Assembly: GCA_021798955.1 (NCBI GenBank)
Contig: JAJZBK010000002.1
Location: forward strand, 15,650 to 79,649
Direction of reading: 5' to 3'
Source of the DNA: Actinomycetes bacterium
GTDB taxonomy: Bacteria > Actinomycetota > Acidimicrobiia > Acidimicrobiales > RAAP-2
DNA length: 64,000 nt
Part shown: positions 1 to 64,000 of the stretch, piece by piece
How positions within the stretch are numbered: the first letter of the stretch is position 1
Layout of the letters: every line of letters begins with the position of its first letter
Translations under genes and position numbers: made by a program
The notes under the pieces: generated by a model
The model's database searches: none
What the model was told of the DNA's origin: nothing
What the model saw: only the letters and a program-made list of their open reading frames with translations

Positions 1-106
1 CGACGGCCGCCTGGTGGGTCATCCGGGCCAGCTGGCCGGCTCCCACCATGGCGACGACACCGGCGGGACCACCGTCGTCCCGGTGCCCGTGCCCGTCAGA
101 CCCCAT
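1..106 (-). CDS. 5' end of a PurK-like (N5-carboxyaminoimidazole ribonucleotide synthase) gene, cut by the window edge
   Basis: Minus-strand ATG at 106 preceded by GGAGG. It reads MGSDGHGHRDDGGPAGVVAMVGAGQLARMTHQAAV, and the GxGQLxRM ATP-grasp N-terminus is typical of PurK. Only 35 codons are visible. Confidence 0.4.
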   Translation of the reverse strand, partial: MGSDGHGHRDDGGPAGVVAMVGAGQLARMTHQAAV

Positions 107-231
107 CCGTGCGCCTCCGTCTCGTCGTCCCTGGTGTCGTACGTCGGCAGCACAAGGGGGCAGGGCCGACGGGTCGTCTTCGACGCTAATCGGTGCGGCA
201 GGGTAGGGCCGCCAGGGCCTAGCCTGGCGCC

Positions 232-1668
232 ATGCCCGGGGACGGGACAGCGAGCGGGCCCGGCGACGACCCCGTCGTCGGCGGCCTGGTCCGTGCCGTC
301 GGCCCCGAGCATGTGCTCGTCGACGACGACGTGCGACGCGGCTACGAGGTCGACTGGATGGGGCGCCAGCTGGGCCGGTGTCGCGCCGTCGTCCGGCCGG
401 CGACGACCTCCGAGGTGGTGTCCGTGCTGGCGACCTGTGCGGCTGCCGGGGTGCCGGTTGTCCCCCAGGGGGGGAACACCGGCCTCGTCGGCGGCGGCGT
501 CCCCCGCGGCGGTGAGGTCGTCCTCTCGACTCGACGCCTGGTCGGCATCGGCCCCGTCGACCCCCACGGCCACCAGGTGGCGGTGGCCGCCGGCACCACG
601 CTGGCATCGGTGGCGCAAGCGGTGGCACCGGCCGGGTTCGAGGTCCCGCTCGACCTCACCGCACGCGATTCGGCCACCGTGGGCGGCATGGTCGCCACCG
701 ATGCCGGCGGCACCCGGGTCCTGCGCCACGGCTCGATGCGGGCCAACCTGGCCGGCCTCGAAGCCGTTCTTGCCGACGGAACCGTCCTACGCCGCATGGG
801 GGGCCTCGCCAAGGACAATGCCGGCTACCACCTCCCGAGCCTGCTGTGCGGTAGCGAGGGGACCCTCGCCGTCGTGACCGAGGTCCTGCTCCGCCTGGTC
901 CCCTCGGCCCGGGCCCGGGTGACGGCCGTCGTCGGAACGGCATCGCTGGCGGCCTCGGTGGCACTGGTGGCCGCGGCGCGCCGCACCGTGCCCCAGCTCG
1001 ATGCCGCCGAGGTCGTCTTCGCTGACGGCGTGCGCCTCGTCCACGAGCTGCTCGGCGTGGCCTCGCCGCTGCATACCGGCCCTCCCTGCGAGGTCCTCCT
1101 CGAGGTGGCCTCCGACAGCGATGACGTCGCGGCCACCGTGGCCCGCCTGGCCGAGGCGGTCGACACGCACGACCCCGACGCCGAGACCGCGCTCGCCGAC
1201 GACCCCGAGGGCCGTCGGCGTCTGTGGGCCGTCCGCGAGCGGCACTCGGAGCTCGTCGGACTGCTCGGCGCGCCGCACAAGCTCGATGTCTCCCTGCCGC
1301 CCGACGAGCTGTCCGGCTTCGTCGAAGACGTGCGCGCCGCTGTCACCGACCGGCTCCCGGGTTGCGTCCCCGTGCTCTTCGGCCACCTGGGTGACGGCGG
1401 GATGCACGTGAACGTGGCGGTCCCCCCAGGTGCAGGCGAGCACCCTGGCGCCGGGGCCGACGACGTCGCCGCGGTCGTCCTTCCCATCGTCGCCGCGCAC
1501 GGCGGCTCCATCAGCGCCGAGCACGGCATCGGGACGGACAAGGTGCGGTGGCTGTCGCTCGCCCGCACCCCCGGGGAGATCGCCGCCATGCGGCGGGTGA
1601 AGGACGCCCTCGACCCGGCATGGACACTCAACCCCGGAGTAGTCCTCCCCCGCCGGCCTCCGGTCTGA
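232..1668 (+). CDS. FAD-linked oxidase (GlcD / D-lactate dehydrogenase family)
   Basis: 478-aa ORF with the PCMH-type FAD-binding signature (VVPQGGNTGLVGGGVP) and a C-terminal FAD-oxidase domain (ISAEHGIG). Confidence 0.85.
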   Translation: MPGDGTASGPGDDPVVGGLVRAVGPEHVLVDDDVRRGYEVDWMGRQLGRCRAVVRPATTSEVVSVLATCAAAGVPVVPQGGNTGLVGGGVPRGGEVVLSTRRLVGIGPVDPHGHQVAVAAGTTLASVAQAVAPAGFEVPLDLTARDSATVGGMVATDAGGTRVLRHGSMRANLAGLEAVLADGTVLRRMGGLAKDNAGYHLPSLLCGSEGTLAVVTEVLLRLVPSARARVTAVVGTASLAASVALVAAARRTVPQLDAAEVVFADGVRLVHELLGVASPLHTGPPCEVLLEVASDSDDVAATVARLAEAVDTHDPDAETALADDPEGRRRLWAVRERHSELVGLLGAPHKLDVSLPPDELSGFVEDVRAAVTDRLPGCVPVLFGHLGDGGMHVNVAVPPGAGEHPGAGADDVAAVVLPIVAAHGGSISAEHGIGTDKVRWLSLARTPGEIAAMRRVKDALDPAWTLNPGVVLPRRPPV

Positions 1669-1717
1669 GCCGAACCTGACCGGGCCACCTCCGCCGGGCC
1701 CACCAGCCTGCGTCCCC

Positions 1718-2179
1718 TCAGGTCATCTCGAGGGCGAGCGTCGCCGCCACGGTCGCCGCCAGCTCACGTACGGCCTCGAGGTCGGAGCGCTGGGGAGCCC
1801 CGACGACGGAGACGGGCAGGTGGACACGTCGCCACCCGAGCGCCGAGGCCACCAGCTCGACGGAGCGCACCGCGCCAGCCGTGTCGCTCTCCCCGTGCAC
1901 CCAGAGCGCATACGGCCGGTTGCCGGTGGCACCGAGGCACGGGTAGTAGCACTGGTCGAAAAAGTGCTTGAGCGCGCCGGACATGTACCCGATGTTGGCG
2001 GGCGTGCCGAGCACATAGCCGTCCGCCTCGAGCGCGTCGACGGCACCGGCCAGCAGTGCCGGACGGGTGACGACCTCGACGGCCTCGACCTCGTCGGTCG
2101 ACGCGCCTTGCGTGGCCGCCTCGGCCAGCGCGTGGAGCGCCGGCGACACCGTGTGATGGAGGACGAGCAGTCGGGGCAC
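1718..2179 (-). CDS. Flavodoxin-like / NAD(P)H-dependent FMN oxidoreductase family protein
   Basis: 153 aa. The N-terminal beta-strand LLVLHHT, GYMSGALKHFFD and its size fit the flavodoxin-like fold. It is the last gene of the minus-strand redox operon. Confidence 0.65.
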   Translation of the reverse strand: MPRLLVLHHTVSPALHALAEAATQGASTDEVEAVEVVTRPALLAGAVDALEADGYVLGTPANIGYMSGALKHFFDQCYYPCLGATGNRPYALWVHGESDTAGAVRSVELVASALGWRRVHLPVSVVGAPQRSDLEAVRELAATVAATLALEMT

Positions 2180-2278
2180 GACGGCAGGCTCTCACCGGCC
2201 CGTTGCCGCCGCAACACCAGCGTGCCTCGGGCCGGGAGACCTGAGCGGGGCCGCACCGGCCCCGCTCAGGTCGACCCG

Positions 2279-3502
2279 TCAGATGCCGGAGAACCCCGGG
2301 TGGTGCCGGCGGATCTCGCGACGGGCGATCGACATCTTGTGGACCTCGTCGGGCCCGTCAGCCAGCCGCAGGGTACGCAGACCGGCGTACATGTGGGCGA
2401 GGGGGGTGAACTGGGTGACGCCGGCCGCGCCGTGGACTTGGATGGCCCGGTCGACGACCTGCAATGCCATGCGAGGGACGGCCACCTTGATCCCCGAGAT
2501 CTGCACGGCCGCCGCCTTGTTGCCCACCGTGTCCATCAGGTGGGCGGCGTGGAGGACGTACTGGCGGCACATGTCGATCTCGATGCGGGCCTCGGCGATC
2601 CAGTCCTGGATGACCCCCTTGTGGGCCAGGCTCGACCCGAACGTGGTGCGCTCGAGCGAACGGGTGACCATGAGCCCGAGCGCGCGCTCGGCCACCCCGA
2701 TGGTCCGCATGCAGTGGTGGATGCGCCCGGGGCCCAGACGCGCCTGGGCGATGGCGAAGCCGCCCCCTTCCTCGCCGAGGAGGTTGTCGACCGGTACGCG
2801 GACGTCACGGAAGACCACCTCGGGGTGGCCACCACGCTCGTCGTAACCGAACACCGAAGGGTCCATCCCGAGCGAGACGCCCGGGGTCTGGCGAGGCACG
2901 ACGACCATGGAGTGCTGCAGATGGCGCGGCGCGTCAGGATTGGACCGGCCCATCACCACGAGCACCTGGCAACGCGGCGAGCGCGCCCCGCTCGAGAACC
3001 ACTTCCGGCCGTTCAGCACGTAGTGGTCGCCGTCACGCTCGATGGACAGGCTGATGTTGGTGGCGTCCGAGGAGGCCACGTCCGGCTCGGTCATCGAGAA
3101 GGCGCTGCGGATCTCCCCGGCCAGCAACGGCGCCAGCCACTGCTCACGGACGCGTTCGGACCCGTAGTGGTGGAGGATCTCCATGTTGCCGGTGTCGGGT
3201 GCCGAGCAGTTGAGCGCCTCGGAGGCGAACGACACCGACCCGAGCAGCTCGGAGATCGGGGCGTACTCGACGTTGGTCAGCGGCGTGCCCGGGTCGTCAG
3301 GCCGGAGCCCGGGCAGGAAGAGGTTCCACAACCCGCGCTGGAGGGCGAGGGACTTGAGCTTGTCGAGCACCGGCGGCATGCCGTCGATGCCCACCTCGGC
3401 GAGCTGCTGGTAGTACGTCTCCTCGTTGGGCAGCACGTGCTCGTCCATGAACCGCTGGACCTCGTCGCGCACGGCTGCCCCTGCTTGGGAAACCTCAGGC
3501 AC
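2279..3502 (-). CDS. Acyl-CoA dehydrogenase
   Basis: The ORF track gives a 632-aa read-through. An in-frame GTG at 3502 with upstream GGAGG gives 407 aa starting VPEVSQAGAAVRDEVQRFMDEHV. ACAD N, middle and C-terminal domains are recognisable (FSMTEPDVASSDATN, RLADGPDEVH). Confidence 0.9.
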   Translation of the reverse strand: MPEVSQAGAAVRDEVQRFMDEHVLPNEETYYQQLAEVGIDGMPPVLDKLKSLALQRGLWNLFLPGLRPDDPGTPLTNVEYAPISELLGSVSFASEALNCSAPDTGNMEILHHYGSERVREQWLAPLLAGEIRSAFSMTEPDVASSDATNISLSIERDGDHYVLNGRKWFSSGARSPRCQVLVVMGRSNPDAPRHLQHSMVVVPRQTPGVSLGMDPSVFGYDERGGHPEVVFRDVRVPVDNLLGEEGGGFAIAQARLGPGRIHHCMRTIGVAERALGLMVTRSLERTTFGSSLAHKGVIQDWIAEARIEIDMCRQYVLHAAHLMDTVGNKAAAVQISGIKVAVPRMALQVVDRAIQVHGAAGVTQFTPLAHMYAGLRTLRLADGPDEVHKMSIARREIRRHHPGFSGI

Positions 3503-3530
3503 CCTCGACCTCCACTCCTGCCACCCCGGA

Positions 3531-5768
3531 CTAGCCCGCCCGAACGGCGACCGTCCCCAGGAGAGCACCGGCCATCGCCTCGGGGGCGTTGCCGCCGGCG
3601 CCTGCCGACCGCGACCGGCGCCCGAAAGCCTCGGCGGCCACGACCCGGCCACCGTGGCGTTCCACGGACGCTCGCATGAGGGGCAGCGTACGCCCCGGCG
3701 AGACGCCGTAGGTGCACAACAGCGCCACGGGCATGCCGGCGAGAGGCGGCAGGCCGTCGAGCCACTTGCTCGTGGCCCGAGCTGGTCCCACCTTGGCGAC
3801 GACGAGACCTTCCACCCACGTGGCGACGACCAGGGCGTCGGCCCACGCCAGCTCGGTCGTCCCCACAGAAGTGAGGGGGACGACGCGGACGTCCGCTCCG
3901 GCACCGACGAGGGCACCGGCCAGGGCGTCGGCCCGTGCCGCCGTGGTGCCCGTCTGGCTCTCGACGGCCACGAGCACACGCTCACCACCGGGACGGGCCC
4001 GTCCGGGGCGCCGGGGCTGGCGGTCGAGGATCGCCTCGGCTGCCCGCTTGCCCTGGGCCATGGCCTCGACCACCGTGGCCGGGCCGACCAGGGCGTCGCC
4101 GACGACCCACGTCCGCTCCTTGCGGGCCAGGGCAGCCTGGGTCCGGGCGTGCTCGCGACCGCGTGCCAGTGCACCAACCGGCTGGTTGCGGGCGAAGGGC
4201 GGCGCCGGGTTGGCGAAGATGCCGCTGCCGAGCCACCGACGATCGGGGAACCCGCCGATGCGACGCGGAACGAGCGTTCCGCCGTCGAGCTCGAGCAGCT
4301 CGGGTGGCACCCGGTAGCCCATGGCCATCACCACCAGGTCGATCTCCTCGACGGCCACGGGCCCCGAGAGGACCTCGGGCGTGACCCCGGCCTTGAGCTG
4401 GCGGGTGGGGGCCAACTGAGCCCGGGCCACATGGCCGTCCTCGCCCTCCAGCCGGACTGCTGTGGTGGAGAACCGGACGTCGACGCCTTCGCCGGCCGCT
4501 TCGTCGAGCTCGTCGGGCCGGACGGGAGCGAAGGCCCGGTCCATCCAGTCGACACAGATCGCCTCGGCTCCGAGGCGGCGTGCGCTCCGGGCCACGTCCA
4601 TGGCCGTGTTGCCAGCCCCGAGGACGAGCACCCGTGCCGCCCGCCCGGACCCGTCCGGCGATCGCAGCGCCTCGAGCTGGGTGCCGTGGGCCAAGGCGGC
4701 GTGCGCCGCAGTGAGGAACCGGGTGGCGTCCCACACGCCGTCCAGGTCGCCGCCCGGGACCGGCAACCGGAGCGGGACCGATGCCCCAGCGGCCACCACC
4801 ACGGCGTCGAAGTCGAAGGGCAAAAGGTCGAGGTCAGCGGCCGACACCTCGTGGCCGAGCCGCAGGTCGACACCGGCATCCACCAGGGTCTCCCACGGAC
4901 GCCGGGCCACGGCGTCAGGCAAGGTGAAGTCGGGGATGCCCCACCGCAGCAGCCCGCCGGCGTCGGCGTCACGCTCGAAGACCGTGACCTTCGCCCCCCC
5001 GGCGACGAGCGCCGAGGCGGCACCGATGCCAGCCGGGCCCGAGCCGACCACCGCTACCTCGAGGCGGTCGGTCCGAGCGCTCCGACCGCCGTTCTCCACA
5101 GGACCGTCGGAGGCGGCAGTGTCGGGCGGCGCTGCCGTCACCAGCGGCGGCACGGGGGCGTTGTCCGCCACGAAGCGCTCGAGGGCACCGATGGCCACCG
5201 GCACATCGCCGGCGAGGGACCACGAGCACGAGCCTTCGCACTGGACGGCCTGGTCGCACACCCGTGCGCACACGTCGGGCAGGAACGTGGTGCGCCGGAG
5301 GACGGCATGGGCGGTGTCGAGGTCGCCGTCGGCAATGGCCCGGATGAACCCGGGGATGTCGTTGTGCGCCGGGCACCCCCGGACGCAGGTCGGGTCTGGG
5401 CAGTCGAGGCAGCGAGCGGCCTCGGCCAGGGCGTCCGCCCACGAGGCAATGCCGTGACGCGTCTCGGTGCGCGACCCGGCGAGGTCGGTGACGTGCTCGT
5501 GGACGAGGGGGACCCGCACACCGGCGAGCGCCGGTCCCTCGACCACGACGGCCGAGAAGGGGCACGTGCGCTCGCACTGGCGGCACCCGACGCAGGTACT
5601 GCTGTCGCCCACGACCGTCCAGGTGGTCGAGTCGAGGGTGAGCGCTCCGGTGGGGCACCGGATCGAGCACTCCTGGCAGCCGGCACAGCGGTCGCCGAGG
5701 ACGTGGACGCTCGGATGGTCGGGAGGGGCGTCGGACGCCCGGTCGGTCGGGAGGTCGATGACGGACAT
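3531..5768 (-). CDS. Multidomain redox protein: 2x[4Fe-4S] ferredoxin + GltD-like FAD/NAD(P)H oxidoreductase + C-terminal flavodoxin-like domain
   Basis: N-terminus has CAGCQECSIRCP and CVGCRQCERTCP. The GltD-type Fe-S region is CLDCPDPTCVRGCPAHNDIPGFI. Dinucleotide folds are VAVVGSGPAGIGAA and VLVLGAGNTAMD. The C-terminus VLVAVESQTGTTAARADALAG...LLCTYG is flavodoxin-like. AAGGAG lies 6 nt before the ATG. Confidence 0.8.
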   Translation of the reverse strand: MSVIDLPTDRASDAPPDHPSVHVLGDRCAGCQECSIRCPTGALTLDSTTWTVVGDSSTCVGCRQCERTCPFSAVVVEGPALAGVRVPLVHEHVTDLAGSRTETRHGIASWADALAEAARCLDCPDPTCVRGCPAHNDIPGFIRAIADGDLDTAHAVLRRTTFLPDVCARVCDQAVQCEGSCSWSLAGDVPVAIGALERFVADNAPVPPLVTAAPPDTAASDGPVENGGRSARTDRLEVAVVGSGPAGIGAASALVAGGAKVTVFERDADAGGLLRWGIPDFTLPDAVARRPWETLVDAGVDLRLGHEVSAADLDLLPFDFDAVVVAAGASVPLRLPVPGGDLDGVWDATRFLTAAHAALAHGTQLEALRSPDGSGRAARVLVLGAGNTAMDVARSARRLGAEAICVDWMDRAFAPVRPDELDEAAGEGVDVRFSTTAVRLEGEDGHVARAQLAPTRQLKAGVTPEVLSGPVAVEEIDLVVMAMGYRVPPELLELDGGTLVPRRIGGFPDRRWLGSGIFANPAPPFARNQPVGALARGREHARTQAALARKERTWVVGDALVGPATVVEAMAQGKRAAEAILDRQPRRPGRARPGGERVLVAVESQTGTTAARADALAGALVGAGADVRVVPLTSVGTTELAWADALVVATWVEGLVVAKVGPARATSKWLDGLPPLAGMPVALLCTYGVSPGRTLPLMRASVERHGGRVVAAEAFGRRSRSAGAGGNAPEAMAGALLGTVAVRAG

Positions 5769-5784
5769 GGAGGCTCCTTACGGC

Positions 5785-7365
5785 TTACGACGCGGCGTGC
5801 ATGAGCACGTAGAGGATGGACGCGGTGAGCCCGACGGCAGCCACGATGGCCAGGCTCGTCACCCGGGTGGCGACGGGGTGGTCCGACACCGGTGCGAGGT
5901 CGCGGGTGGTGATCCGCCACGTCGCCACGGCCGAGGCCAGCGTGCCGAGGGCGATGACCGCCACCTGGACGACGACGATCGAGGGGTTCGACAGCATCCG
6001 GGTGTTGTACAGGCTGGAGTGCGTCGAACCAGCCCCGAACCAGGCGCCGACCGACGGCACGATCCGGGCTGCGTGCTTGAAGAACTTGGGCAGCTGGCGG
6101 GCGAAGTAGTCGGCCCCGACGACCGGGATGATGCCGTAGGAGATGGGCACGAAGAACGCCCGGAACCGGCTCGTCTTGTCGATGAACGATCGCTTGACCG
6201 ACAGCAGCGGCTGCGGCAGGTCGGGCCGGACGAGCGCCCGTGAGGCCACCCAGGCGATGCCGGCCACGAGGGCGGCCATGGCGACGATGATGCCCAGGTA
6301 GTCGATCGGGTTCGGGTAGTGGATCCCCGTGTACTTGGCCAGCCACCCGTCGAACGAGTTGTAGACGTTGGTGGCGTTGAACTGCTGGAAGAAGACGAGC
6401 CCCCACAGCAGTGCCACCGACCAGGCGACGTCGGCACGGCGGCGGTTGGGTGCTACCACCGAGGTCATCGGCGGCTGCAGGTAGAACCCGACGTTGTCCG
6501 AGGGGCAGCTCTTGTAGCACTCGGAGCACAGGCCACAGGTGAGGTTGGAGTCTGCGCTGCCCGGCCACGTGTACCACGGGCAGCCGAACCCTTCCTCGCT
6601 GCCCCGCATGCAGTCCTTCGTCTTGCAGTCGAGGCAGACCTGCCGGTCGCGAGTGCGGAACCCGGCGGCCGTGCCAACGGCACCCACCGAGCCGATCAGG
6701 GCCGACAGCGGGCAGACGTAGCGGCAGAAGGTCCGTCGCTCGAACACGAGGAAGAAGATGAGGGCCGAGGTGACGATGCCGAGCACCATGAGGCTCGTGT
6801 CCATCGGGTTCCCCGGTCCGGCGATGTTGAAGAACTCCTCGATCCAGGTGAGCAGGAGGAAGGAGCCGACCGACAACAGCAGGCCGTAGCGGGCGATGGG
6901 CTCGGGCAGCTTGCGGCCGAGCCCGAGGGTCTTCTGGGTGCGTTGCCAGAAGGTCCGGCGCTGGATCCACTCGGCGAACCCGCCAAAGGGGCACATGGCG
7001 CACCAGGCTCGGCCGACGACCACCATCATGACGAAGACCAGGCAGAACCAGATGTACCAGGTGATCGCCGTGCCGAAGTTGAGCCCGGGCACCACGGTGC
7101 CGAGCAGGCCGAGCATGATGACCAGCCAGAACACCAACTGGTTCGGGAGGATCAGGAAGAACTGCAACTTGCGGTTGTGCAGCACGCGAGCCACCCGCGG
7201 GTGAGCGGCGACGTCCCACCCCCGCGGAGGATCGGTGGCGGCGAACCGCTCGGCGACGCCGTCGCGTCGGGGGGGACGGAGGTGGACGGCAACGGGGACC
7301 GGGTCGAAGGGATCCGGGGGTGCGTCCGACCGGGGAGGGCGATCGGGGGGTGCCGTGATGGTCAT
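5785..7365 (-). CDS. Integral-membrane polyferredoxin (NapH/MauN/RdhC-like 4Fe-4S binding protein)
   Basis: Multiple TM helices plus cysteine motifs CAMCPFG, FCRYVCPLSAL, CLDCKTKDCMRG and CGLCSECYKSCP. The start was moved to the ATG at 7365 (GGAGGA 4 nt upstream); the ORF maximum is 7410. Confidence 0.75.
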   Translation of the reverse strand: MTITAPPDRPPRSDAPPDPFDPVPVAVHLRPPRRDGVAERFAATDPPRGWDVAAHPRVARVLHNRKLQFFLILPNQLVFWLVIMLGLLGTVVPGLNFGTAITWYIWFCLVFVMMVVVGRAWCAMCPFGGFAEWIQRRTFWQRTQKTLGLGRKLPEPIARYGLLLSVGSFLLLTWIEEFFNIAGPGNPMDTSLMVLGIVTSALIFFLVFERRTFCRYVCPLSALIGSVGAVGTAAGFRTRDRQVCLDCKTKDCMRGSEEGFGCPWYTWPGSADSNLTCGLCSECYKSCPSDNVGFYLQPPMTSVVAPNRRRADVAWSVALLWGLVFFQQFNATNVYNSFDGWLAKYTGIHYPNPIDYLGIIVAMAALVAGIAWVASRALVRPDLPQPLLSVKRSFIDKTSRFRAFFVPISYGIIPVVGADYFARQLPKFFKHAARIVPSVGAWFGAGSTHSSLYNTRMLSNPSIVVVQVAVIALGTLASAVATWRITTRDLAPVSDHPVATRVTSLAIVAAVGLTASILYVLMHAAS

Positions 7366-7486
7366 GGGCTCCTCCGTGGGCTCGGTAGCCAGGGACCTAC
7401 CATTAGTCAAGGGCTATACGTCTATTTGTACCGTAGAAAATTCTGGCGGTTACGTCAAGTCCCGAGCTATACTTTCCAATGTGAAC
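7366..7486. promoter_or_regulatory. AT-rich divergent promoter/operator region between the redox operon and the Rrf2 gene
   Basis: Locally AT-rich in a roughly 70% GC genome. TATACT at 7468-7473 sits 7 nt before GTG 7481 and 13 nt before ATG 7487, suggesting a leaderless or short-leader mRNA. The direct repeat GTCAAG..GCTATAC occurs at 7406-7419 and 7454-7472. Confidence 0.4.
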
Positions 7487-8635
7487 ATGACGTTGTCGAA
7501 GCGCGGCGACTACGTGGTCCGCTCGGCGTTGGCCCTCGCCCGGGCGTGGCCGACCGGCGAGCCTCGCAAGATCCGCGAGGTCGTCGCCGAGATGGGCGTC
7601 CCCCAGACGTTCGCCTCCCAGATCCTCGCCGAGCTGGTCCGAGCCGGACTGGCCTCGTCCAAGGCCGGCAAGGACGGCGGGTACCGCTTGTCCCGAGCAC
7701 CGGAGGAGATCGCTCTCGTCGACGTGGTCGAGGCGGGCGAGGGGCCGTTGCGCGCCGAGCGGTGCGCGCTGGGCGACGGACCGTGCCGGTGGGACGAGGT
7801 GTGCCCGCTCCACGAGACGTGGCGGACGGCCACCGAGGCACTTCGCCAGGTGCTCGGCGCCACCACCCTCGCCGATCTCGCCCAGCGCGATCTCGACCTC
7901 GAGGCCGGACGAGCCTCACCGGTACCCGACTCGCACCGGCACGGTCCCGTCAGCATCGCCGTCGACGACTGGGTCCACGTCGAGGCAGGCATCGCCGCTC
8001 TGGGTGGCTGCATCGCCCGCGAGCAGATCGTCGGCCGAGCCGTCGAGGGTGCTTACGAAGAAGCCGATGCCCTTCGGGCCGGTCTCGACCCGGCGGGGAC
8101 ACCATGGTCGCCGCTGCACGCCCTGGCCAGCTGCGTCCCCCACCCCTCGGCCGACAACGACGGCGTGGTCCGGCCCACCGCGAAGAGCGCGAGCGGAGCA
8201 ACCGGAGCGGACGCCACGGACGGCGGCACAGCCGATGGGGCGGAGCCTGCGCTGCACTTCTCCCTCTCGTGGGAGGCGGCGAGCGGCGACGGCGTGACGT
8301 CCCACGCCGACGTCGAGCTGGTCGCCACGCCCGTCGACCCCGACCGGACCCAGCTCAAGGTGCACGGACGGCTCCGTCCGCCCGTCGCCTCGACGCCAGA
8401 GCCCGTCGACCCCGAGGTCGTCGAGCGCCTCGGCCAAGTCGTCATCCGGTCCCTGCTGCGCCGAATTGCCCGCGCCACAGAAGAGGCAGCCGTCTCGTCC
8501 CACGCCCCGACCAAGCCCCGCCGCTCCCGCTCGACGGCCAGATCAGGCTCGGCCAACGGGACGAAGAACGGCACTGGAGCGCGCCGAGGGCGGGCGACCA
8601 CCGAAGGCACCACTGCCGGGGCTGTCCGCGCCTGA
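7487..8635 (+). CDS. Rrf2-family transcriptional regulator with a roughly 230-aa C-terminal extension
   Basis: MTLSKRGDYVVRSALALA... is a winged-HTH of Rrf2 type. The cluster-ligand-like motif is CALGDGPCRWDEVCPLH (C-x6-C-x5-C-x2-H). The ORF then continues about 230 aa beyond normal Rrf2 length. Confidence 0.85.
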   Translation: MTLSKRGDYVVRSALALARAWPTGEPRKIREVVAEMGVPQTFASQILAELVRAGLASSKAGKDGGYRLSRAPEEIALVDVVEAGEGPLRAERCALGDGPCRWDEVCPLHETWRTATEALRQVLGATTLADLAQRDLDLEAGRASPVPDSHRHGPVSIAVDDWVHVEAGIAALGGCIAREQIVGRAVEGAYEEADALRAGLDPAGTPWSPLHALASCVPHPSADNDGVVRPTAKSASGATGADATDGGTADGAEPALHFSLSWEAASGDGVTSHADVELVATPVDPDRTQLKVHGRLRPPVASTPEPVDPEVVERLGQVVIRSLLRRIARATEEAAVSSHAPTKPRRSRSTARSGSANGTKNGTGARRGRATTEGTTAGAVRA

Positions 8636-8700
8636 CGGCACGGAACGGCGACGGGCCACCACAGCCGCGTCCTCGTCGCCACGCCCCGAGGGGGCATGTT

Positions 8701-8738
8701 GGCCGGCACGCTGACAGCCGGCCGGCACGCTGACAGAC
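8701..8738. repeat. 19-bp tandem duplication (ggccggcacgctgacag-cc/ac)
   Basis: Two adjacent copies with 1 mismatch, in the intergenic region downstream of the Rrf2 gene. Confidence 0.8.
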
Positions 8739-8983
8739 GCCGCTTCTGGCGGTCGGGGCGCCCTCGGTAGGCTGACCGTGGTCGACCGGGGAAGGGACCA
8801 GCAGCGATGGCAGACGACTGGAGTCCGCTCGGGCCACTGGCCGGCGAGTGGGCGGGCGACGTCGGGGTCGACTGCTCTACCGGACGCAGCACCCTGCACC
8901 GTGTCGACTGACCCGCCAACGGTCATCGCTCCCGCCACCGCTGCACCACAGCCCAGTGGGAGCCGAACCTCGAGGAGACGACG

Positions 8984-9826
8984 ATGAAACTGGCCAACCT
9001 GGCAGGCCGCGCAGCCCTCGTGGTCGGCGACCGCGCCATCGACCTCGCGACGGTCACCGACGGGGACCTGGGACCCGACGTCCAGCCCCTCTTCGCCCGC
9101 TGGCCCGAGGTCCAGGCCGTCGCCGCACGCCTCGGCGCCGACGACGGCCACCCCTTCGACCCGGCGCTCCTCGGACCGCCCGTGCCCCGTCCTGCCCAGG
9201 TGTTCGCCATCGGGCTCAACTACCGGGCCCACGCCGAGGAGTCGGGCATGGAGCTCCCCGAGGTGCCGGCCACCTTCACCAAGTTCCCGGCGTGCCTGAA
9301 CGGCCCCTTCGGGGATGTCGAGGTCCCCACCGACACCACCGACTGGGAGGTCGAGCTGGTGGTGGTCATCGGCGAGCTGGCCGATCGGATAGCCGAGGGC
9401 GCGGCGTGGGACCACGTCGCCGGGCTCACCGTCGGTCAAGATCTCTCCGAGCGAACCGTGCAGTTCGCCGCCGGGCGCCAATTCTCGTTGGGGAAGTCGT
9501 TCCGCGGGTTCGCTCCCATCGGCCCGTGGGTGGTCACCCCCGACGAGCTCGACAACCCCGACGACCTGGCCCTCGGCTGCTCCCTCAACGGCGAGACCGT
9601 CCAGTCGTCACGTACGAGCGACCTCGTCTTCACCGTTCCGCAGCTCATCGCCGAGCTGTCGGCCGTGGTGCCACTCCTGCCCGGCGACCTCGTCTTCACG
9701 GGCACGCCCGCCGGGATCGGGTCGGCCCGCACCCCGCCGCGCTACCTCCACCCCGGCGACGTGCTCGAGTCGTGGGTGGAAGGCATCGGCTCGATCCGCA
9801 ATACCATGGTCGCCGCCCGCCCCTGA
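8984..9826 (+). CDS. Fumarylacetoacetate hydrolase (FAH) family protein
   Basis: 280 aa with typical FAH-fold motifs (VFAIGLNYRAHAEE, DWEVELVVVIG, GDLVFTGTPAGIG). Confidence 0.9.
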   Translation: MKLANLAGRAALVVGDRAIDLATVTDGDLGPDVQPLFARWPEVQAVAARLGADDGHPFDPALLGPPVPRPAQVFAIGLNYRAHAEESGMELPEVPATFTKFPACLNGPFGDVEVPTDTTDWEVELVVVIGELADRIAEGAAWDHVAGLTVGQDLSERTVQFAAGRQFSLGKSFRGFAPIGPWVVTPDELDNPDDLALGCSLNGETVQSSRTSDLVFTVPQLIAELSAVVPLLPGDLVFTGTPAGIGSARTPPRYLHPGDVLESWVEGIGSIRNTMVAARP

Positions 9827-9926
9827 GCCCTCCCCTGGCGGTGCTCGCCGTCCCTCCACCGTCCCTGGCGGTGCCCGCCCGACACCGTTCGGGCCAGGCT
9901 GTGCCGGGCCGTACGGTGGACCGGTC

Positions 9927-9993
9927 TTACCCCAACAGGGCCTTGGCGATCACCACCAGCTGGACCTGGTTGGTGCCCTCGTAGATCTGGGTG
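9927..9993 (-). pseudogene. Orphan 3'-terminal fragment of an acyl-CoA dehydrogenase gene (displaced att-like copy)
   Basis: Encodes ...TQIYEGTNQVQLVVIAKALLG*, matching the C-terminus ...ITQIYEGTNQVQRVVIAKALLG* of the intact ACAD at 14147..15304. No ACAD body lies upstream of it. Confidence 0.7.
9941..9993. repeat. Left copy of a 53-bp direct repeat (att-like)
   Basis: ccttGgcgatcaccacCAgctggacctggttggtgccctcgtagatctgggtg matches 14161-14213 with 2 mismatches and a 35-bp perfect core. The offset is exactly 4220 bp. Confidence 0.85.
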
Positions 9994-10122
9994 TTCCTCG
10001 GCGGCCGTCCAGGGAACCGTCTCACGTGCGCTGACCTGCGCTGGTTCGGTTGGTCGTCCGGCCCTGCGTACCCGGTCGGCCCGGTTTGTAGGGATGGAGT
10101 AGGGATGCTCGGCACATCTCGC

Positions 10123-12105
10123 TCACCGGCCGAGTGACGAGCTGCGCCGCTTGAAGAGCGCCTTGCGGGCCGCCTTGGCCACCACCTTCGACGGGTGGAC
10201 CTGACCGATGACGGTCAGCACCAGGTCCGTCGCCGCCGACGGTGCCCGCCACAACCGGTCGATCACGGCGATCTGCCTGCCATGGTCGCCAACAATCTCC
10301 AAGGTAGGGACGAGGCCCTCGGGCCCGGCCGTCGCCATGCGATAGGCGAGCACGTCGACGAACGGGTTCGGATCCGACGGGTCGAAGAGGTCCACCTCGG
10401 CGGCCTGGCCATGGTCGACCAGCCAGCACAGGGCGAAGCCGCGGACAGTCGGTTCCGTGGCGAGCCGGCGCACATGAGGCGTTGCGACGTCGACGCCGAT
10501 CTCTCCCAGGACGGCCAATGCCAGGTTCTGCAGAGCGGGGTCGTCGAGCTCCAACACGGCGTCCGACATCTCGGAAGCGGCCTGTTCCGGCTGGCGCCGT
10601 TGGCGCCAGGCCATGATCTCCCCGTACACGGTCTGGAAGTCGTCCTTGTCGGTGCCGAGCAGCAGCTCGGCGGCGGTGGCATCGGCGAACCGTCCGGCCA
10701 CCGGCGTGTCGTAGCCGGCATCACCGAGGATCCGACGGACCGTCATCACCCCGGCCGGGGTCAGCTCGACCGTCCCACCGGAGCGGCGACGTCCGACTTC
10801 GGGCTGCTCGGTACCGTCACGGCGCACCACCCCGGCCAGCTCGAAGGCATACATGATGTCAACCACGTCGGTGAGGATGATCTGCTCCACCTGGTCGTCG
10901 GAAAGGCGGAATTCGAACGTGTCGAGCACAGCATTGGTGGCTGTCGCGCCTATGTCCTCGATCGGGACGGGGCCGTGCGCGGCGTAGGGAGCGATCAGGA
11001 GACGCACGCTCATCTGGTCCAGGAGCCGGTTGACCTCGGTCCAGGCGAACCAGCCGTCGGGGTCCCGCTGGGCCTGGAGCGGCCCCAAGGCCAGCAACCC
11101 ATCCACCGCCCGATCGAAGGACCCGACCGGGTCACGGCCCAGGGCCAAGCCACGCTTGGTGGCGACGACCTTGCCGTGGACGATCCGCAGGATGCCGGCC
11201 TTCTTAGCCCATGCGAACACAAGCGTGAGCCCGGGCAGTTCGGCGGCGCTCTTGGTCTTGAACGTCCGGTCGCCGACGGTCTCGTCCATCGCCTCGCCGG
11301 TACCGAGCAGATCGACCAGCACGCGGGCATCGGCCAGGGTGAGGTTACCCGTCTGGGTCAGCTTGCGGCCGCTCCCGACGAAGCCGGCGAGGTCCTCGAA
11401 CATCCGGAGGATCGGCGCGGCCACCTTGGACGCTGCGACCTCGTCGTCGCCGGGCAACGGTATCGGCGGGAGCCCCGGCCGGCGGGCCGGGCCAGAGAAG
11501 GCTGAGTCAGGGAGAATGCGGAACCGCTCCTCGTCCGGCTTGTCGTTGAAGCCGTTCATCCACTCCATGAGCTCGGCTGGGTCGCTGGCGTCGACACCTT
11601 CGTCGACCGCCGCGGCGAACAACGACTTGGCCATGCCGAACTTCGACCGGTCTCCCATGGCAGCCACGAACTCGTCGGTCAGGGTCGCGAGCAGGTCGAC
11701 GAGCTCGGCCGACGGTGACGAACCGACCCCGGCCAGTCCCTCGTCGTCGAGAAAGGTCAGAAAGGCGCCCAGCGCCGGCGGGATCGAGATGCAGGCCGCC
11801 TGGGTGACGCTCAGCTTTCGAGGGCACCACTCCAACAGGAATTCAGCCACGTCGTCGGGGACCCAGGTGGCCAGCCGGCCATCGGCGTAGCTCCACTTCC
11901 AGTCCAGTGCGACGCCGACATCGCCGGCGAGCTCACCGGCCCCGTCGTCCCCGACACCGATCGCACGGCTCGCCCACACGGCGAACCGGTCGAGCAGTAC
12001 CCCGCGGGCTTCCCGGAACGCGTCCTCGTCCTCGTGGTCGATATCGAGCTTCACGGCGCCGACCTTCTCACGGGTGCAACTCTCCCACGGGTGCAACTCT
12101 CCCAC
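10123..12105 (-). CDS. Hypothetical 660-aa protein (no recognisable catalytic motif; mostly helical by composition)
   Basis: Long ORF with coding-like codon bias, divergent from the AbiE pair. The start is ambiguous: GTG 12105 lies inside a 17-bp tandem repeat, while the in-frame GTG 12054 has a GAGAAGG SD-like element. Confidence 0.65.
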   Translation of the reverse strand: MGELHPWESCTREKVGAVKLDIDHEDEDAFREARGVLLDRFAVWASRAIGVGDDGAGELAGDVGVALDWKWSYADGRLATWVPDDVAEFLLEWCPRKLSVTQAACISIPPALGAFLTFLDDEGLAGVGSSPSAELVDLLATLTDEFVAAMGDRSKFGMAKSLFAAAVDEGVDASDPAELMEWMNGFNDKPDEERFRILPDSAFSGPARRPGLPPIPLPGDDEVAASKVAAPILRMFEDLAGFVGSGRKLTQTGNLTLADARVLVDLLGTGEAMDETVGDRTFKTKSAAELPGLTLVFAWAKKAGILRIVHGKVVATKRGLALGRDPVGSFDRAVDGLLALGPLQAQRDPDGWFAWTEVNRLLDQMSVRLLIAPYAAHGPVPIEDIGATATNAVLDTFEFRLSDDQVEQIILTDVVDIMYAFELAGVVRRDGTEQPEVGRRRSGGTVELTPAGVMTVRRILGDAGYDTPVAGRFADATAAELLLGTDKDDFQTVYGEIMAWRQRRQPEQAASEMSDAVLELDDPALQNLALAVLGEIGVDVATPHVRRLATEPTVRGFALCWLVDHGQAAEVDLFDPSDPNPFVDVLAYRMATAGPEGLVPTLEIVGDHGRQIAVIDRLWRAPSAATDLVLTVIGQVHPSKVVAKAARKALFKRRSSSLGR

Positions 12106-12110
12106 GGGTG
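12069..12110. repeat. 17-bp tandem repeat, about 2.5 copies (cacgggtgcaactctcc)
   Basis: Perfect copies at 12069-12085 and 12086-12102, then a partial copy at 12103-12110. The unit is not a multiple of 3 and sits at the 5' end or leader of the 660-aa gene. Confidence 0.85.
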
Positions 12111-12350
12111 GATGAACTCGAGCGTGGGGTGTTCGGCGAGCGCCTGCTGCTCCTCCTCGGCGTCACACGTGAAGAAGGTCGACCCCCGACGGTTTCGACC
12201 GGCTTCATGTCGTGTTCCAACCGACGTGCGACACCTGGTGAGCGACGTCGCTCTGGTTCCTCCCCAGCGGGTAGATCGGGTCGTCCGAGCCGACGTTATG
12301 TTTGCATACAGACCGCTCTTCCGTATTATTGTGACGTAATAGGTGCTCTG

Positions 12351-13130
12351 ATGAAAACACGACCGTTGCCCACCAGTCTGGCGCGGGTGGTCGAGGAGCT
12401 GGAGCTCCGGCAGCCCGCTGTGGTGACCCGGTCCCTCCTTCGGGAGATCTCGGCCGGCGCCGATCTCCGGCTGCCCGAGGACACCGTCGCTGAGCGCCTC
12501 GTCCGTTACGGCTGGCTGCTCCCACTGCGCCGCCGCGATGCTTGGGAGTTCGCTCCCGCCGCCAGGGCGGGCCGGTACCCGGCGGGCGATCCCTGGATCG
12601 AACTGCGCGCCCTGCTGGAGCACGAGCCCGACGCCCCGGTGGCCGTGGCGTTCGAGTCCGCCGTCTGGGAGCTGGGCCACGCCACCCACAAGCCGACCCG
12701 ACCGGTCCTCGCCCATCGACGCGGTTGGCGGCCACCTCGGTCCCTGGGCGCCAGGGCCGTCACGTTCGACTGGCGTCTGCCGACGCGCACGGTGAAGGGC
12801 CTGCCGGTGTGGGGTGAGCCGACCGTCGTGGTAGCGGCCGCGGAACGACCGACCGCGCAGGGCAATTGGGCCAACGCCGACGACTGGTTGTCGGAGACGT
12901 TCGGAGTGCTGGCGCCGGACGAGGTCTTGACCGAGGCGGCCGGCAGGAACGTCTCGACCCTGGCACGCCTGGGCTACCTCGCTGAATGGTCCGGCCGCGA
13001 CGACATCGCGGATGAGATCGAGGCCGTGCTCCCGAACCGGCTCCCCGTGACGTTCCTCGGCCCGCGGGAGCGACGTGACAGGTGGAGCCGCCGCTGGCGT
13101 GTGTACGACTCGCTCCTGCCGGCGCGATGA
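12351..13130 (+). CDS. AbiEi-like antitoxin (type IV TA / abortive infection)
   Basis: 259 aa from the ATG at 12351, after an AT-rich stretch (ccgtattattgtgacgtaatagg). Its stop overlaps the AbiEii start (ATGA). The assignment rests mainly on its position and size upstream of AbiEii. Confidence 0.55.
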   Translation: MKTRPLPTSLARVVEELELRQPAVVTRSLLREISAGADLRLPEDTVAERLVRYGWLLPLRRRDAWEFAPAARAGRYPAGDPWIELRALLEHEPDAPVAVAFESAVWELGHATHKPTRPVLAHRRGWRPPRSLGARAVTFDWRLPTRTVKGLPVWGEPTVVVAAAERPTAQGNWANADDWLSETFGVLAPDEVLTEAAGRNVSTLARLGYLAEWSGRDDIADEIEAVLPNRLPVTFLGPRERRDRWSRRWRVYDSLLPAR

Positions 13131-13996
13131 TCACCCAGGGCTACCTCTCGCGACACTTCCAGGGGAGGCGCGGGATGGCGGACGCGGCGTTGCTCGACGT
13201 CGCGCAGGACTACGTCCTGAAGTTCCTACACGAACAAGGGCTGTTCGACCTCGGCGCCGTCCTCAAGGGCGGGACGTCGCTGCGCAAGCTGCGCGCCGGA
13301 AACGCTGGCCGGTTCTCGACGGACCTCGACTTCGCGACACCCGACGTGGAGACGGGCGAGCTCCTGTTGGACACGATCGACGGCGCCGAGCTCTTCGATG
13401 TGCGCTTCAGACTCGCCGATCGTGAGGCACTGCGTGCCAAACTGGTGGTCGACACGCCGCTCGGTCAGCCGCAGATTCCCGCACGCATCGAGATCTCGCC
13501 CCGGCCGTTGTGGCTGCCGACCGAAGCGACAGCGCCCGTCACGCTCCCGGTTCATGCCGGGTATGAATTCACACCGCCGTCCATTCCTGCACCTGCTCTC
13601 GAGGAATCGCTGTCGGAGAAGCTGGCGGCATGGCGCAGACGGCGCAAGATCCGCGACCTCTACGACCTCGACCTGTTCGGTCACGGAAGCCTCGACGAGC
13701 CGTTGATCCGCCGCCTGCTCGTGCTCAAGGTCTGGCATGACGTCGTCGACGACGGCCTCGGCACGAGACCGTTCGATCCGAACGAGATCGTCGAGGGCAT
13801 CGAGATCCGCCGGCTGCCGGCGGAAGACATCGGGCTGCTCACGCAACCCGTTGACCCCGCGGCATGGCTCGCCCGCGTCCGAGTCCGGTACCGATTCGTC
13901 ACGGCGCTCGACGATGTCGAGATCGGCGTGGCCGCATGCGATCCGCGGGACCGCCATGCGGTGTCCCGGCTCGTCAGCGAGCTGCAAGGGCACTGA
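13127..13996 (+). CDS. Nucleotidyltransferase AbiEii/AbiGii-family toxin (DUF1814)
   Basis: The N-terminal motif DVAQDYVLKFL...LKGGTSLRKL...RFSTDLDF is characteristic of AbiEii. The ATG at 13127 overlaps the upstream stop. Confidence 0.8.
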   Translation: MITQGYLSRHFQGRRGMADAALLDVAQDYVLKFLHEQGLFDLGAVLKGGTSLRKLRAGNAGRFSTDLDFATPDVETGELLLDTIDGAELFDVRFRLADREALRAKLVVDTPLGQPQIPARIEISPRPLWLPTEATAPVTLPVHAGYEFTPPSIPAPALEESLSEKLAAWRRRRKIRDLYDLDLFGHGSLDEPLIRRLLVLKVWHDVVDDGLGTRPFDPNEIVEGIEIRRLPAEDIGLLTQPVDPAAWLARVRVRYRFVTALDDVEIGVAACDPRDRHAVSRLVSELQGH

Positions 13997-14146
13997 TCCC
14001 ACATCCGCGAGAGCGCTACGGATGCGATCGCCTGACGAGGCCTCACCCTCGGAGTCATGCCCACCTGCGTGGGACGACCCTTCCGGTGCAGCCCGTGAAG
14101 GCCCGCACCTCCCGTACGCCTGGGGGGCGGGCCCGGATGGCCGCCC

Positions 14147-15304
14147 CTACCCGAGCAGCGCCTTCGCGATCACCACCCGCTGGACCTGGTTGGTGCCCTC
14201 GTAGATCTGGGTGATCTTGGCGTCGCGCAGGAAGCGCTCGACGGGGAAGTCGGTCGTGTAGCCGTAGCCGCCGAGGAGCTGCACGGCGTCGGTGGTGACC
14301 GCCATGGCGGTGTCCGAGGCGACGCACTTGGCCATGGCCCCCACCATCGACAGGTCGCCGTCGGGGTCGCCGGCGTCCACCAAGGCGCACGCCCGGTAGA
14401 CGAGCCCTCGGGCAGCCTCGGTCCGCATGGCCATGTCGGCGACCATGAAGCGCAGGCCCTGCAGCTCGGCGATCGGCTTGCCGAACGCCTTGCGCTCCTT
14501 CAGGTAGCCCACCGCGTAGTCGATGGCCCCCTGGGCGATGCCGACGGCCTGAGCCCCGATGGTCGGCCGGCTCCGGTCGAGGGTGTGCATGGCGATCAGG
14601 AAGCCTTGGCCCTCCTCGCCGATGCGGTGGCTCGCCGGTACGCGCACATCCTCGAAGACGACCTCGCCCGTCGGGCTCCCTCGCAGCCCGAGCTTGTGCT
14701 CGAGCTTGGTCACCCGCACGCCCCAGTCCTTCTCGACGAGGAAGCAGCTGATGCCCCGATGGCCGGCCGAGGGGTCTGTCTTGGCGAAGACCGTGTAGGT
14801 GTCCGACACGCCGGCGTTGGTGATCCAGTACTTGGTGCCGTTGAGCACGTAGTCGTCCCCATCGCGCTCGGCCCGGCACCGCATGGCCGCCACGTCGCTA
14901 CCGGCGTCGGGCTCGGAGAGGCAGTAGCTGGCCTGGGACTGCCCGGAGGCGACTCGGGGCAGGTACGTGCGCTTGAGCTCCTCGGAGCCGAAGTTCATCA
15001 CCGGCAGCATGCCGAGCTTGGTGACGAGGAACGTCACCGACGTCGAGGCGCACACCCGGGCGAGCTCCTCGGCGGCGATGGCCTGGGTGACCATGTCGGC
15101 ACCGGCACCCCCGTACTCGGCCGGGAAGGCGAGGGCAGGCAGCTCCATTTCGGTGAGGGCCTTGTAGCTCTCCCAGGGGAACGCCTCGTCGCGGTCGACG
15201 GCGGCCGCGTGGGGGGCGATGCGTGCTTCAGCCATCTGACGCACGGCGTCACGGAACTGGCGGTGGGTATCGGAGAGCAGGAAGGCGGCGGAGTCCATCC
15301 CCAC
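14147..15304 (-). CDS. Acyl-CoA dehydrogenase (short/branched-chain type)
   Basis: 385 aa with canonical ACAD motifs (YCLSEPDAGSD, GGYGYTTDFPVERFLRDAKITQIYEGTNQVQ). Confidence 0.92.
   Translation of the reverse strand: MGMDSAAFLLSDTHRQFRDAVRQMAEARIAPHAAAVDRDEAFPWESYKALTEMELPALAFPAEYGGAGADMVTQAIAAEELARVCASTSVTFLVTKLGMLPVMNFGSEELKRTYLPRVASGQSQASYCLSEPDAGSDVAAMRCRAERDGDDYVLNGTKYWITNAGVSDTYTVFAKTDPSAGHRGISCFLVEKDWGVRVTKLEHKLGLRGSPTGEVVFEDVRVPASHRIGEEGQGFLIAMHTLDRSRPTIGAQAVGIAQGAIDYAVGYLKERKAFGKPIAELQGLRFMVADMAMRTEAARGLVYRACALVDAGDPDGDLSMVGAMAKCVASDTAMAVTTDAVQLLGGYGYTTDFPVERFLRDAKITQIYEGTNQVQRVVIAKALLG
14161..14213. repeat. Right copy of the 53-bp direct repeat (inside the intact ACAD 3' end)
   Basis: See 9941-9993. 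Confidence 0.85.
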
Positions 15305-15323
15305 AACCTACCCATCGGTCACC

Positions 15324-16067
15324 ATGCCGATGGTCCCTTCGCCCCGTGCGCCGCACGAACCTCCCTTCCGGGGTTTACTAGGGCCGATGGACGGGACCGG
15401 CCGACCCGATGATCGACGCCCCTTTCCGCCCCCGGCCAGCGGTGACCGTGGGCCCGTGGCCCGCCCCCGACCAACGGAGAGGAGACCTGCACGGCCCACC
15501 GCCGAGGACAGGTCGAGCCGGAGCGGGTTAGAACCGGCCTCCTCTCGTACCCTCGAGTCTCCGATCGGGACGCTCCTCCTCGTCGCCACCGCGGTCGGGC
15601 TGGTCCGGCTGGGCCTGCCGACCGAAGACCACGACGGCGTGCTCACCGACCTGGTCGGGAGGACGGGCCTCGCGCTGGACCAGGCCCCTCGCCTGCTCGA
15701 CCCGGCCGCCCGCGCCCTCGACGCCTACTTCACCGGCCGGAGCCGCACCGTCGATCTGCCGGTCGACCTGCGCCTCCTCCGTGGGTTCCGACGTGAGGTA
15801 GCGCGCTCGCTCACCACCATCGCCTACGGCACCACCCGGAGCTACGCCGCCGTAGCCGCTCGGCTCGGGCACCCCAAGGCGGCCAGGGCCGTCGGGACGG
15901 CGTGTGCGTCCAACCCCGTCCCGCTCGTCCTCCCCTGCCACCGGGTGGTACGGGCCGACGGCACCGTCGGCGGCTACCGGGGTGGCGCCGAGCTGAAGGC
16001 AGCACTGCTCGCCTTCGAGGCGGGTGGCGGGCGGCCCGAGCTCCTCACCGGCCATCCCCGGACCTGA
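15324..16067 (+). CDS. ogt: Methylated-DNA--protein-cysteine methyltransferase (Ogt/MGMT)
   Basis: Active-site motif LVLPCHRVV and the DNA-binding region TRSYAAVAARLGHPKAARAVGTACASNP. The N-terminal roughly 70 aa are low complexity, so the true start may be downstream (for example the ATG at 15387). Confidence 0.8.
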   Translation: MPMVPSPRAPHEPPFRGLLGPMDGTGRPDDRRPFPPPASGDRGPVARPRPTERRPARPTAEDRSSRSGLEPASSRTLESPIGTLLLVATAVGLVRLGLPTEDHDGVLTDLVGRTGLALDQAPRLLDPAARALDAYFTGRSRTVDLPVDLRLLRGFRREVARSLTTIAYGTTRSYAAVAARLGHPKAARAVGTACASNPVPLVLPCHRVVRADGTVGGYRGGAELKAALLAFEAGGGRPELLTGHPRT

Positions 16068-16140
16068 CGACGGCCCGAGGTAGCACCATCAGGGCCGCCG
16101 CCCGGGGCCAGCCACCCGGAGTGGTAGCCGGAGCCCTCGT

Positions 16141-16737
16141 TCAGCCCGCCGCGGCAGCCGGCTCGGGCGATCCTCCCGCCGGCTCGGGCGATCCTCCCGC
16201 CGGCTGGGGCGATCCTCCAGCCAGGTCGTCGATGACGAGGAGGGAGCGCCACGCGCCGAGCTGCTGGGAGACCTCGTCGGCGGTGAGCCGGTAGGTCTCC
16301 GGGCGCACCCGGTCGCAGATGGCTCGCTGGACGCTGGTGTGGTGCGACGCCGAGCGGAAGAGGGGCACCCGGAAGGCGACCAGGTCGGCAGGCGCCCCGG
16401 GGAGGAAGCCCCACAACGCGGCACCAAAACGGAGGTCACCCAGCACCGGAGCCCGACCGAGCTCGGCCGCGTGGCGCATGGCCACGGCGGTGATGCCGGC
16501 CAGGACGTCGTGCAGGTGCTCACCCGGTTGCAGCTCGACCTCGCCCTCGAGGTAATGGGCCAGTTTGGCCGCGTAGCCGATATCCGGCCCGGGGCTGCCC
16601 ATCCGGCGGCCCTTCGGTTGGCTGGTCGAGCGAACTTCGGCAGGACGCGACTGCGTCCAGATGCGAGGGACGCTCAGCCGGTACGCCGGACGAACCTGGT
16701 CGGCTTCGACGATCGGGACGAAGTTGGGCTGGGTCAC
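16141..16737 (-). CDS. Hypothetical protein with C-terminal AGGSP(E/Q)P x3 repeat
   Basis: 198-aa ORF 15 nt downstream of cimA in the same operon. No motif was recognised. Confidence 0.55.
   Translation of the reverse strand: MTQPNFVPIVEADQVRPAYRLSVPRIWTQSRPAEVRSTSQPKGRRMGSPGPDIGYAAKLAHYLEGEVELQPGEHLHDVLAGITAVAMRHAAELGRAPVLGDLRFGAALWGFLPGAPADLVAFRVPLFRSASHHTSVQRAICDRVRPETYRLTADEVSQQLGAWRSLLVIDDLAGGSPQPAGGSPEPAGGSPEPAAAAG
16159..16221. repeat. 21-bp tandem repeat x3 (cggctcgggcgatcctcccgc)
   Basis: Two perfect copies plus a third with 2 mismatches. In frame, it encodes the C-terminal GGSPEPA repeats of the 16141..16737 product. Confidence 0.85.
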
Positions 16738-16752
16738 GCTGCTTCTACTCTC

Positions 16753-18561
16753 CTACTTCTCGTCGTCGCCCGCGCCGAGCGGGGTGCCCTCGGGCACGCC
16801 AACCGGGGCGGACCCGGCTCGCAGCAAACCGTAGACGATCGAATCGCACAGGGCCTGCCACGAGGCGTCGATGATGTTCTCCGACACACCGATGGTCGTC
16901 CACGTCCGCTCTCCGTCCGTCGAGTCGATGAGCACCCGGGTGACCGACCCGGTCCCCGCCCCCGTGTCGAGGACACGGACGCGATAGTCGACCAGGTGGA
17001 TGTCACGCAGTGACGGGTACCAACGCTCGATGGCGTCACGGAGGGCCGCGTCGAGGGCGTTGACCGGCCCGTTCCCTTCGGCGGTGGCCACGATCCGGTC
17101 GGAACCGGCGAGCACCTTGACGGTGGCTTCGGTCGACCGTCCGGCGTTGCGTTCGTCGATCACCCGGTAGGACTCGAGCTCGAAGAAGCCCTGGCGCCAA
17201 CCGGTGGCTCGGCGCAGGAGCAGCTCGAGGGACGCATCGGCCACCTCGAAGTGGTACCCCTGGTGCTCGAGTCGCTTGAGGGAGTCGAGCACGGAAGTCA
17301 TGGCGTCCGAGTCGAGCTCGATGCCCAGCTCGGCCGCTTTCAGAGCGAGCGTCGAACGGCCGGCCATCTCCGAGACCACGAAGCGGGTCCCGTTGCCCAC
17401 CAGCTCGGGGGCGATGTGCTCGTAGGCGTCGGAGCGGCGAGCGATGGCACTCGTATGGAGCCCCGCCTTGTGGGCGAACACCGACGCCCCCACATAGGGC
17501 TGCTGGGGGTTCGGGGCGATGTTGACCAGCTCGGCGATGTGGTGGGCAACCGGCGTGAGACGCTCCAGCCGGCCCTCGGGGATGGTTCGCACGCGCAGCT
17601 TCAACGTCAGGTCGGGGATGGTCGCCGACAGGTCGGCGTTGCCGGCGCGCTCGCCGTAGCCGTTCACGCACCCCTGGACGTGGGTGGCACCGACGCCGAC
17701 GGCGGCCAACGAGTTGGCCACGGCGACCCCCGAGTCGTTGTGGAAGTGGACGCCGACCTGGCTCTCGAAGGAGCCGACCACGTCGGCCACGATGCGGCTC
17801 ACCTCGTGAGGGAGGGTCCCCCCGTTGGTGTCGCAGAGCACGAGGGCCTCGGCGCCCGCTTCCTCTGCCGCCTGCAGGATGCGCCGGGTGAACGCCGGGT
17901 TCGCCTTGTAGCCGTCGAAGAAGTGCTCGGCATCGAGGAACACCCGCAAGTCGTTGCGTCGCAGGAACTCGACCGAGTCGGCGACCATGGCGACGGCTTC
18001 GTCGAGGGTCGTCCTGAGGGCGTCGACGACGTGCACTTCGGACGACTTGGCCACGATGCACACTGCCGACGTCCCCGCTTCGACCAGGTGCCGGAGCGTC
18101 TCGTCGTCCTCCGCCCGGACGCCAGCCCGGCGCGTCGACCCGAAGGCCACCAGGGTGGCGGTGGCGAGGTCGAGCTCCTTTGGAGCTCGGGCGAAGAACT
18201 CGGCGTCTTTCGGGTTAGCCCCCGGCCAACCGCCTTCGATGAAGGTGACCCCCAGGTGGTCGAGCTGCTCGGCTACCCGCAGCTTGTCGTCGACCGTCAG
18301 GGACAGCCCTTCCTGCTGCGAGCCGTCGCGCAGGGTGGTGTCGAAGACGTCGACGGCCTCGGGCAGCGCCGGGAGCCCGGCGCCGTGGCCCGACCCTCCG
18401 TCAGCGGCGCCATTGTCTCGCCCTGCCACGGCCCCGCGACGCGCCCGGAGCTCGGCGTGCGACCGCTGACCGGCGGTCAGCCCGTGGCCGTGGCCACCTG
18501 CATGGTCGTGGCCGTGCTGGTGGTCGTGTGGGCCACCGAGGGTGGGTCCGTCACTCGACAT
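16753..18561 (-). CDS. cimA: Citramalate synthase-type LeuA-family enzyme with a His-rich N-terminal extension
   Basis: VFDTTLRDGSQQEGLSLTVDDKL...IEGGWPGANPKD is the CimA/LeuA_rel signature. The start was set at the ATG at 18561 ([27 protein letters not shown]), overlapping the ilvE stop by 11 nt. The ORF maximum is 18681. Confidence 0.8.
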   Translation of the reverse strand: MSSDGPTLGGPHDHQHGHDHAGGHGHGLTAGQRSHAELRARRGAVAGRDNGAADGGSGHGAGLPALPEAVDVFDTTLRDGSQQEGLSLTVDDKLRVAEQLDHLGVTFIEGGWPGANPKDAEFFARAPKELDLATATLVAFGSTRRAGVRAEDDETLRHLVEAGTSAVCIVAKSSEVHVVDALRTTLDEAVAMVADSVEFLRRNDLRVFLDAEHFFDGYKANPAFTRRILQAAEEAGAEALVLCDTNGGTLPHEVSRIVADVVGSFESQVGVHFHNDSGVAVANSLAAVGVGATHVQGCVNGYGERAGNADLSATIPDLTLKLRVRTIPEGRLERLTPVAHHIAELVNIAPNPQQPYVGASVFAHKAGLHTSAIARRSDAYEHIAPELVGNGTRFVVSEMAGRSTLALKAAELGIELDSDAMTSVLDSLKRLEHQGYHFEVADASLELLLRRATGWRQGFFELESYRVIDERNAGRSTEATVKVLAGSDRIVATAEGNGPVNALDAALRDAIERWYPSLRDIHLVDYRVRVLDTGAGTGSVTRVLIDSTDGERTWTTIGVSENIIDASWQALCDSIVYGLLRAGSAPVGVPEGTPLGAGDDEK

Positions 18562-19480
18562 AGTCGAGCCAGTCCTTGTACCGGTCGACCTCGCCCCGGA
18601 CGGTGTCGTAGTAGGTCTGCTGGATCTGGGCCGTGATCGGTCCCGGCACGCCCTGGCCCATCGGTCGGTCGTCGACGGCACGAATGGGAACCACCTCGGC
18701 AGCGGTCCCGGTGAGGAAGGCCTCGTCGGCGGTGTAGAGGTCCGAGCGGATGATGGGCTCGTAGGCCACTTCGTAGCCGAGGTCGCCTGCGATGGTCTCG
18801 ACCGAGCGCTGGGTGATGCCTTCGAGCGCTCCGGAGTCCGAGCTCGGCGGGGTGACGAGCCGTCCCCGGCGCACGAGGAAGAGGTTCTCGCCCGTGCACT
18901 CGCTGACGTTGCCGTCGGGGGCGAGCAGGATGGCCTCGTCGTAGCCGGCCTTCAGCGCCTCGACCTTGGCGAGCGACGAGTTCACGTACATGCCCGTGCC
19001 CTTGGCCGCCGTGGGCACGGCGTTCGGATCGTGCCGGCGCCACGAGCTGATCTTCATCGACACCCCGTTGGCCACGCCGTCGTCGCCGAGGTAGCTCCCC
19101 CACGGCCAGGCGGCGATGGACACGTTGACCGGGCACGGCAACGGGTTGAGGCCCATCTCGCCGTAGCCGAGGTAGACGAGGGGGCGGATGTAGCAGCCGT
19201 CGTCGAGCCGGTTCACCCGCACCACCTCCTTGGTGGCCGCCACCAGCTCGTCGACCGTGTAGGGAATGTCGATGAGGAACACCTTGGCCGAGGCGAAGAG
19301 TCGCTCGATGTGGTCGCGCAGCCGGAAGACGGCGACCCCCCGAGCCGTCGGGTAGGCACGGATCCCTTCGAAGACGCCCGATCCGTAGTGCATGGTGTGC
19401 GTGAGCACGTGGACGGTGGCGTCCTGCCAGGCGACGAGCTCGCCGTCCATCCAGATCTTGTCGGTGGGGGTGATGGGCAC
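18551..19480 (-). CDS. ilvE: Branched-chain amino acid aminotransferase
   Basis: 309 aa, class IV aminotransferase ([28 protein letters not shown]). Confidence 0.9.
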
Positions 19481-19483
19481 GGG

Positions 19484-20503
19484 TCAGAGCCTTTCTGCGA
19501 TGGCGTCGCCGATGGCGGAGGTCGAAAGAGAGGGATCCGGGACGGACGCCACGAACTCGAGCACCGCCTTGGTCACCCGCCGGGCCGCCTCCATCTCGCC
19601 GAGGTGGTCGAGCATGAGGGCGGCCGAACGGATGGCGGCGGCGGGGTTGGCTTTCCCCGTCCCGGCGATGTCGTGGGCGGCACCGTGCACCGGCTCGAAC
19701 ATCGAGGGCCCAGTGCGGTCCGGGTTGAGGTTGGCCGAGGCGGCGTACCCGATGCCCCCGGCCACCGCTCCGGCGAGGTCGGTCAGGATGTCGCCGAACA
19801 GGTTGTCGGTGACGATCACGTCGTAGCGCGAAGCCTGCTCCACCAGGTAGATGCAGGTCGCGTCGACGTGGTTGTAGTCGCGGGAGACCTCGGGGAACTC
19901 GGGGGCAACCTCGTCGACGGTGCGCTGCCAGAGGTCGCCGGCGAAGGTGAGGACGTTCGTCTTGTGGACCAGCGTGAGGTGCCGGCGTGGCCGGTCTGCG
20001 GCCAGACGGAAGGCGAACCGGACGCAGCGTTCGACCCCGTGACGGGTGTTCACCGATCCCTGGGTCGCCACCTCGTGCGGCGTCCCCTTGCGCAGGAACC
20101 CACCCTCGCCGGCGTAGGTTCCCTCGGTGTTCTCCCGGACGACCACGAAGTCGCAGTCGGGCGCCGGAGCACCCGGGACCCCGTTGAAGGGCCGCAGGTT
20201 GACGTAGAGGTCGAGGTCGAACCTCAGTCGAAGGAGCAGACCGCGCTCGAGCGTGCCTGGGGGCACGGCCGTCGATCCCACCGGTGGGCCGATGGCGCCG
20301 AGGAGGATGGCGTCGAAGCCACGAAGCTCCTCGAGCACCGTGTCGGGCAGGACCTCGCCGGTGCGCAGGTAGCGGTCGGCACCCAGGTCGTAACTGGTCG
20401 TCTCGAGGTCCACGCCGGCGGCGGTCACGACCTTCAGCGCCTCGGCCACCACCTCGGGGCCGATGCCGTCGCCGCCGATGAGGGCGACCTTATGGGTTGT
20501 CAC
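19484..20503 (-). CDS. leuB: 3-isopropylmalate dehydrogenase
   Basis: The in-frame GTG at 20503 gives 339 aa starting [18 protein letters not shown]. It has the isocitrate/isopropylmalate dehydrogenase signature ([19 protein letters not shown]). Confidence 0.9.
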
Positions 20504-20519
20504 GGTTCTCGTCCCTACT

Positions 20520-20557
20520 CTCTGCTCTGCTGTCGCTCTGCTGTCGCTCTGCTGTGG
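20520..20557. repeat. 11-bp tandem repeat (ctctgctgtcg) about 3 copies in the leuB leader
   Basis: Copies at 20525-35 and 20536-46, with a partial copy at 20547-57, lying 17 nt upstream of the leuB start. Confidence 0.75.
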
Positions 20558-20712
20558 TCCTACCACCGCCGGCACCTGCCGGCGCCCAGCGGCACTGCCG
20601 GTTTGCCAGCCGGTCGCCAGTCGGCGGCTGCCGACCGGCTGCCACCCCGTAGCGGCCGGTCGTCGGGGCTCCCGGCCCGTCCGCTCGGCGGGCGACGCCC
20701 GGCGGAGAATTG

Positions 20713-20736
20713 AAAAACCGCCCACCAGGTGGACGG
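20713..20736 (-). terminator. Candidate intrinsic terminator (minus strand)
   Basis: The minus-strand RNA ccgucca-ccugg-ugggcgg has a 7-bp stem with one G-U pair, followed by UUUUU. An 8-bp hairpin (aggcacgc/gcgtgcct, 20741-20767) lies just upstream. Confidence 0.4.
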
Positions 20737-20945
20737 TCGAAGGCACGCACCGGGTTGGCGCGTGCCTAGAGAATGCTGCGTACGGTCGCCCGGTGCCACG
20801 ACATAGCCCACTAAGTGTCCCTGCTGGGACGCGCTCCGTCAACCCCGGCACCCCGCAGCCGAGCCCGGTTCCCCAAGGACGGAGGTCGAGGGCATGCGTG
20901 CTCCCGGCGGCGATGCCCCAGACGACCTCGGACCGACCCCGACGG

Positions 20946-20983
20946 GCCGCGCCGTCACAGGCCAGCCGCGCCGTCACAGGCCA
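20946..20983. repeat. 19-bp perfect tandem duplication spanning the tsaC stop codon
   Basis: gccgcgccgtcacaggcca x2. The second copy contains the last codons and the TGA of the tsaC-like gene. Confidence 0.85.
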
Positions 20984-21612
20984 TCGGTCAGCTCGTCGAA
21001 GGGCAGGGCGCCATGGCGGAGGCAACGTGGCTCCGCGCCCGTGCAGTCGACCACCGTCGACGGCTCGCCGGCGCACGTCCCCCCGTCGACCACCAGTTCG
21101 GGCCGTCGGCCGGTGGCGAAGGCGGCCTGTACGTCCTCGGCAGTCGCACACGGCGGGGCGCCGTGCCGGTTCGCACTGGTGACGGCGAGCGGGCCGGCGC
21201 GACGGCACACGGCTGCCACGAAGGCGTGGTCGGGCCAGCGCACGCCGACGGTGCCCGATCGCTCCGGTGGTCCACCGAGGTCGGCGACGAAGTCCGGGGC
21301 CCGAGGAACGACCAGGGTGAGCGGACCGGGCCAGAACCGTCGGGCGAGGTCAGCGGCATACCCACCAAGGGGAGCCGCGACAGCGGGAACCTGGGCGAGC
21401 TCGCCGACGAGGACCGGCAGCGCCACGTCGACGGGCCGCTCCTTGACGGCGAAGAGGGCGGCCACGGCGATCGGGTCGACAGGGAGAGCAGCGACCCCGT
21501 AGACGGTGTCGGTGGGGAGCGCTACCACGCCGCCGGCGGCCAGGACCTCGAGAACGGCGTCGACGGCACGCCGAGCGGTCTCCGGCACCGTGGGGATGAC
21601 CGCTCCGCTCAC
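20974..21612 (-). CDS. tsaC: L-threonylcarbamoyladenylate synthase (YrdC/Sua5 domain, TsaC-type)
   Basis: 212 aa with a YrdC-like domain ([21 protein letters not shown]). The GTGA overlap with the prmC stop matches the conserved position after prfA-prmC. Confidence 0.85.
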
Positions 21613-22466
21613 CGGTGGGCCACCACCATGCGGCGTCGGCCGGCGAGGTCGTGCTCGATCCTCACGTCGACGAGCCCGGCCTCACGAGCCAGGGCGGCGG
21701 CGGCATCGGCCTGGTGAGGGGCCAGCTCGACCACGACGGCACCGCCCTGAGCGAGCCACCGGATCGATCCGACCAGCACCTCCTCCACGTCGGCCAGGCC
21801 GTCGACACCCGACGTGCTGGGGCCGGCCACGAGCGCGCTGCGTGGCTCCCACTCCCGTACCACCGGGTCGAGACAGGCGTGCTCGCCCTCGGTGACGTAG
21901 GGCGGATTGGCGACGACGAGGTCACACCGGCCGAGCAGGCCCGTCGGCAGGGCGTCGAACCACCACCCTGCCGCCAGGTGCACCCGCGCTGCTGCCACCG
22001 GGTCGAGGTCGGCCAGGTGCGCGACGTTCTCGCGTGCCAGTGCCAGTGCCTCGGGCGACCAGTCCGTCGCCCACACCTCGAGCCCGGCACCTGCCCCGGC
22101 CTCGACGGCCAGCGACAGGGCGATCGCCCCGGTGCCGGTGCCGAGGTCGACGGCGACCCGGCTCGGACGATGACGGTGGCGGAGCTCGTCGAGTGCCACG
22201 CCGGTGACCACTTCCGTCTCGGGGCGGGGCACCAGCGCGCGGCGGTCCACCCGGAGCTCGAGCGTGCGAAAGGGCCAGGTCCCCAGCACGTACTGGAGCG
22301 GCTCCCCCGCCGCCCGACGACGGGCCAGCTCATAGGCACCCTGCGGACCGAGGCCGGAGACCTCGGCGTGCTCGGCGATCCACACCGCCTCGCGCCGGTC
22401 GCCGACCACGGCCGCCACCTCGTCGACGAGCACCTGGTCCACGTCGCGACGCACGCCGGAGACCAC
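21609..22466 (-). CDS. prmC: Release-factor glutamine N5-methyltransferase
   Basis: SAM motif VDLGTGTGAIAL and catalytic NPPY (VVANPPYV). It lies directly downstream of prfA. Confidence 0.9.
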   Translation of the reverse strand: MVSGVRRDVDQVLVDEVAAVVGDRREAVWIAEHAEVSGLGPQGAYELARRRAAGEPLQYVLGTWPFRTLELRVDRRALVPRPETEVVTGVALDELRHRHRPSRVAVDLGTGTGAIALSLAVEAGAGAGLEVWATDWSPEALALARENVAHLADLDPVAAARVHLAAGWWFDALPTGLLGRCDLVVANPPYVTEGEHACLDPVVREWEPRSALVAGPSTSGVDGLADVEEVLVGSIRWLAQGGAVVVELAPHQADAAAALAREAGLVDVRIEHDLAGRRRMVVAHR

Positions 22467-22469
22467 CGC

Positions 22470-23540
22470 TCAGCCGGCGGCCAGCTGGCGGGCGCGCTTG
22501 TCGGCTACCAGGGCGTCGGTCAGCTCGTCGAGGTCGCCAGCGAGGACGCGGTCGAGCTTGTAGAGGGTCAGCTTGACGCGGTGGTCGGTGACCCTGTTCT
22601 CCTTGTAGTTGTACGTCCGGATCTTCTCGGCCCGCCCACCCGAGCCGACCTGGCTGCGACGCTGTGCCGACAGCTCGGACGCCTGACGGTCCTGCTCGGC
22701 CTTGAGCAGACGCGACCGCAGCACGACCATCGCCTTGGCACGGTTCTGGATCTGGCTCTTCTCGTCCTGCATGGCCACGACGATCCCACTGGGCAGGTGG
22801 GTGACACGGACGGCCGAGTCCGTCGTGTTCACCGACTGCCCTCCGGGGCCGGTCGAGCGGTAGACGTCGATCTTCAGGTCGGCTGGGTCGATGGTCACGT
22901 CGACCTCCTCGGCCTCGGGGAGGACGGTCACCGTCGCCGAGGAGGTATGGACCCGCCCCTGGGACTCAGTGACCGGCACCCGCTGGACGCGATGCGGACC
23001 GCCCTCGTGCTCGAGCCGCTGCCAGGCGTCCTTCCCCTTCACGACGAAGGTCACCTCGTTCAGCCCGTCGCGCTCGGACGGGCTCGACGAGAGCACCTCA
23101 ACGGCCCACCCGCGCTGCGCGGCGTACCGGGTGTACATGTCGAACAGGTCGCGGGCGAACAGGTTGGCTTCTTCGCCGCCTTCGGCACCCCGTATCTCCA
23201 CGATGACGTTCCGCCCGCTGTTCGGATCGCGTGGCAGAAGGCCGACCCGGAGGTCCTCCTCGAGCTCGGCGACCAGACGCTCGGCGCCCTCGACCTCCGA
23301 GCGCACGATCTCGCGGTCGTCCCCCTGGGCGTCGGCAAGCAGCTCGCGAGCGACCTCGAGGTCCGAACGCGCCTCGAGGAGGCGGCGCCAGGTGCCAACG
23401 ACCTCCTCCAACTCCTTCATCCGCTTGGAGAGGACGCGCAGGCGACCCGGGTCGTCGGCCAACCCGGGGTCACCGAGCTCGGCGACGACCGCGTCGTACT
23501 CCTTCTCCAACGCGCTCAGCCGGTCGTCCAGCACGGGCAC
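22470..23540 (-). CDS. prfA: Peptide chain release factor 1
   Basis: 356 aa with the GGQ motif (STGPGGQSVNTTDSAVR) and RF1-type domains. Confidence 0.95.
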   Translation of the reverse strand: MPVLDDRLSALEKEYDAVVAELGDPGLADDPGRLRVLSKRMKELEEVVGTWRRLLEARSDLEVARELLADAQGDDREIVRSEVEGAERLVAELEEDLRVGLLPRDPNSGRNVIVEIRGAEGGEEANLFARDLFDMYTRYAAQRGWAVEVLSSSPSERDGLNEVTFVVKGKDAWQRLEHEGGPHRVQRVPVTESQGRVHTSSATVTVLPEAEEVDVTIDPADLKIDVYRSTGPGGQSVNTTDSAVRVTHLPSGIVVAMQDEKSQIQNRAKAMVVLRSRLLKAEQDRQASELSAQRRSQVGSGGRAEKIRTYNYKENRVTDHRVKLTLYKLDRVLAGDLDELTDALVADKRARQLAAG

Positions 23541-23628
23541 AGGGTACCGGGGGCTCGGTCACGGCTCGGTCGTGGAAGGGTCGACCCGGCGACAGGCAGC
23601 ACGGGCGCATGGCGTCGCGCCCTGCCGG

Positions 23629-23862
23629 TCAGGACGCCGGCGAGGTCCCCTTCTTGCGCGCCGCGCTCTTGGCGTAGCGACGCTGGAAGCGCTCGACACG
23701 ACCACCCGAGTCGACCAGCTTCTGCTTGCCGGTGAAGAACGGGTGGCACTCGTTGCACAGCTCGAGGTGGATCTCGGGCTTGGTCGACCGGGTGGTGAAC
23801 GTGTTGCCACACGAGCACCGAACGGTCGCCGTGACGTACTCGGGGTGGATGTCGGTCTTCAT
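23629..23862 (-). CDS. rpmE: 50S ribosomal protein L31
   Basis: [10 protein letters not shown]...CSCGNTF...[28 protein letters not shown] is a canonical Zn-ribbon L31. Confidence 0.95.
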
Positions 23863-23951
23863 CGCTTTGCTCCCATGTTCCTGCTCGTGCGTGCGGCTGC
23901 TCGGACCCGGTAGCCTACCGGCCCCGTCGACGGGCCCGGTCGACGGGCGCT

Positions 23952-25970
23952 TCAGGCCGACGGGCCCTTGGCGATCTCAGCGAGGAACTCGTCGTTGCTC
24001 GCCGTGGTACGGATCTTGTCCATCAACAACTCGAGACCGGCGGCGGCACTCCCCTCGCTGGCCAGAGCGTTCAGCACCCGCCGGAGCTTCCACACCTGCT
24101 GGAGCTGGGACCGGTCGAAGAGGAGCTCCTCGTGCCGGGTCGAACTGGCGTTGACGTCGATGGACGGGTACAGGCGCCGCTCGGCCAGGCGGCGATCGAG
24201 CCTCAGCTCCATGTTGCCGGTGCCCTTGAACTCCTCGAAGATGACCTCGTCCATCTTCGAACCGGTCTCCACCAGGGCGGTGGCGAGGATGGTCAACGAC
24301 CCGCCCTCTTCGATGTTCCGAGCGGCACCGAAGAACTTCTTCGGTGGGTAGAGAGCACCAGAGTCGACACCACCGGACATGATCCGTCCGGTCGCCGGCT
24401 GGGCGAGGTTGTAGGCCCGGGCCAGGCGAGTGATGCCGTCGAGGATGATGATGACATCCCGGCCCAGCTCCACCAGCCGCTTGGCCCGCTCGATGGCGAG
24501 CTCCGCCACCGTCGTGTGCTCCTCGGAGGGCCGGTCGAAGGTGGAGGCGACCACCTCGCCTCGGACCGACCGGCGCATGTCGGTGACCTCCTCGGGCCGC
24601 TCGTCCACCAAGAGGACCATGAGGTGCACGTCGGGGTTGTTGGCCTCGATCGAGTGGGCGATCTGCTTCATGACGGTCGTCTTGCCGGCCTTCGGCGGCG
24701 ACACGATCAACCCCCGTTGACCCTTGCCGATGGGGGAGAGCAGGTCGACGATCCGGGCGGTCATGTTGTCCTTGTCGCCCGGCAGCTCGAGGCGGAGCTT
24801 CTCGTCGGGGAAGAGCGGGGTCAGCTCCTCGAAGCGAGGCCGGTTGCGGGCCGCCTCGGGATCGAGGCCCGCCACGGTGTCGATACGCAGCAAGGCCGGG
24901 TACTTCTCGCTGCTCCCCGCCGGACGGCACGCGCCCTCGACCACATCGCCGCGCCGCAGGGCGAACCGGCGGGCCTGGCTGATCGAGACGTAGACGTCCT
25001 TGGCCGAAGGCAGGTAGCCGTCGCAGCGCAGGAAGCCGTAGCCCTCGTCGCGGAGGTCGAGGAACCCCCGGACCGGGATGAGGTCGCCCTGGTACTGGTC
25101 AGCCTGTCCGGCGTCCTGCAGGTCACGTTCTCCGCCACCTTGACGGTCCCGTCCCCGACGACGTCGGTTCCCTCGGCGGTTGCCCGCGTCGTCGGGCAGG
25201 CTCGACTGGCCACCCTGACGGTTGCCCTGGTTGCCCTGGTTGCGGCCAGCCTGGCCCTGGCCACCCTGACGGTTGCCCTGGTTGCGGCCAGCCTGGCCGG
25301 TGCCGTTCTGGCCGGTGCCGTTCTGGCCGGTGCCGTTCTGGCCGGTGCCGTTCTGGCCGGTGCCGTTCTGGCCGGTGCCGTTCTGGCGATTGCCGGTGCC
25401 AGCGTGGCGAGGTCCCGGAGGAGAGCTGACCCCCGCGCCCCCGGTGTCGGACGTGGCGGTGGACCCTCCCGCCGTCCCGCCAGCAGACCGGGCCTCCTCG
25501 GCGCGCACCTCGTCCTCGGGGTCGAAGACGAAGACGGCGGGCGGCTTCGCCGTCCGAGCTGGCTCGGACCCGTTGGGGGGCGCTCCGTCGACGACCGAGG
25601 CCGCGGACCCGTTGGGGGGCGCTCCGTCGACGACCGAGGCCGCGGACCCGTTGGAGGGCGCTCCGTCGACGACCGAGGCCGCGGACCCGTTGGAGGGCGC
25701 TCCGTCGACGACCGAGGCCGAGCTGCCTGCGACGGAACCGTCGGCCTGCTCGGCCGGTGCCTTGGCCTTCCTGCCGTTGGCACGTGGGCTGTGGACGGTC
25801 TCCGGTGCCTCGCCGAGCTCGACGCCCGTCGCCCGCAGGATGCCGTCGATCATGTCGGCCTTCTTCGTCCGGGTCGTGGTCTTGACCGAAAGCGCCTGGG
25901 CGATGGCCAGGAGCTCGTCGCGCTCCTTGCGTTCCAGTACCGAGCGCTCGAGCTGCTGTTCCGCAGTCAT
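23952..25970 (-). CDS. rho: Transcription termination factor Rho with a long repetitive N-terminal insertion
   Basis: The C-terminal two-thirds is canonical Rho (RNA-binding CSD, Walker [11 protein letters not shown] loops). The N-terminal insert of about 260 aa is rich in G/N/Q/R/S and contains repeats. Confidence 0.95.
25294..25386. repeat. 15-bp perfect tandem repeat x6 inside rho (encodes NGTGQ x6)
   Basis: ctggccggtgccgtt occurs as six perfect copies. Confidence 0.9.
25566..25722. repeat. 39-bp tandem repeat x4 inside rho (encodes [10 protein letters not shown](P/S)NG x4)
   Basis: Four near-perfect copies of 39 bp, differing at one or two positions. Confidence 0.9.
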
Positions 25971-26283
25971 CGGCTACCTCAATTCATGCCGAGCCGAACG
26001 ACGGGTGGTCCGATGCCCCCCGTCGGGGAAATGGAAAGAACGGGACGCCGTCGGGTTCGCTGCCCGCCGGCACGGCCGACCTGATTGCCGGCGTCCCCCG
26101 TCGCCGTGCTCTGCCACTGGGACGGCCGAACGACCGGAAGACCAGCGACGAGAGCTCCGCGGCGTCCATCAGGGCCGACCGCGGTTGCGAAGGTGGGCCC
26201 ATGTTACCGGGAGGTCCGCCCCGCAGCAACATTGCCCCGGCGAGGCCTGCCGCCCCGTCAGCGACCGGCCACCTGGAGGCCGG

Positions 26284-27372
26284 TCAGAGGGCGAGCTCGG
26301 CCAGGACTGCTCCGAGCTCAGCGTCGATCGCCGTCGGCACCGAGATCTGACTGATGGCGATGTCGGGGTCCTTCAGCCCGTGCCCGGTGAGCACGCACAC
26401 CACGGTGGGGGCGGGACCCAACCCGTCGGGCAGTCCCGTCGCCAGCAGGCCGGCCACCGAGGCGGCTGAGGCAGGTTCGCAGAAGACCGACTCCTCGGTG
26501 GCGAGGAACCGGTAAGCAGCGAGGATCTGCTCGTCGGTGACCGCGGCGATCCCCCCGCCCGACTCTGCTGCGGCAGCCGTCGCCCCATACCAGCTCGCTG
26601 GGTTGCCGATGCGAATGGCAGTGGCGACCGTCTCGGGACGCTCGATGGGGTGCCCGGCGACGATCGGCGCGGCGCCGGCAGCCTGAAAGCCCAACATGCG
26701 GGGCAACCGGGTCGACCTCCCGGCCTCGCGGTACTCGAGGTATCCCTTCCAGTAGGCGGTGATGTTCCCGGCGTTGCCCACCGGAATGCAGTGGACGTCG
26801 GGGGCGTCCCCCAGGGCGTCGACGAGCTCGAAGGCGCCCGACTTCTGGCCCTCGATCCGGAAGGGGTTGACCGAGTTGACGACGGTGACGGGTGCCCGCT
26901 CGCCCAGCTCGCGCACGATGGTGAGCGCCTGGTCGAAGTTCCCCCGGACCTGGAGGACCTTGGCCCCGTGGATCAGGGCCTGGGCCAGCTTGCCGAGGGC
27001 GATGTGACCCTCGGGGATGAGCACGGCACACGTCAGGCCGGCGCGGGCGGCGAAGGCGGCGGCCGAGGCGGACGTGTTGCCGGTCGACGCGCACACGACC
27101 GCCTTCGCTCCCTGCTCGGCCGCCTTCGAGATGGCCACCGTCATGCCCCGGTCCTTGAACGACCCGGTAGGGTTCGCTCCTTCGACCTTCAGCAGGACCC
27201 GGGCACCGACGCGTTCGGAGAGCCGGGGGGCAGGGACAAGCGGCGTTCCACCTTCGAGCAGGGTGACGACCGGGGTCGCCTCTGACACGGGAAGGAACTC
27301 GCGGTACTCCTCGATCACCCCGCGCCACGGCTGGCGCGCCGCCGGAGCGCCCGCCTCTCCCACCGGTGTCAT
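26284..27372 (-). CDS. thrC: Threonine synthase
   Basis: PLP-lysine motif [10 protein letters not shown]. The start was chosen at the ATG at 27372 (GAGGG upstream); the ORF maximum is 27396. Confidence 0.9.
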
Positions 27373-27380
27373 CGGGCCAG

Positions 27381-28730
27381 TCACCCTCGCCCCCACGGCA
27401 GGATCCGCACGGCGTTGGCCACCCGGACGACACCAGGCACGCCGCCGAGGTCGTCGAGGGTGGCGACCACGTCGCCGGTCGTGGCCTCGTGGGTCACGAA
27501 GAGGAGCCGAGCCATCCCCGCGGCGTCGCGCCCGGCGGCGCCTTCCTCGTCGGCCAGGCGCTCGGGCGTCTCCTGCTCCATGGAGCTGATGGAGACGCCG
27601 TGGTGGCCGAAGGCCGTCGCCACCGCGCCGAGGACGCCCGGACGGTCCTCGACGTCGAGGCGTACGTAGTAGCGCGAGCGGAGCCCCTCGAGCGGTTCGA
27701 GGTGCACCGGGCTCCGCTCTGGCGTCGGCGCCGTCGTCCCCGAGAGCAGGTTCCGGGCAGCGTCGATGACGTCTCCCACCACGGCGCTGGCCGTGGGCAG
27801 ACCGCCTGCCCCCTGGCCGTAGAGCATGAGCTCGCCGGCAGCCTCGCCTTCGACGAAGACGGCGTTGAAGGCGTCACGGACGCCAGCGAGTGGGTGGTGG
27901 CGCGACACCAGCGTGGGGTGCACCCGCACCGATACCGAGCCCACGCCGAGCCGCTCGACGACGGCGAGGAGCTTGATCACGTGTCCCGAGCGGCGGGCAA
28001 AGGCCACGTCGGGCTGCTCGATCGACGTGATCCCCTCGCAGTGGACCTGGTCCACCGACACGTCGTACCCGAAGGCGACACCGGCCAGGATGGCCGCCTT
28101 GGCGGCCGCGTCGTACCCGGCGACGTCCGCGGTGGGGTCCCGCTCGGCGAGCCCGAGCCGCTGGGCCTCGGCGAGCACCGCCTCGTAGGGCTCGTCGCCC
28201 TCGTCCATCTTCGTCAGCAGGTAGTTCGTCGTGCCGTTGACGATCCCCATCACCCGTACGATGCGCTCGCCGGTCAGCGACTGGCGTAAGGCCCGCACCA
28301 GGGGGATGGCGCCCGCGACCGCCGCCTCGTAGAGGAGGTCGACCCCTCGGGAGCGGGCGAGCGAGCGGAGCCGGGCGCCCTCCGGCGAGGCGAGCAACGC
28401 CTTGTTGGCGGTCACCACCGGCTTGCCGGCCTCGAGAGCGGCTCGCACCAGGGGGCCGGCCACGTCGACCCCGCCGATCAGCTCGACGACGACGTCGACG
28501 GTGGGGTCGGCGACCACAGCAGTCGCATCACCGGTCACCAGCGCTCCCGGCACCGCGTCGGGGCGCTGCTTGGCCACGTCGGCCACGGCCACGGCGACCA
28601 CCTCGAGCCGGGCACCGGCCTGGACGGCGAGGTCTGCGGCACGCTCGCGGAGCAGGCCCACCACCGGTGCCGCCACCGTGCCGCCACCGAGCACGCCGAT
28701 ACGAACGGTGCGCGACGGTGCCGAGGTCAC
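27381..28730 (-). CDS. hom: Homoserine dehydrogenase (with C-terminal ACT domain)
   Basis: NAD fold IGVLGGGTV, catalytic domain ([11 protein letters not shown]), and an ACT-like C-terminus ([14 protein letters not shown]). Confidence 0.9.
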
Positions 28731-28800
28731 CCGGTCACGCTAGCGCCTGGCAACGGACCGGGTCGGTGCCCGAGGTCCGCTGGGGTGGCAGGAGGCCGGC

Positions 28801-30186
28801 TCACGGGACGTCGAGGCGCAGGAGGTCGTCGAGCGTCTCGCGGCGGACGACGGTACGGGCCTGACCACCGGCCACGAAGACCACCTCGGGACGGGGGACC
28901 TTGTTGTAGTTGCTCGCCATGGAGTAGCCGTACGCCCCGGTGACCGGCGTGGCGACGACGTCGCCGACCATGAGGTCCTCGGGGACCCATCCCTCCGAGA
29001 CGACCACGTCTCCGGTCTCGCAGTGCTTACCGACCAGCCGGATCGCCCGGGGGCGGGTGGCGGCGACCTCGCGGGGCAGGAACGTTTCGTACCCGCTGCC
29101 GTAGAGCACCGGGCGGGGATTGTCGCTCATGCCTCCGTCGACGGCCACGTAGGTCCGGAACCCGGCCACGTCCTTGACCGTCCCGACCGTGTAGAGGGTG
29201 AGCCCCGCCGTCGCCACGATGGAGCGACCGGGCTCGGCGGTGACCCGGACCGAGGGGGCAACGCCGGCGGCGGTGCACGCCTCCCGCACGGAGGACGCCC
29301 AGGATGCCAACGAGGGAGCTTCTTCACCGGCGACGTAGGCAACCCCCAGCCCACCGCCCACCACCAGTTCGGGGAGCTCGAGGGGGGCGACGAAGGTGGC
29401 GAGGACGTCCACGGCCTCGGCGAAGGGAGCGAGCGCGAAGACCTGACTGCCGAGGTGGGCGTGGACACCGACCAGCTCGAGGCGGCCGGCTCGTTCGAGG
29501 CCCTGGAGCCGGGCGATCGCCGCAGCGGCGTCCCCCGATGCCACGCCGAAGCCGAACTTCGAGTCGAGCTGGCCCGTACGAACGAACTCGTGGGTGTGGA
29601 CCTCGACGCCCGGCGTCACCCGGACGAGCACCCGGGGACGGAGCGGACCGTCGAGCGGCGAGACACGTGGGTCGGTCAGGCGCTCCAGACGGTCGATCTC
29701 GTCGAAGGAGTCGACGACGATCCTCCCCACGCCGGCCTGCAAGGCGGCGGCCAGCTCGAGAATGGACTTGTTGTTGCCATGGAGCACCAGCCGGCCAGCG
29801 GGCACGCCGGCTGCCAGCGCCACGTGCAGCTCGCCACCGGTCGACACGTCGAGGCACAGCCCCTCCTCGTGGGCGAGGCGGGCCATGGCCAGGCACAAGA
29901 AGGCCTTGGTGGCGTAGGCGACGCCGTCGCCCCAGGCGTCACGCGCCTCGCGGCAACGGGCACGGAGATGGTCCTCGTCGTACACGAACAGCGGTGTACC
30001 GCGCTCCCGGGCCAGCTCCACGACGTCGACGCCCCCCACGTGCAGGTGTCCCCAGTCGTCGACGGTGGCACTCTCCGGCAACAGGTTCCATCCCACCGGG
30101 TCGTTCGGCCCGGGCTTCGGCGCCACGCCGGGGCTCCCGCCGCGAGCGGTCTCGTTCGGACCAGGCGGGCGAGCGGTGTCGTTCAC
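28801..30186 (-). CDS. lysA: Diaminopimelate decarboxylase
   Basis: The in-frame GTG at 30186 overlaps the argS stop (GTGA), giving 461 aa. It is an Orn/DAP/Arg decarboxylase fold (YATKAF, GGGLGV, CETGD). Confidence 0.9.
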   Translation of the reverse strand: MNDTARPPGPNETARGGSPGVAPKPGPNDPVGWNLLPESATVDDWGHLHVGGVDVVELARERGTPLFVYDEDHLRARCREARDAWGDGVAYATKAFLCLAMARLAHEEGLCLDVSTGGELHVALAAGVPAGRLVLHGNNKSILELAAALQAGVGRIVVDSFDEIDRLERLTDPRVSPLDGPLRPRVLVRVTPGVEVHTHEFVRTGQLDSKFGFGVASGDAAAAIARLQGLERAGRLELVGVHAHLGSQVFALAPFAEAVDVLATFVAPLELPELVVGGGLGVAYVAGEEAPSLASWASSVREACTAAGVAPSVRVTAEPGRSIVATAGLTLYTVGTVKDVAGFRTYVAVDGGMSDNPRPVLYGSGYETFLPREVAATRPRAIRLVGKHCETGDVVVSEGWVPEDLMVGDVVATPVTGAYGYSMASNYNKVPRPEVVFVAGGQARTVVRRETLDDLLRLDVP

Positions 30187-31823
30187 ATCGACTCCGGGGC
30201 CGAGATACCGAGGAGCGATAGCCCGATGGCGAGACCGATGCGCGTCCCTTCCACGAGCCACAGCCGAGCCTGGGCGAGACGAGGGTCGACGTCGTCGGCC
30301 AGCACCGGGCAGTCGTGGTAGAAGCCGTGGAAACAACCGGCCAGTCGGCGCACCCAGGTGGTGACCTTGGTCGGCGCTCGGTCCACGGCGGCCTCGGCCA
30401 CCACCTCGGGGAGCACTTCGAGGGTGCGGATCAGCTCGAGCTCGCGACCGTGGACGAGCACGGCGAGATCGACCTCCTCGCGAGGACGGCGGACGATGCC
30501 TCGTTCCGCCGCCTTCCGGCCGATCGCGGCGATGCGCGCGCTCGCGTACTGCACGTAGAAGACGGGGTTCTCCATCGACTGCTCGCGCGCCGTGGCCAGG
30601 TCGAACGTCGTCGCCTGGTCGAGCGAGCTCATGAGACTGAGCAACCGGGTGGCGTCGGGGCCGATGTCGGCCACGAGCGTGTCGAGGGCGACGGCCGTGC
30701 CCGCCCGCTTCCCCATCTTGACGGTCTCGTCACCGTCCACGAGGGACACCATCTGGCCCAGCTTGACCTCGAGCCGGCTCGGGTCGACGCCGAGGGCCTC
30801 GACGCCGGCGACCAGGCTCGCCACCTGGCCGTGATGGTCGGCACCGAAGACGTCGATGACCCGGTCGAAGCCGCGTACGAGGAACTTGTCGCGGTGGTAG
30901 GCGAGGTCACCGGCGAGGTAGGTGGCGTCACCGTTGGACTTGCGCAGGACACGGTCTCGGGTGTCGCCGAGCTCGCTCGCCCGGAACCACGTCGCCCCGT
31001 CCTGTTCGAAGACGAGCCCCTTGGCAGCCAGCGCGGCGATGGTCTCGTCGACGGCCCCGCTCTCCTCGATCGACGCCTGGCTGTACCACTCGTCGAAGAC
31101 GATGCCCACTGACGCCAGGGTGGCCTTGATCCGCTCGAGGATGCGCTCGGCGGCGAACCGCCCGGCCGTCGTCACATCGTCCGGTCCGTCGTAGGCACGG
31201 GCCAGCTCAGTCACGTACTCGCCCCGATAGCCGTCCTCGGGCACCTCCGTGCCGTTCCGGCGGGCCAGCAAGCTGGCCCCCAGGCGACGGATCTGGCCTC
31301 CGGTGTCGTTGACGTAGTACTCACGGCTCACCTGGTAGCCCGACCGAGCGAGGACCCGGGCAAGGGCGTCTCCGTAACTCCCCCACCAGCCGTTGCCCAC
31401 GTGGATGGGACCCGTCGGGTTCGCCGAGATGAACTCGACCTGCACGCGTTCGCCGTGGCCGACGTCAGGGCGGGCGTAGCCGTCCTCGCCGGCTTCGAGC
31501 ACCTCGCCGAGCGCTTCGTGGAGCCAGCCGACGTCGAGGCGGAAGTTGACGAAGCCGGGCCCGGCGACCTCGACACCCACGACATGGTCGACGGACTGCG
31601 CGGTGAGTGCCGCAGCCAGCTCCGCGCCGAGGGCTCGCGGGTTGAGCCCGACTCGTTTGGCCAGCACCAGGGCAGCGTTGGTCGACCAGTCGCCGTGCTC
31701 CCGACGGGCGGGGCGCTCGAGGTGGACGTCCTCGGGGACGACGAACGCTCCGGCGTCACGGACGGCGGGCAGGAGCACCAGGGCGTCGGCCACGGCACGG
31801 GCGAGGCGGTCTCGGATCGGCAT
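30183..31823 (-). CDS. argS: Arginine--tRNA ligase
   Basis: 546 aa with a class I HIGH-like motif (SANPTGPIHVGN) and the DALR anticodon-binding domain. Confidence 0.95.
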   Translation of the reverse strand: MPIRDRLARAVADALVLLPAVRDAGAFVVPEDVHLERPARREHGDWSTNAALVLAKRVGLNPRALGAELAAALTAQSVDHVVGVEVAGPGFVNFRLDVGWLHEALGEVLEAGEDGYARPDVGHGERVQVEFISANPTGPIHVGNGWWGSYGDALARVLARSGYQVSREYYVNDTGGQIRRLGASLLARRNGTEVPEDGYRGEYVTELARAYDGPDDVTTAGRFAAERILERIKATLASVGIVFDEWYSQASIEESGAVDETIAALAAKGLVFEQDGATWFRASELGDTRDRVLRKSNGDATYLAGDLAYHRDKFLVRGFDRVIDVFGADHHGQVASLVAGVEALGVDPSRLEVKLGQMVSLVDGDETVKMGKRAGTAVALDTLVADIGPDATRLLSLMSSLDQATTFDLATAREQSMENPVFYVQYASARIAAIGRKAAERGIVRRPREEVDLAVLVHGRELELIRTLEVLPEVVAEAAVDRAPTKVTTWVRRLAGCFHGFYHDCPVLADDVDPRLAQARLWLVEGTRIGLAIGLSLLGISAPESM

Positions 31824-31947
31824 GTACCGCCGAGGATACGTGCTGGCGACGAGGTATCCGGGCTACCCGGCCACGGCGCCGGACTACAGTGAGGGTCCCA
31901 GCGAAGACGCCGTCCCGACTGGCGGTCGGGGTGGCGCCGCGTTGTCT

Positions 31948-32022
31948 GCCCTCGTAGCTCAGCGGATAGAGCATCGGCCTCCGGAGCCGTGTGCGCAGGT
32001 TCGAGTCCTGCCGAGGGCGCCA
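31948..32022 (+). tRNA. tRNA-Arg (anticodon CCG), CCA encoded
   Basis: Hand-folded cloverleaf. The acceptor stem is gccctcg/cgagggc, the D-arm gctc-agcggata-gagc, the anticodon loop cuCCGga and the T-arm gcagg-ttcgagt-cctgc. The discriminator is g, followed by cca. Confidence 0.9.
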
Positions 32023-32092
32023 CATCCGCTACCAGCGTCTTCATCAGGTTGGACCTCCACGGCGCGAACCACTACGCCGTACAGTGGTTCTC

Positions 32093-32293
32093 GTGCAGTT
32101 CACGGCAGCGGTCACGCACGAGGGTGGGTGGTACGTTGCGCGCGCCCTGGAGGTCGAGGTGACCAGCCAGGGACGGACGGTCGACGAGGCCTTGGCGAAC
32201 TTGCGGGAAGCGCTCGAGCTGTATTTCGAGGACGAGACCATGCCCGAGGTCGTCGAACCTCCCATCATCGCGACGGTCCAGCTGTCGGCGTGA
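32093..32293 (+). CDS. hicB: HicB-family antitoxin
   Basis: VQFTAAVTHEGGWYVARALEVEVTSQGRTVDEALANLREALELYFED has the typical HicB N-terminal fold. An alternative GTG is at 32084. The stop overlaps the hicA start. Confidence 0.75.
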   Translation: MQFTAAVTHEGGWYVARALEVEVTSQGRTVDEALANLREALELYFEDETMPEVVEPPIIATVQLSA

Positions 32294-32508
32294 GCCCGGC
32301 ACTGCCGGTCGTCGGTGGTGCCGACGTCATCGCCGCCTTGTCCAAGGCCGGTTTCGTGCAGGTGAGTCAGCGAGGCAGCCACGTCAAGCTCCGAGGCGGC
32401 GATCGAACGGTCATCGTGCCGATGCATCGGGAGCTTGCGACCGGCACCCTCCGCTCGGTGCTCAGACAGGCGGGTCTCACGCCCGCGGAGTTCTTCGCGC
32501 TTCTCTGA
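32290..32508 (+). CDS. hicA: HicA-family mRNA-interferase toxin
   Basis: 72 aa reading ...VIAALSKAGFVQVSQRGSHVKLRGGDRTVIVPMHRELATGTLRSVLRQAGL, which is YcfA/HicA-like. It has a GTGA overlap with hicB. Confidence 0.8.
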   Translation: MSPALPVVGGADVIAALSKAGFVQVSQRGSHVKLRGGDRTVIVPMHRELATGTLRSVLRQAGLTPAEFFALL

Positions 32509-32867
32509 CGCCCTCACGTGGCGTAGCCCTCACGGCGCACTTTGTTGTGCCGGCCGGCCAGGGTGATGGCCGGCCCCTCCACCAACGGACCGAGGTTCGC
32601 ATTCTGGGAGGCTGGGGGCGCCACGCAGATGGGAAACGGCGGCCCGTTGACCGAGGCGCCGCTTCTCGCCGACGGTCCGCTTGGCGGAGAGCGCGATGAC
32701 GTTGCTGCCGACATAGTCGACGGCGTCCTCCGCGATGGTGGCTCGGACGAGGGCGTGGTGGTCGGCCTGGTGGTAGCGAACCTCGAGCCGGAAGCCTTCG
32801 AACAGCAGCCGCAGGATGTGGTGGGGGGCGTCGAGGTTGGCGGCTTGCTCGATGACGCCGCGCCCGG

Positions 32868-35606
32868 CTACACCGACGCCTTACGGACGTCCACGCGGAT
32901 CATGCGGTCGAACTGCACGGGCTGCCACTGGTTCGGCGTGAAGCGCAGGTGGCCCCAGCCGTCGGCCAGGTGCAACCACTTGACCATGCCGGGCTCGATC
33001 ACCGTGCCGTCGTACCAGCCGGCGAACCCGTACGGCTCCCAGGCGGCGTACAGGACGACCTGGCCCGGGCGCGGTCCTGGCGCGACCCGCGCGTGCACGG
33101 TGAAGGAGCCGAGGTCGTTGCGGACCTCCACCTCGTCGTCGTCCGCGATGCCGAGCGCTGCAGCGTCGTTGAGGTTGATCACCAGTGTCGGGTGGCCCCG
33201 TGTCGTCTCGAGCATGAGGGGGTTGGTGGCGTTGCAGGCATGGATGGACCAGCGGGGGTGCCCGCCGGTGAGCACGAACGGGTGGTCGCCGCCGTGCGCA
33301 GGTGCGTCCTTGTGGACGGGCAGCTCCTCGCCAGCCTCGAGGAACCACGGGTGGTCGACGTAAAAGGTCGCCCGGCCCGTGGTGGTGGCGTACGGCACGC
33401 CGTCCTCCACGTGCCAGCGAAAGGCGCTGAAGGTCTCGTCTGCCCGCAGCTCGGACCCGATGAGCCGGCCCGCTGGGAACACGCCATTGCCCTGCGCCGG
33501 TGCGAAGCCCCGCTGGCGCAGGGTCGTGAGCGACAAGTCCTCGCTGAACACGCCGGACAGGGCGCTGTCGCGCACCAACACGTCGAGGAGCGCCTCGTCC
33601 GATCGCAGCCTGCCGTCACGGTGCATGACCTTCCCGACGTCGCCAAGCGGGTGGGGAGCAGCTCGGCCGACGACCCGGTCGGCCATGCCCCGGGCCCGGG
33701 CCCGGTCGGCCACGGCGTCGGCGATGTCGCAGAAGATCTGCCAGTCCGAGCGGGCCTCGCCTGCCGGCTCGTGCACCTTGTCCGAGAAGGCCAGGTCGAG
33801 CGAGTGGGCGATGGGGTACTGCAGGTTGACCCGCTCGGCGTCGTAGGCGGCCGGCAGCAGCAGGTCGGCGTGCAGGCCCGCGCCGTTCATGCGCTGGTCG
33901 ACCGACACCACGAGCTTGAGCTCGGGCCACAGGTGCCGCAGCAGCATCCGCCGGCCGCCGCGGGTGCGGCGCAGTGTGCTCGTGCCCGGTTGGAACAGCA
34001 CTCGCGGGGTGCAATCCGGCGCGGGACGCAGGTATGGCGCCCACGACCGGCGGGCCTCGGCGATGTACTCCGCCATGGGCCGGGGGGAGCCGCCCCACGC
34101 CGGGTTGCTCCAGATGTCGCCGTAGCCGCAGTGGTCCAGCCAGTAGAAGAATGGCGGCGTGGTCGTGCTCGTGGCCGCCGCCGTCGACATGAGATCCCAG
34201 AAGGCCGGCCGGGGTAGCGGCGGCGGCACCCCCGTACCCGGATCGGGCTCGCCGAAGAGCATCCTCGCCATCGAGAACACCGCCTCGGCACCCTCGATCC
34301 CGCCAGTGCTCATCTGCTGTACGAGCGAGCCGTCGAAGGGCATCACCGCGTACGTGTCGTGTCCCCGGCCCTGACCGCCCCAGTTGCCGGTCAGGGCGAG
34401 CAGCAGGTCCATCGACCGTTCCATCAGGTCGCCGTGGTAGTGCTTGGGGGTGTCGAAGCCCTCCACGATCTTGGTGCGCTTGGCCGCCACCTTGCGTGCG
34501 AGCATGCGGATCGTGTCGGGGTGCACCCCGCAGATCGCCGAGGCCGCCTCCGGCCCGTACGCCTGCAGGCGCTCGACCAGCAGCTCGAACGCCGGCGTGA
34601 CCTCGACGGCTGTCCCGTCCTCCAGCCTGACGGTGAACCGGCCCCAGAGCGCTGGCGCGAATGACAGCCGCAGCGTGTCGTCGCGAGCCTCGACGGCACC
34701 AGACGCCGGGTCCCAGTGGAAGAACCCGAGCTCGCTGCCTCCCTCGGCCAGGTCGGCCTGGCGGAGCAGTCGGCGCGTGTCGGTGCGCACCAGCAGGGAC
34801 AGGTCCGTCTGAGACGAGACGAACGCCTCGTCCATCAGCCCCTCGTCGACGACCACCCTGCACATGCCGAGCGCCAGCGCGGCGTCCGCGCCCGGGGCGA
34901 CCGGTACGAAGTAGTCGCAGTGCGGCGCCGAGGGGCTGTAGTCGGGGGCAATGAGGGCCACCTCGGCCCCGTGGTACCGCGCCTCGGTTAGGTAGTGGAA
35001 GTAGGGGATGCGGGTGTACGCCGGGTTGCAGTGCCACACGAGCACCAGCTCAGCGTGGAAGGTGTCGTCGGAGGCCGAGCCTCCGGCGATGTGGCCGTAC
35101 GTGACGTAGTGGCCCAACAGGACGTCGTTGACGGTGGAGATGCTGTCGAGCGACACGGCACCCAGGGCGGCCGCCAGCCCCATGTGGCCGGCGATCGACA
35201 GCATGCCGCCCTCGGCGCTCTCGTCGACCACCACCGCATCGGGCCCGGACTCCTCGATGGCGTCGAGCACGGCGTCGGCGACCTGGGCGAGCGCCTCATC
35301 CCACGAGATCTGCTCCCACCGTCCCGAGCCGCGCTCCCCCACCCGACGCATGGGGTGCAGTAGGCGGTCCTCACCGGTGAGCTGGCGGCTCCAGGCGGTG
35401 CCCTTCTGGCACCCCATGGGGTTCCGGTCGGGCACGCCGGGCTGCGTCGGAGGGTAGACGCCGGCCTGCTCCTCCCACAGCACCGCGCTGTCCGCCGCGA
35501 ACACTCGGTAGGTGCAGCTCGACAGGCAGTTGGTGCAGTGCGTGCCCCAGGCGACGCGTTCCCACGAGAAGCGCTGGCGGTAGCGTTGCTCGCTCGACGA
35601 GATCAT
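32868..35606 (-). CDS. Type-II DMSO-reductase-family molybdopterin oxidoreductase, orphan alpha paralogue 3
   Basis: The ATG at 35606 has AAGGAG 6 nt upstream, giving 912 aa. FS0 motif WGTHCTNCLSSCTYRV (H-x3-C-x3-C), then NPMGCQKG, and the NarG-D222-equivalent context TVNDVLLGH. There is no twin-arginine signal. Confidence 0.85.
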   Translation of the reverse strand: MISSSEQRYRQRFSWERVAWGTHCTNCLSSCTYRVFAADSAVLWEEQAGVYPPTQPGVPDRNPMGCQKGTAWSRQLTGEDRLLHPMRRVGERGSGRWEQISWDEALAQVADAVLDAIEESGPDAVVVDESAEGGMLSIAGHMGLAAALGAVSLDSISTVNDVLLGHYVTYGHIAGGSASDDTFHAELVLVWHCNPAYTRIPYFHYLTEARYHGAEVALIAPDYSPSAPHCDYFVPVAPGADAALALGMCRVVVDEGLMDEAFVSSQTDLSLLVRTDTRRLLRQADLAEGGSELGFFHWDPASGAVEARDDTLRLSFAPALWGRFTVRLEDGTAVEVTPAFELLVERLQAYGPEAASAICGVHPDTIRMLARKVAAKRTKIVEGFDTPKHYHGDLMERSMDLLLALTGNWGGQGRGHDTYAVMPFDGSLVQQMSTGGIEGAEAVFSMARMLFGEPDPGTGVPPPLPRPAFWDLMSTAAATSTTTPPFFYWLDHCGYGDIWSNPAWGGSPRPMAEYIAEARRSWAPYLRPAPDCTPRVLFQPGTSTLRRTRGGRRMLLRHLWPELKLVVSVDQRMNGAGLHADLLLPAAYDAERVNLQYPIAHSLDLAFSDKVHEPAGEARSDWQIFCDIADAVADRARARGMADRVVGRAAPHPLGDVGKVMHRDGRLRSDEALLDVLVRDSALSGVFSEDLSLTTLRQRGFAPAQGNGVFPAGRLIGSELRADETFSAFRWHVEDGVPYATTTGRATFYVDHPWFLEAGEELPVHKDAPAHGGDHPFVLTGGHPRWSIHACNATNPLMLETTRGHPTLVINLNDAAALGIADDDEVEVRNDLGSFTVHARVAPGPRPGQVVLYAAWEPYGFAGWYDGTVIEPGMVKWLHLADGWGHLRFTPNQWQPVQFDRMIRVDVRKASV

Positions 35607-36017
35607 GCGGGCTCCTTGGCCGGGTCCCCCGATGCTCTCACGGGAGCTCGGCCGGCATCGACAACAACTGGAGAACGCCTCGATCCGCGCTCGAGCCCGG
35701 CCCTGGCCGTGCCGGCGTGCTGGTCGTGGCGGACACGCGGGCACACGAGAGGCGGGGTTGGACACCGTCGGTGATCGCCAGCGGTGAGGCATCGGCCGGT
35801 GCTGCGGACAGCCGTGGCGGCCTTCTCGCCTGCAGGTGGAGCGGCACTTGCTCGGCCCGGTGGTTCCGACCCGGCGGCACGTGGGCCTGCACCCGTCCGG
35901 TCAGCCACGTCAGGGAGTGCGGCTGCGTCGGAGGGTGGCCTGGCCCTGCCGGCACAGAGGCCCAGCGGAGCGGCCGCCGTGACCGATGGGGTGAGGCCCA
36001 CGTGCCGGACCTGCACC

Positions 36018-36191
36018 GTCCCGCCGAGGGGGGCACTCGCCGACGACTGACGCACATGGGTCGACGGCTGGAACGAGAACCCCACGCCCTTCGTGTGGCA
36101 CAAGACCGCAGACCAGATGCTCGAGCGCCTTGCCGGCTCTGGCGGCGCCACCAACCAAGGGGGGTGGACATGCCGGTGCCAGCCGCCGTGA
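36018..36191 (+). pseudogene. IS630-family transposase C-terminal remnant
   Basis: Reads ...RGALADD*RTWVDGWNENPTPFVWHKTADQMLERL, the conserved IS630 C-terminal block xWNExxxPFxWTKTADeIL, with an in-frame TGA and no upstream DDE region. Confidence 0.6.
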
Positions 36192-36355
36192 CCCGTGCCG
36201 TCACCGGGTGGCAGCCGTCCAGCCCGACCCTGGTCGAGGACCTCGACGCCGGCCGGCTTGCAGGGTCGACCGCCTGACCGGCCGAACCTGGCGGCCACCT
36301 GGCCACGCGGCCGCTTCCCGCGGGTCGGACCACCCGCCCTCCTACGGCCGGGGCG

Positions 36356-36958
36356 TCATCGGGTGCCCGGCACCGGCCGCCGGTGGTAGAGGACCCCCTC
36401 CAGTGCGGCCAGCGACCCGGGCGGCGCCGGGTACGCCATCGGGTAGGACGACCGTGCCTGGCCCCCCAGGCCGTGGTCGTCGGTGGCCGAGCACCGTGCG
36501 GTGGCCCGTTCCAGGACGTCGAGGACGATGGCGATGAAGGCCACCTCGTCGGCCGGTTCGGCGTCGAGAAGGGAACGGGCCGCCGACGTCGCCGCCGCCA
36601 TCGAGGCCTGGTGGGCCTGCCACAGCGCCGCCTGGTCGTCACCGACAGCCGCTCCGACGTACGACGCCCACGCCCGGGCCGCGCCGGTGAGCTCGGCGTC
36701 CGCGCCGACCGTCACGTCGACCACGTCCAGCACCATGAGCCCGTTCACCGCCTTCCACCAGCGTGAGCCCGACGGCCCGTCCGCTACCCGGCCGCTCGTC
36801 ACCTCCCACTCGAGGAAGTCGGACAGTGCGGTGCCGAGCCCCAGGCCGGTGCGCCCGGGCCCCGGGTGGGCCGTGAAGAACGCGGCGAAAGCCTGGCGGC
36901 GGTCGTCCACCGCCAGCCCGATGGCCGCCTCCAACCGGTCTGCTTCGTTCCTCACCAT
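36356..36958 (-). CDS. Hypothetical 200-aa protein (last gene of the Mo-enzyme operon)
   Basis: The in-frame ATG at 36958 has GGGGAG upstream, 65 nt after the preceding gene. No motif was recognised. Confidence 0.5.
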   Translation of the reverse strand: MVRNEADRLEAAIGLAVDDRRQAFAAFFTAHPGPGRTGLGLGTALSDFLEWEVTSGRVADGPSGSRWWKAVNGLMVLDVVDVTVGADAELTGAARAWASYVGAAVGDDQAALWQAHQASMAAATSAARSLLDAEPADEVAFIAIVLDVLERATARCSATDDHGLGGQARSSYPMAYPAPPGSLAALEGVLYHRRPVPGTR

Positions 36959-37023
36959 CACCGTCTCCCCGGCGACGTCACCGCCGGCTCCGGGTGCGGC
37001 GCCAGCAGGACTGCTCCCCGGGC

Positions 37024-38238
37024 TCACGGATCGACCAGGTAGAGCATGCCGTTGGGGTCGGAGGCGGCCAGCACGCCGGTGGCGAACCGCCGGCCCGCCG
37101 GCGCCCCCGGCCCCGGCGGGAACCCAGATAGGGCCAGTGCAGGCGACCATGCCGACACCATGGCGTGGTCGAGGAGCTCCCACATGACGTCGATGGGCTC
37201 GCCGGTGTCGGGGTCGGCCGGCAGCACGTGCATGTTGGGGACCGGGATGCCCGCCGGCTCGTCCAGGAACCAGCTCGGGTGGGCGGCGATGACGGGGCCG
37301 ATCTCCCCCATGCCGAAGAGCGTCAGCGCCCCACCCCCGGCGGCGGCGCCCACGCTGCGCCGCTCGTCCGGGTCGAACGGGCCGTCCACCGTGGCCACCA
37401 GCCACCGCCCCGGCACACCCTGGCTGCGGCGGCGACGCCCGCCACCGCCCGACCACGTTCGCCCGGCGTCCTCCAACGAGGCGGTGATCCACCCGGGCTG
37501 GTAGCGCTCGGTGGCCTCCACCGCACCGTCCCCAGCGACCGCCGCCACCACCGGGCACCCCGCCGCCAACGCACCCACGACCACGGCCAGGCCGTCCCAC
37601 GAGCACGGCGACTGCAGGACCAGCCACGCCGAACCCGGCTCCGGCTCGAAGAACGACGGGACGACCAGCGCGCCGGCCAGCAGCGACCGCTGCGAGTGCC
37701 ACACCGGCCCGGACGACCCGGACAGGCACACGCGCTCGTCTCTCAGGGAACCGGCCCCCGCTGCCGGCGTCTCATCCAGAGCCGTCGGCGGCTCGTCACC
37801 CACCTCGAGCACGGCCACGCCCGCGGCGGAAAGCAGGTCGGCACCCTCGGCGTCGCACAACCCGAAATCGGGCCGGGCTGCCTCAAGCACGGCCCGGGCG
37901 CGGTCGTCGTCGGCTGCGGCCAGGGCGACCCGTCGACCCGACGCCAGGGCACCGAGCACGGCCACGACCCCGGCAGCCCCGGGCCCGGCCGCCACCGCCA
38001 CCGCACCCTCGGGGCTCACCACGTCACGCACGGCCGACGCGGTGGCCGCCACCCGAGCGGCCAGCTCGGAGGCGGTCAGGTCGGCACCGTCGTCACCCGA
38101 CAGAGCGGCGTCCTGCGGACGTCGACGGGCCGGCCCGTCCACGGCCAGCGCGGCGACCGGCACGGGGGGCACCCCGAACACGCGGGGCACGGTGTCTGGC
38201 CAGTACCACGACGGTGTGGTGGCGATGGTCTTCGGCAT
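37024..38238 (-). CDS. Degenerate adenylate-forming (ANL/acyl-CoA-synthetase-like) N-domain protein
   Basis: 404 aa from the ATG at 38238 (TGATG overlap with the upstream stop). LSGSSGPVWHSQRSLL resembles the (T/S)SG(T/S)TGxPKG P-loop but lacks the Lys. No C-terminal ANL subdomain is present. Confidence 0.5.
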   Translation of the reverse strand: MPKTIATTPSWYWPDTVPRVFGVPPVPVAALAVDGPARRRPQDAALSGDDGADLTASELAARVAATASAVRDVVSPEGAVAVAAGPGAAGVVAVLGALASGRRVALAAADDDRARAVLEAARPDFGLCDAEGADLLSAAGVAVLEVGDEPPTALDETPAAGAGSLRDERVCLSGSSGPVWHSQRSLLAGALVVPSFFEPEPGSAWLVLQSPCSWDGLAVVVGALAAGCPVVAAVAGDGAVEATERYQPGWITASLEDAGRTWSGGGGRRRRSQGVPGRWLVATVDGPFDPDERRSVGAAAGGGALTLFGMGEIGPVIAAHPSWFLDEPAGIPVPNMHVLPADPDTGEPIDVMWELLDHAMVSAWSPALALSGFPPGPGAPAGRRFATGVLAASDPNGMLYLVDP

Positions 38239-38723
38239 CAGAGCGAGGCTCCCGGGCCGGATCCGTGCGGCCACGCGGCCACCAGCGCCCCCACCAGCGC
38301 CACACCCAGCTCGATCCGCAGGAGCACGTCCATCACCCGGATCGACCGCATCCGGCGTCGCTTCAGCTCGGCCCGGTCCTCACCGGGTTCGATGCGGGCG
38401 TGCGACCGGGGATGGACGAGGAGGCCCATGACCGTCACCAACGACGCCAGCACCACCCAGGCGGCCCCGAGGGCGAGCCACCGGGCCACGGACAACCGAC
38501 CGGGACCGCCGGTGGCCTGCCACGCCACGCATGTGGCGGCGATGGCGACCAGCGAGGCGATGGCCAGCCACCGGTAGCGGCGCCCCATGACGTTGCACAG
38601 GACGCCCGTCTGGCCGGGGGGGACGTAACGTTGCAGCGGGCGCCAGACCAGCTCCATGAACAGGGCACCGCCCACGTACACGGCCCACTCGATGGTGAAC
38701 ACGTAGCCGAGCGCGGTGTGCAT
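38238..38723 (-). CDS. 4-TM membrane protein, paralogue B
   Basis: 161 aa. It shares the AVYVGG..(F/A)ME(L/F)V...Q R(Y/F)VPP.Q..VL block with the upstream paralogue. It has 1-nt overlaps (TGATG) at both ends. Confidence 0.6.
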   Translation of the reverse strand: MHTALGYVFTIEWAVYVGGALFMELVWRPLQRYVPPGQTGVLCNVMGRRYRWLAIASLVAIAATCVAWQATGGPGRLSVARWLALGAAWVVLASLVTVMGLLVHPRSHARIEPGEDRAELKRRRMRSIRVMDVLLRIELGVALVGALVAAWPHGSGPGASL

Positions 38724-39256
38724 CAGAGGATCCCGTTCCCGTAGGCGAGGGAGGCGCCCAGCAGGACCACGACCAGGGCGATGACGAGGTCGGCCCGGGT
38801 CAGCCAGGACACCCGGCGGGCAGCCACCTGCATGGCCTCGACCTGCTCGCCCACCCGAGCACCACCGCCTCGTCCACTGGCCTTGGCCGCCAGGCGGGGC
38901 CGGTACACGAAGGTGATGACCGAGCCGTTCACCACCAGCACGGCCCACAGGACCATCATGGCCAGCAGGGTGCGCCCCGAGCCGGTAGTGAAGATGTCGC
39001 CGCTCGACACCAGGTTCTGGTCCGACAGGGAGAAGAAGAGCAGCATGCCGCTGACGGGCAGCAGGGCGAGCGAGGACCACACCAGGACCAGGAACCGGTC
39101 GGCCGACTTCTGGGCCAGCACCTGGGCCTGGGCCGGGGGGACGAAGCGCTGTGCCGGACCGAGGACGAACTCCATGGCCACCGACCCGCCGACGTAGACG
39201 GCCACCGCAAGGAGGTGGAGGTAGGAGGCGAGAACCTGGACCCACGTGGCCGTCAT
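38723..39256 (-). CDS. 4-TM membrane protein, paralogue A
   Basis: 177 aa with four hydrophobic segments. It has an ATGA overlap with the upstream gene. Confidence 0.6.
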   Translation of the reverse strand: MTATWVQVLASYLHLLAVAVYVGGSVAMEFVLGPAQRFVPPAQAQVLAQKSADRFLVLVWSSLALLPVSGMLLFFSLSDQNLVSSGDIFTTGSGRTLLAMMVLWAVLVVNGSVITFVYRPRLAAKASGRGGGARVGEQVEAMQVAARRVSWLTRADLVIALVVVLLGASLAYGNGIL

Positions 39257-40728
39257 GCGTGCCTCTCCCCTCCGGTGGCGGCTCCGGGATCGGGCTGCCC
39301 CGCGTGCCAGGTGGCGAAGTGGTCCTCGATGGCGGGAGTGAGGCCGTCGGCACCGCCGTCGGGGATGAAGTACCGATGGTAGAAGCCGGTGTCGACGTGG
39401 TGGACCTGGACGGAGAGCTTGGCCCGCACCGGGTTGACGTACGCGGGGCAGCACCCGTGCTTGGCCACGATGTGCTCGACGGTGGCGATGGCCGCCTCCT
39501 CGGCCCAGTCAGAGAGGTGGGCACGGGGGTGGGCGCGCACCTCGTCTGCCACCTCCGGACGCCACGGGTCTGGGGCGCCGTCGAGGGCGCCGCCGGGTCC
39601 CTCACGCAGCGACCGGACGTAGCGCACGGCAGAAGCCGCGTCGGGGAAGCGGGGGGAGGGCACCATGACCGGCTCGAACACACCGGCCAGCCCCTGGCAC
39701 GTGGAGGTCTTCGCCGGGTTGGTGGCAGGGTCGCGCTCGAGGAACGAGAAGCCCAGCCCGGGCGAGATCTCCGGATAGGCACCGAGGAGGAAGTCGTCGG
39801 CGTACGACCCCGTGGCCCACGCCCCAAGCCCGAGCGCTTCGCACGCCAGGCGGATGTTCTGGACCATGCAGCCGACCTGGCCGGTGTGGAGGAGGAGGGC
39901 CAGCTCGTCGAAGGCGGGGATGGGGAAGCCCACCTCGAGGAAGCCGGGCCGGATCCACTCCTCGCACCCGGCGGGGTCGCCGGTGTCGGGGTCCTGGAGG
40001 TAGAAGCCGGACCACTCGTAGGAGACGAGGAGCTGGTTGAACCACTCGAGGCCCACGTCGCCCACGGGCACCAGCCACGTGCTCCCCGGCCGGTTCAGGT
40101 TGTACTGGCCCGCCCCCATCGGCCGGACGTTGTGGGTGGCCTCGGGGGCTCCCGGCCAGGCCACGTCGGGGCGGTGGTCGAGGACCTGGACCCGCCCGGC
40201 CCGGTACCACTCGAGGATCCTGCCGTAGTCCTCGGGGCCCCGGATCTCGACGGGTCGGGGCGGATCGGGCTCCGGCCGGTAGGCCCACACGCCGCTGTCG
40301 TCGATGACGAACAGGTCGACGCCGAGGTCACCGGAGGACGACGGGACCGTCCGCCCCCGGCGGTGGAGCATGCCGGCCAGGGCGCCCTGCACGGGGATGT
40401 CGGCCAGGGCCATGCCGTTGGGACCAGCGGCGACCCAGCACAGCAGGGCGGCCTCCGTCTCGGACAGCGGGACGGGCGATGCCGCGGACGCGTAGGCGAA
40501 GGGCCCCTCGGGCTGGGTGGCGGTGCGGTCTCCCGACCAGGAGAACGCCTCCTCCTCCCCCGTCTCCGCCCGGTAGCCGAGGCCCATGCGGCGGGTGCGG
40601 ACGGTGGCGAGCAGTTGGAACAGCGTTGGGGTCGAGGTGAAGGCGGCCGCCACCTCCGAGGGATCGCCCGCTCCGGTCGGTGCCGGCCCGCTGCCGGCGT
40701 CGTCGCCGGCCCGTCGCGAGAAGATCAT
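39253..40728 (-). CDS. Nitroreductase-superfamily (SagB/ThcOx-like) protein
   Basis: 491 aa. VRTRRMG resembles the RRSxR FMN motif, VPSSSGDLGVDLFVIDDSGVWAYRPE resembles SagB PSAGxxYPxExY, and VQNIRLACEALGLGAW is the nitroreductase QN..LAA.ALGLG motif. It has an ATGA overlap with the alpha-2 stop. Confidence 0.6.
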   Translation of the reverse strand: MIFSRRAGDDAGSGPAPTGAGDPSEVAAAFTSTPTLFQLLATVRTRRMGLGYRAETGEEEAFSWSGDRTATQPEGPFAYASAASPVPLSETEAALLCWVAAGPNGMALADIPVQGALAGMLHRRGRTVPSSSGDLGVDLFVIDDSGVWAYRPEPDPPRPVEIRGPEDYGRILEWYRAGRVQVLDHRPDVAWPGAPEATHNVRPMGAGQYNLNRPGSTWLVPVGDVGLEWFNQLLVSYEWSGFYLQDPDTGDPAGCEEWIRPGFLEVGFPIPAFDELALLLHTGQVGCMVQNIRLACEALGLGAWATGSYADDFLLGAYPEISPGLGFSFLERDPATNPAKTSTCQGLAGVFEPVMVPSPRFPDAASAVRYVRSLREGPGGALDGAPDPWRPEVADEVRAHPRAHLSDWAEEAAIATVEHIVAKHGCCPAYVNPVRAKLSVQVHHVDTGFYHRYFIPDGGADGLTPAIEDHFATWHAGQPDPGAATGGERHA

Positions 40729-43541
40729 CGGTCGACTCCTCCTCCCGCCGGGACTGCGGCGACCTCGACGAACACCGCCCGGTCGGCGGGGACCGGCTGC
40801 CACCCGAACGGTAGGTAGCGCAGGTGGCCGTACTTGCCCACCAGGTGCAGCCACTTGACCATGCCCGGCTCGACCTCGTTCGCGCCCTCCCACCGGCGGA
40901 ACATGTGCGGCTCGAAGCCGTTGTAGACGATGACCTGCCCGGGCCGCACCCGCCCGGTGACCCGCACCATGGCCTCGAAGGCGCCGTGGTCGTTGGACAC
41001 CCGCACCTTCTCGCCCTCTGCCACGCCGCGGGCGGCGGCGTCCTCCTCGCTCATCACCACCAGAGGGCGTCCCCGGTGGGTGCCGAGCAGGTGGCGGTTG
41101 CCCATCCCGATCGAGTGGACCGTCCAGCGCGAGTGGCCGCTGGTGAGGACGAGGGGGTACTCGCCCCCCATGCGGGGCGGCTCCTTGTGGGTGGGGAGCT
41201 GCTCCCCCGCCTCGAGGAACCACGGGTGGTCGATGTAGAACTGGGCCCGCCGGGTCAGCGTCGGGTAGGGCAGGTGCTGTTCGACGTGCCAGCGGAACGC
41301 CGTCATCACCTCGTCGTCACGCACGTCGGCCGCCACCGACAGACCCGGCGCGAAGGTGCCGAGCCCGGTGAAGCGGATGCTCCCGTCGCGGCGCAGGCGC
41401 TCGACCGAGCTACCCGGCGGCAAGGTGCCGGCGTCGGCCGAGTCGCGCACCCACTCGTCGAGGACCATCTCCTCACCCGACAGCTGGCCCCCGAGGTCGA
41501 AGTCCTCCCCCAGCCGGGCGGCGTGGCGGGTCTGGCGGCGGGCGTCGTCGTACTCGTCGAGCCCGACAGCGACGGCCCGCTCGGCGATGGTCCGGGCGAG
41601 CGCGGAGAAGATCTCCCACTCGGTGCGGGCCTCGCCCCGCGGTGGGGTGGCCGCGTCGGAGAAGGCCAGCCGCAGCATGTGGGTGATGGGGTACTGGACG
41701 TTGACCCGCTCGTACTGCATGGCCGCCGGGAGCACCAGGTCGGCCTGGAGGGCGGTGGCCGACATGCGGAAGTCGACCACCACCACCTTGTCGAGCTTCG
41801 GCCACAGGGTGTCGACCAGTTTCGCCCGCCCGCCCCGGGCACGGCGCATGGGGTTCGTCCCCACGGTGAAGAGCACCCGCGGGGGGGTCGACGCCCCCGG
41901 CCGAGCCACCCCGCCCCACCAGCCACGACGGAGGGCGTCCCGCAGGTAGTCGCCGAACGGCTTGGTCATGGTCGGATCCGACCACTCCGGCCGGTTCCAC
42001 GTCTCGTCGTAGCCGGCATGGTGGTAGTTGAAGAACACGGGCGGCGCCGCGGTCCCGGAGCTGGTGGCCAGGGCGAGCAGCTGGTTCCCGAGCATTTCGT
42101 CGGTGGCGTCGGGATCGCGCTTGCGCATCTGGGCCATGGCCTGGTCGATGCCGTCGAGCACCCGGGCCGTCTCCTCCACGCCCGGGCGCGTCTTCATCGA
42201 GAACAGCAGGTAGCCGTCCAACCCGGCCAGGGCCAGGCCCTGGATCCCGGTGCCGGGTCGGCCCCAGTTGCCGGTGAGGGCCAGCACCAGGCACATGGAG
42301 CGCTCCATCAAATCGCCGTGAAAGTACTTCGGCCCGTTGAAGCCCTCGAGGATCTTGACCCGCCGCCCGGCGACCAGGTGGGCCAGCCGGCGGATCGTGG
42401 ATGCGGGCACGCCGCAGATGGCGGCGGCGTCCTCCGGCGCGTAGACGCCCAGGTGGCGGCGGAGCAGGTCGAGGACGGTGACCACCTCCACCTCGGTGCC
42501 GTCGGCCAGCGTGACGGTGAAGGGGCCCTCGAGCACCGGGTCGAGCGTGCCCAAGTCGAGCGTGCCCCTGGGGGCGGCGGTCAGGCCGCCGGCCCGGTCC
42601 CACAGGTGGAAGGTCTCCTCGTCGCCGCCCGCCCGGAGGTCTCGCTGGCGCAGGTAGCGGCCGGTGTCGCTCCGCACCAGCAGCGGCAGGTCGGTCTGGG
42701 TGAGGACGAACTGGCGGTCCCACAAGTCCTCGTCGAGCACCACCCGGCACATGGCGAGGGCGAGGGCGGCGTCGGTGCCGGGCCGGACGGGGACGTAGAG
42801 GTCGGAGCCGACGGCCGATGCGTTGTAGTCGGGGGCGATGGCCACCACCTGGGCGCCCCGGTAGCGGGCCTCGGAGATGAAGTGGTGGTACGGGATCGAC
42901 GTGTAGGCCGGGTTCGAGTGCCACAGCAGGAGCACGTCGGCGAGGAAGGTGTCGTCCACCGTGCTGGCACAGGAGAACTTGCCGAAGGTCAGGTGCTGGC
43001 CGGTGGGGAGGTCGTTGACCAGCCCGTTGGCGTCGAGGGTGACGGCGCCGAGGAGGGCGGCCAGGCGGAGGAACGGCGCCTGGGCCAGCAGGCCGCCCTC
43101 CACGCTCTCCTCGAACACCACCGCTTCTGGGCCGTCCTCGTCGAGGACGGCAACGACCGCCTCGGCCACCTCGGCCAGCGCCTCCTCCCAGGTGATCTGC
43201 TCCCACTTCCCGCTACCCCGCTCCCCCACCCGGCGCAGTGGGTGGAGGACGCGGTCCTCGCTCGACAGCTGGGCGCTCCACGCCCCGCCTTTCTGGCAGC
43301 CGAGCGGGTTCATGTCGGGCACGCCGGACGCCACCGGGTCGATGGTGCCGGCCTGTTCCTCGAACGCCACCTCGCCGTCCCGGCTGAACACCCGGTACGG
43401 GCAGCCAGCCAGGCAGTTCAGGCAGTGGGTGCCCCAGGTGACGCGCTCCCACGTCCACCGGGACCGGTAGTCGTCCGCGGTGGCTCCCGTTCCCGGCCGG
43501 TCGCCCGCGCTCGCCGGGGGTGCGGCGTCGCCCTCACCCAC
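40725..43541 (-). CDS. Type-II DMSO-reductase-family molybdopterin oxidoreductase, orphan alpha paralogue 2
   Basis: The in-frame GTG at 43541 overlaps the chaperone gene by 8 nt, giving 938 aa. Motifs are WGTHCLNCLAGCPYRV, NPLGCQKG and LVNDLPTGQH. There is no Tat signal. The 1437-aa ORF in the track is a read-through artefact. Confidence 0.85.
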   Translation of the reverse strand: MGEGDAAPPASAGDRPGTGATADDYRSRWTWERVTWGTHCLNCLAGCPYRVFSRDGEVAFEEQAGTIDPVASGVPDMNPLGCQKGGAWSAQLSSEDRVLHPLRRVGERGSGKWEQITWEEALAEVAEAVVAVLDEDGPEAVVFEESVEGGLLAQAPFLRLAALLGAVTLDANGLVNDLPTGQHLTFGKFSCASTVDDTFLADVLLLWHSNPAYTSIPYHHFISEARYRGAQVVAIAPDYNASAVGSDLYVPVRPGTDAALALAMCRVVLDEDLWDRQFVLTQTDLPLLVRSDTGRYLRQRDLRAGGDEETFHLWDRAGGLTAAPRGTLDLGTLDPVLEGPFTVTLADGTEVEVVTVLDLLRRHLGVYAPEDAAAICGVPASTIRRLAHLVAGRRVKILEGFNGPKYFHGDLMERSMCLVLALTGNWGRPGTGIQGLALAGLDGYLLFSMKTRPGVEETARVLDGIDQAMAQMRKRDPDATDEMLGNQLLALATSSGTAAPPVFFNYHHAGYDETWNRPEWSDPTMTKPFGDYLRDALRRGWWGGVARPGASTPPRVLFTVGTNPMRRARGGRAKLVDTLWPKLDKVVVVDFRMSATALQADLVLPAAMQYERVNVQYPITHMLRLAFSDAATPPRGEARTEWEIFSALARTIAERAVAVGLDEYDDARRQTRHAARLGEDFDLGGQLSGEEMVLDEWVRDSADAGTLPPGSSVERLRRDGSIRFTGLGTFAPGLSVAADVRDDEVMTAFRWHVEQHLPYPTLTRRAQFYIDHPWFLEAGEQLPTHKEPPRMGGEYPLVLTSGHSRWTVHSIGMGNRHLLGTHRGRPLVVMSEEDAAARGVAEGEKVRVSNDHGAFEAMVRVTGRVRPGQVIVYNGFEPHMFRRWEGANEVEPGMVKWLHLVGKYGHLRYLPFGWQPVPADRAVFVEVAAVPAGGGVDR

Positions 43542-44193
43542 CGAGCCGCTCGGCCACGTAGGCGCGGTCGGCCGACACGAACGCGGCCAGCTGGTCCAGC
43601 GTCCACCCCACCAGCGGCCCGGCACCGCGTCCGGCCGACGCCACCAGGCCAGGGACCCAGTCGAGCACGTGGGCGTCGAGGAAGTCCCGCTGGGCCCGGC
43701 GGAACGAGGTGGCCAGGCGGGGCGACGGCGTGGCCGCCTCGCGGAAGCACAGGTACTGGAGGAAGTCGAGCTCGGTGGCCAGGTGGTCGGCCGGGCGGGG
43801 TGCGGCGTCCGATGCAGCCAAGCCGAAGTACTCGTACTCCCGCCGCACGGCGGCGATCTCCGCCTCCCGGTCGGCCCGGCCGCCCCCGCCCAGGAGGGCG
43901 CCGCCGCCGAGGACCCGCTCGTGGTCAGCGGCGAACGATGCCGCGTCGGCGCCGGCGGGGACCTCCACCGGCCCGATGGCGAAGCCGAACGGCAGCAGCG
44001 ACGCCGCTTCGGTGAGGCCCGCCACCCACTTGCCCTCGGCCGCCTGGTCGAAGAGATCTGCCGGTGCGGTGGCGAACCAGCCGCCGAAGAACTGGTACAC
44101 GGCGCTGCGGGCCGTGGTCTCGTTCTCCTCCACCTCGATGGGGCCGGCCTCGGCCGCGCTGAGCTCGAGCCCCTGGAGCGAGTAGGTGAACAT
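43534..44193 (-). CDS. TorD/NarJ/EbdD-like redox-enzyme maturation chaperone (delta)
   Basis: 219 aa. The EYEYFG...DHLATELDFLQYL block is typical of TorD-family chaperones. Confidence 0.8.
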   Translation of the reverse strand: MFTYSLQGLELSAAEAGPIEVEENETTARSAVYQFFGGWFATAPADLFDQAAEGKWVAGLTEAASLLPFGFAIGPVEVPAGADAASFAADHERVLGGGALLGGGGRADREAEIAAVRREYEYFGLAASDAAPRPADHLATELDFLQYLCFREAATPSPRLATSFRRAQRDFLDAHVLDWVPGLVASAGRGAGPLVGWTLDQLAAFVSADRAYVAERLGG

Positions 44194-44197
44194 GGCG

Positions 44198-45301
44198 TCA
44201 CTCCCCTTCCGTCGCTCCGGCCCTGGTCCGACCCAGCTGCACGGCCACCCGTTCCGGTGACCGATCGAGGCCGGCCGGATCGACCGTGTACGGGCCGAAC
44301 AGGTCGTGCCACCGGTAGACGATCAGCGTGTCGAGCAGTTCCGAGGTGCCGCCCGACCGTACCGTCGCCATCTCGTCCCGAAGGGTGTCGAGCGCAGCGT
44401 GGACGCGGGGTCCGAACAGCGACTCGAGGTACTCGGGCGGGATCCGCGGCGTCTCCTCGTCGACGGAGAAGTCGTCGTGCAGTCGGTAGGGCGAGAGGGG
44501 CGGCACATAGAAGATGTTCGGGCCCGTCCCGTACTCCTCGTGGAGAGGCAGCGCCACCTTCCACTCGTGCACCAGCCGGTGGATGGGGCCAGCCGGATCG
44601 GCGGCGTCGCCCACGAACACCAGACGCCCCGGGCACTGGCGGGCACAGGCGGGGGCCACTCCCTCCTCCAGCCGGGGGAAGCAGGCGATGCAGTGCTGGC
44701 TGACGCCCCGGACGTAGTTGAAGGAGATCTTCTTGTAGGGACAGGCCTCCATGCAGAAGCGTGCGCCCTGGCAGACGCTCTCGTCCCGGAGCACGATCCC
44801 GTCCTCGTGGCGCTTGTACATGGCGCCCGACGGGCAGGCCGACACGCACACCGGACGAGTGCAGTGGTTGCACAGCCGGGGCAGGTAGAAGTAGTAGGAG
44901 TTCGGGTAGGTCCCGCCCCCCTGGTCCTCGTCCCAGTTCATCCCCCACCGGGTGGTGCCGTCCCCCCGGTCGACGGGCTGGAGGTGGGCGTCGCGGCCCC
45001 GGCCGCCGAAGAGCACCTCCTGGTAGTTGAAGTCCCACCCGCCGCCGAACTCGGCACGGGTCGGCTGGTGGCCGGGCACGGGGGTGTCGTCACGCCACCC
45101 ACCCCCCATGTCCTCCCACGCCTTCGGGGTGCCGAGGCCGGGCTGGGTGTTCACGCTCATCCACCACTGGTGCTCCTCCCCCTCCTCGCGGGTCCACAGC
45201 ACCTTGCAGGCCACCGAGCACGTCTGGCAGCCCATGCACTTGTTGAGGTCGAAGACCATGGCCAGCTGGCCGGCCGCCCCCTGCTGCGTCATCGTCTGCA
45301 C
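44198..45301 (-). CDS. Type-II DMSO-reductase-family Fe-S beta subunit (EbdB/NarH-like)
   Basis: 367 aa with four cluster motifs: CMGCQTCSVAC, CNHCTRPVCVSACP, CQGARFCMEACPYKK (3Fe-4S type) and CIACFPRLEEG...CARQCPGR. Confidence 0.9.
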   Translation of the reverse strand: MQTMTQQGAAGQLAMVFDLNKCMGCQTCSVACKVLWTREEGEEHQWWMSVNTQPGLGTPKAWEDMGGGWRDDTPVPGHQPTRAEFGGGWDFNYQEVLFGGRGRDAHLQPVDRGDGTTRWGMNWDEDQGGGTYPNSYYFYLPRLCNHCTRPVCVSACPSGAMYKRHEDGIVLRDESVCQGARFCMEACPYKKISFNYVRGVSQHCIACFPRLEEGVAPACARQCPGRLVFVGDAADPAGPIHRLVHEWKVALPLHEEYGTGPNIFYVPPLSPYRLHDDFSVDEETPRIPPEYLESLFGPRVHAALDTLRDEMATVRSGGTSELLDTLIVYRWHDLFGPYTVDPAGLDRSPERVAVQLGRTRAGATEGE

Positions 45302-45335
45302 CGTCCTTCGTCCGCGACCGAGCCGCTCCCGTGCC

Positions 45336-45956
45336 TCATGCCTGCACCGCCGACCACTCGCTGCTCACCGCTCCGATGCCCGCCCGCTCCTCGTTGGCAC
45401 CGTTCCACACGGCCACCGCCACCCGGCCGCGGTCGCCCAACGCCGAGCGGGGCCCGGTCAGCACCACCGACCATCGGATGCCGTCCACCGACGACGCCGC
45501 GTCGAGGCTGGCGCCGTCGGGAGCGGGGCGGAACATGCCCGGGCCGGTGGAGACCAGGTGGCGGACGGCGGGCATGCCCTTCTGGATGGGGAGCCGGTCA
45601 CGCCACTGCCACACCAGGACGGGCGACGTGTGGTCGCCCATGGTCACCGGATCGGCCGGCCCATCCCCCTGAGGGAAGAGGACGGCACAGGCGTCGGGGA
45701 ACTCCCCCGCGATGGGCCCCGAACCGTCCCACTCCAGACGCATCAGCAGGCGGTCGCCGTGAGTGGCCACCGAGACGGAGGCCGACGGCGTGGCGCCGTA
45801 GGGGCGGTCGCGCCAGGCCGCCCGGACGTAGGCGTTCCGCTGGGCGTCGACGGGCACCGGGACGAGAGGCACCGTCACCGGTGGGGCCGCGGCCCACGCC
45901 GGGTCGTCCGGTGCCAGTGCCTCGGCGCCCAGCTCCAGCGCGGTCAGGTCGGTCAC
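45336..45956 (-). CDS. EB_dh-like gamma subunit (putative heme-b subunit), no signal peptide
   Basis: 206 aa. Size and blocks (LLMRLEWD, VAVAVWNGANEERAG..SSEW) resemble EbdC/SerC/DdhC. GTGA overlap with the alpha-1 stop. Confidence 0.7.
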   Translation of the reverse strand: MTDLTALELGAEALAPDDPAWAAAPPVTVPLVPVPVDAQRNAYVRAAWRDRPYGATPSASVSVATHGDRLLMRLEWDGSGPIAGEFPDACAVLFPQGDGPADPVTMGDHTSPVLVWQWRDRLPIQKGMPAVRHLVSTGPGMFRPAPDGASLDAASSVDGIRWSVVLTGPRSALGDRGRVAVAVWNGANEERAGIGAVSSEWSAVQA

Positions 45957-48799
45957 GCGTCACCCCCCTCGTCGGGCGCCCCGATGCGCTCGAAGTCACA
46001 GGGCACACCCCGGTCGACGGGGATGGGCTGCCACTCGCCCATCGAGTAGTTGATGTGCCCGTAGCCGCCGGCGAATGCGATCCACTTCACCATGCCGGCT
46101 TCGATCTCGTTGGCGCCCTTCCAGTCCGCGTACTGGTGGCCGTCCCAGCCGTTGTAGGAGATGATCTGGCCGGGTCGGACCCCGGGTGCCACCTTGGCCC
46201 GGGCCTGGAACGACGTGATGTCGTTCCACACGCGGATGAGGTCGTCGTCGGCCACCCCCCGGGCGGCGGCGTCCTCCACCGCCACCTCGACCAGCGGCTC
46301 ACCCCGGTGGGTCTGGAGGATGACCGGGTTGGCCTGGTTCATCGAGTGGATGCTCCAGCGGTTGTGGCCCGACGTCATCCGCAAGGGCTGGTTGCCCCCC
46401 GACGGCGGGTTCGGCTTGTGGACCGGCATCTCCTCGCCCGCCTCCAGCCACCACGGGTGGTCGATGTAGAACTGGGCGCGGCGTGCGTAGGTGGGGAACG
46501 GGTGGCCGTCCTCCACGTGGCTGCGGAAGGGCGAGTGGGTCTTGTTCGTCTCGAAGGGCGACGCCTGGGCCAGAGCGAACGGGCTGGTGCCCCAGCCGAT
46601 GAAGCGCTCGTAGCCCTTCTCCCGCATGGTAGCCAGGTTGGTGCCCTCGGGCAGGGTGCCGATGTAGACGGAGTCCCGCAGGATCTCGTCGGCCACCTGC
46701 TCGTCGGAGGTCAGGTAGCCGTTCAACGTGTAGCGGTCGACCATGTCGGCCGGCTGGAACGTGGCGCCGGTGCGGTTGGCGTACTCGGACATGCCCCGGG
46801 CCTCGGCCCGGCGAGCCAGGGCGTGGAGGAGGAGCCGGTAGATGTCCCACTCGGGCTTGGCCTCGCCGGCCGGCGTGGCGTTGCGGTCCGAGAAGGTCAG
46901 GCGCATGGTGTGAGACGTCGGGATGTGGAAGTTGACCTTCTCGTAGTGCTGGGCCGCCGGCAGGACGATGTCCGAGTTGAGCCCGGTGAAGTTGAGCCGG
47001 AAGTCGATCGACACGATGAGGTCGAGGTTGTCCCACAAGTTGGGACCGAGCTGGGTCGAGCCGCCCCGGGTGCGGCGCAGCATGTTCCCGCCGCACTCGA
47101 TGAGGACGTGGGGCGGCGATTCGGGTCGGGGCTCGTCGAGGCCGGCCCACCAGCCCGAGGCGATGGCCTCCTCGACGTACTCGTCGAAGGTGCGAGGCAG
47201 GGTGGCGTCCCCCCACTCCTTGCGGTTCCACCGCTCCTTGTAGTTCCCCTGCCAGTACCACCAGAAGGCGGGCGGTGACCCCCGCATGCCCGTGACCTGG
47301 CCGCCGGCCGACCGCACCTGGTTGGTCAGGCGCGACAGCTCGCGCACGGCCAGCTCGTCGGTGGTGATGCTGGGGTCGGCGTCGCGGAGGGCAGCGGTGC
47401 CCATCTCCTGGGCGGCGAGGAGCTGCTCGGCGCCTTCCACGCCCGGGACCGTCTTCACCATCAGGGTGAACATCCCGTCGGCCATGCCGATCATCCACGA
47501 CCGGATGCCGGTGCCGTGCTTGCCCCAGTTGCCGGTGACCCCGAGCAGGAGGCACATGGCCCGCTCGATCAGGTCGCCGTGGTAGTACTTGCACGAGTTC
47601 CAACCGAGCATGATGTTCGTCCGCTTGGTGGCAGCCTTGCGGGCCAGCATGCGGGTCACATCCGGGTGGATCCCCGTCGTCACCTGGCTCTGTTCGGGCG
47701 TGTAGCGCTCGTTCAGGTGGCGGGTCAGACGGGCGAGGACGGGCTCGACGGTCACCGTGGTGCCATCGGCCAGCGCCACCTCGAAGGTGCCCTCCAGGGC
47801 CATCTCCCGGCCCCCGAGGAGCAGGTTGCCCCGGTCGGCCTCGACCAGGCCGGCGTCCGGGTCCCAGTGGTAGAGCTGGTCCTCCCGGCCGAGGCCGGCG
47901 CCCTTCACGTCGGACGCCCGCAGGAACCGCCGGGTGTCGGTGCGGACCAGGCAGGGCAGGTCGGTCTGCTCTCGCATGAAGGTGACGTCGGCGATGCCCT
48001 CGTCCAGGATGACCTGCACCATGGCCAGGGCCAGAGCGGCGTCGTCACCGGGTGTGATGGGCACGTGGTAGTCGGCGTGCATGTGCGACGCGTTGAGGTC
48101 GGGGGAGATCGACACGACCTCGGCGCCGTGGTACCGGGCTTCGAGCATGTAGTGGTAGAAGGGGATGCGGGTGAAGGCCGGGTTCATGTGCCAGATGAGC
48201 ACGAGCTCGGAGTGGAACCAGTCGTCGGCCGACGACACCGGGTTCCACTTCCCGAACGTCTCGTGCAGCCCGATGGAGAAGTCGTTGAAGGACGGGTGGA
48301 GGTCGAGCGTCCGTCCCCCGATCACATTGAAGAAGCGATCGGTCGGGAACACGGCGGCCACCTCGGGAGTACCCTCCCGAACGATCGACTCCGGCCCCCC
48401 GACGGCGATGGCGTCGAGCATGGCGTCGGCCACCTGGTCGAGGGCCTCGTCCCAGCTGATGCGCTCCCACTGGCCGCTGCCGCGCTCGCCCACCCGCCGC
48501 ATCGGGTACAGCAGGCGGTCGCCGTCGTAGAGCTGCTGGCTCCAGCACGCTCCCTTGTTGCACCCCATCGGGTTGGCGTCGGGCACACCCGGCTCGGTGG
48601 GGACGAACGTGGCAGCCGGCTCCTCCCGGAGGACCCGGTCACCGGCGGAGTAGACCCGGTACGGACAGTTGCCCGGGTAGCAGTCGATGCAGTGGGTTCC
48701 CCACCCGACCGACTCCCAGGACCATCGGGCCCGGTAGGCGTCCTCCGCCCCCTTCTTCCCTCCGGTACGCGGCACCTCGACTACGTCTTGGACGTCCAC
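45953..48799 (-). CDS. Type-II DMSO-reductase-family molybdopterin catalytic subunit, alpha 1
   Basis: 948 aa with WGTHCIDCYPGNCPYRV (H-x3-C-x4-C), NPMGCNKG and SFNDFSIGLH. The N-terminus MDVQDVVEVPRTGGKKGAEDAYRARW has no RR motif, and 48799 is the first start after an in-frame stop. Confidence 0.9.
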   Translation of the reverse strand: MDVQDVVEVPRTGGKKGAEDAYRARWSWESVGWGTHCIDCYPGNCPYRVYSAGDRVLREEPAATFVPTEPGVPDANPMGCNKGACWSQQLYDGDRLLYPMRRVGERGSGQWERISWDEALDQVADAMLDAIAVGGPESIVREGTPEVAAVFPTDRFFNVIGGRTLDLHPSFNDFSIGLHETFGKWNPVSSADDWFHSELVLIWHMNPAFTRIPFYHYMLEARYHGAEVVSISPDLNASHMHADYHVPITPGDDAALALAMVQVILDEGIADVTFMREQTDLPCLVRTDTRRFLRASDVKGAGLGREDQLYHWDPDAGLVEADRGNLLLGGREMALEGTFEVALADGTTVTVEPVLARLTRHLNERYTPEQSQVTTGIHPDVTRMLARKAATKRTNIMLGWNSCKYYHGDLIERAMCLLLGVTGNWGKHGTGIRSWMIGMADGMFTLMVKTVPGVEGAEQLLAAQEMGTAALRDADPSITTDELAVRELSRLTNQVRSAGGQVTGMRGSPPAFWWYWQGNYKERWNRKEWGDATLPRTFDEYVEEAIASGWWAGLDEPRPESPPHVLIECGGNMLRRTRGGSTQLGPNLWDNLDLIVSIDFRLNFTGLNSDIVLPAAQHYEKVNFHIPTSHTMRLTFSDRNATPAGEAKPEWDIYRLLLHALARRAEARGMSEYANRTGATFQPADMVDRYTLNGYLTSDEQVADEILRDSVYIGTLPEGTNLATMREKGYERFIGWGTSPFALAQASPFETNKTHSPFRSHVEDGHPFPTYARRAQFYIDHPWWLEAGEEMPVHKPNPPSGGNQPLRMTSGHNRWSIHSMNQANPVILQTHRGEPLVEVAVEDAAARGVADDDLIRVWNDITSFQARAKVAPGVRPGQIISYNGWDGHQYADWKGANEIEAGMVKWIAFAGGYGHINYSMGEWQPIPVDRGVPCDFERIGAPDEGGDA

Positions 48800-48868
48800 G
48801 TCACTCCCCCCGCGCCATCCGGCCCGCTGCGCCGGCTCGTGTCGCCTGTCCGAATTGGACTGTTTCCT

Positions 48869-48898
48869 TATCTACCGCTCCCGGATTCGAAAAGTCAA
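48869..48898 (-). promoter_or_regulatory. Candidate sigma-70-type promoter of the Mo-enzyme operon
   Basis: The minus strand reads TTGACT-N18-TAGATA within a locally AT-rich stretch (48840-48960), about 70 nt upstream of the alpha-1 start. Confidence 0.3.
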
Positions 48899-49097
48899 TG
48901 CCACAACTTCTGTTTTATTGTCTCACTGGATGTACTGGTCGGTCGCCACGATCGTGGGACCGCGTGACGGCGGTGCCCGCCACCGTCATGGGACGGGTAG
49001 AACTGGCCCACCCTTCTGCCAGCCATGGGACCGCCCCTGAACCCACCAGTGCCGGCCGGTCATCAACTCGACTGGGCACCTCGATCCGCAACGGAGG

Positions 49098-49655
49098 GTG
49101 TGCCCGATGGCATGCAGGGAGGTGTCAGCGACGCAGGTCAAAGAAGTGCTGCGACGGTGGCTTCGCGACGACGCGGGGCTCCGGTCCGCCGCTGCCGTCT
49201 CCGACGTCGACCGGAAGACGGCTCGCCGCTACGTGGACGCGGCGGCAGCCCTCGGGCTCGATCGCAGCGGCGGTGAGGACCAGCTCACCGACGAGTTGAT
49301 CGGGGGGTCTGCGGGGCCGCCTGGTCGTTCTTCGGGGGCGTCTTCCCGATCCTCATCCCCGACAACCTGACGCCGGTCATCACCAAGGCCGAGCCCACCG
49401 AGCCGAGGATCAACGACACGTTCCTCGAGTACGCACAGGACCGGGGGTTCCTCGTCGATGCCGCCCGGGTCCGCTACCCGAAGGACAAGCCGCGGGTCGA
49501 GCGCCAGGTGCCCTTCGTGCGCGGTCGGTTCTTCAAGGGTGGGACGTTCGTCGACCTGGCCGATGCCCAGCGCCGGGCCGAGGCGTGGTGTGCGAAGGGT
49601 GCGGGCATGCGCATCCACGGCACGACATGGTGCCGACCTACCGAGGGCGCCGAAG
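49098..49655 (+). pseudogene. IS21-family istA transposase remnant with internal deletion and frameshift
   Basis: The N-terminal HTH part (...LRSAAAVSDVDRKTARRYVDAAAALGLDRSGGEDQLTDELIG) joins near 49300 in another frame to AAWSFFGGVFPILIPDNL...YPKDKPRVERQVPFVRGRFF...DLADAQRRAEAWC...RIHGTTWCRP. The DDE core and istB are absent. Confidence 0.7.
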
Positions 49656-49901
49656 CCGTCTGGCACGTCCACCCTGCGGCGGAGCGGGCGATCGCGATGG
49701 CGAGGTTGCAGCAGGTAGCTGCGATCTCGAGGTCCCAACAGATTCGAGGTCCCGCCAGAACGGTGGCCCCCCACTCGCGTAGACCGCGGATCCCCCGGTG
49801 GAGCGGGGCGCAGCAGAGCTGACCCTGACGGTGGGGCGGGCGGGCGACGGCGCCTGTTCGCCCGCAAGGTGGTTCTGACCGTCGTGGTCAGCGAGCTCCG
49901 G

Positions 49902-50579
49902 TCAGGCGACCTGACCGCTCGGGGAGCGGCGCTGCGAGGATCGGCGGCGAACGTGCTCCAGGTGGATTGCCGTGAGGAAGGGCAGGACGAGCAGAGCGAC
50001 GAACGCCAGGACGCCGACAGCTGGCGGAAGTACCGTTCCTCCGACGCACTGCTCGACGGTAGGCCTGCCTGGCCCCCCGCTGCTGGACCCACAGATGGCC
50101 ACGGGGCGCGTGGCGAGCACGAAGAGACCGAGCAGACCACCGGGGACGACGAACGTGCCGAGGAGCTTGTCTCGCATGGAGAAGATCGTCGAAGACCCGA
50201 GCGCGACGACGCCGCCGAGCCACCCCACCACGCCGACGACCAGCGAGAGCGGCGCCGGACCAGCACCGCCGACGACGTAGCCCACGACCCCGCCGAACAG
50301 CAAGAGCCAGGGGACCCAGGCATCCACGTGCCGTTCCAGCCGAAGAGGCATGCCGATTCCCGCTTCGGCGGCGATTGCCTCCGGATCTCCCATCCGATCG
50401 AGCAACGAACGCAGACCCGCCTCGTCGAGAGGGTCGAGGCCGGTCCGACCCTCGGCGATGTGGCCGGCGACGTCCTCGACCATCTGCCGGCGCACCTCGG
50501 GAGGGAGGCCACGCAGCGCCGCATCCAGCTCGTCGAGGTACCGCTCGACCATGTCATCGGTCCCCTGCCTGATCTTCAT
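49902..50579 (-). CDS. DUF1700/HAAS-like membrane protein (PadR partner)
   Basis: The ATG at 50579 overlaps the PadR stop (ATGA). The N-terminus VERYLDELDAALRGLPPEVRRQMVEDVAGHI is followed by TM segments. Confidence 0.6.
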   Translation of the reverse strand: MKIRQGTDDMVERYLDELDAALRGLPPEVRRQMVEDVAGHIAEGRTGLDPLDEAGLRSLLDRMGDPEAIAAEAGIGMPLRLERHVDAWVPWLLLFGGVVGYVVGGAGPAPLSLVVGVVGWLGGVVALGSSTIFSMRDKLLGTFVVPGGLLGLFVLATRPVAICGSSSGGPGRPTVEQCVGGTVLPPAVGVLAFVALLVLPFLTAIHLEHVRRRSSQRRSPSGQVA

Positions 50580-50926
50580 GCAGTGCTCCCCTCGCCGAGG
50601 ATGTGGTCGACCGTGTCCCGGAAGACCTTCCAGTAGTCGATAAAGCTCGCCAGCGATCGCTCCCCCGCCTCGGTGATGCGGTAGTAGCGGCGGGGCGGGC
50701 CGGCCGTGGACTCCTGCCACGTGGTCTCCACCAGACCGTTGCGCCGTAGGCGGGCCAGGAGCGGATAGATGGTCCCCTCGCTGGCGATCAGCCCATCTGC
50801 ACCGGCAAGGATCCGAGCGAGGTCGAAGCCGTACCGCTCACCCTGGTGAAGCAGGGCCAGAACGCAGTGCTCGGCGGTGCCTCGGCGAAGCTGCGCCACC
50901 CACGGGACCTCATCGCCAGGTACCAT
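50576..50926 (-). CDS. PadR-family transcriptional regulator
   Basis: 116 aa from the ATG at 50926 with a winged helix (HCVLALLHQGERYGFDL...GTIYPLLARLRRNGLVE...RRYYRITEAG). Confidence 0.85.
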   Translation of the reverse strand: MVPGDEVPWVAQLRRGTAEHCVLALLHQGERYGFDLARILAGADGLIASEGTIYPLLARLRRNGLVETTWQESTAGPPRRYYRITEAGERSLASFIDYWKVFRDTVDHILGEGSTA

Positions 50927-51161
50927 GCACCATAAGCTAGTGGAGGTTACCGAGTCTGCCAAAAGGCGTCTGCGGCACCGGCGTCCACCGTGGGCCACCA
51001 CCTCGCCCGGTGGCCGCAACGGGCACAACAGAGCCGGAACGACCCCAGGGGCTTCTGCGCCACACCTCCGGTCACGTCCGCCAGCACAGATCCGGTCCTC
51101 GACACCGATCGAGCCGTCTCGAGGACTTCAGAAGTGGCGACGGGATGCCGATCCCACCCCC

Positions 51162-52946
51162 ATGACCCTGGGCAGGGAGCAACCAGCAGAGGAGCCGGCG
51201 GCGGAGCCACGGGCACTGGCCCACGTCGGACCAGGAGCGGACAGCCGCTCCGGACCCGGACCCGGAGGCGACGATGGAGAAGGAACGGCGACGCGGGCTG
51301 TCGATGCCGTCGTTGCGACGTTGCTCGCCCAGCATCCCCGAGGGACCGTCGTCGCCCTCAACGAGGACGCCGTCTTCGTGGCCATCCCGCCGAGCGTGCT
51401 GGTCGCCTCGACCCACCGGCTCGTCCAGGAGGGCTCGGCCATCGAGTTCGTCATCCCGCAGGACCGCTCGGTCATCGTCAACCTCTACGTCCAGGCCCGC
51501 GTCACCGGGTTGGCGACGGCCACCGTCCACCTGGTCGACGAGCCCGATCGGCCGGTCACCGCCCACTTCGTCGACTGCCGGTCGGTGTACGGCGTCATCA
51601 TGGGCGTCGTCAGCGAGCAGCTCGACGACGTGCACGACCTCGTCGCCCAGTGGACCGCCCCGCACCTCCCCCCACGGCTCGCCCGGGCCGTCAAGGACGA
51701 GTCGGCCGTCTACGTCTCCTTCGACGAGGGCTTCTGCCAGATCCTCGGCTGGGACCGTGACGAGCTGGTCGGCGAGCGGGCCCTCCAGATCGTCCACCCG
51801 GACGACCACGACCTCGCCATCGCCAACTGGGTCGACATGCTGGAGCACCCCGGCCCCGGCCGGCGCGTCCGTCTCCGCCACCAGCACAAGGACGGGCACT
51901 GGGTCTGGCTCGAGATCATGAACGACAATCGTCTGGACGACCCCGACAACCCTGTCGTGGTTGCCGAGATGGTCGACATCTCGGACGAGATGGCCACCCA
52001 CGAAGCCCTCCGGGCCAGCGAGCAGCTCCTACGCGAGCTGGCCCAGACCATCCCCATCGGGCTCGTCCACAGCGACCCGTCGGGTCGGGTCCTCTTCGCC
52101 AACGACCGCCTCGAAGAGATCCTCGGTGCCGACGGCATCCAGTCGGTCGACGACCTCGTGGCCGCAGTCGCACCGGAGGACGCCGAGGCCGTGGCGCTCG
52201 CCGTCCGCTCGACGGTGGACACCCAGACGGGGGCCGACCTCGAGCTGCGCGTGCCGTCGGCCGTCGGCTCCCTGCGTCACTGCACCCTGCGGCTCCGTCC
52301 GCTCGTCAACGACGACCAGGTCGTCACCGGGATCATCGGCTGCGTCGAGGACGTGACCGACAGCGTCCGGATGCGCCAACGGCTCGAGGTGCAAGCCACC
52401 TTCGACCCGCTCACCGAGTGCTACAACCGCGCGTCGTCGCTGGCGGCGCTGCAGTCCGCACTCCACCAGATCGGCGGGCACGGCCCGGTCGGTGTGGCCA
52501 TCGCCTACGTCGACCTCGACGAGTTCAAGCCGGTCAACGACACCTACGGGCACGCCACCGGCGACGACCTCCTCGTGGTGGCGGCCAAGCGGATCCGCCA
52601 GTCGGTGCGGTCCAGTGACATCGTCGGCCGCCTCGGCGGCGACGAGTTTCTGGTCATCTGCTCGAAGGTCGGCTACCCGGGCGACGCCGTGCGTATCGGG
52701 GATGCCGTCGCGACCCACCTGTGCCAACCGGCGACCGTCGGCGAGCTCGAGCTCGACATCCGGGCGAGCGTGGGCGTCGCCTGGACCGACGATCCCGACA
52801 TCGACCCCGAGCGTCTGGTCGCAGCAGCCGACGAGGCGATGTACCGGTCGAAGCACGACCGCCGCTGCGAGCCCGCCCTGGCCGATCCGTTCCTCGTCGG
52901 CGACCACGAGGCCCCCCACGACGCCGCCGTACCTGCTGCGTCCTGA
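51162..52946 (+). CDS. PAS-domain diguanylate cyclase (GGDEF)
   Basis: The ATG at 51162 gives 594 aa. It has PAS-like regions and a C-terminal GGDEF domain (RLGGDEFLV, YGHATGDDLL). Confidence 0.85.
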   Translation: MTLGREQPAEEPAAEPRALAHVGPGADSRSGPGPGGDDGEGTATRAVDAVVATLLAQHPRGTVVALNEDAVFVAIPPSVLVASTHRLVQEGSAIEFVIPQDRSVIVNLYVQARVTGLATATVHLVDEPDRPVTAHFVDCRSVYGVIMGVVSEQLDDVHDLVAQWTAPHLPPRLARAVKDESAVYVSFDEGFCQILGWDRDELVGERALQIVHPDDHDLAIANWVDMLEHPGPGRRVRLRHQHKDGHWVWLEIMNDNRLDDPDNPVVVAEMVDISDEMATHEALRASEQLLRELAQTIPIGLVHSDPSGRVLFANDRLEEILGADGIQSVDDLVAAVAPEDAEAVALAVRSTVDTQTGADLELRVPSAVGSLRHCTLRLRPLVNDDQVVTGIIGCVEDVTDSVRMRQRLEVQATFDPLTECYNRASSLAALQSALHQIGGHGPVGVAIAYVDLDEFKPVNDTYGHATGDDLLVVAAKRIRQSVRSSDIVGRLGGDEFLVICSKVGYPGDAVRIGDAVATHLCQPATVGELELDIRASVGVAWTDDPDIDPERLVAAADEAMYRSKHDRRCEPALADPFLVGDHEAPHDAAVPAAS

Positions 52947-52999
52947 ACGCCGGCTTCGGCTCCCGTGCTCCTGCTCGGGACCGGCCCCGGCGCAGGAGC

Positions 53000-53749
53000 T
53001 CAGTCGGGGAGGCCGGTCTGGCGGACGGTGACGTTGACCCTCGACACACGCAGCTCGAGACCAGCAGGTCCGGTGCCCGGCAGCACCTTCGGCACGCCGT
53101 GGTAGGCGCGCCGCGACGGCCCGCCGAAGACGAACAGGTCCCCTGAGCGCAGCTCGACGTCTACCCAGGGACGAGCGCGGCCCGACGCGTTCCCGAAGCG
53201 GAAGATGGCTGTGTCCCCCAGGCTGAGGGAGACGACCGGGGCATCGGCACGCTCCTCTCGGTCGGCGTGCATCCCCATCCGCGACCGTGGGCCGTACTCG
53301 TTGACGAGGGCGACGTCGGGTTCGAAGACGGCCGACGCGGCGGGCCCGAGCGTCTCGCCGACCGCCCGGCGGGCCAGCGCGGCGAGGTCCTCGGGCAGGG
53401 GCGGTGCCGTTCCGCCGTCACCGTCCACCCGGGTGCGCGTGTAGCGGTAGGGGCTCCAGTGCCAACCGAGACAGGCGATCCCCACTGACATCACGGCACC
53501 GCCGCGCACCACCGGCCGCCGAGCACCACCGGCCGCCGCCACCCAGCGGGCGCACGCTCGGGCCAGCGACCACTGCGCTTCCTCGTCGAGCCAACCGGGG
53601 ACGTGGACGGCACCGGGTGCCACCGTCAGCGGAGGCGGGTCGAACAGCCGGCTCACCGACTCTGGGTGAAACGGGCCCTCTCGCTCACAGGGGGCGCCAC
53701 CGGTTACCGACCCTGCCCGCCACGTCCTCCCGGGTGCCGCACGAAGCAC
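53000..53749 (-). CDS. alkB: Alpha-ketoglutarate-dependent dioxygenase AlkB
   Basis: Fe(II)/2OG motifs MGMHADREE...SLSLGDTAIFRFG...GDLFVFGGPSRRAYHGVPK. An alternative GTG start is at 53656. Confidence 0.8.
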   Translation of the reverse strand: MLRAAPGRTWRAGSVTGGAPCEREGPFHPESVSRLFDPPPLTVAPGAVHVPGWLDEEAQWSLARACARWVAAAGGARRPVVRGGAVMSVGIACLGWHWSPYRYTRTRVDGDGGTAPPLPEDLAALARRAVGETLGPAASAVFEPDVALVNEYGPRSRMGMHADREERADAPVVSLSLGDTAIFRFGNASGRARPWVDVELRSGDLFVFGGPSRRAYHGVPKVLPGTGPAGLELRVSRVNVTVRQTGLPD

Positions 53750-53778
53750 CGACGGCAGGGGGGCCTCCGGTGAGGACG

Positions 53779-54237
53779 TCAGGTGCCACGGCCGGCAAGG
53801 ACGTCGAGTGCCCGATCGGCGTGGAGGTGCATGCGCACCTCGCTGCTGATGACGGCCTGGATGCGACGGTCGCTGCCGATGACGAACGTGGTCCGCTTGG
53901 TCGGCGACAGGGTGGTGATCCGTCGCCGCACCCCGAACTGGGTCGCCACCACCCCGTCTGGGTCCGAGAGCAGGGGGAAGTCGAAGGCGTGCTTGTCCGA
54001 GAAGCGCTTCTGCTTTTCCACCGGGTCCGCGCTGATGCCGATCCGTCGGGCGCCGACGGCTTCGAACTCCGCCTTGAGGTCGCGGAAGTGACAGCTCTCG
54101 GCCGTGCAGCCGGGGGTCATCGCCGCCGGGTAGAAGAACAGGACGACGGGCCCGTCCTGGACGAGCTCCGACAGGCGACGAAGCACGCCCTGCTCGTCGG
54201 GGAGCTCGAAGTCGGGAGCGAGGTCACCGACGCGCAC
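53779..54237 (-). CDS. bcp: Thiol peroxidase / peroxiredoxin Bcp
   Basis: 152 aa. FFYPAAMTPGCTAESCHF contains the peroxidatic Cys motif. Confidence 0.9.
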   Translation of the reverse strand: MRVGDLAPDFELPDEQGVLRRLSELVQDGPVVLFFYPAAMTPGCTAESCHFRDLKAEFEAVGARRIGISADPVEKQKRFSDKHAFDFPLLSDPDGVVATQFGVRRRITTLSPTKRTTFVIGSDRRIQAVISSEVRMHLHADRALDVLAGRGT

Positions 54238-54460
54238 GGCGTCATGCTAGTCGCCGGGCGGTCGTGAGGGCCGGGGCGCCCCGGCCCGTCGAGCGCCGGC
54301 GCCCCGTGGAAGTCGCGGCCGCGGGGAAGGCCGGGCCGGCCGAGCCCGTTTGACCCCTAAGATCCCCCCCGTCAAGACGCCCGCTGATCCGCCTAGGTGA
54401 CCGACGGGGCCCAGGGTGGCCTGTCGGCACGTCTCGGCCCTCAGGAGACTGCGCCCCACC

Positions 54461-55579
54461 ATGACGCACGCCATCACCGCTGACGACCTCCGCAAAGTCT
54501 TTCGCGGTCGTCGCGAGGTGCGAGCGCTCGACGGCGTCAGCTTCGCCGTCGAAGAGGCGACCGTCTTCGGCCTGCTCGGACCCAACGGCGCGGGCAAGAC
54601 GACAGCGGTCCGGATCCTCACCACCATCCTGCGGCCGGACAGCGGCACGGCCCGGGTCCTCGGCCACGACGTCGTCCACGAACCGTCGGTGGTACGCACG
54701 CTCATCGGCCTGGCCGGCCAGTACGCGGCGGTCGACGAGCACCTGACCGGGCGCGAGAACCTCACGATGGTCGGTCGGCTCAACCACCTCGGCCGGACGG
54801 TCGTGCGCGATCGGGTCGCCGCCCTGCTCGACGAGTTCGGGTTGACGGACGCCGCCGACCGTCCCCTCAAGACGTACTCGGGCGGGATGCGTCGACGCCT
54901 CGACCTCGCTGCCGCGCTGGTGGCCCGCCCGAGCGTCCTCTTCCTCGACGAGCCCACCACCGGGCTCGACCCCCAGAGCCGCAACGACCTGTGGGAGGTG
55001 ATCGAGACGCTCGTCGACAACGGCACCACCGTGCTGTTGACCACCCAGTACCTCGAGGAGGCCGACCGCCTGGCCAAGATGCTCGCCGTCGTCGACCAGG
55101 GACGGGTCATCGCCGAGGGGACGCCGGCCAAGCTCAAGGCCGACCTCGGCGCGACCGTGCTCGAGGTGGGGCTGCACGACCACGGCGACGCCGACCGGAC
55201 CATGGCCGCGCTCGCTGCGCTCGGTCCCCACTCCCCCACCCGCGAGGGAAGCCTGGTGGAGGTCACCGTCGACGACGGGCCGCGAGCAGCCATGACCGCC
55301 TTGCGCGCCCTCGACAGCGAGGGCATCACCCCCATCCACTTCACCCTGCGCGAGCCGAGCCTCGACGACGTCTTCCTCGCCCTGACCGGGCGCCGGGCTG
55401 GAGGAGGGGCGGGGCAGGACGGCACGGAGGCAGGGACAGGCACGGAGGCAGGAGCAGGCACGGGGGCAGGAGCAGGCACGGAGGCAGGGACAGGCACGGA
55501 GGCAGGGACAGGCACGGGGTCCGAGGGGAGCGGCCAAGGAGCGAGCGCCCTCGGAGCAGGGACTGGAGGGCGGCCGTGA
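54461..55579 (+). CDS. ABC transporter ATP-binding protein (DrrA-like) with repetitive G/T/E/A tail
   Basis: Walker A GPNGAGKTT, signature YSGGMRRR, Walker B LFLDEPTTGLD. Start at the ATG at 54461 (MTHAITADDL). Confidence 0.9.
   Translation: MTHAITADDLRKVFRGRREVRALDGVSFAVEEATVFGLLGPNGAGKTTAVRILTTILRPDSGTARVLGHDVVHEPSVVRTLIGLAGQYAAVDEHLTGRENLTMVGRLNHLGRTVVRDRVAALLDEFGLTDAADRPLKTYSGGMRRRLDLAAALVARPSVLFLDEPTTGLDPQSRNDLWEVIETLVDNGTTVLLTTQYLEEADRLAKMLAVVDQGRVIAEGTPAKLKADLGATVLEVGLHDHGDADRTMAALAALGPHSPTREGSLVEVTVDDGPRAAMTALRALDSEGITPIHFTLREPSLDDVFLALTGRRAGGGAGQDGTEAGTGTEAGAGTGAGAGTEAGTGTEAGTGTGSEGSGQGASALGAGTGGRP
55421..55510. repeat. 18-bp tandem repeat x5 (ggcacggaggcagggaca) in the ABC ATPase 3' end
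   Basis: Five copies, three of them identical, encoding GTEAGT-type hexapeptides. Confidence 0.8.
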
Positions 55580-56385
55580 GCGTCGCCACCCTCGCGCCAC
55601 GGGTCCACCCGGCCAGGCGTGTCGCCCGCGCCCTCGGCGACACCGCGACCATCACCCGCCGCAACCTCCTCCACTACACGCGGGTGCCGATCAACTTGTT
55701 CTTCTCACTGGTCCAGCCGGTGATGTTCGTCCTGCTCTTCCGGTACGTCTTCGGCGGCGCGATCCACCCTCCGTCCAAGGTCCCCTACGTGGACTTCCTG
55801 CTGCCAGGCGTGTTCGTCCAGACGGTGGCCTTCGGCGCCGTCTCCACCAGCATCGGCCTGGCCGAGGACTTGCAGCAGGGCCTCGTCGAGCGCTTCCGGG
55901 CCCTGCCCATGGCGCGGGCGGCCGTGCTGGCCGGGCGCACCTCGGCCGACTTGTGCCGCAACGTGGTCGTCGTCGTCATCATGACCGGCGTCGGTTTCGC
56001 CGTCGGCTTCCGTCCCTCGGGGAGCGCCACTGCCTTTCTTGCCGCCGTCGGCCTCATTCTCCTGTTCGCCTATGCGCTGTCCTGGGGGTTCGCCTTCATC
56101 GGCCTGTCGGCACCGAACAGCGAGACCGCCCAGGTCATGTCCTTCCCGCTGCTGTTCCCGCTGACCTTCGCCTCCTCCTCGTTCGTCCCCGTCCAGTTCA
56201 TGCCCGGCTGGCTCCGGGGGTTCGCCACCTACCAACCGGTGAGCGTCACGGCCACCGCATGCCGCGACCTGATGATCGGCGGGCCGGTGGCCACCTGGGT
56301 CGTCCAGTCGGTCCTGTGGACCACCGGCTTCCTCGTGGTGATGATCCCGCTCGCTGTCTGGCGGTACCGGAGCTCGTCGCGTTGA
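55576..56385 (+). CDS. ABC-2 type transporter permease (DrrB-like)
   Basis: The GTG at 55576 overlaps the ATPase stop (GTGA). 269 aa with six hydrophobic segments. Confidence 0.85.
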   Translation: MSVATLAPRVHPARRVARALGDTATITRRNLLHYTRVPINLFFSLVQPVMFVLLFRYVFGGAIHPPSKVPYVDFLLPGVFVQTVAFGAVSTSIGLAEDLQQGLVERFRALPMARAAVLAGRTSADLCRNVVVVVIMTGVGFAVGFRPSGSATAFLAAVGLILLFAYALSWGFAFIGLSAPNSETAQVMSFPLLFPLTFASSSFVPVQFMPGWLRGFATYQPVSVTATACRDLMIGGPVATWVVQSVLWTTGFLVVMIPLAVWRYRSSSR

Positions 56386-56478
56386 CCCACGCGAACTGCC
56401 CTGGCCCGGTGAGCCTCACACCCACAGCGCTGTCGTCGGTCCGCCCGCCGGCCGGGCAACCCGGGCAGGACGGCGCTC

Positions 56479-58209
56479 CTAACCCACCTGCTCGGCTCCA
56501 CCCACGGGCCCCCGCCGCAGTCGCTCGGGCAAGTGCATGGTCACGAGCAGGTCGGTCAGGTTGGCTGGCACGGCTCCGGGGGTGAGGAGCGAACCGACCA
56601 CCATGGCCGCGAAGGCGACGGGGACCGTCCAGATGGCAGGCTCGCCCAGCAAGAGCGCCGACCACCCCGTGCCACCGAAGCCGGCCATCGAGGCCACCAC
56701 GGCGAGCGAGGACGTCCCCCCGCCGAGCGCCAGTCCCCACATCGCCCCCACCCGGGTTAGCCGCGGCCACCAGATGCCCAGCAGCAAGAGCGGACAGAAC
56801 GACGAGGCGGCCACGGCGAACGCCCAGCCCACCAGCACGTTGATGGGGACCGACGCCACCAGCAGCCCGGCCCCGGTGACGAGCATGCCGAGCACCAGAG
56901 CCGACAGGCGGAACGCACGTACCCCCCAACCCATGATGTCGTGGGACAGCGCGCCAGCCATGGCGATGAGCAGACCCGAGGACGTGGAGAGGAAGGCCGC
57001 GAACGCCCCCGCAGCCACCAGCGCGGCCAGGACCTCGCCGCCGAGGCCCGCCACCATGATCCGAGGCAGCACCAGCACCACCGAGTCGGTCTGCCCGGTC
57101 AGGTAGAGGGCAGGTGCCTCCATGCGGCCCAGCACGGCGAAGACTGCCGGGAACAAGTAGAAGGTCGACACCAGCAGTAGGACGAAGGCCGTGGTCCGGC
57201 GAGCCGCCTGGCCGTCCCGGTTCGTGTAGAACCGGACGAGGATGTGCGGGAGGCCCATGGCGCCGAAGACGGTGGCCAGCAGCACGCCGTAGGTGGCGGC
57301 CAGCGGATGTCCGTGGCGTCCGTCCAGGTGGAGGAGGGGCGAGGACCACGAGCTGCCGGTGACCGGCGACACTGTCGGTGCCGGAGCACCGGCCGGGAAC
57401 CGGAGGGACGTCCCGGCCGCCACGACCTGCGTGCCCGGACGGAGCGTGAGGGCGCCATGCACCCGGGTGCCGTCGACGGTGCCGGCGGCGCGCACGGTGA
57501 CGGGCCGGGAGACGTCCATGCGGGTGGTGCCGGGGAACCGCACCAAGGTCGCACGGGTGAAGGTGGTCGGTGCCGGACCGTCGACGGTGCCGAAGGACGG
57601 GTGCGACACGGCGAGCACGAGGACGACGGCAGGCACGGCGATCGCCGTCACCTTGATCCAGTAGAGGAACGCCTGGACGACGGTGATCCCCTTCATCCCT
57701 CCGCTGGCGATCCCGGTGGTGACCACGACGCCGAGGACGACGACGCCGACCCAGTAGGGACCGCCCAGGGTGGCCTGCAGGGTGATGCCCGCCCCGTTGA
57801 ACTGCGGGATCAGGTAGAAGCCGCAGATAACCAGCACCATCACCGTCGCCCACCGGCGGAGGCGGGGCGACCCGAGCCGTCCCTCGGCGAAATCGGGGAT
57901 GGTGTAGGCGCCGAAGCGACGCAGAGGGGCAGCCACGGTGGCCAGCAGCACCAGGTAGCCGGTCGCGTAGCCGACCGCGTACCAGAGGGCGCCCAGCCCC
58001 TCCAACATGGCCAAGCCAGCGATGCCGAGGAACGATGCCGCCGACAGGTACTCGCCGGAGATGGCCGATGCGTTGAGCAACGGCGGGACCTGGCGTGCCG
58101 CCACCATGAAGTCGGCCGGGGTCCGGGCGACCCGCATGCCCCGCATGCCGATGACAGCGGTCGTCACCGTGATGACCACGACGGCACCGACCGACAGGGG
58201 AGCAGCCAC
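56479..58209 (-). CDS. actP: Cation/acetate symporter (SSS family, ActP-like)
   Basis: The in-frame GTG at 58209 lies 1 nt after the DUF485 stop, giving 576 aa. SSS motifs are present (SAISGEYLSAASFLGIAG). Confidence 0.85.
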   Translation of the reverse strand: MAAPLSVGAVVVITVTTAVIGMRGMRVARTPADFMVAARQVPPLLNASAISGEYLSAASFLGIAGLAMLEGLGALWYAVGYATGYLVLLATVAAPLRRFGAYTIPDFAEGRLGSPRLRRWATVMVLVICGFYLIPQFNGAGITLQATLGGPYWVGVVVLGVVVTTGIASGGMKGITVVQAFLYWIKVTAIAVPAVVLVLAVSHPSFGTVDGPAPTTFTRATLVRFPGTTRMDVSRPVTVRAAGTVDGTRVHGALTLRPGTQVVAAGTSLRFPAGAPAPTVSPVTGSSWSSPLLHLDGRHGHPLAATYGVLLATVFGAMGLPHILVRFYTNRDGQAARRTTAFVLLLVSTFYLFPAVFAVLGRMEAPALYLTGQTDSVVLVLPRIMVAGLGGEVLAALVAAGAFAAFLSTSSGLLIAMAGALSHDIMGWGVRAFRLSALVLGMLVTGAGLLVASVPINVLVGWAFAVAASSFCPLLLLGIWWPRLTRVGAMWGLALGGGTSSLAVVASMAGFGGTGWSALLLGEPAIWTVPVAFAAMVVGSLLTPGAVPANLTDLLVTMHLPERLRRGPVGGAEQVG

Positions 58210-58210
58210 G

Positions 58211-58630
58211 TCAGCGGTCGTCCAGCAGCTCGCCAAACCGGCGTTCCAACTGCTCGGCCCGCCGTACGTACCAGAAGCCGAGCGCCACGAGCGGCGGGTA
58301 GATCCCTCCCCCCAGCACCACGAGCGTGAGCGGGACCCCGATGACCTGGTCGCGACCAAGACCTGGGACCAACACGGCCAACAGGGGGTAGAGGGCGAGG
58401 AGGAGGACTGCCGGGCCGAGCACGCTCACCGTCGCCCCCAACTGCGCTCGTATCAACGAACCGAGGAGGGCACGGCCGTACTCGTCGCGACGCAGGAGGT
58501 CATCGCCTCCCGGGACGCCGGTGCGGTCGATCGTCCCTCGGGTCGGGGCCCGCACCGCCTGGCGCACGGGCGCCCCGTCCGGTCGAGGGGTGACGCCCGC
58601 CGGGACGGGTGGGACCGGTGGAGCGGTCAC
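58211..58630 (-). CDS. DUF485 (YjcH-like) membrane protein
   Basis: 139 aa with two TM segments, immediately upstream of actP as in yjcH-actP operons. Confidence 0.75.
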   Translation of the reverse strand: MTAPPVPPVPAGVTPRPDGAPVRQAVRAPTRGTIDRTGVPGGDDLLRRDEYGRALLGSLIRAQLGATVSVLGPAVLLLALYPLLAVLVPGLGRDQVIGVPLTLVVLGGGIYPPLVALGFWYVRRAEQLERRFGELLDDR

Positions 58631-59409
58631 CGCCGACGTCCCACGGCGCCGCCCAACAGCCGATGTCGGAGCTCGGCGGCGTGCCGTCGGCTCACCGGCA
58701 GGACCGTGTCGCCAACCTTCACTGACGTGCGGGTGCCCTCAGTGCGGACCTCCCGCACCTCGCCCAGGTCGACCAGGTAGCCCCGGTGGACCCGGACGAA
58801 CCCGTGAGGCACCCACTGCTCCTCGAGAGCGACCATGGGGATCCGCACCAGGTAGTTCGACCCGTCCTTGGTGTGGATCCGCACGTAGTCGCCCGAAGCC
58901 TCGGCCCACGCCACCTCGTCCCGCCGGATCATCCGGGTCGCGCTCCCGACGTCGGCAGCGATCACGTCGAGGCGACCCCCGTTGTCGTCGACGGCGGGCC
59001 ACCGCGCCGGAGGAGCAGCGCGGTCGAGCACGCTGGCCAGCCGGTCGGCGGTGACGGGCTTCAGCAGGTAGTCGACGGCCCCCACGCCGAACGCGTCGAC
59101 GGCGTGCTCCTCGTGGGCGGTCACGAAGGCGATCGCCGGCGGCGTGGCGAACCTGGTCAGGATCGTCGCCAGCTCGAGCCCGTCGAGCCCGGGCATGCGG
59201 ACGTCGAGGAGGACCAGGTCGAACGGGCGATCCCGGAGGAGCCGGAGCGCCTCGGTGGCGTTGGAGGCGGCCTGCGCCGTCTCCACCCGGGGGTCGGTCC
59301 GCAGCAAGTAGACCAGCTCGTCGAGCGAGGGGCCCTCGTCGTCCACGGCCAGGACAGCGAGCCCGCCGACCGGCTCGCTACTGCCGCTCCCGCCACCGGT
59401 AGCGATCAC
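58627..59409 (-). CDS. LytR/AlgR-family response regulator (REC + LytTR)
   Basis: The REC domain (LAVDDE...DLVLLDVRMPGLDG) is followed by a C-terminal LytTR DNA-binding domain. GTGA overlaps at both ends. Confidence 0.85.
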   Translation of the reverse strand: MIATGGGSGSSEPVGGLAVLAVDDEGPSLDELVYLLRTDPRVETAQAASNATEALRLLRDRPFDLVLLDVRMPGLDGLELATILTRFATPPAIAFVTAHEEHAVDAFGVGAVDYLLKPVTADRLASVLDRAAPPARWPAVDDNGGRLDVIAADVGSATRMIRRDEVAWAEASGDYVRIHTKDGSNYLVRIPMVALEEQWVPHGFVRVHRGYLVDLGEVREVRTEGTRTSVKVGDTVLPVSRRHAAELRHRLLGGAVGRRR

Positions 59410-60587
59410 GACGCTGGCACCGCCACCTGGTACTTCGGGATGCGGACGGTGACCTTGGTCCCCGCGTCGATCCCCGTCTCGACCACCAGGCCGAACTGCT
59501 CGCCGAACACCGTGCGCAGGCGTTCGTCCACGTTGTGGAGGCCGACGGCGTCACCGTCCTCCCGTCCGGAGAGCACCCGTCGCACCCGTTCCGGGTCGGC
59601 ACCGGCACCGTCGTCCTCGACCGTGATCACCGCGTCGCTGCCGGCGTCGTGGGCGGCGATCGACAGATGGCCCGCCCGACCGCTCGGCTCCAGCCCATGC
59701 CGGACCGCGTTCTCGACCAGGGGCTGGAGGATGAGCGACGGGACCCGGACCGAGAGGACCTCGGGTGCCACGCGCAGGGTGACGGCCAGACGCTCACCAA
59801 AGCGGGCGCGCTCCAGCTCGAGGTAGGTGTCCACCAGCCGGAGCTCCTCGGCCACGGTGACGAACTGGTCGCGTCCTCGAAAGCTGTAGCGGGTGAAGTC
59901 GGCGAACTGCACGAGCAGCTCACGGGCCCGGTCGGGATCGGTGCGCACGAAGGACTCGATGGCGGTGATGGCGTTGTAGATGAAGTGCGGTGAGATCTGC
60001 GCCCGCAGGAAGCGAAGCTCGGCCTGGGCGGCGCGTCGGCGGGAGCGGTCGAGCTCGGCCAGTTCGAGCTGGGTGGCGATGAACTGCGCCACCTCGCTGG
60101 CCAGGCGGAGCAGGCCGGCCGGGGCTGACGGTCCGGCCGCCACCAACGCACCCACCACCGTGCCGTCGACGGCCAAGGGCGCCACGACAGCGGCCTGCAG
60201 CGCACAGGTGGCGCCCCGGGCACAGACCAGGTCGGCGGCCGCCAGCACCTGAGGCTCGCCGGTGGTCACCACCCTCGCGATCGGGCCCTCGAGCAGCGCC
60301 TGGTGGACCTCGTCGACGCCGGCGACGGCGATGACACCCGCCACGTCGGCCAAGACGACACCCGGTGTCCCGAGCAGGGACTGTAGATGGGTCGTCACCT
60401 TCCCCGAGCCTGCACCGTGGAGCCCGCTGCGCAACGACGGGGCGAGGAGGTTGGCAGTCCGCAAGGTGGCGTACCCAGCCCGCTGGGCAGGCGTTCCCAG
60501 CCGGCGCTCGCCGCGGACGACAAAGCCCAGGACGACGCCCAGCAGCACCACCACGGCGGCGACGGCAAGCCACAGCAGCTCTGTCAC
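59406..60587 (-). CDS. LytS/YehU-type sensor histidine kinase (1 TM + GAF-like + His_kinase/HATPase)
   Basis: The FLRAQISPHFIYNAITAIE H-box is typical of the LytS family. Start chosen at the GTG at 60587 (AAGGAG upstream); the ORF maximum is 60704. Confidence 0.8.
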   Translation of the reverse strand: MTELLWLAVAAVVVLLGVVLGFVVRGERRLGTPAQRAGYATLRTANLLAPSLRSGLHGAGSGKVTTHLQSLLGTPGVVLADVAGVIAVAGVDEVHQALLEGPIARVVTTGEPQVLAAADLVCARGATCALQAAVVAPLAVDGTVVGALVAAGPSAPAGLLRLASEVAQFIATQLELAELDRSRRRAAQAELRFLRAQISPHFIYNAITAIESFVRTDPDRARELLVQFADFTRYSFRGRDQFVTVAEELRLVDTYLELERARFGERLAVTLRVAPEVLSVRVPSLILQPLVENAVRHGLEPSGRAGHLSIAAHDAGSDAVITVEDDGAGADPERVRRVLSGREDGDAVGLHNVDERLRTVFGEQFGLVVETGIDAGTKVTVRIPKYQVAVPAS

Positions 60588-60594
60588 GATCTCC

Positions 60595-60624
60595 TTACCA
60601 CTGGCACCGTTACCACTGGCACCG
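60595..60624. repeat. 15-bp perfect tandem duplication (ttaccactggcaccg x2)
   Basis: Directly upstream of, and overlapping, the kinase SD sequence. Confidence 0.8.
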
Positions 60625-60936
60625 TTCCGGTGCGGGCGACGACCGCCCACAGCGGCGAGGCGCCCCCCCGTCAGGCGAGCTCGACGTGCTGGCCAGCATG
60701 CCACAGCGGCCTCCGCAGCACTCGACCATCGCTTGGTCCTGCTCCCGGGCGCTTCCGGGCTCCCGTCGAGCCGGTGCCCTGCCTCCCCTCGCCGGTCGCC
60801 CGTTCGTCGAGCCCTACCGACCGCTCGTCGTGCGCCCCCAGCCGCTCGAAGACTTACCGGTCAGTGTCCTTGCCAGTGAGCGCTGCCCTCTGCACCATCG
60901 CGAGAGAAACGCTGTACACCCAGGGGAGGGAACTTC

Positions 60937-61545
60937 ATGAGCAACGACTCGCCGTCGGTCCACGACACGCCGCCACCCGCGCACCGGGTAGCCGACCCGG
61001 GACCGCTCGGGCTGGCTGCCTTCGCCATGACCACCTTCGCGTTGAGCGTCTCGAACGCCGACATCTGGGGTCCGGCCGTGAGCACCGCCCTCGCGCTCGC
61101 GCTCGTCTACGGGGGCGTCGTCCAGATCTTCGCCGGCATGTGGGAGTTCGCCCGGCGCAACACGTTCGGCGCTCTCGCCTTCACCTCGTACGGAGCCTTC
61201 TGGGTCTCGTTCTACGTGCTGATCAAGTTCATCATGCCGGGGGTAGCCAAGGCGGACGCGGCGACCGTGGTCGGCGTCTTCCTGCTCGGGTGGACCATCT
61301 TCACCGCCTACATGCTCATCTCGACGTTCCGGTTGTCAGTCGTCCTCGTGGTGACGTTCGTGCTGCTGACCGTGACCTTCGTGCTGCTCACCATCGGCAA
61401 CTTCCAGTCCTCGGTGGGGCTGGTGAAGACCGGTGGCTGGTTTGGTGTGGCCACCGCTGCCGCAGCGTGGTACGCCTCGTTTGCTGGAGTGACGAACGAG
61501 ACGTTCGGCAAGGCCGTGCTGCCTACCGGCCCGCTCGGCCGTTGA
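60937..61545 (+). CDS. satP: Acetate/succinate channel (GPR1/FUN34/YaaH family, SatP-like)
   Basis: 202 aa with the NPGPLGLAAFAMTTF signature and six TM segments. Confidence 0.85.
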   Translation: MSNDSPSVHDTPPPAHRVADPGPLGLAAFAMTTFALSVSNADIWGPAVSTALALALVYGGVVQIFAGMWEFARRNTFGALAFTSYGAFWVSFYVLIKFIMPGVAKADAATVVGVFLLGWTIFTAYMLISTFRLSVVLVVTFVLLTVTFVLLTIGNFQSSVGLVKTGGWFGVATAAAAWYASFAGVTNETFGKAVLPTGPLGR

Positions 61546-61624
61546 TCCCGCCCGCCACCGGCCGACCACACCGCTGCTCGATCGAATCACATCCCAGGGC
61601 GACCCTGGGGGAAGGACGACCACG

Positions 61625-63616
<1,992 letters not shown>

Positions 63617-63777
63617 CGAGGCGAGCTTCAGAGGCGCCACGGACCGGCCCGCCGCCGAGTGGGTCGGTCCGTGGCCACCTGGGTCCCGTTGCCCGCTGGC
63701 TTGCCGCCCGGCTTGCCCGCGAACTGCGTGCGGCGTCGAGGCCCGCGTGCCGATCTGGAACCTCGAGGGCCCAGCTG

Positions 63778-64000
63778 TCAGCCGGCCTCGGGGCCGCGCC
63801 AGATCGGCCAGGTGCACTGCCACTCGGGGATGGCGGGCCGACCCTGGCGGACGAAGTAGTCGCTCAGTGACTGCTGCTGCTCGCGGTACCAGCCCACCTG
63901 GAGGTCGTGCAGTTCCGCCGGCCGACAGGCAGCCACGTCCTCCTTGGCGGCAGCGATGGCGAGCACGCAGCGGACAGCCGCGTACACGTCGCTGGTGGCG
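63778..64000 (-). CDS. 3' part of an unidentified gene running off the window
   Basis: The open minus-strand frame ends at 63778 and may extend beyond 64000. No motif was recognised. Confidence 0.25.
   Translation of the reverse strand, partial: ATSDVYAAVRCVLAIAAAKEDVAACRPAELHDLQVGWYREQQQSLSDYFVRQGRPAIPEWQCTWPIWRGPEAG

Follow-up and report, generated by a model that had tools for sequence, protein, structure and literature searches.

How did an abortive-infection gene pair and a long conserved gene come to lie between an acyl-CoA dehydrogenase (ACAD) gene and a displaced copy of that gene's own 3' end, and could the segment between them still move? The locus is part of a 64-kb stretch of DNA from an Acidimicrobiales genome, referred to here at its full length as the window, and its features are listed in Table 1. 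Positions 9914-14216 very probably make up a composite genomic island, now decayed, that a tyrosine integrase assembled through recombination between attP and the last ~66 nt of ACAD. The island is of an ordinary kind but carries an interesting cargo gene, F643, and it offers a textbook case of integration into a gene 3' end, tandem accretion and decay in the poorly studied, uncultured Acidimicrobiales, with an unusual protein-coding target.

Table 1. Features of the island and its flanks (window coordinates; core and stop positions are given with the att sites)
Feature	Coordinates	Strand	Basis or details
Fumarylacetoacetate-hydrolase (FAH)-family gene, flank outside the island	8984..9826	+	Pfam FAA_hydrolase E = 7e-64
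Putative attR, displaced ACAD 3' end	9914..9996	-	core 9959-9993, 10 further codons, stop 9927-9929, 13 nt past the stop
Element arm (P arm) of the att site	9997..10122	-	conserved block by block in 13 genomes
F643, 643-aa conserved protein	10123..12054	-	homologue lengths; the long ORF extends to 12105
Perfect 17-nt tandem repeat, 2.5 copies	12069..12110	.	just upstream of the F643 start
3'-end remnant of 151-aa gene	12100..12150	-	41/51 nt match L001 2885-2935
AbiEi antitoxin / transcriptional regulator	12351..13130	+	Pfam AbiEi_1 E = 2.3e-6, above gathering score; PADLOC AbiEi E = 1e-4
AbiEii nucleotidyltransferase toxin	13127..13996	+	PADLOC AbiEii E = 8.7e-81, full profile; Pfam AbiEii E = 1.8e-21
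Tyrosine integrase pseudogene remnant, first ~40 codons, frameshifted	14029..14144	-	tblastn, three-way DNA alignment
Putative attL, core and tail now joined to ACAD	14134..14216	-	core 14179-14213; repeat alignment, cross-genome comparison
ACAD, intact 385-aa target gene	14147..15304	-	Pfam Acyl-CoA_dh_N/M/1

A duplicated 3' end of the ACAD gene

The segment is bounded by an 83-nt direct repeat of 86% identity, which contains the 53-bp repeat reported in a first-pass annotation of this DNA, and the perfect 35-nt core claimed there is present in both copies. Allowing up to three mismatches, the core occurs exactly twice in the 64-kb window and in none of 100 shuffles. Homology continues through both stop codons as had been described, with the left stop ending a 62-aa ORF (...IYEGTNQVQLVVIAKALLG*, 9927-10115, minus strand) and the right stop ending the intact ACAD. 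When the ACAD end is compared with the displaced copy, homology begins at an identical base (CACCCAGATCTACGAGGG...) in the window, L006, L014 and L016, and in each of these it stops just past the stop codon. A signature, TAGGGTTT..., follows the gene-attached tail or a tandem junction in L006, L014, L016, L090 and L013, and is missing from the terminal displaced tails. The element in L011 is 97% identical to that of the window, diverges from it inside the tail at 9940, and then has a different flank. The displaced tail copy is decaying in L002 and absent from L008.

Direct repeats of the target's 3' end thus flank a segment whose target has been regenerated and left intact, and this anatomy identifies the repeat as a presumptive true att duplication, left behind by site-specific integration at the 3' end of ACAD. 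Such an integration had been proposed from the repeat, and it is further supported by an integrase remnant that abuts the ACAD stop codon and by empty and occupied sites in relatives, both described below. An account without any insertion would make the left fragment the residue of a duplicated ACAD paralogue and the intervening genes native, an objection that the first-pass annotation had itself raised. Although tblastn stretches the match to ACAD over residues 319-385 (43% identity), only the final 21 residues contribute to this extension. For the 126 nt upstream of the left copy, similarity to ACAD does not exceed that of shuffled sequence, whether as DNA or in any frame. Moreover, the same upstream sequence is conserved in other genomes as an att arm, its box is also found in a tRNA-Lys element, and empty sites exist in relatives, so that duplication of an ACAD paralogue is very improbable.

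Empty and occupied sites in related genomes

ACAD belongs to a conserved block of a LeuA-like gene, a small gene and ACAD, and orthologues at 73-79% identity keep the same upstream synteny. A TAGAACAGGTTCTA operator and a thiolase gene come immediately after ACAD in L091, an arrangement almost matched in L093 and L088; there is a single core, and F643 is absent. L006 has a 10.7-kb island containing F643 between ACAD and the displaced tail, beyond which the same operator and thiolase gene are found; the site is therefore unoccupied in L091, L093 and L088 and occupied in L006. In the window the island is instead followed by an FAH-family gene that is convergent on the displaced ACAD tail, and this flank is shared with L001, L002 and L008. 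The first-pass annotation had suggested looking for relatives with a single-core site; these are found with an ACAD-thiolase arrangement, in genomes whose ACAD is only 73-75% identical, whereas the search gave no example of an unoccupied ACAD-FAH junction from the lineage of the window itself.

We also note that assemblies often end just past ACAD, or ~750 nt past F643.

A decayed integrase and the arms of the att site

It had been stated that no recombinase is present between the repeats. This holds for intact genes, but a remnant of ~115 nt, corresponding to the N-terminus of a tyrosine integrase, begins directly after the ACAD stop codon, and it is all that the window retains of an integrase gene inside the element next to the att site. 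A tblastn comparison of the L090 integrase with the window aligns residues 2-23 at 73% and residues 23-40 at 56% identity. In a separate comparison the remnant has a local score of 48-49 compared to 19 +/- 3 for shuffled sequences, none of which reaches it in 1,000 trials. The remnant is short and its tblastn E value is 0.014, and the weight of the identification lies in its exact position and the DNA alignment. The intact counterpart is seen in L090 (and in L089 to the reach of its contig), where an 87-nt arm with ATCCCTACTTTATCCCTAC separates ACAD from a gene for a 388-aa protein (Pfam Phage_integrase, E = 2.6e-20); L090 also has an HTH_17 excisionase-like gene. The L090/L089 protein appears to be the cognate integrase for the ACAD-site elements, which would provide this Acidimicrobiales lineage with a defined att site, including core and arm repeats, together with its integrase.

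L010, L022 and L007 also have integrase remnants, located upstream of F643, and in L013 one follows a tandem junction. No single recovered contig has an intact ACAD-type (int90-family) integrase together with F643 and both repeats; L027 has an intact integrase, an excisionase, F643 and both repeats, but its element occupies tRNA-Phe and its integrase belongs to another att system. We considered an integron cassette array and rejected it, as the repeats are copies of a gene 3' end with long arms and the integrase scores 48.9 bits against an integron-integrase cutoff of 265.

Ahead of the displaced copy, 13 genomes share an arm of ~135 nt with paired ATCCCTAC sites. In the window the P arm contains the arm-type repeat pair ATCCCTACnnnATCCCTAC at 10088-10106 (plus-strand reading GTAGGGATGGAGTAGGGAT) and the box CAGGTCAGCGCA at 10027-10038, and the motif pair occurs once in the window where none is expected. 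In L090 and L089 this pair is found immediately upstream of the intact integrase, and in L013 and L010 it precedes the integrase pseudogene or remnant. It is present in the P arm of all 13 aligned displaced tails, in degenerate form in L014, and in the P' arms of L013 and L010 at up to two mismatches. Both arms are seen in L013, L010 and L090; in the window the putative arm-type binding repeats are confined to the P arm, and the integrase-side P' arm, ~87 nt in L090 and L013, is missing and has presumably been deleted. The P arm has no similarity to ACAD, and the arm alignment gives no RNA covariation. Displaced tail and P arm are conserved across genomes beyond the expectation for neutral decay, which requires either that they were acquired recently from active elements or that the sites remain in use.

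This conservation bears on whether the island is still active and cis-mobilisable, having lost its own integrase but being moved by an L090-family integrase whose gene lies at another genomic location. The core and P arm at attR are intact, related communities contain intact integrases of this family (L090, L089), at the divergence of F643 (dS about 1) the displaced tails and arms show far more conservation than neutral sequence would, and the positions of the assembly breaks would fit population heterogeneity. However, the attL of the window lacks the entire P' arm with its arm-type sites, the rest of the 64-kb window contains no integrase of the L090 family, L002 and L008, which are sister lineages, have an attR core that is in decay or already lost, and the internal junction of L001 is decayed. 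Continued activity is accordingly given a small share of the probability. With the integrase-side arm of attL missing, mobilisation of the window copy in trans is unlikely, and the decayed island described here is most likely immobile.

Probable fusion of two tandem elements by deletion

A more complex history is evident from the sister strain L001, which is 99% identical to the window across 12 kb. In L001, the interval from AbiEi to F643 holds an Xre gene, a P arm in decayed form with its core and tail (715-910), and genes encoding proteins of 273, 182 and 151 aa, the last of these intact and in an operon with F643. Positions 12151-12283 of the window replace L001 208-2884, and only 51 nt of the last of the three extra genes are retained; the 17-nt sequence repeated in tandem at this end of F643 is present in a single copy in L001. 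Because L001 has a decayed internal junction and three extra genes between AbiE and F643, the window segment appears to be a deletion derivative of two tandem elements, and not one 4.22-kb insertion as first described. Of the origins suggested earlier, a remnant of a larger element is favoured by the integrase remnant at the ACAD stop and by the losses that L001 reveals.

The anatomy is consistent with a scenario in which each integration joined the body of ACAD to a gene end borne by the element, keeping the gene intact, and displaced the original ACAD end to the far side of the element. The older element would have carried F643 beside its P arm, preceded by the three additional genes of the sister strain, and the younger one, with integrase, AbiEii, AbiEi and the Xre-like gene, would have inserted at the regenerated site beside ACAD. 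Under this model, from which both the order of integration and the identity of the original tail are derived, the attR copy would be the original chromosomal tail (B') and the tail at attL would have been delivered by an element (P'). Deletions would then have removed most of the integrase gene and the adjacent arm, as well as the internal junction, the Xre-like gene and the three extra genes, bringing AbiE beside F643 between two tail copies. Universal conservation of the 4.2-kb content had been named as an observation that would speak against insertion; the part with F643 and the att arm recurs across the order, and the AbiE part alone is variable.

The AbiE pair

The ATGA-coupled AbiEi/AbiEii pair recognised in the first-pass annotation is borne out by the Pfam and PADLOC matches, with the AbiEi stop and AbiEii start overlapping at 13127-13130. 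AbiEii is a nucleotidyltransferase of the DUF1814 / PF08843 type whose translation carries GGTS and DLD motifs, and AbiEi lies upstream in an overlapping bicistronic operon. The features of the AbiE family (PF08843, PF09407) are the same, namely a two-gene overlapping operon, a DUF1814-type AbiEii with GG[ST] and DxD, and an AbiEi with a C-terminal antitoxin domain. Nothing is unusual relative to the family, the profile matches of AbiEi being weak, and by family membership the pair would be a type IV toxin-antitoxin / abortive-infection module.

Relationship to known integrative elements

Several known systems share parts of this organization. Streptococcal islands of the ICESt1/ICESt3 type also arise by successive site-specific integrations into a gene 3' end with internal att junctions between modules, and their cis-mobilisable elements have likewise lost the recombination module to leave an attL/attR-flanked segment with no integrase. 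They differ in that here the host is a member of the Acidimicrobiales, the target is an acyl-CoA dehydrogenase gene and there are no conjugation or mobilisation genes at all; the attL arm of the window is lost as well, which makes mobilisation in cis doubtful. The ssrA-specific islands of Dehalococcoides similarly form arrays of small, strain-variable islands that share a single conserved gene as target, inserted at its 3' end and each with a direct repeat of the gene end at its borders, although there the target is the tmRNA gene and the cargo reductive dehalogenases, as opposed to toxin-antitoxin and candidate defence genes with F643. AICEs of the pSAM2 / pMEA type share Actinomycetota hosts, a tyrosine integrase with excisionase, arm-type repeats in attP, and integration into a gene 3' end that is regenerated. 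In contrast to AICEs, no RepSA, RepAM or Prim-Pol replication genes or TraB-type transfer genes are seen in any of these elements, which are only about 3-12 kb, and F643 matches none of the AICE families.

F643, a conserved cargo protein

F643 is transcribed divergently from AbiE and had been described as a 660-aa orphan. It is instead a member of a 643-aa family with at least 351 full-length homologues and 3,099 clusters at 50% identity, and, since the homologues are 643 aa long, its true start is most likely the GTG at 12052-12054. An AlphaFold model (pLDDT 90) predicts an all-helical protein with winged-helix hairpins and a HEAT-like C-terminal part. No match to F643 was found in Pfam, PADLOC, NCBIfam, PHROGs or the PDB, and structure searches gave no PDB or BFVD fold match and no Foldseek hit with E < 0.1. 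It was therefore set aside both as a member of a known recombinase family, there being no tyrosine, serine, DDE or HUH fold or profile (Pfam, NCBIfam, PDB sequence, Foldseek), and as a known anti-phage defence protein, there being no PADLOC family match. F643 thus combines several thousand clusters and a confident, unmatched predicted structure with absence from all of the annotation libraries tried, and it is conceivable, though we hold this tentatively, that it founds a new functional class.

F643 is found in islands at ACAD, tRNA-Lys and tRNA-Phe sites, lying between direct repeats at tRNA-Lys in L007 and at tRNA-Phe in L027, and some genomes have more than one copy. Its neighbours that match PADLOC are AbiE, PDC-M05A/B and, weakly, PDC-M32A, and the exchange of F643 outpaces divergence of the host ACAD gene. 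The dN/dS ratio is 0.25-0.31 in five comparisons, 0.41 relative to L007 and 0.55 relative to the near-identical L001, indicating that F643 is under purifying selection, and the gene is intact even where the att sites decay (L002, L008). At the level of sequence, F643 therefore presents as a conserved hallmark of such islands across Actinomycetota and as the selected payload of minimal integrase-plus-F643 elements and toxin-antitoxin islands, probably retained by selection as long-term cargo of the element family.

Since F643 adjoins an att arm, is predicted to have winged-helix, DNA-binding-like modules, and is the sole large gene common to small repeat-flanked segments at three targets (4.2 kb in the window, 3.9 kb at tRNA-Lys in L007, and 3.8 kb in L026), it could be imagined to be a new kind of site-specific recombinase that integrates these elements. 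Yet the all-helical model has no tyrosine- or serine-recombinase, DDE/RNase-H or HUH fold, and F643 occurs together with a canonical tyrosine integrase, or a remnant of one, in the window, L007, L010, L013, L022, L026 and L027. In L090 the arm repeats adjoin the canonical integrase gene and there is no F643 in the 4 kb examined, and a P arm of this kind is also found in the AbiE element, which has no F643 of its own. A recombinase role is thus most improbable, and F643 is better viewed as cargo, presumably a DNA-binding protein acting in defence, exclusion or element maintenance. It may be a single-gene defence or exclusion system, or it may bind DNA and so stabilise or regulate the island, for example at the co-varying direct repeats of the adjacent att arm. 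Its association with toxin-antitoxin and candidate defence genes, and its persistence after the machinery that moved it has decayed, make F643 a concrete candidate for screens in Actinomycetota that look for new functions in defence or island maintenance.

A homologue is present in a cultured strain, Actinomycetospora cinnamomea DSM 45771 (L066). Residues ~190-450 of F643 also align at 24-32% identity with Streptomyces plasmid proteins (NZ_CP108436, NZ_CP108308; pairwise BLASTP E = 1e-21), which have this central region alone in common with F643. One of them is a "plasmid pRiA4b ORF-3 family protein", and one has a PRiA4_ORF3 domain (E = 2.5e-31) that F643 lacks. One of these plasmid proteins adjoins a RelE/Phd pair at the end of a linear plasmid.

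Duplication of the ACAD 3′ end

A single outstanding direct repeat is present between positions 8000 and 16000, consisting of 83 nt at 86% identity with a spacing of 4,220 nt, and the direct repeat described in the first-pass annotation is thus borne out. Its 35-nt perfect core is found in exactly two copies when up to 3 mismatches are allowed across the 64-kb window, and not at all in 100 shuffles. The right copy belongs to an intact acyl-CoA dehydrogenase (ACAD) gene, and the left copy closes a 62-codon open reading frame whose last 19 residues are those of ACAD bar one. In the window and in three loci from other genomes (L006, L014 and L016) the homology between the gene and its displaced copy begins at a common nucleotide and ends just past the stop codon. 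The G+C content between the repeats is the same as that of the surroundings. An exact look-up showed the window's ACAD to be absent from the record, perhaps due to its GTG start.

The annotation had allowed that the left copy might belong to a longer, decayed ACAD paralogue. This is rejected, as the 126 nt upstream of it score no better against ACAD than shuffled sequences, whether compared as DNA or in three translated frames. Concerted evolution of the two tails within a genome is also rejected, the difference matrix giving 5–6 differences within genomes versus 3–15 between them.

Among the more distant loci, tyrosine integrase genes lie just downstream of remoter ACAD paralogues (57–58% identity) in L118 (5634–6545) and L120 (3181–3768). 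Integration may repeatedly target the conserved end of ACAD genes that encodes QIYEGTNQ; literature searches returned no account of an acyl-CoA dehydrogenase gene serving as an integration site. L014 carries a third, partial copy of the ACAD tail (28 nt, identical; 13099–13126) between F643 (a family of 643-aa proteins) and the far displaced tail, a further sign of nested or tandem integrations.

Features of the island and of related loci (window coordinates unless a locus is named)
Feature	Position	Strand	Remarks
Displaced ACAD tail (attR)	9914–9996		Left repeat copy
P arm	9997–10122		Between F643 stop and left repeat
Arm block 1			Pair ATCCCTACnnnATCCCTAC
Arm block 2			Box CAGGTCAGCGCA
Arm block 3			GCTGGACCCC
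Large ORF (F643)	10123–12105		Divergent from AbiE
AbiEi	12351–13130		
AbiEii	13127–13996		ATGA overlap with AbiEi
Gene-attached tail (attL)	14134–14216		Right repeat copy
ACAD	14147–15304	minus	Intact, 385 aa; right repeat copy is its end
L001 extra segment: Xre-type gene			
L001 extra segment: P arm, core, tail	L001 715–910		Complete but decayed
L001 extra segment: genes of 273 aa (TIGR04255 family), 182 aa and 151 aa			Packed against F643
Integrase copy or remnant	L013		Past P arm/core/tail junction, frameshifted
Integrase copy or remnant	L010, L037		Between tail and F643
Integrase copy or remnant	L022		Upstream of F643
Integrase copy or remnant	L100		Past an ACAD gene
Integrase copy or remnant	L007		Past tRNA-Lys

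Empty and occupied sites

When the window's ACAD is compared with the F643 loci by tblastn, a recurring order is seen of a LeuA-like gene, a small gene, ACAD, variable genes, F643 and the displaced ACAD tail, with an MntA-like/HEPN-like pair sometimes situated between the last two. Metagenome orthologues of ACAD (73–79% identity, with the same upstream synteny) include some loci in which ACAD is followed by a thiolase/enoyl-CoA-hydratase block; these loci have a single core and lack F643. In L091, the ACAD stop codon is followed by the palindrome TAGAACAGGTTCTA and then the thiolase start, whereas in L006 ACAD is separated by 10.7 kb from the displaced tail, beyond which come the palindrome and thiolase. 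Since the empty and occupied sites share both, the whole island, including F643, is an insertion. For the window's own lineage, no island-free junction of ACAD with the flanking FAH (fumarylacetoacetate-hydrolase-family) gene was found.

The palindrome upstream of the thiolase gene is kept in three genomes (L091, ~6360; L006, ~13300; L048, ~12050) and is probably the operator of a fatty-acid-degradation regulator. L048 (7685–12133) shows the site in another rearranged form, in which an SLFN_AlbA_2/HATPase_c_4 protein occupies the ACAD position and F643 abuts the thiolase operator without arm or tail. Metagenome contigs with ACAD orthologues often end 25–520 nt past the ACAD stop (L085, L087, L089, L092, L094), and those with one F643 allele (L167–L174) all end ~750 nt past F643; this pattern suggests that assembly broke off at the repeated tail or where strains differ.

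Attachment arms and integrase

In 13 genomes, the ~135 nt preceding the displaced copy show blockwise conservation and contain three blocks. All displaced tails carry the motif pair (ATCCCTAC) in their P arm, and it recurs in the P′ (integrase-side) arm ahead of the integrase in L090, L089, L013 and L010; the pair occurs once in the window, where the arm has no resemblance to ACAD. L013 has P arm, core and P′ arm together at 5880–6170. The sequence TAGGGTTT... follows gene-attached tails and tandem junctions but is absent after terminal displaced tails, a distribution that fits attL = B-O-P′ and attR = P-O-B′. A second adjacent direct-repeat pair lies within the arm (alignment columns ~40–65; window ~10060–10085), both copies of which change together across lineages, as ACTCAGCGAA twice, ACTCAACGAA twice or ACTCAGCGGA twice, with ACCGGGCCG and ACCGGGTACG in the window. 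Such joint change is the behaviour expected of protein-binding sites and suggests a co-evolving binding protein.

A structured RNA in the arm is rejected, as Rfam gave nothing for 8500–15500 and RNAalifold on 12 arms gave a covariation of −0.27 with only one compensated pair. A search of IMG/VR with the arm motif gave 16 chance matches, on unrelated contigs of 33–65% GC without ACAD, integrase or core.

ACAD is followed in L090, and in L089 up to the end of the contig, by an 87-nt arm with ATCCCTACTTTATCCCTAC and a 388-aa protein matching Phage_integrase (E = 2.6e-20) and Phage_int_SAM_3; L090 alone also has an HTH_17 excisionase-like gene. Tblastn with the L090 integrase reveals a remnant directly after the window's ACAD stop, corresponding to residues 2–23 at 73% identity (14144–14079) and residues 23–40 at 56% in another frame, with a local score of 48–49 versus 19 ± 3 for shuffles. 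A three-way DNA alignment shows the window passing from GGGTAGG straight to integrase codon 2, with the ~87-nt arm missing. The first-pass statement that no recombinase lies between the repeats therefore holds for an intact gene, but a piece of a tyrosine integrase survives next to the ACAD stop. Other copies and remnants are listed in the table.

Two tandem elements

The AbiEi and AbiEii genes are ATGA-coupled, as originally described. Strain L001 (GCA_027396735.1) is 99.4% identical to the window over 12 kb and has 2.7 kb between AbiEi and F643 that is absent from the window. The window retains 51 nt of the end of the 151-aa gene (12100–12150), and 133 unrelated nt stand in place of the 2,677 in L001. 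The P arm, core and tail within the L001 segment lie between the modules. The AbiE and F643 modules were therefore originally distinct elements, with a P arm at the end of each, and the window derives by deletion from two elements in tandem. A single insertion, as first proposed, gives way to two fused elements on account of this internal junction, and the alternative offered alongside it, a remnant of a larger element, is the correct one, as shown by the retained integrase piece and the 2.7 kb that L001 reveals to have been lost.

In L056 (6946–10142), an AbiEii/AbiEi pair (60% identity to that of the window) lies just upstream of, and divergent from, an F643 gene (48% identity), with the arm motif absent between them. 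This pairing may have arisen more than once or may reflect an older layout common to both.

The F643 family

From the 643-aa length of the F643 homologues, the start codon is assigned to GTG 12052–12054. A perfect 17-nt tandem repeat (2.5 copies, 12069–12110; one copy in L001) abuts this start codon upstream and creates a spurious 17-codon N-terminal extension of the 660-aa reading frame. The protein had been called an orphan, yet more than 351 full-length homologues (53–98% identity) are present, chiefly in Acidimicrobiales metagenome-assembled genomes, and a profile search gave 3,099 clusters at 50% identity (E ≤ 1e-3), 577 of them at E ≤ 1e-30; the majority of the top 150 span the full length (610–680 residues). 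Genome matches include Acidimicrobiia, Streptosporangiaceae, Pseudonocardiaceae, Mycobacterium and the cultured Actinomycetospora cinnamomea DSM 45771, and some assemblies hold two copies (L025/L051, L035/L043, and two in L068). F643 was not found in GenBank phages or IMG/VR. Values of dN/dS are 0.25–0.31 in five comparisons with relatives, 0.41 against L007 and 0.55 against the near-identical L001.

F643 has no match in Pfam, NCBIfam, PADLOC or PHROGs, a relaxed Pfam search of 43 members gave nothing consistent, a PDB sequence profile search gave no match, and literature searches returned nothing on the family. The AlphaFold model (mean pLDDT 90) is all-helical with several helix/beta-hairpin (winged-helix-like) modules and a HEAT-like C-terminal part; Foldseek against PDB and BFVD finds generic helical repeats only, all at E ≥ 0.1. 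The central region (~190–450) alone is common to other proteins on Streptomyces linear plasmids (L165, 6184–7428; L166, 1258–3855), one fused to a PRiA4_ORF3 domain and the other, of 865 aa, adjoining a RelE/Phd pair at the plasmid end.

F643 is also found between direct repeats at other targets, which, with the comparisons below, speaks for movement of the element. In L007, a 3.9-kb segment with an integrase remnant, a small gene and F643 lies between repeats of the 3′ 49 nt of tRNA-Lys(CTT), and its arm carries the same CAGGTCAGCGCA box. In L027, the repeats are the 3′ 47 nt of tRNA-Phe, with an intact integrase and excisionase and different arm repeats. Cassettes bounded by repeats and containing TacA, MazF and RES modules are present in L026 and L028. 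In the latter two (L028, 344–11777; L026, 866–4716), repeats of 160–285 nt that start with GTGGGCCGCCCGGGTCTCGATCCCGG, at five places in L028, separate small cassettes with a TacA-like antitoxin, F643, MazF, Xre-RES and an ISL3-like gene; a tyrosine integrase lies just before the first copy in L026, and no tRNA was detected there. The tRNA-Arg adjoining F643 in four Streptosporangiaceae loci is unsupported as an integration site, as a search for a displaced tRNA fragment was negative. One F643 protein that recurs unchanged on many contigs (P0015) is rejected as evidence of mobility, all copies being from one population and one context.

In L011, F643 and its arm are 97% identical to the window, and homology ends inside the tail at 9940, followed by a different flank. 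Relative to L002, the flank is 92.8% identical and F643 only 85.7%, with synonymous divergence of 0.31 for F643 versus 0.14 for FAH. Among L006, L014 and L016, F643 is 85–87% identical and ACAD 78–82%; against the window the values are 62–64% and 73–79%. The displaced core is decayed in L002 and gone in L008, with F643 intact in both.

The neighbours of F643 are mostly toxin-antitoxin or candidate defence genes, among them AbiE, the MntA-like/HEPN-like pair (PADLOC PDC-M05A/B), RES, MazF, TacA, Phd, Gp49/HTH, SNIPE/T5orf172 and SLFN-AlbA_2. F643 is not recognisable as a recombinase, and canonical integrases accompany it. Our best guess is a DNA-binding protein with a role in defence, exclusion or the maintenance of the island. 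The island itself is of a known type, and the F643 cargo protein is the part worth pursuing.

Among other features of the window, we note a 21-nt tandem repeat (3.1 copies, 95% matches; 16157–16222) encoding PAGGSPE repeats inside a 198-aa gene beside the LeuA-like gene. ARAGORN predicts an 81-nt tRNA-Gln(CTG) at 25316–25396 that the Rfam tRNA model does not report at gathering score, and which may be either a spurious prediction or an atypical tRNA.

Follow-up and report, generated by a model that had tools for sequence, protein, structure and literature searches.

The 64-kb window (the whole stretch of DNA analysed here) carries three genes for Mo-bisPGD catalytic subunits, whereas genes for gamma (EB_dh type), beta and delta (NarJ-like) are present once each. 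All are on the minus strand. Alpha-1 (a1; 45953..48799, 948 aa, GTG start) is the first gene of an operon and is followed by an EB_dh-type gamma subunit (45336..45956, 206 aa; PF09459 and TIGR03477), a four-cluster Fe-S beta subunit (44198..45292, 364 aa; PF13247; TIGR03478, 447 bits) and delta, a NarJ/TorD-type maturation chaperone (43534..44193, 219 aa; PF02613 and TIGR03482). The beta chain covers positions 3-320 of the 321 positions of TIGR03478, four Cys groups are visible in its translation, and its ORF is also open from a GTG at 45301. Behind delta come alpha-2 (a2; 40725..43541, 938 aa, GTG start), a protein here called X (39253..40728, 491 aa), the membrane proteins C1 (38723..39256, 177 aa) and C2 (38238..38723, 161 aa), an AMP-binding-like protein (37024..38238, 404 aa) and, as the last operon gene, the 200-aa hypothetical protein H200 (36356..36958), which has no Pfam match. 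Alpha-3 (a3; 32868..35606, 912 aa, ATG start) stands alone further downstream.

The gene overlaps within the operon are 4, 8, 4, 4, 1, and 1 nt, including 4 nt between a1 and gamma, 8 nt between delta and a2, and 4 nt between the a2 stop and the X start. The series a1-gamma-beta-delta-a2-X-C1-C2-AMPlike-H200 makes up a single operon, tightly packed and translationally coupled. The earlier note on this DNA had placed the start of a2 inside the 3' end of the chaperone gene and had given a3 a ribosome-binding site of its own, and both observations were borne out: a2 begins with the GTG at 43541, which lies across the delta stop with 8 nt in common (GTGGGTGA), a separate gene call on an identical contig gives the same result, and AAGGAG lies 5 nt ahead of the a3 ATG at 35606.

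All three alphas match PF00384 and PF01568, and they align end to end with TIGR03479 (818 bits for a1, 829 for a2, and 784 for a3; model positions ~42-913), in each case below the curated cut-off of 984.75 bits. By these scores they are clear relatives of the type II DMSO-reductase alpha subunits that lie outside the curated TIGR03479 core. The nearest solved structure to a2 is EbdA (2IVF_A, E 5e-219). Full-length pairwise identity among the three is 46-51% (46% between a1 and a2). Over the first 110 aligned residues it is 58-64%, in keeping with the earlier estimate by eye of half to two-thirds; that a2 and a3 form the closest pair, as was also proposed, agrees with the pairwise alignment.

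The FS0 motifs (HCLNCLAGC, HCTNCLSSC), the second Cys block (NPLGCQKG, NPMGCQKG) and the putative Mo-ligand Asp context (LVNDLPTG, TVNDVLLG) that had been read by eye in a2 and a3 are all present and align with His82/Cys86/Cys92/Cys127 (FS0) and Asp223 of EbdA. The His and three Cys ligand pattern of FS0 was defined in PMC8840923, and the role of the Lys that holds the Mo-ligand Asp is known from PMC6153880. Equivalents of the FS0 His/Cys3 set, Asp223, and Lys450 are invariant in every full-length orthologue among the 33 a1, 119 a2, and 37 a3 sequences compared (some truncated a2 entries have gaps at the FS0 columns). All three alpha clades have a gap where EbdA has His192, and with the EbdA equivalog model NF042978 a1-a3 reach 643-748 bits, the cut-off being 2000. 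In the clade alignment, residues at EbdA positions 200, 224, 479, and 485 are clade-specific; position 479 is fixed as R, Q or D and position 485 as M, G or P, depending on the clade.

Periplasmic type II members, NarG and cytoplasmic Nxr excepted, carry an N-terminal twin-arginine signal. No twin-arginine motif was found upstream of FS0 in the 117 alpha ORFs examined, and the alignments to TIGR03479 begin at model position ~42-46. The alphas a1-a3 are therefore Tat-less and cytoplasmic relatives of the ethylbenzene/steroid-C25 dehydrogenase branch of type II DMSO reductases. The gamma subunit has no signal peptide either. In its alignment with 2IVF_C, Met108 pairs with Met106 and Lys201 with Gly195. 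Among core gammas generally, the Lys haem-ligand column holds Gly or Ala and never Lys, and roughly half of the sequences have Leu or Ile in place of the Met. With the canonical Lys ligand missing from the core gamma, electrons probably exit via other partners.

X has no Pfam match and reaches only 19.4 bits with TIGR03605, against a cut-off of 78.4. Its AF2 model (pLDDT 82, pTM 0.86), when searched with Foldseek, matched the FMN nitroreductases 3hoi, 3hj9, and 8cqs (probability 1.0) and ThcOx (8pz5, E 3.5e-4). The model has a tandem nitroreductase (FMN) fold, so that X is apparently made of two fused nitroreductase-like halves in one ~490-aa chain. This modelled fold is shared with ThcOx/SagB/McbC/BmdC and with tandem nitroreductases such as 3eo7, while sequence similarity is negligible. 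The label SagB-like given to X earlier thus suits its predicted fold, but neither its sequence score nor its context: in the loci examined, no cyclodehydratase or RiPP precursor gene lies beside X, and the neighbour is always a Mo-enzyme alpha. X orthologues are 52-95% identical across phyla.

C1 is a CopD-like membrane protein (PF05425, E 4.8e-9) with four hydrophobic segments and conserved His14, Met28, Glu29, and Met100. C2, its paralogue, likewise has four hydrophobic segments; the YVGG..ME motif is common to the two, Cys43, His104, and Met131 of C2 are conserved, and CopD matches are weak among C2 orthologues. The AMP-binding-like protein consists of an N-terminal ANL domain only. ANL adenylating enzymes have a P-loop of the form (T/S)SG(T/S)TGxPKG, and their catalytic Lys sits in a C-terminal subdomain. 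Here the PF00501 match is weak (37 bits, E 1.9e-9), the chain stops at the hinge, and the P-loop is degenerate, with only Gly174 conserved in 45 orthologues; the protein falls short of these ANL hallmarks. The N-terminus of the protein (MPKTIATTPSWYWP) is nearly invariant among orthologues, and no PDB relative was found by sequence search.

Gene order at the locus is conserved in 67 MAG loci, and no cultured organism was found to carry the cluster. In the alpha tree, from which S25DH and the oxyanion reductases of this subfamily (SerA, ClrA) were absent, a1 (n=33) and a2 (n=55) form separate clades. Members of the a1 clade always lie directly 5' of gamma-beta-delta, and delta-a2 follows directly behind gamma-beta in most loci. 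In 61/61 informative MAG loci from Acidimicrobiia, Chloroflexota, and Proteobacteria, an a2-type alpha lies directly 5' of X, behind which come two CopD-like membrane proteins and the truncated adenylation-like protein; the a1-gamma-beta-delta set usually adjoins this module. Orthologues of a2 are 60-96% identical across the three phyla, compared with 46-50% between a2 and a1 or a3. The phylogeny identifies a1 and a2 as old, distinct orthologous lineages with conserved linkage in uncultured Acidimicrobiia, Chloroflexota, and Proteobacteria. By the same sequence criteria, a2 is an old orthologous lineage that heads a conserved a2-X-CopD-CopD-AMP module and no local duplicate. The earlier description of a2 and a3 as orphan paralogues therefore stands insofar as neither is accompanied by its own beta or gamma gene, but does not fit a2 as the head of such a module.

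The a3 orthogroup is separate (56-89% identity), and a3-type orthologues were solitary in 4/4 other contexts examined, which marks a3 as a third, Acidimicrobiia lineage of normally stand-alone alphas. Upstream of a3 on the plus strand, the segment 36051..36137 encodes RTWVDGWNENPTPFVWHKTADQMLERLAG, and annotated IS630 transposases from actinobacterial plasmids match it at their C-terminal end with 69% identity (tblastn, E 8e-8). The IS630 scar noted previously ahead of a3 is thereby confirmed; as only a 29-aa C-terminal tail is recognizable, with no Pfam/DDE_3 match and no convincing terminal repeats, it is a remnant and not an element. Next to it (36161..36277, plus strand) lies what is left of the 3' end of a convergent gene for an NAD-dependent epimerase, whose product (...TGWQPSSPTLVEDLDAGR...) corresponds to the C-terminus of an intact 309-aa gene in the closest relative, L008. 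Homology to that locus reaches window position 36161 and then stops. By these junctions, a3 came to its present place in a rearrangement of which the IS630 remnant is the mark. On its 3' side, a3 is bordered by a tRNA-Arg(CCG) gene and a HicB-like/HicA toxin-antitoxin pair (31948..32508, plus strand; ARAGORN, Rfam; PF24113, PF07927).

Subunit genes were counted in 28 wide-context loci, most of which have more alpha than beta genes, the commonest alpha:beta:gamma:delta ratios being 4:2:2:1 (9 loci), 2:1:1:1 (4), and 3:1:1:1 (4). One ~43-kb island on a 2.2-Mb Acidimicrobiia contig holds four alphas, a1, a2, and a3 types among them, and one gamma-beta-delta set, together with genes for ChsH2/DUF35, thiolase, enoyl-CoA hydratase, acyl-CoA dehydrogenase, 3beta-HSD, CoA-ligase, and a CtmAB-like flavoprotein. 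Recurrent neighbours across loci include acyl-CoA dehydrogenase (23 loci), CtmAB-like FAD proteins (8), and thiolase (7). Judged by gene neighbourhood, this suggests lipid, isoprenoid or steroid side-chain catabolism.

The closest known parallel to such an arrangement is found in Sterolibacterium denitrificans, where S25DH1-4 and S26DH1-2 are likewise alpha-beta-gamma enzymes of the type II DMSO-reductase family, served by a delta chaperone, and where many alpha paralogues are accompanied by fewer beta and gamma genes (three alphas to one set in the window). Sharing of beta and gamma was proposed for that organism (PMC6016249). There, distinct Mo hydroxylases work in pairs on successive side-chain intermediates (S25DH with S26DH, a functional pair; PMC7411048), a CtmAB-like desaturase acting before S26DH2 (PMC11061730), and the EbdA His192 equivalent is absent (PMC6153880) as it is in a1-a3. 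CtmAB-like, acyl-CoA dehydrogenase, thiolase, ChsH2, and 3beta-HSD neighbours recur in the loci related to ours. In contrast, the Sterolibacterium enzymes carry Tat signals, are periplasmic, and have a haem b gamma (Met/Lys), whereas the window alphas are Tat-less and the gamma has no Lys; the descriptions of those enzymes name no partner like X, the CopD-like proteins or the AMP-binding-like protein; and the host is cultured, unlike the Acidimicrobiia, Chloroflexota, and Proteobacteria considered here.

EbdABCD of Aromatoleum aromaticum (PDB 2IVF) is the best solved relative of the three alphas (36-39% identity) and of gamma. FS0 His/Cys3, Asp223, and Lys450 are common to EbdA and a1-a3, and homologues of beta, gamma, and delta are present; however, the window proteins score far under the EbdA/B/C/D equivalog cut-offs, the alphas are multiple and without Tat or His192 (deleted), gamma is without the Lys ligand, and the order is alpha-gamma-beta-delta instead of ebdABCD. 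NarGHJI is also a cytoplasm-facing type II enzyme with no functional Tat signal and a NarJ-type chaperone, and its electrons go to a partner integral to the membrane, to which C1/C2 may be functionally analogous. NarG is nevertheless distant (about 200-226 bits versus 730-830 for EbdA/TIGR03479), the di-haem cytochrome b NarI has no relationship to CopD-like proteins, and NarGHJI has a single alpha.

We consider it somewhat probable (roughly 55%) that several alphas share one gamma/beta/delta set and so act as alternative water-dependent, O2-independent hydroxylases or dehydrogenases. Delta would mature each alpha, and each alpha in turn would dock on the single beta (with gamma), giving enzymes with different substrate pockets. 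By analogy with S25DH/S26DH, these may hydroxylate or dehydrogenate, with water and without O2, successive or alternative pathway intermediates, possibly of lipid, isoprenoid or steroid side-chain type. The best candidates for electron exit would be X, as a flavoprotein, and the C1/C2 membrane pair, which are tied specifically to a2. The excess of alpha over beta genes, as in Sterolibacterium, supports sharing by analogy, and the four-alpha island fits it, so the sharing of one set anticipated in the earlier note keeps its footing, less the picture of a2 as an orphan. Counting against sharing, a1 and a2 are only 46% identical (46-51% among all three alphas) versus 72-82% for the Sterolibacterium alphas proposed to share beta and gamma (PMC6016249), and, with 64 kb of the genome visible, further beta or gamma genes may lie elsewhere.

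The note's other suggestion, a partnership with the SagB-like protein, is for a2 at least as well supported, since the a2-X-CopD-CopD-AMP linkage is strict (61/61). It is quite possible, if less probable than sharing, that only a1 uses gamma-beta and that a2 forms its own complex with X (FMN), C1/C2, and the AMP-binding-like protein, FS0 handing its electrons to the flavin, the membrane partners or both. The five genes of the module travel together: they are placed 5' of a1-gamma-beta-delta in L003 and L022, and in L061 and L062 they occur without beta, gamma or delta within ~10 kb, which together with the strict linkage fits a beta-independent a2 complex. The 4-nt overlap of a2 and X in the window, the modelled FMN nitroreductase fold of X, and the conserved His and Met residues of C1 and C2 point the same way. 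Yet known type II DMSO-reductase alphas pass FS0 electrons only to FS1 of beta (PMC8840923), delta-a2 sits behind gamma-beta in most loci with a delta/a2 overlap here, and X might just as well be another catalyst (a desaturase, for instance) instead of carrying electrons. For a3 (perhaps also a2) a more doubtful reading is that it has a dedicated beta/gamma elsewhere, or works as a monomer that gives its electrons to ferredoxin or another soluble acceptor; it would then share nothing with the neighbouring operon, and an IS-mediated rearrangement would have placed it there by chance. The rearrangement that brought a3 here (IS630 tail, truncated epimerase gene), its 89%-identical orthologue in an unrelated context, the wholly isolated a3-type gene of L077, and the 2x[4Fe-4S] ferredoxin gene adjoining the cluster in L081 would agree with this, but a3-type genes had no beta or gamma of their own in 4/4 contexts, the 43-kb island offers a single set to a1, a2, and a3 types on one long contig, and the FS0 retained in a3 implies an Fe-S partner.

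It seems improbable, despite the multiple isoenzymes of S. denitrificans (PMC6016249), that the alphas all act on one substrate as redundant isoenzymes and differ only in the conditions of their expression: at 46-51% identity they represent distinct lineages that have been kept next to each other across phyla, active-site-adjacent residues are fixed differently per clade (479 and 485), and a1 and a2 lie in one operon, which leaves no differential regulation at the promoter. We regard it as very improbable that a2, a3 or both are duplicates in decay (pseudogenes). The IS scar ahead of a3 and the lack of an own beta or gamma for either gene might suggest this, and disrupted cofactor segments had been named as the sign to look for. 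However, the full-length ORFs are uninterrupted, all cofactor ligands are kept, and dozens of orthologues exist at 56-96% identity. With dN/dS values of 0.15 for a1 (against L009), 0.13 for a2, and 0.18 for a3, all three genes are under purifying selection, and a2 and a3 look intact and functional.

More tentatively than sharing as such, the nine-gene unit (a1, gamma without canonical haem ligands, beta, delta, a2, X, C1, C2, and the truncated ANL-like protein) may be a new kind of cytoplasmic Mo hydroxylase machine, found in uncultured bacteria only. Two different catalytic subunits would then serve one Fe-S wire, and electrons that leave the periplasmic enzymes by a soluble haem would here take a route through a flavoprotein and the membrane. 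The reactions would be C-H hydroxylations or desaturations without O2, and the substrates would be isoprenoid, steroid or lipid intermediates inside the cell, possibly in CoA-activated form. Solitary alphas, a3 among them, would plug into the same core and widen the substrate range. Its hosts would be Acidimicrobiia, Chloroflexota, and some Proteobacteria only.

To our knowledge, water-dependent, O2-independent hydroxylation at unactivated C-H bonds by EBDH/S25DH-type enzymes has so far been limited to a few periplasmic enzymes of cultured denitrifiers, and we know of no described role with molybdoenzymes for the flavoprotein, the CopD-like pair or a gamma without canonical haem ligands. The alpha family described here is, by its sequence relationships, an unstudied cytoplasmic relative of the oxygen-independent hydrocarbon and steroid hydroxylases, and its Tat-less version occurs in three phyla of abundant uncultured bacteria (soil, sludge, permafrost, ocean). 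If confirmed, O2-independent hydroxylation would be far more widespread and would work inside the cell, with a modular, testable design of one Fe-S core and several plug-in catalytic subunits. As S25DH-type enzymes already make 25-hydroxyvitamin D3 (PMC6016249), new substrate specificities could be of practical use.

H200 is found behind the AMP-binding-like gene mainly in Acidimicrobiia/Actinomycetota loci; a Dehalococcoidia locus gave a single match, weak and in inverted orientation.

The window, whose G+C content is ~71% and which matches a metagenome contig of an Acidimicrobiia-like actinobacterium, carries three full-length genes for the catalytic (alpha) subunit of type II DMSO reductases, a1 (48799..45953, 948 aa), a2 (43541..40725, 938 aa) and a3 (35606..32868, 912 aa). 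Against these three, Pfam and NCBIfam recognized a single gene for each partner: an EB_dh-type gamma (45956..45336), a beta with four Fe-S clusters (45292..44198) and delta, a NarJ/TorD-type chaperone (44193..43534). All genes of interest lie on the minus strand. The closest solved relative of the alphas is EbdA of ethylbenzene dehydrogenase (2IVF_A, E 5e-219, 36-39% identity), with perchlorate reductase and NarG scoring far below it. The earlier note had singled out a2 and a3 as orphan alphas, and its observation was confirmed on a sequence check. The delta stop and the a2 GTG start overlap by 8 nt (GTGGGTGA), as they do in an independent gene call on the identical contig, and a3 is preceded by AAGGAG at 5 nt from its ATG. 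The cysteine and aspartate motifs it listed are all present; by alignment to an EbdA reference sequence rebuilt from PDB alignments, they fall on the FS0 ligands His82, Cys86, Cys92 and Cys127 and on Asp223, the ligand of Mo. The similarity it had estimated by eye is 58-64% identity over the first 110 aligned residues, and a2/a3 are indeed the closest full-length pair (50%, compared with 46% for a1/a2 and 45% for a1/a3). Its interpretation, that the alphas may share one beta/gamma/delta set, is partly supported.

None of the three alpha ORFs is interrupted, and each aligns with the family model over its full length. We compared 33 a1, 119 a2 and 37 a3 orthologues and found the four FS0 ligands, together with Asp223, Lys450 and Asp455 (EbdA numbering), to be invariant across all full-length sequences. 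With these cofactor residues kept and with dN/dS values of 0.15 (a1), 0.13 (a2) and 0.18 (a3) against the nearest orthologous loci, the possibility that a2 or a3 is a pseudogene with disrupted cofactor segments was rejected. All three clades have a deletion where EbdA carries His192. Beside the active site, several positions are fixed to a different amino acid in each clade: V, Q and I at position 200, R, Q and D at position 479, and M, G and P at position 485 in a1, a2 and a3, respectively. Such clade-specific residues argue for alphas that differ in their substrate pockets rather than being redundant.

Orthologues of a2 (60-96% identical) were found in metagenome-assembled genomes (MAGs) of Acidimicrobiia, Chloroflexota, Gammaproteobacteria and Kiritimatiellia, and a2 is much nearer to them than to a1 or a3. 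From the a2 contexts, and by scanning species-representative genomes for X, the 491-aa protein encoded after a2, we collected 67 loci, all from MAGs and none from a cultured organism. When the window proteins were mapped onto these loci, the order a1-gamma-beta-delta-a2-X-C1-C2-AMPlike recurred across phyla, C1 and C2 being CopD-like membrane proteins and AMPlike an AMP-binding-like protein. Some Acidimicrobiia (L003, L022) have the two halves exchanged, as a2-X-C1-C2-AMPlike-a1-gamma-beta-delta. The genes of the window are tightly spaced, with junctions of -4 nt (a1/gamma), +4 nt (beta/delta), -8 nt (delta/a2), -4 nt (a2/X), -4 nt (X/C1), -1 nt (C1/C2) and -1 nt (C2/AMPlike), which by this spacing make up a single translationally coupled operon. 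A distance tree places an a2 clade (n=55), all members of which lie 5' of X, apart from an a1 clade (n=33) whose members all precede gamma-beta-delta. a2 is a core component of a conserved cluster.

Most of the loci with wide context have more alpha than beta genes; in the 28 loci of this kind, the commonest alpha:beta:gamma:delta counts were 4:2:2:1 (nine loci), 2:1:1:1 (four) and 3:1:1:1 (four). Two overlapping loci (L081 1-10000 and L075) on an Acidimicrobiia contig of 2.2 Mb make up an island of ~43 kb (positions 1628665-1671639) that contains, in this order, a2-X-C1-C2-AMPlike, a1-gamma-beta-delta, a further alpha and an a3-type alpha, with a single gamma-beta-delta set. A comparable surplus of alphas is known from Sterolibacterium denitrificans, where eight alpha paralogues face a smaller number of beta/gamma genes and sharing has been proposed (PMC6016249). 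Its S25DH and S26DH are different Mo hydroxylases acting in sequence (PMC7411048), and a CtmAB-like flavin desaturase acts before S26DH2 (PMC11061730); paired Mo hydroxylases and a CtmAB-like protein are further likenesses. The Sterolibacterium enzymes are, however, Tat-exported and contain haem, and the alphas for which sharing was proposed are 72-82% identical, as opposed to 46-51% here. Given these likenesses and differences, sharing of beta, gamma and delta among the alphas is no more than plausible. We also asked whether the well-conserved N-terminus points to a shared beta, since over their first 105 aligned residues the alphas are 56-63% identical, compared with 44-48% elsewhere. Conservation against EbdA, too, peaks in this region (42-45% versus 35-39% elsewhere), so the peak cannot discriminate and was set aside. 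A serious rival to sharing would place a2 in a complex of its own with X, C1 and C2. In all 61 of the 61 loci where the sequence permits a call, the gene immediately 5' of X is an a2-clade alpha; in two variant loci, L061 and L062, gamma, beta and delta are absent within ~10 kb.

The metabolic genes of the island comprise two pairs of ChsH2/DUF35 and thiolase-like genes, an enoyl-CoA hydratase, an acyl-CoA dehydrogenase, an SDR, a 3beta-HSD, a CoA ligase and three genes for CtmAB/phytoene-desaturase-like flavoproteins. Judged from these annotations, the island looks like one for steroid or isoprenoid side-chain catabolism. Across the clusters, recurrent neighbours are acyl-CoA dehydrogenases (23 loci), CtmAB-like flavoproteins (8) and thiolases (7). 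The island also encodes a luciferase-like monooxygenase, a radical SAM/SPASM protein and a 2x[4Fe-4S] ferredoxin.

A twin-arginine motif is absent from the alphas of the window and from 117 alphas of related loci, and gamma has no signal peptide. Gammas of the ethylbenzene dehydrogenase (EBDH) type use a Met and a Lys as ligands of haem b (PMC8840923). In the gamma of the window (45336-45956, minus strand), Met108 of 2IVF_C corresponds to Met106 and Lys201 to Gly195. The Lys column of EbdC/NxrC is always Gly or Ala in the core-operon gammas (L003-L071), and their Met column holds Met, Leu or Ile, with Leu or Ile in about half. Lacking the Lys ligand, the core gamma is unlikely to be a canonical haem binder, and X and C1/C2 would then become candidates for the exit of electrons. 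Our literature search found no description of the cluster, nor of cytoplasmic EBDH-like enzymes in Acidimicrobiia or Chloroflexi. The cluster encodes a cytoplasmic variant of the EBDH/S25DH-type molybdoenzymes that has several alphas and new accessory proteins and is conserved but unstudied.

X, of which an NCBI Actinomycetota MAG encodes a 100% identical copy, has no Pfam domain. Its AlphaFold model, built with 36 homologues (pLDDT 82, pTM 0.86), matches the FMN nitroreductases 3hoi, 3hj9 and 8cqs (probability 1.0) and the azoline oxidase ThcOx. From these structural matches, X appears to be a tandem nitroreductase-fold protein and is probably an FMN protein; the previous label of X as SagB-like thus holds for the fold but not for the sequence, which scores only 19 bits against the SagB model. 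X could be F420-linked instead of FMN-linked. The taxonomic range of the cluster (Actinomycetota, Chloroflexota and some Proteobacteria) resembles that of F420 in bacteria. A gene for CofD, of F420 biosynthesis, adjoins the cluster in five Acidimicrobiia loci (L014, L016, L026, L061, L062). C1 and C2 are paralogous, with four hydrophobic segments each, a weak CopD signature and a small number of invariant His, Met, Glu and Cys residues. AMPlike (37024-38238, minus strand) consists of an ANL N-terminal domain that ends at the hinge, without the C-terminal subdomain, and a search of PDB sequences gave no relative. Its P-loop is degenerate, the ANL P-loop being missing in the window protein and in 45 orthologues; across the same set the N-terminus (MPKTIATTPSWYWP..VPRV.GVPP) is nearly invariant and a C-terminal SD.NGM.Y is conserved.

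The a3 orthogroup (56-89% identity, next step down ~53%) spans ~37 clusters, mostly of Acidimicrobiia, and in four other contexts an a3-type gene likewise lacks an adjoining beta or gamma. In L008, the closest relative of the operon (X 95% identical), the last operon gene, which encodes a 200-aa hypothetical protein, is followed by a convergent epimerase gene, a TetR regulator and a cytochrome P450, and a3 is absent there. Homology of the window to L008 ends at 36161, within the 3' end of the NAD-dependent epimerase gene, of which a remnant is left (36161-36277, plus strand; an intact 309-aa gene in L008). Next comes an IS630 transposase tail (36051-36137, plus strand). The IS630 scar reported previously is real though small, a stretch of 29 aa that shares 69% identity with the C-terminal end of annotated IS630 transposases. 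Only tblastn with the 36-aa tail identified it, and Pfam found no transposase domain in the ORFs or in all three plus-strand frames of 35607-36300. On the opposite side of a3, and convergent with it, lie a tRNA-Arg(CCG) and, directly after it, a HicB-like (DUF7387)/HicA toxin-antitoxin pair (31948-32508, plus strand), which together with the IS630 tail look like a small rearranged or mobile patch. From the homology break, the IS630 tail and the HicAB/tRNA flank we infer that a3 reached its present site through rearrangement; it is a plug-in, stand-alone alpha. A search for integration-site repeats between the 3' end of tRNA-Arg and the scar gave chance-level matches only. Promoters and terminators were not detected around a3 and the scar, in a scan that is uninformative at 71% G+C, and Rfam matched only the tRNA, with no Moco riboswitch or other RNA.

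Further alpha sets were seen in related loci. In Chloroflexota (L005, L028, L030, L032-L050, L066-L070), a second complete alpha'-gamma'-beta'(-delta') set follows directly after the AMPlike gene in the opposite orientation. It is ~35-39% identical to a1/a2, differs in its FS0 spacing (HTRVNCISAC) and has no Tat motif; its divergent gamma' mostly keeps TMG and Lys, i.e. both haem ligands. In the gammaproteobacterial loci L006, L052, L054 and L057, AMPlike is followed by a DUF3237 gene and an extra beta-delta-alpha without gamma, and two a1-type alphas stand in tandem upstream, making four alphas, two betas, two deltas and one gamma in total. In L005 (Candidatus Amarobacter glycogenicus), the a1-type gene at 4777-7628 is called as two ORFs (320 and 649 aa) and beta as a shortened ORF of 234 aa, reflecting either a frameshift/pseudogene or an assembly error.

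Elsewhere in the window, a 660-aa ORF (10123-12105, minus strand) has coding-like GC3 and no Pfam match. Nearer the operon are genes for a GGDEF protein (50877-52946), an AlkB-like 2OG oxygenase and a peroxiredoxin. The region 56479-63616 holds acetate-utilisation-like genes unrelated to the alpha cluster. Their products are a sodium:solute symporter, a GPR1/FUN34/YaaH channel, an acetyl-CoA synthetase and, as regulators, a LytTR response regulator together with its accompanying His kinase.

Follow-up and report, generated by a model that had tools for sequence, protein, structure and literature searches.

The locus raises the question of why one catalytic paralogue of an ethylbenzene-dehydrogenase-like Mo enzyme, alpha-2, should be translationally locked to a set of proteins described for no Mo-enzyme system, as the original prediction held and as our literature search, which found no paper on such a set, bears out. 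The window, i.e., the whole stretch of 64,000 nt that was analysed, carries on its minus strand an operon of the order alpha-gamma-beta-delta, then alpha-2, B, C, D and E. The reading frames of B (39253–40728, 491 aa), C (38723–39256, 177 aa), D (38238–38723, 161 aa), E (37024–38238, 404 aa) and the following F (36356–36958, 200 aa), all on the minus strand, were found where they had been predicted; each has a GC content at third codon positions of 0.89–0.93, with 0.46–0.60 at position 2, which is the coding signature in a 71 % GC genome. Re-reading of the junctions reproduced the proposed overlaps exactly: stop and start codons are merged as ATGA between alpha-2 and B (40725–40728) and between B and C (39253–39256), and as TGATG between C and D (38721–38725) and between D and E (38236–38240), followed by a 65-nt gap between E and F, whose ATG is preceded by GGGGAG 8 nt upstream. 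The motifs quoted at the outset (PSSSG, QNIRLACEALGLGAW, AVYVGG..ME and LSGSSGPVWHS) are likewise present. The coupling reaches further upstream, as alpha-1 and gamma meet in a GTGA and alpha-2, whose start codon is GTG, shares 8 nt with the end of delta.

Four-base overlaps are common in high-GC operons, and the window is flanked by housekeeping genes without a common theme, as would be expected if unrelated genes had merely been packed together in the manner usual for high-GC actinobacterial genomes. Such fortuitous adjacency, named beforehand as the outcome that would overturn the idea of a module, is refuted by the synteny data and can be given practically no credence. The order alpha-2-B-C-(D)-E is present in all 28 genome loci retrieved with B (from Acidimicrobiia, Solirubrobacterales and one ‘Acidobacteria’ MAG), alpha-2-B-C-D-E recurs on Kiritimatiellia and Chloroflexota contigs, Dehalococcoidia included, that were retrieved with C, and an independent retrieval with E recovered it in 21 of the 22 metagenome loci with sufficient flank. 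Order and overlaps are seen on about 100 independent contigs from four phyla with three different queries. Across orthologous loci the median gaps are −4 for alpha-2/B (overlap in 17 of 21 loci), −4 for B/C (23 of 25), −1 for C/D (18 of 22) and 0 for D/E, and all-against-all clustering of the loci yielded no further conserved neighbours. B to E are thereby shown to form a real, co-inherited and translationally coupled unit whose tie to the Mo enzyme holds across four or more bacterial phyla.

The Mo enzyme itself resembles ethylbenzene dehydrogenase, EbdABCD of Aromatoleum aromaticum (2IVF), and related anaerobic alkyl-chain hydroxylases, all within the type II DMSO reductase family. It comprises the EbdA-like Mo-bisPGD catalytic subunit alpha-2 (40725–43541), the second catalytic subunit alpha-1 (45953–48799), with which the operon opens, the EB_dh-domain subunit gamma (45336–45956; Pfam EB_dh, 35.7 bits), the Fe-S subunit beta with four clusters (44198–45301; TIGR03478, 447 bits; EbdB, 409 bits; Cys motifs visible) and the NarJ/EbdD-like chaperone delta (43534–44193; Pfam Nitrate_red_del, 52 bits; TIGR03482, 74 bits), the last four genes matching EbdA, EbdC, EbdB and EbdD, respectively. 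The alphas share with EbdA the Asp Mo ligand, Lys450 and the FS0 motif; alpha-2, which matches 2ivf_A at 733 bits, keeps Asp223 and Lys450, has Val for His192 and carries FS0 as H-x3-C-x3-C. Several alpha paralogues serve few beta/gamma sets, as is also reported for steroid C25 dehydrogenases. By its sequence alpha-2 is a distinct EbdA-like orthologue group, 61–62 % identical to the alphas that precede B in Kiritimatiellia and Thermoflexaceae and 45–50 % identical to alpha-1 and alpha-3, and it is the paralogue that B-C-D-E always follow; alpha-1 is 62 % identical to the alpha-1-type alpha of Thermoflexaceae. Unlike EbdABCD, the window's operon has the order alpha-gamma-beta-delta, and one of its alpha paralogues is locked to four extra proteins, none of which occurs in ethylbenzene dehydrogenase systems. 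Also unlike EbdABCD, no alpha has a twin-arginine leader and gamma lacks a signal peptide; because no subunit bears a Tat or Sec signal, the enzyme is predicted to be cytoplasmic. Gamma departs from EbdC in its haem ligands as well: aligned to 2ivf_C it has Gly at the position of Lys201, the position of Met108 is Met in the window and Ile, Leu or Lys in orthologues, and the alpha-1-linked gammas of three phyla lack the Met/Lys pair.

How a cytoplasmic enzyme of this type might pass on its electrons is illustrated by NarGHJI, whose NarG is a 200-bit relative and which is likewise a type II DMSO-reductase-family enzyme; it faces the cytoplasm, with its alpha-beta dimer tethered to, and exchanging electrons with, an integral membrane subunit. 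C and D are the only membrane proteins found within the operon, and the original prediction saw in them an unconventional anchor or quinone site in place of NarI. This idea gains circumstantial support from the cytoplasmic character of the enzyme, from a gamma without haem ligands and from the Kiritimatiellia operon, which consists of beta-alpha-2-B-C-D-E only; since gamma and delta are absent there, B to E are its sole co-encoded candidates for a third subunit. At a probability of roughly 40 %, our tentative best explanation is that B-C-D-E constitute a membrane-bound flavoprotein and anchor unit that tethers alpha-2/beta and carries its electrons. NarI differs from the parts in that one 5-TM dihaem cytochrome b, in which four His are conserved, makes up the subunit. 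C and D, by comparison, are a pair of 4-TM proteins of CopD fold, each of which conserves one or two His; similarity to NarI was not detected, and NarGHI has neither a flavoprotein nor an ANL-like subunit.

C and D are indeed paralogous four-helix proteins, as proposed (44 % identity over 52 residues by BLASTP, E = 1e-10). The AlphaFold2 model of C (pLDDT 88) consists of four long helices, and searching it against the PDB returned nothing significant, whether to cytochrome b, NarI or any other solved protein (best E = 1.7); Pfam cytochrome b561 matches lie far under threshold (13.5 versus 30.1 bits). These results count against an electron-carrying anchor. In C, His14, which lies in TM1, and Glu29 are invariant in 27 of 27 orthologues. 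In D, M23, R28, Q31, Q38, C43, G47, H104, P105, R110, M131 and L135 are invariant among 25 sequences from four phyla and are placed on the cytoplasmic side by the positive-inside rule. The cytoplasmic loops of both proteins are strongly basic, which, like their invariant His, Met and Cys residues, suits the anchor reading. The TM1 His of D is kept in Chloroflexota and Kiritimatiellia orthologues and lost in the window's lineage, and its absence from the window's D again speaks against the anchor.

The family assignment of the pair opens another route. C exceeds the Pfam CopD cut-off (37.2 versus 32.1 bits), in common with the putative copper importers CopD, PcoD, YebZ and YcnJ (PF05425), and NCBI annotates the orthologues of C as ‘CopD family protein’; D scores 14 bits only, and matches to CopD at some level were obtained for D and for all 38 family members tested. 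Canonical CopD proteins have about eight TM helices and about twice the length of C or D. That C and D might be CopD proteins with their usual partners therefore stands as to the domain and falls as to the partner and the size: none of the loci examined contains CopC or any further copper gene, and the setting is a Mo enzyme instead of copper homeostasis. C and D could accordingly import copper or another metal for a site in B, or B to E could be assembly factors specific to alpha-2. In favour of metal delivery, D has invariant Met, Cys and His, which are typical soft-metal ligands, and the C-terminal extension of B contains an invariant cluster (His443, His444, Asp446, His470 and His475) that may serve as the metal site; a role in maturation would suit the Kiritimatiellia operon, where, in the absence of the NarJ-like chaperone, something else might mature alpha-2. 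We nevertheless consider such a function improbable, as we know of no copper requirement in DMSO-reductase-family enzymes, maturation factors are rarely coupled in translation, strictly 1:1, to as many as four partners, and in the window a chaperone, delta, lies directly upstream of alpha-2. Copper import is the only role proposed for CopD proteins, and canonical CopD is encoded with or fused to CopC (PMC8689200); the former point favours metal delivery and weighs against the electron-anchor reading, and the latter, given the missing CopC and the halved size, weighs against metal delivery.

B had been described as SagB-like. Its nitroreductase fold is supported: the AlphaFold2 model (pLDDT 80, pTM 0.84) matches 3hoi in Foldseek (E = 3e-5, probability 1.0), with 3hj9 and 8cqs likewise at probability 1.0. 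The specific kinship to SagB did not hold, as in fold B comes closest to ordinary FMN nitroreductases, ThcOx and BmdC (probability 0.96–0.98) and McbC are weaker, TIGR03605 gives 19 bits against a cut-off of 78, and sequence matches to nitroreductase or SagB families stay below threshold, including the Pfam cut-off. On its modelled fold B is a divergent nitroreductase-fold protein and not specifically SagB. It shares the fold and a central QN..LA.E.LGLG motif with the nitroreductase superfamily, to which the azoline oxidases SagB, ThcOx, BmdC and McbC belong, but is set apart by its 491 residues, which include large insertions and some 130 aa added at the C-terminus, and by a locus devoid of nearby YcaO, cyclodehydratase and precursor-peptide genes. 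Its invariant residues include R44-T-R-R47, Q290-N..R..A.E..G.G.W304 and R435-A-K437; we take the RTRR, the helix-strand QN.R.A.E..G.G.W and the C-terminal R-x-K to resemble the contacts of nitroreductases with FMN phosphate and isoalloxazine, features of a putative FMN site. B belongs to a family of its own, of about 60–240 clusters at 50 % identity, and every one of its more than 170 close homologues is annotated ‘hypothetical’. Distant relatives are stand-alone genes in metabolic or catabolic clusters, one in a ChsH2/Ltp2-like/MaoC/CoA-transferase cluster, one adjoining an SDR gene and one fused to an MpaB/Lcp oxygenase domain, which suggests an enzyme and not a pure electron carrier.

E proved to be, as predicted, a degenerate ANL protein reduced to the N-terminal domain. 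Pfam AMP-binding is matched at 37.5 bits (cut-off 29.9) over 313 residues with motif regions A3–A7 in order, no AMP-binding_C domain was found by Pfam, and the chain ends in ...NGMLYLVDP directly ahead of the ANL hinge; no PDB sequence match was obtained at E ≤ 0.01. In contrast to acyl-CoA ligases, NRPS A domains and PaaK, the C-terminal domain with the A10 Lys is missing, the P-loop region varies among orthologues, the TGD Asp is replaced and GEL has become WEL, whereas an N-terminal M-x-K-x-I-A-x-x-P-S-W-Y-W-P, whose PSWYWP is peculiar to E, is invariant across phyla. E is probably a pseudo-enzyme, predicted to be unable to adenylate because P-loop and ribose-binding Asp are missing, as is the C-terminal domain in its entirety.

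An ANL domain without use has no obvious role in an electron-transfer chain, which counts against the anchor reading. The main rival, which the relatives of B favour, is that B to E carry out the catabolic steps after hydroxylation. The module would then be a pathway: alpha-2 would hydroxylate a substrate that is located in the cytoplasm and probably linked to CoA, B would be the flavin dehydrogenase or oxidase for the product, E would bind the acyl or CoA part, being either what is left of a ligase or the partner of one, and C/D would take up the substrate or, if it is lipophilic, keep it at the membrane. The neighbourhoods of the module are in keeping with this. In Solirubrobacterales loci D is absent, an intact PaaK-like CoA ligase lies between C and E instead, which fits the catabolic reading at least equally well, and a U32-family gene follows 3′ of E; in Kiritimatiellia and Chloroflexota, the module is bordered by genes for acyl-CoA dehydrogenase, thiolase, CoA-transferase and ligase. 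One locus (L087) has B-C-D-E without a Mo enzyme, as expected for a portable electron-handling unit, and in place of that enzyme encodes a FAD_binding_2 flavoprotein with an acyl-CoA dehydrogenase and an enoyl-CoA hydratase, a pair that amounts to a net hydroxylation. On the other side, E cannot be expected to adenylate, the 4-nt overlaps conserved from alpha-2 to E across phyla would be expected of subunits made in fixed stoichiometry more than of a loosely linked pathway, a soluble catabolic step does not usually come with two paralogous membrane proteins of its own, and a cytoplasmic enzyme with a gamma devoid of haem ligands would be left without an electron partner. Overall, we regard a pathway module as possible though rather unlikely.

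The membrane-attached redox unit that we favour would be dedicated to the cytoplasmic hydroxylase alpha-2 plus beta. A C/D heterodimer would anchor the complex at the cytoplasmic face of the membrane and may hold a redox cofactor or quinone, with His14 of C and the Met23/Cys43/His104/Met131 cluster on the cytoplasmic side of D as the binding residues; FMN-bearing B would bridge C/D and the Fe-S chain of beta, and might itself oxidise the hydroxylated product; E would be a non-catalytic scaffold or substrate-holding subunit. B to E could in this way substitute for the haem-b gamma subunit and periplasmic cytochrome c of ethylbenzene dehydrogenase, or for NarI of nitrate reductase. One point against this unit is that, by our own estimate from the ethylbenzene/1-phenylethanol couple, C–H hydroxylation would donate electrons poorly to menaquinone. 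As to the substrate of alpha-2, genes nearby for acyl-CoA dehydrogenase, thiolase, CoA-transferase and a PaaK-like ligase make organic acids activated with CoA the likelier candidates. The closest functional analogue of the proposed unit is PadBCD, the phenylacetyl-CoA:acceptor oxidoreductase of Thauera aromatica that is the subject of Rhee and Fuchs (1999). As general background, this Mo-Fe-S enzyme is bound to the membrane, needs no O2 to oxidise its CoA ester in the cytoplasm, and is encoded near a PaaK-type ligase. Within the DMSO reductase family PadBCD falls into another branch; its membrane subunit is of a conventional type, and it is not known to have nitroreductase-fold, CopD-like or ANL-like partners. 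The recurrence of the module behind alpha-2 points to an undescribed membrane-attached form of ethylbenzene-dehydrogenase-like Mo enzymes.

F, originally counted as a fifth member, does not belong to this core. The soluble 200-aa protein (GC3 0.91) has seven database relatives and no Pfam match; its gene lies near the module, on either strand, in 16 of the 28 genome loci, and none of the Solirubrobacterales, Chloroflexota or Kiritimatiellia loci has it, making it a lineage-restricted add-on. The third EbdA-like paralogue, alpha-3 (32868–35606, minus strand), is situated 749 nt 3′ of F and is not syntenic in the closest relatives, the synteny with loci L001 and L002 ending just past F. A GTG at 37027 offers an alternative start for F, which would create a GTGA overlap with E.

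All five genes of the accessory set lie on the minus strand as originally predicted, and their codon usage is that expected of a window with 71% G+C (a G+C content of 0.89–0.93 at third codon positions against 0.46–0.60 at second positions). They encode a 491-aa nitroreductase-fold protein (B, 39253–40728), two small membrane proteins of 177 aa (C, 38723–39256) and 161 aa (D, 38238–38723), a 404-aa protein with an ANL N-terminal domain (E, 37024–38238), and a 200-aa product (F, 36356–36958). The stop/start overlaps are exact, ATGA at alpha-2/B and B/C and TGATG at C/D and D/E, and a 65-nt gap with a GGGGAG Shine–Dalgarno-like sequence separates E from F. Coupling also reaches upstream of B: the alpha-1/gamma junction is GTGA, and the GTG start of alpha-2 overlaps the stop codon of the chaperone gene delta by 8 nt. 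The operon therefore reads alpha-1–gamma–beta–delta–alpha-2–B–C–D–E–F, opening with the EbdA-like gene alpha-1 (45953–48799, minus strand), followed by the EB_dh-domain gene gamma (45336–45956, minus strand), and with the EbdA-like alpha-2 (40725–43541, minus strand) directly before B; a third alpha gene, alpha-3, sits 749 nt beyond F. Protein B is identical to a sequence from an Actinomycetota metagenome-assembled genome (MAG), on 18 contigs of at most 182 kb.

We gathered related loci by three independent queries, namely B, homologues of C, and a profile of E. The B query, run on one genome per GTDB species, returned 28 loci, all from MAGs, in Acidimicrobiia, Microthrixaceae, Solirubrobacterales and one ‘Acidobacteria’ bin; wherever the flanks were long enough the order is alpha-2–B–C–(D)–E, and most loci also have alpha-1–gamma–beta–delta. 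The C query added a Kiritimatiellia contig carrying only beta–alpha-2–B–C–D–E, with gamma absent, a Thermoflexaceae genome with alpha–alpha-1–gamma–beta–delta–alpha-2–B–C–D–E, and two more Chloroflexota/Dehalococcoidia islands (L038, L039) with a like arrangement and a second, divergently transcribed alpha–gamma–beta–delta set. The E profile found 79 metagenome loci. In 22 of them the contig extends 6.5 kb or more beyond E on its upstream side, and in 21 of these 22 an alpha gene, B and C/D precede E on the same strand. The overlaps are kept across loci, with median gaps of −4 (alpha-2/B), −4 (B/C), −1 (C/D) and 0 (D/E), and the alpha before B forms a separate orthologue group, 61–62% identical between phyla versus 45–50% identical to alpha-1 and alpha-3 of the window. 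Co-occurrence of the B–E families with Mo-enzyme genes thus holds across genomes in the loci of all three queries: alpha-2–B–C–D–E is a co-inherited and translationally coupled unit, and the reading that B–E stand next to alpha-2 by chance is contradicted by the synteny data and excluded. All-against-all clustering of the locus ORFs yielded no further conserved neighbour for the unit as a whole, returning only out-of-frame shadows of known genes and the ligase and U32 genes specific to Solirubrobacterales. The carriers so far are MAGs throughout, from soil, peat, permafrost, mine waste, aquifer and marine sediment, and belong to Actinomycetota, Chloroflexota, Kiritimatiellota and others. The islands L038 and L039 contain four genes for EbdA-like alphas along with two gamma–beta–delta sets, the second set divergent and right after E; past it lie genes for an acyl-CoA dehydrogenase, a 262-aa nitroreductase and a thiolase.

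Enzymes of the ethylbenzene dehydrogenase (EBDH) type hydroxylate unactivated C–H bonds without O2, and their genes serve as markers of anaerobic hydrocarbon and steroid degradation. To our knowledge, every characterised member is a periplasmic alpha–beta–gamma enzyme whose haem-b subunit hands electrons to cytochrome c. All three alphas of the window are EbdA-like. Against 2IVF_A, the alpha subunit of EBDH, alpha-2 scores 733 bits; for perchlorate reductase the score is about 464 bits, and for NarG about 200. Its 829 bits to TIGR03479 fall under the 985-bit subfamily cut-off, and we therefore place it in the EBDH branch as a divergent member. Relative to EbdA it keeps the Mo-ligand Asp223 and Lys450, has Val in place of His192, and carries an FS0 motif, HCLNCLAGC, that fits the N-terminal H/C-x3-C-x3-C pattern. 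Whereas EBDH, Ser, Ddh, Clr and Pcr have a Tat leader and a periplasmic site, no twin-arginine leader was found in alpha-1, alpha-2, alpha-3 or the alpha-2 orthologues of Kiritimatiellia and Thermoflexaceae, and the EbdA matches of the window alphas and orthologues begin about 45 residues into EbdA.

The gamma subunit points the same way. The window gamma has no signal peptide, and at the two haem-ligand positions of EbdC it has Met (Met108) and Gly (Lys201). Comparison of this gamma with those of L031, L038, L039 and L001–L028 showed that the alpha-1-linked gammas of three phyla, among them those of Acidimicrobiia, Thermoflexaceae and further Chloroflexota such as Dehalococcoidia, have Gly or Ala at the Lys position and Met or, often, Ile or Leu at the Met108 position; both ligands are kept in one gamma of the second Chloroflexota operon. 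These substitutions suggest that the alpha-1-linked gamma binds no haem. Since Tat leaders and signal peptides are missing and gamma lacks its haem ligands, we conclude that this EBDH-type enzyme is cytoplasmic and seems to be without the usual way out for its electrons. The Mo core thus belongs to the EBDH branch but differs from it in lacking both export and a haem-b gamma. This cytoplasmic form is widespread, and one of its catalytic paralogues, alpha-2, is locked to four uncharacterised proteins.

The alpha–beta dimers of the type II DMSO-reductase family exchange electrons through a third partner; in NarGHI it is NarI, and in EBDH, Ser, Ddh and Clr it is a gamma subunit with haem b. Only four further products invariably accompany alpha-2: B, probably a flavoprotein; the membrane proteins C and D; and E, a pseudo-enzyme that resembles a scaffold. 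Given a cytoplasmic enzyme, the loss of gamma's haem ligands, the absence of gamma in Kiritimatiellia and the co-production of B–E, we favour a reading in which B–C–D–E form a membrane-bound unit serving the cytoplasmic alpha-2 enzyme, to which we assign a probability of roughly 40%. Co-inheritance, translational coupling, the cytoplasmic site, the lost haem ligands, the folds and the conserved residues are established here; the cofactors, the contacts and the direction in which electrons flow are what we infer. In the favoured model, a C/D heterodimer would anchor the complex to the membrane and supply a cofactor or quinone site; B would pass electrons on, and may oxidise the product as well; and E would keep the assembly or the substrate in place. 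NarGHI and the membrane-bound phenylacetyl-CoA:acceptor oxidoreductase would then be the closest functional analogues. A third EBDH-type architecture, cytoplasmic, membrane-tethered and with an accessory set of uncharacterised families, is tentatively put forward on the same footing, and, in line with the original prediction that no described Mo-enzyme system has this set, our literature search found no publication on it. Were B–E the electron route, metagenomic ‘EbdA-like’ matches in these phyla should not be taken for classical ethylbenzene or alkane hydroxylases, and the unit would be a new type of membrane anchor, possibly with the first redox role of a CopD fold, addressable through a defined five-gene construct.

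The nitroreductase fold proposed for B is borne out by an AF2 model (pLDDT 80, pTM 0.84) with the nitroreductase alpha+beta fold. Its best Foldseek match is 3hoi (E 3e-5, probability 1.0, target-normalised TM-score 0.60), and the leading hits are plain FMN nitroreductases (3hoi, 3hj9 and 8cqs, E 3e-5 to 3e-4), with ThcOx, BmdC and McbC weaker; the Pfam nitroreductase match (PF00881) is weak, at 12.4 bits against a cut-off of 23.5. The further suggestion of a SagB-like protein did not survive: TIGR03605 gives 19.4 bits against a cut-off of 78.4, YcaO/cyclodehydratase neighbours are absent from all loci, and B shares the fold of SagB but stands outside its family. Invariant residues form three motifs, R44-T-R-R47, Q290-N-x-R-x-A-x-E-x2-G-x-G-x-W304 and R435-A-K437, and these (RTRR, QN.R.A.E..G.G.W and R-x-K), which we take to resemble the FMN contacts of nitroreductases, are consistent with a candidate FMN site. 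An invariant cluster of His443, His444, Asp446, His470 and His475 lies in a C-terminal extension outside the nitroreductase core, and His443-His444-x-Asp446...His470...His475 may form a metal site. Searched with a B profile, a set of 1.84 billion representative proteins yielded 62 clusters at E ≤ 1e-30; relaxing the limit to E ≤ 1e-3 raises the number to 573. One distant relative, P0341 (L037, 2623–5214), is an 863-aa fusion with the B-like domain behind an MpaB/Lcp (rubber-oxygenase-type) catalytic domain.

C and D are paralogues, as predicted, and an AF2 model of C (pLDDT 88) shows the expected four long helices. C exceeds the Pfam cut-off for CopD (PF05425; 37.2 bits against 32.1), D reaches 14.1 bits, all 38 of 38 family members match CopD at E ≤ 10, and NCBI labels C orthologues ‘CopD family protein’. 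The possibility that the pair maps to CopD with its usual partners was therefore upheld for the domain and not for the partner. CopC is the usual partner of CopD, encoded beside it or fused to it (PMC8689200), and neither a CopC-annotated nor an additional conserved gene was present in any locus examined. Canonical CopD proteins moreover have about eight TM helices and about 300 aa, and C, although it carries the domain, thus departs from them in architecture as well as in partner.

By the positive-inside rule, C and D would both have their termini outside and loops 1 and 3 in the cytoplasm. Invariant residues of C include Glu29 and also His14, which sits in the half of TM1 nearer the outside; in D, the invariant Met23, Cys43, His104-Pro105, Arg110 and Met131 all lie towards the cytoplasm. 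These His, Met and Cys residues, together with the CopD name, might speak for a role of B–E in metal delivery or maturation, but with CopC and any copper context missing we consider such a role improbable. For a haem, C offers one invariant TM His and D one or two His at the membrane edge; the TM1 His of D is kept in Chloroflexota, Kiritimatiellia and two actinobacterial loci and lost in the window. Likeness to NarI or FdnI/Ni_hydr_CYTB and paired His haem ligands were sought in C/D and are absent. A Ni_hydr_CYTB match, which would have linked the family to cytochrome b561, is weak in 6 of 38 C/D members, and we set it aside because it reaches 13.5 bits against a cut-off of 30.1 in one of the ten listed. 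A PDB fold search with the C model, aimed at a cytochrome-b-like or transporter-like fold, gave a best, non-significant E of 1.7. HemJ is a 4-TM haem-b protein that resembles CopD; the family scan gave no Pfam UPF0093 match, no paper tying HemJ to CopD was found, and we gave up the idea of a link to HemJ.

E matches Pfam AMP-binding over residues 37–349 (37.5 bits, cut-off 29.9). As predicted, it lacks the ANL C-terminal domain, its chain ending at ...SDPNGMLYLVDP, the hinge position of ANL enzymes, and its P-loop is degenerate, in a region not conserved among orthologues. GEL has become WEL, the Asp of TGD is lost (TGV or TWA), and the A10 Lys is missing along with the C-terminal domain. Judged by these losses, E is an ANL-derived protein predicted to be unable to adenylate, an ANL domain without ANL chemistry. 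Its N-terminal M-P-K-T-I-A-x-T-P-S-W-Y-W-P is nevertheless invariant from Actinobacteria to Kiritimatiellia, and a sequence search of the PDB gave no match to E at E ≤ 0.01.

Two loci are exceptions to the Mo-enzyme linkage. At L054 (10001–11215) an E homologue that keeps PSWYWP intact at its N-terminus has no other gene of the unit beside it; its neighbours, transcription-regulator-like, methyltransferase-like and radical-SAM-like, are unrelated. L087 (1–17470) has B–C–D–E, and neither the 3.7 kb before it nor the 10 kb after it contain a Mo-enzyme gene; upstream are a small nitroreductase, an enoyl-CoA hydratase and an acyl-CoA dehydrogenase, and directly downstream an FAD_binding_2 flavoprotein. 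B–E beside acyl-CoA-type flavoenzymes fits a portable electron-handling unit. It is conceivable, if rather doubtful, that B–E are a new membrane redox module, with a CopD-fold heterodimer holding a redox cofactor or quinone, a flavoprotein relay and a pseudo-ANL scaffold, coupling cytoplasmic dehydrogenases or hydroxylases to the respiratory chain; its partner would be the EbdA-like Mo enzyme with a haem-ligand-less gamma here and the acyl-CoA-type flavoenzymes in L087. With such a module the CopD fold, of which little is understood, would acquire a redox function, and a third type II DMSO-reductase-family architecture would join the periplasmic alpha–beta–gamma form and NarGHI.

The same dehydrogenase and hydratase of L087 could instead replace hydroxylation, in which case B–E might be enzymes of a catabolic pathway. 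Distant B relatives do occur in stand-alone metabolic contexts (a ChsH2/thiolase-like/MaoC/CoA-transferase cluster, beside a peptide ABC transporter, beside an SDR), and acyl-CoA dehydrogenase, thiolase and CoA-transferase neighbours recur. In a Solirubrobacterales variant (L018 12017–13960; L024 15052–16251; also L019–L021 and L027), the place of D is taken by a 647-aa CoA ligase that resembles PaaK (4r1l_A, E 1e-26), has kept its P-loop intact and carries an additional N-terminal region of about 200 aa. A gene of the Peptidase_U32 family, some members of which are O2-independent hydroxylases, follows E in loci of this type, of which there are about eight among the metagenomes (L063, L070, L073, L077, L078, L115, L117 and L118). 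If B–E were catabolic, they would point to an as yet undescribed anaerobic route for CoA-linked substrates, but the Mo enzyme would then have no partner to take its electrons, and E, which is catalytically dead, would have nothing to do. We regard such a catabolic role as possible but somewhat unlikely. It is compatible with the membrane-bound electron route that we favour, as B could catalyse the next step and at the same time serve as the way into a shared anchor.

F, which had been counted in the module, is outside the conserved core: it is confined to loci of the Acidimicrobiia type, where both its position and its strand vary. It has no Pfam match and 7 relatives, and an NCBIfam ‘hemophore’ hit (17 bits, cut-off 32) was taken as noise. 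An alternative GTG start at 37027 (37024–37027), 23 codons earlier, gives a GTGA overlap with the E stop, and F beginning there would be translationally coupled to E too; the N-termini of F orthologues are too variable to pick between the two starts. Synteny with the closest relatives, L001 and L002, stops just past F, and alpha-3 is therefore seen as a lineage-specific addition. The 749-nt stretch between F and alpha-3 (35607–36355) has no convincing ORF; a 231-aa ORF (‘G’, 35603–36298) resembles a non-coding Arg/Pro-rich translation and has no family match, and an Rfam search of the whole window and promoter/terminator scans of the stretch returned nothing relevant to it. The window flanks gave no hint of a substrate: besides signalling genes they contain housekeeping genes (ArgRS, LysA-like, homoserine dehydrogenase, ThrC-like, Rho, RF1, Leu pathway). 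A tRNA gene (31948–32019, plus strand; Rfam, 65 bits) lies between alpha-3 and the gene for arginyl-tRNA synthetase.
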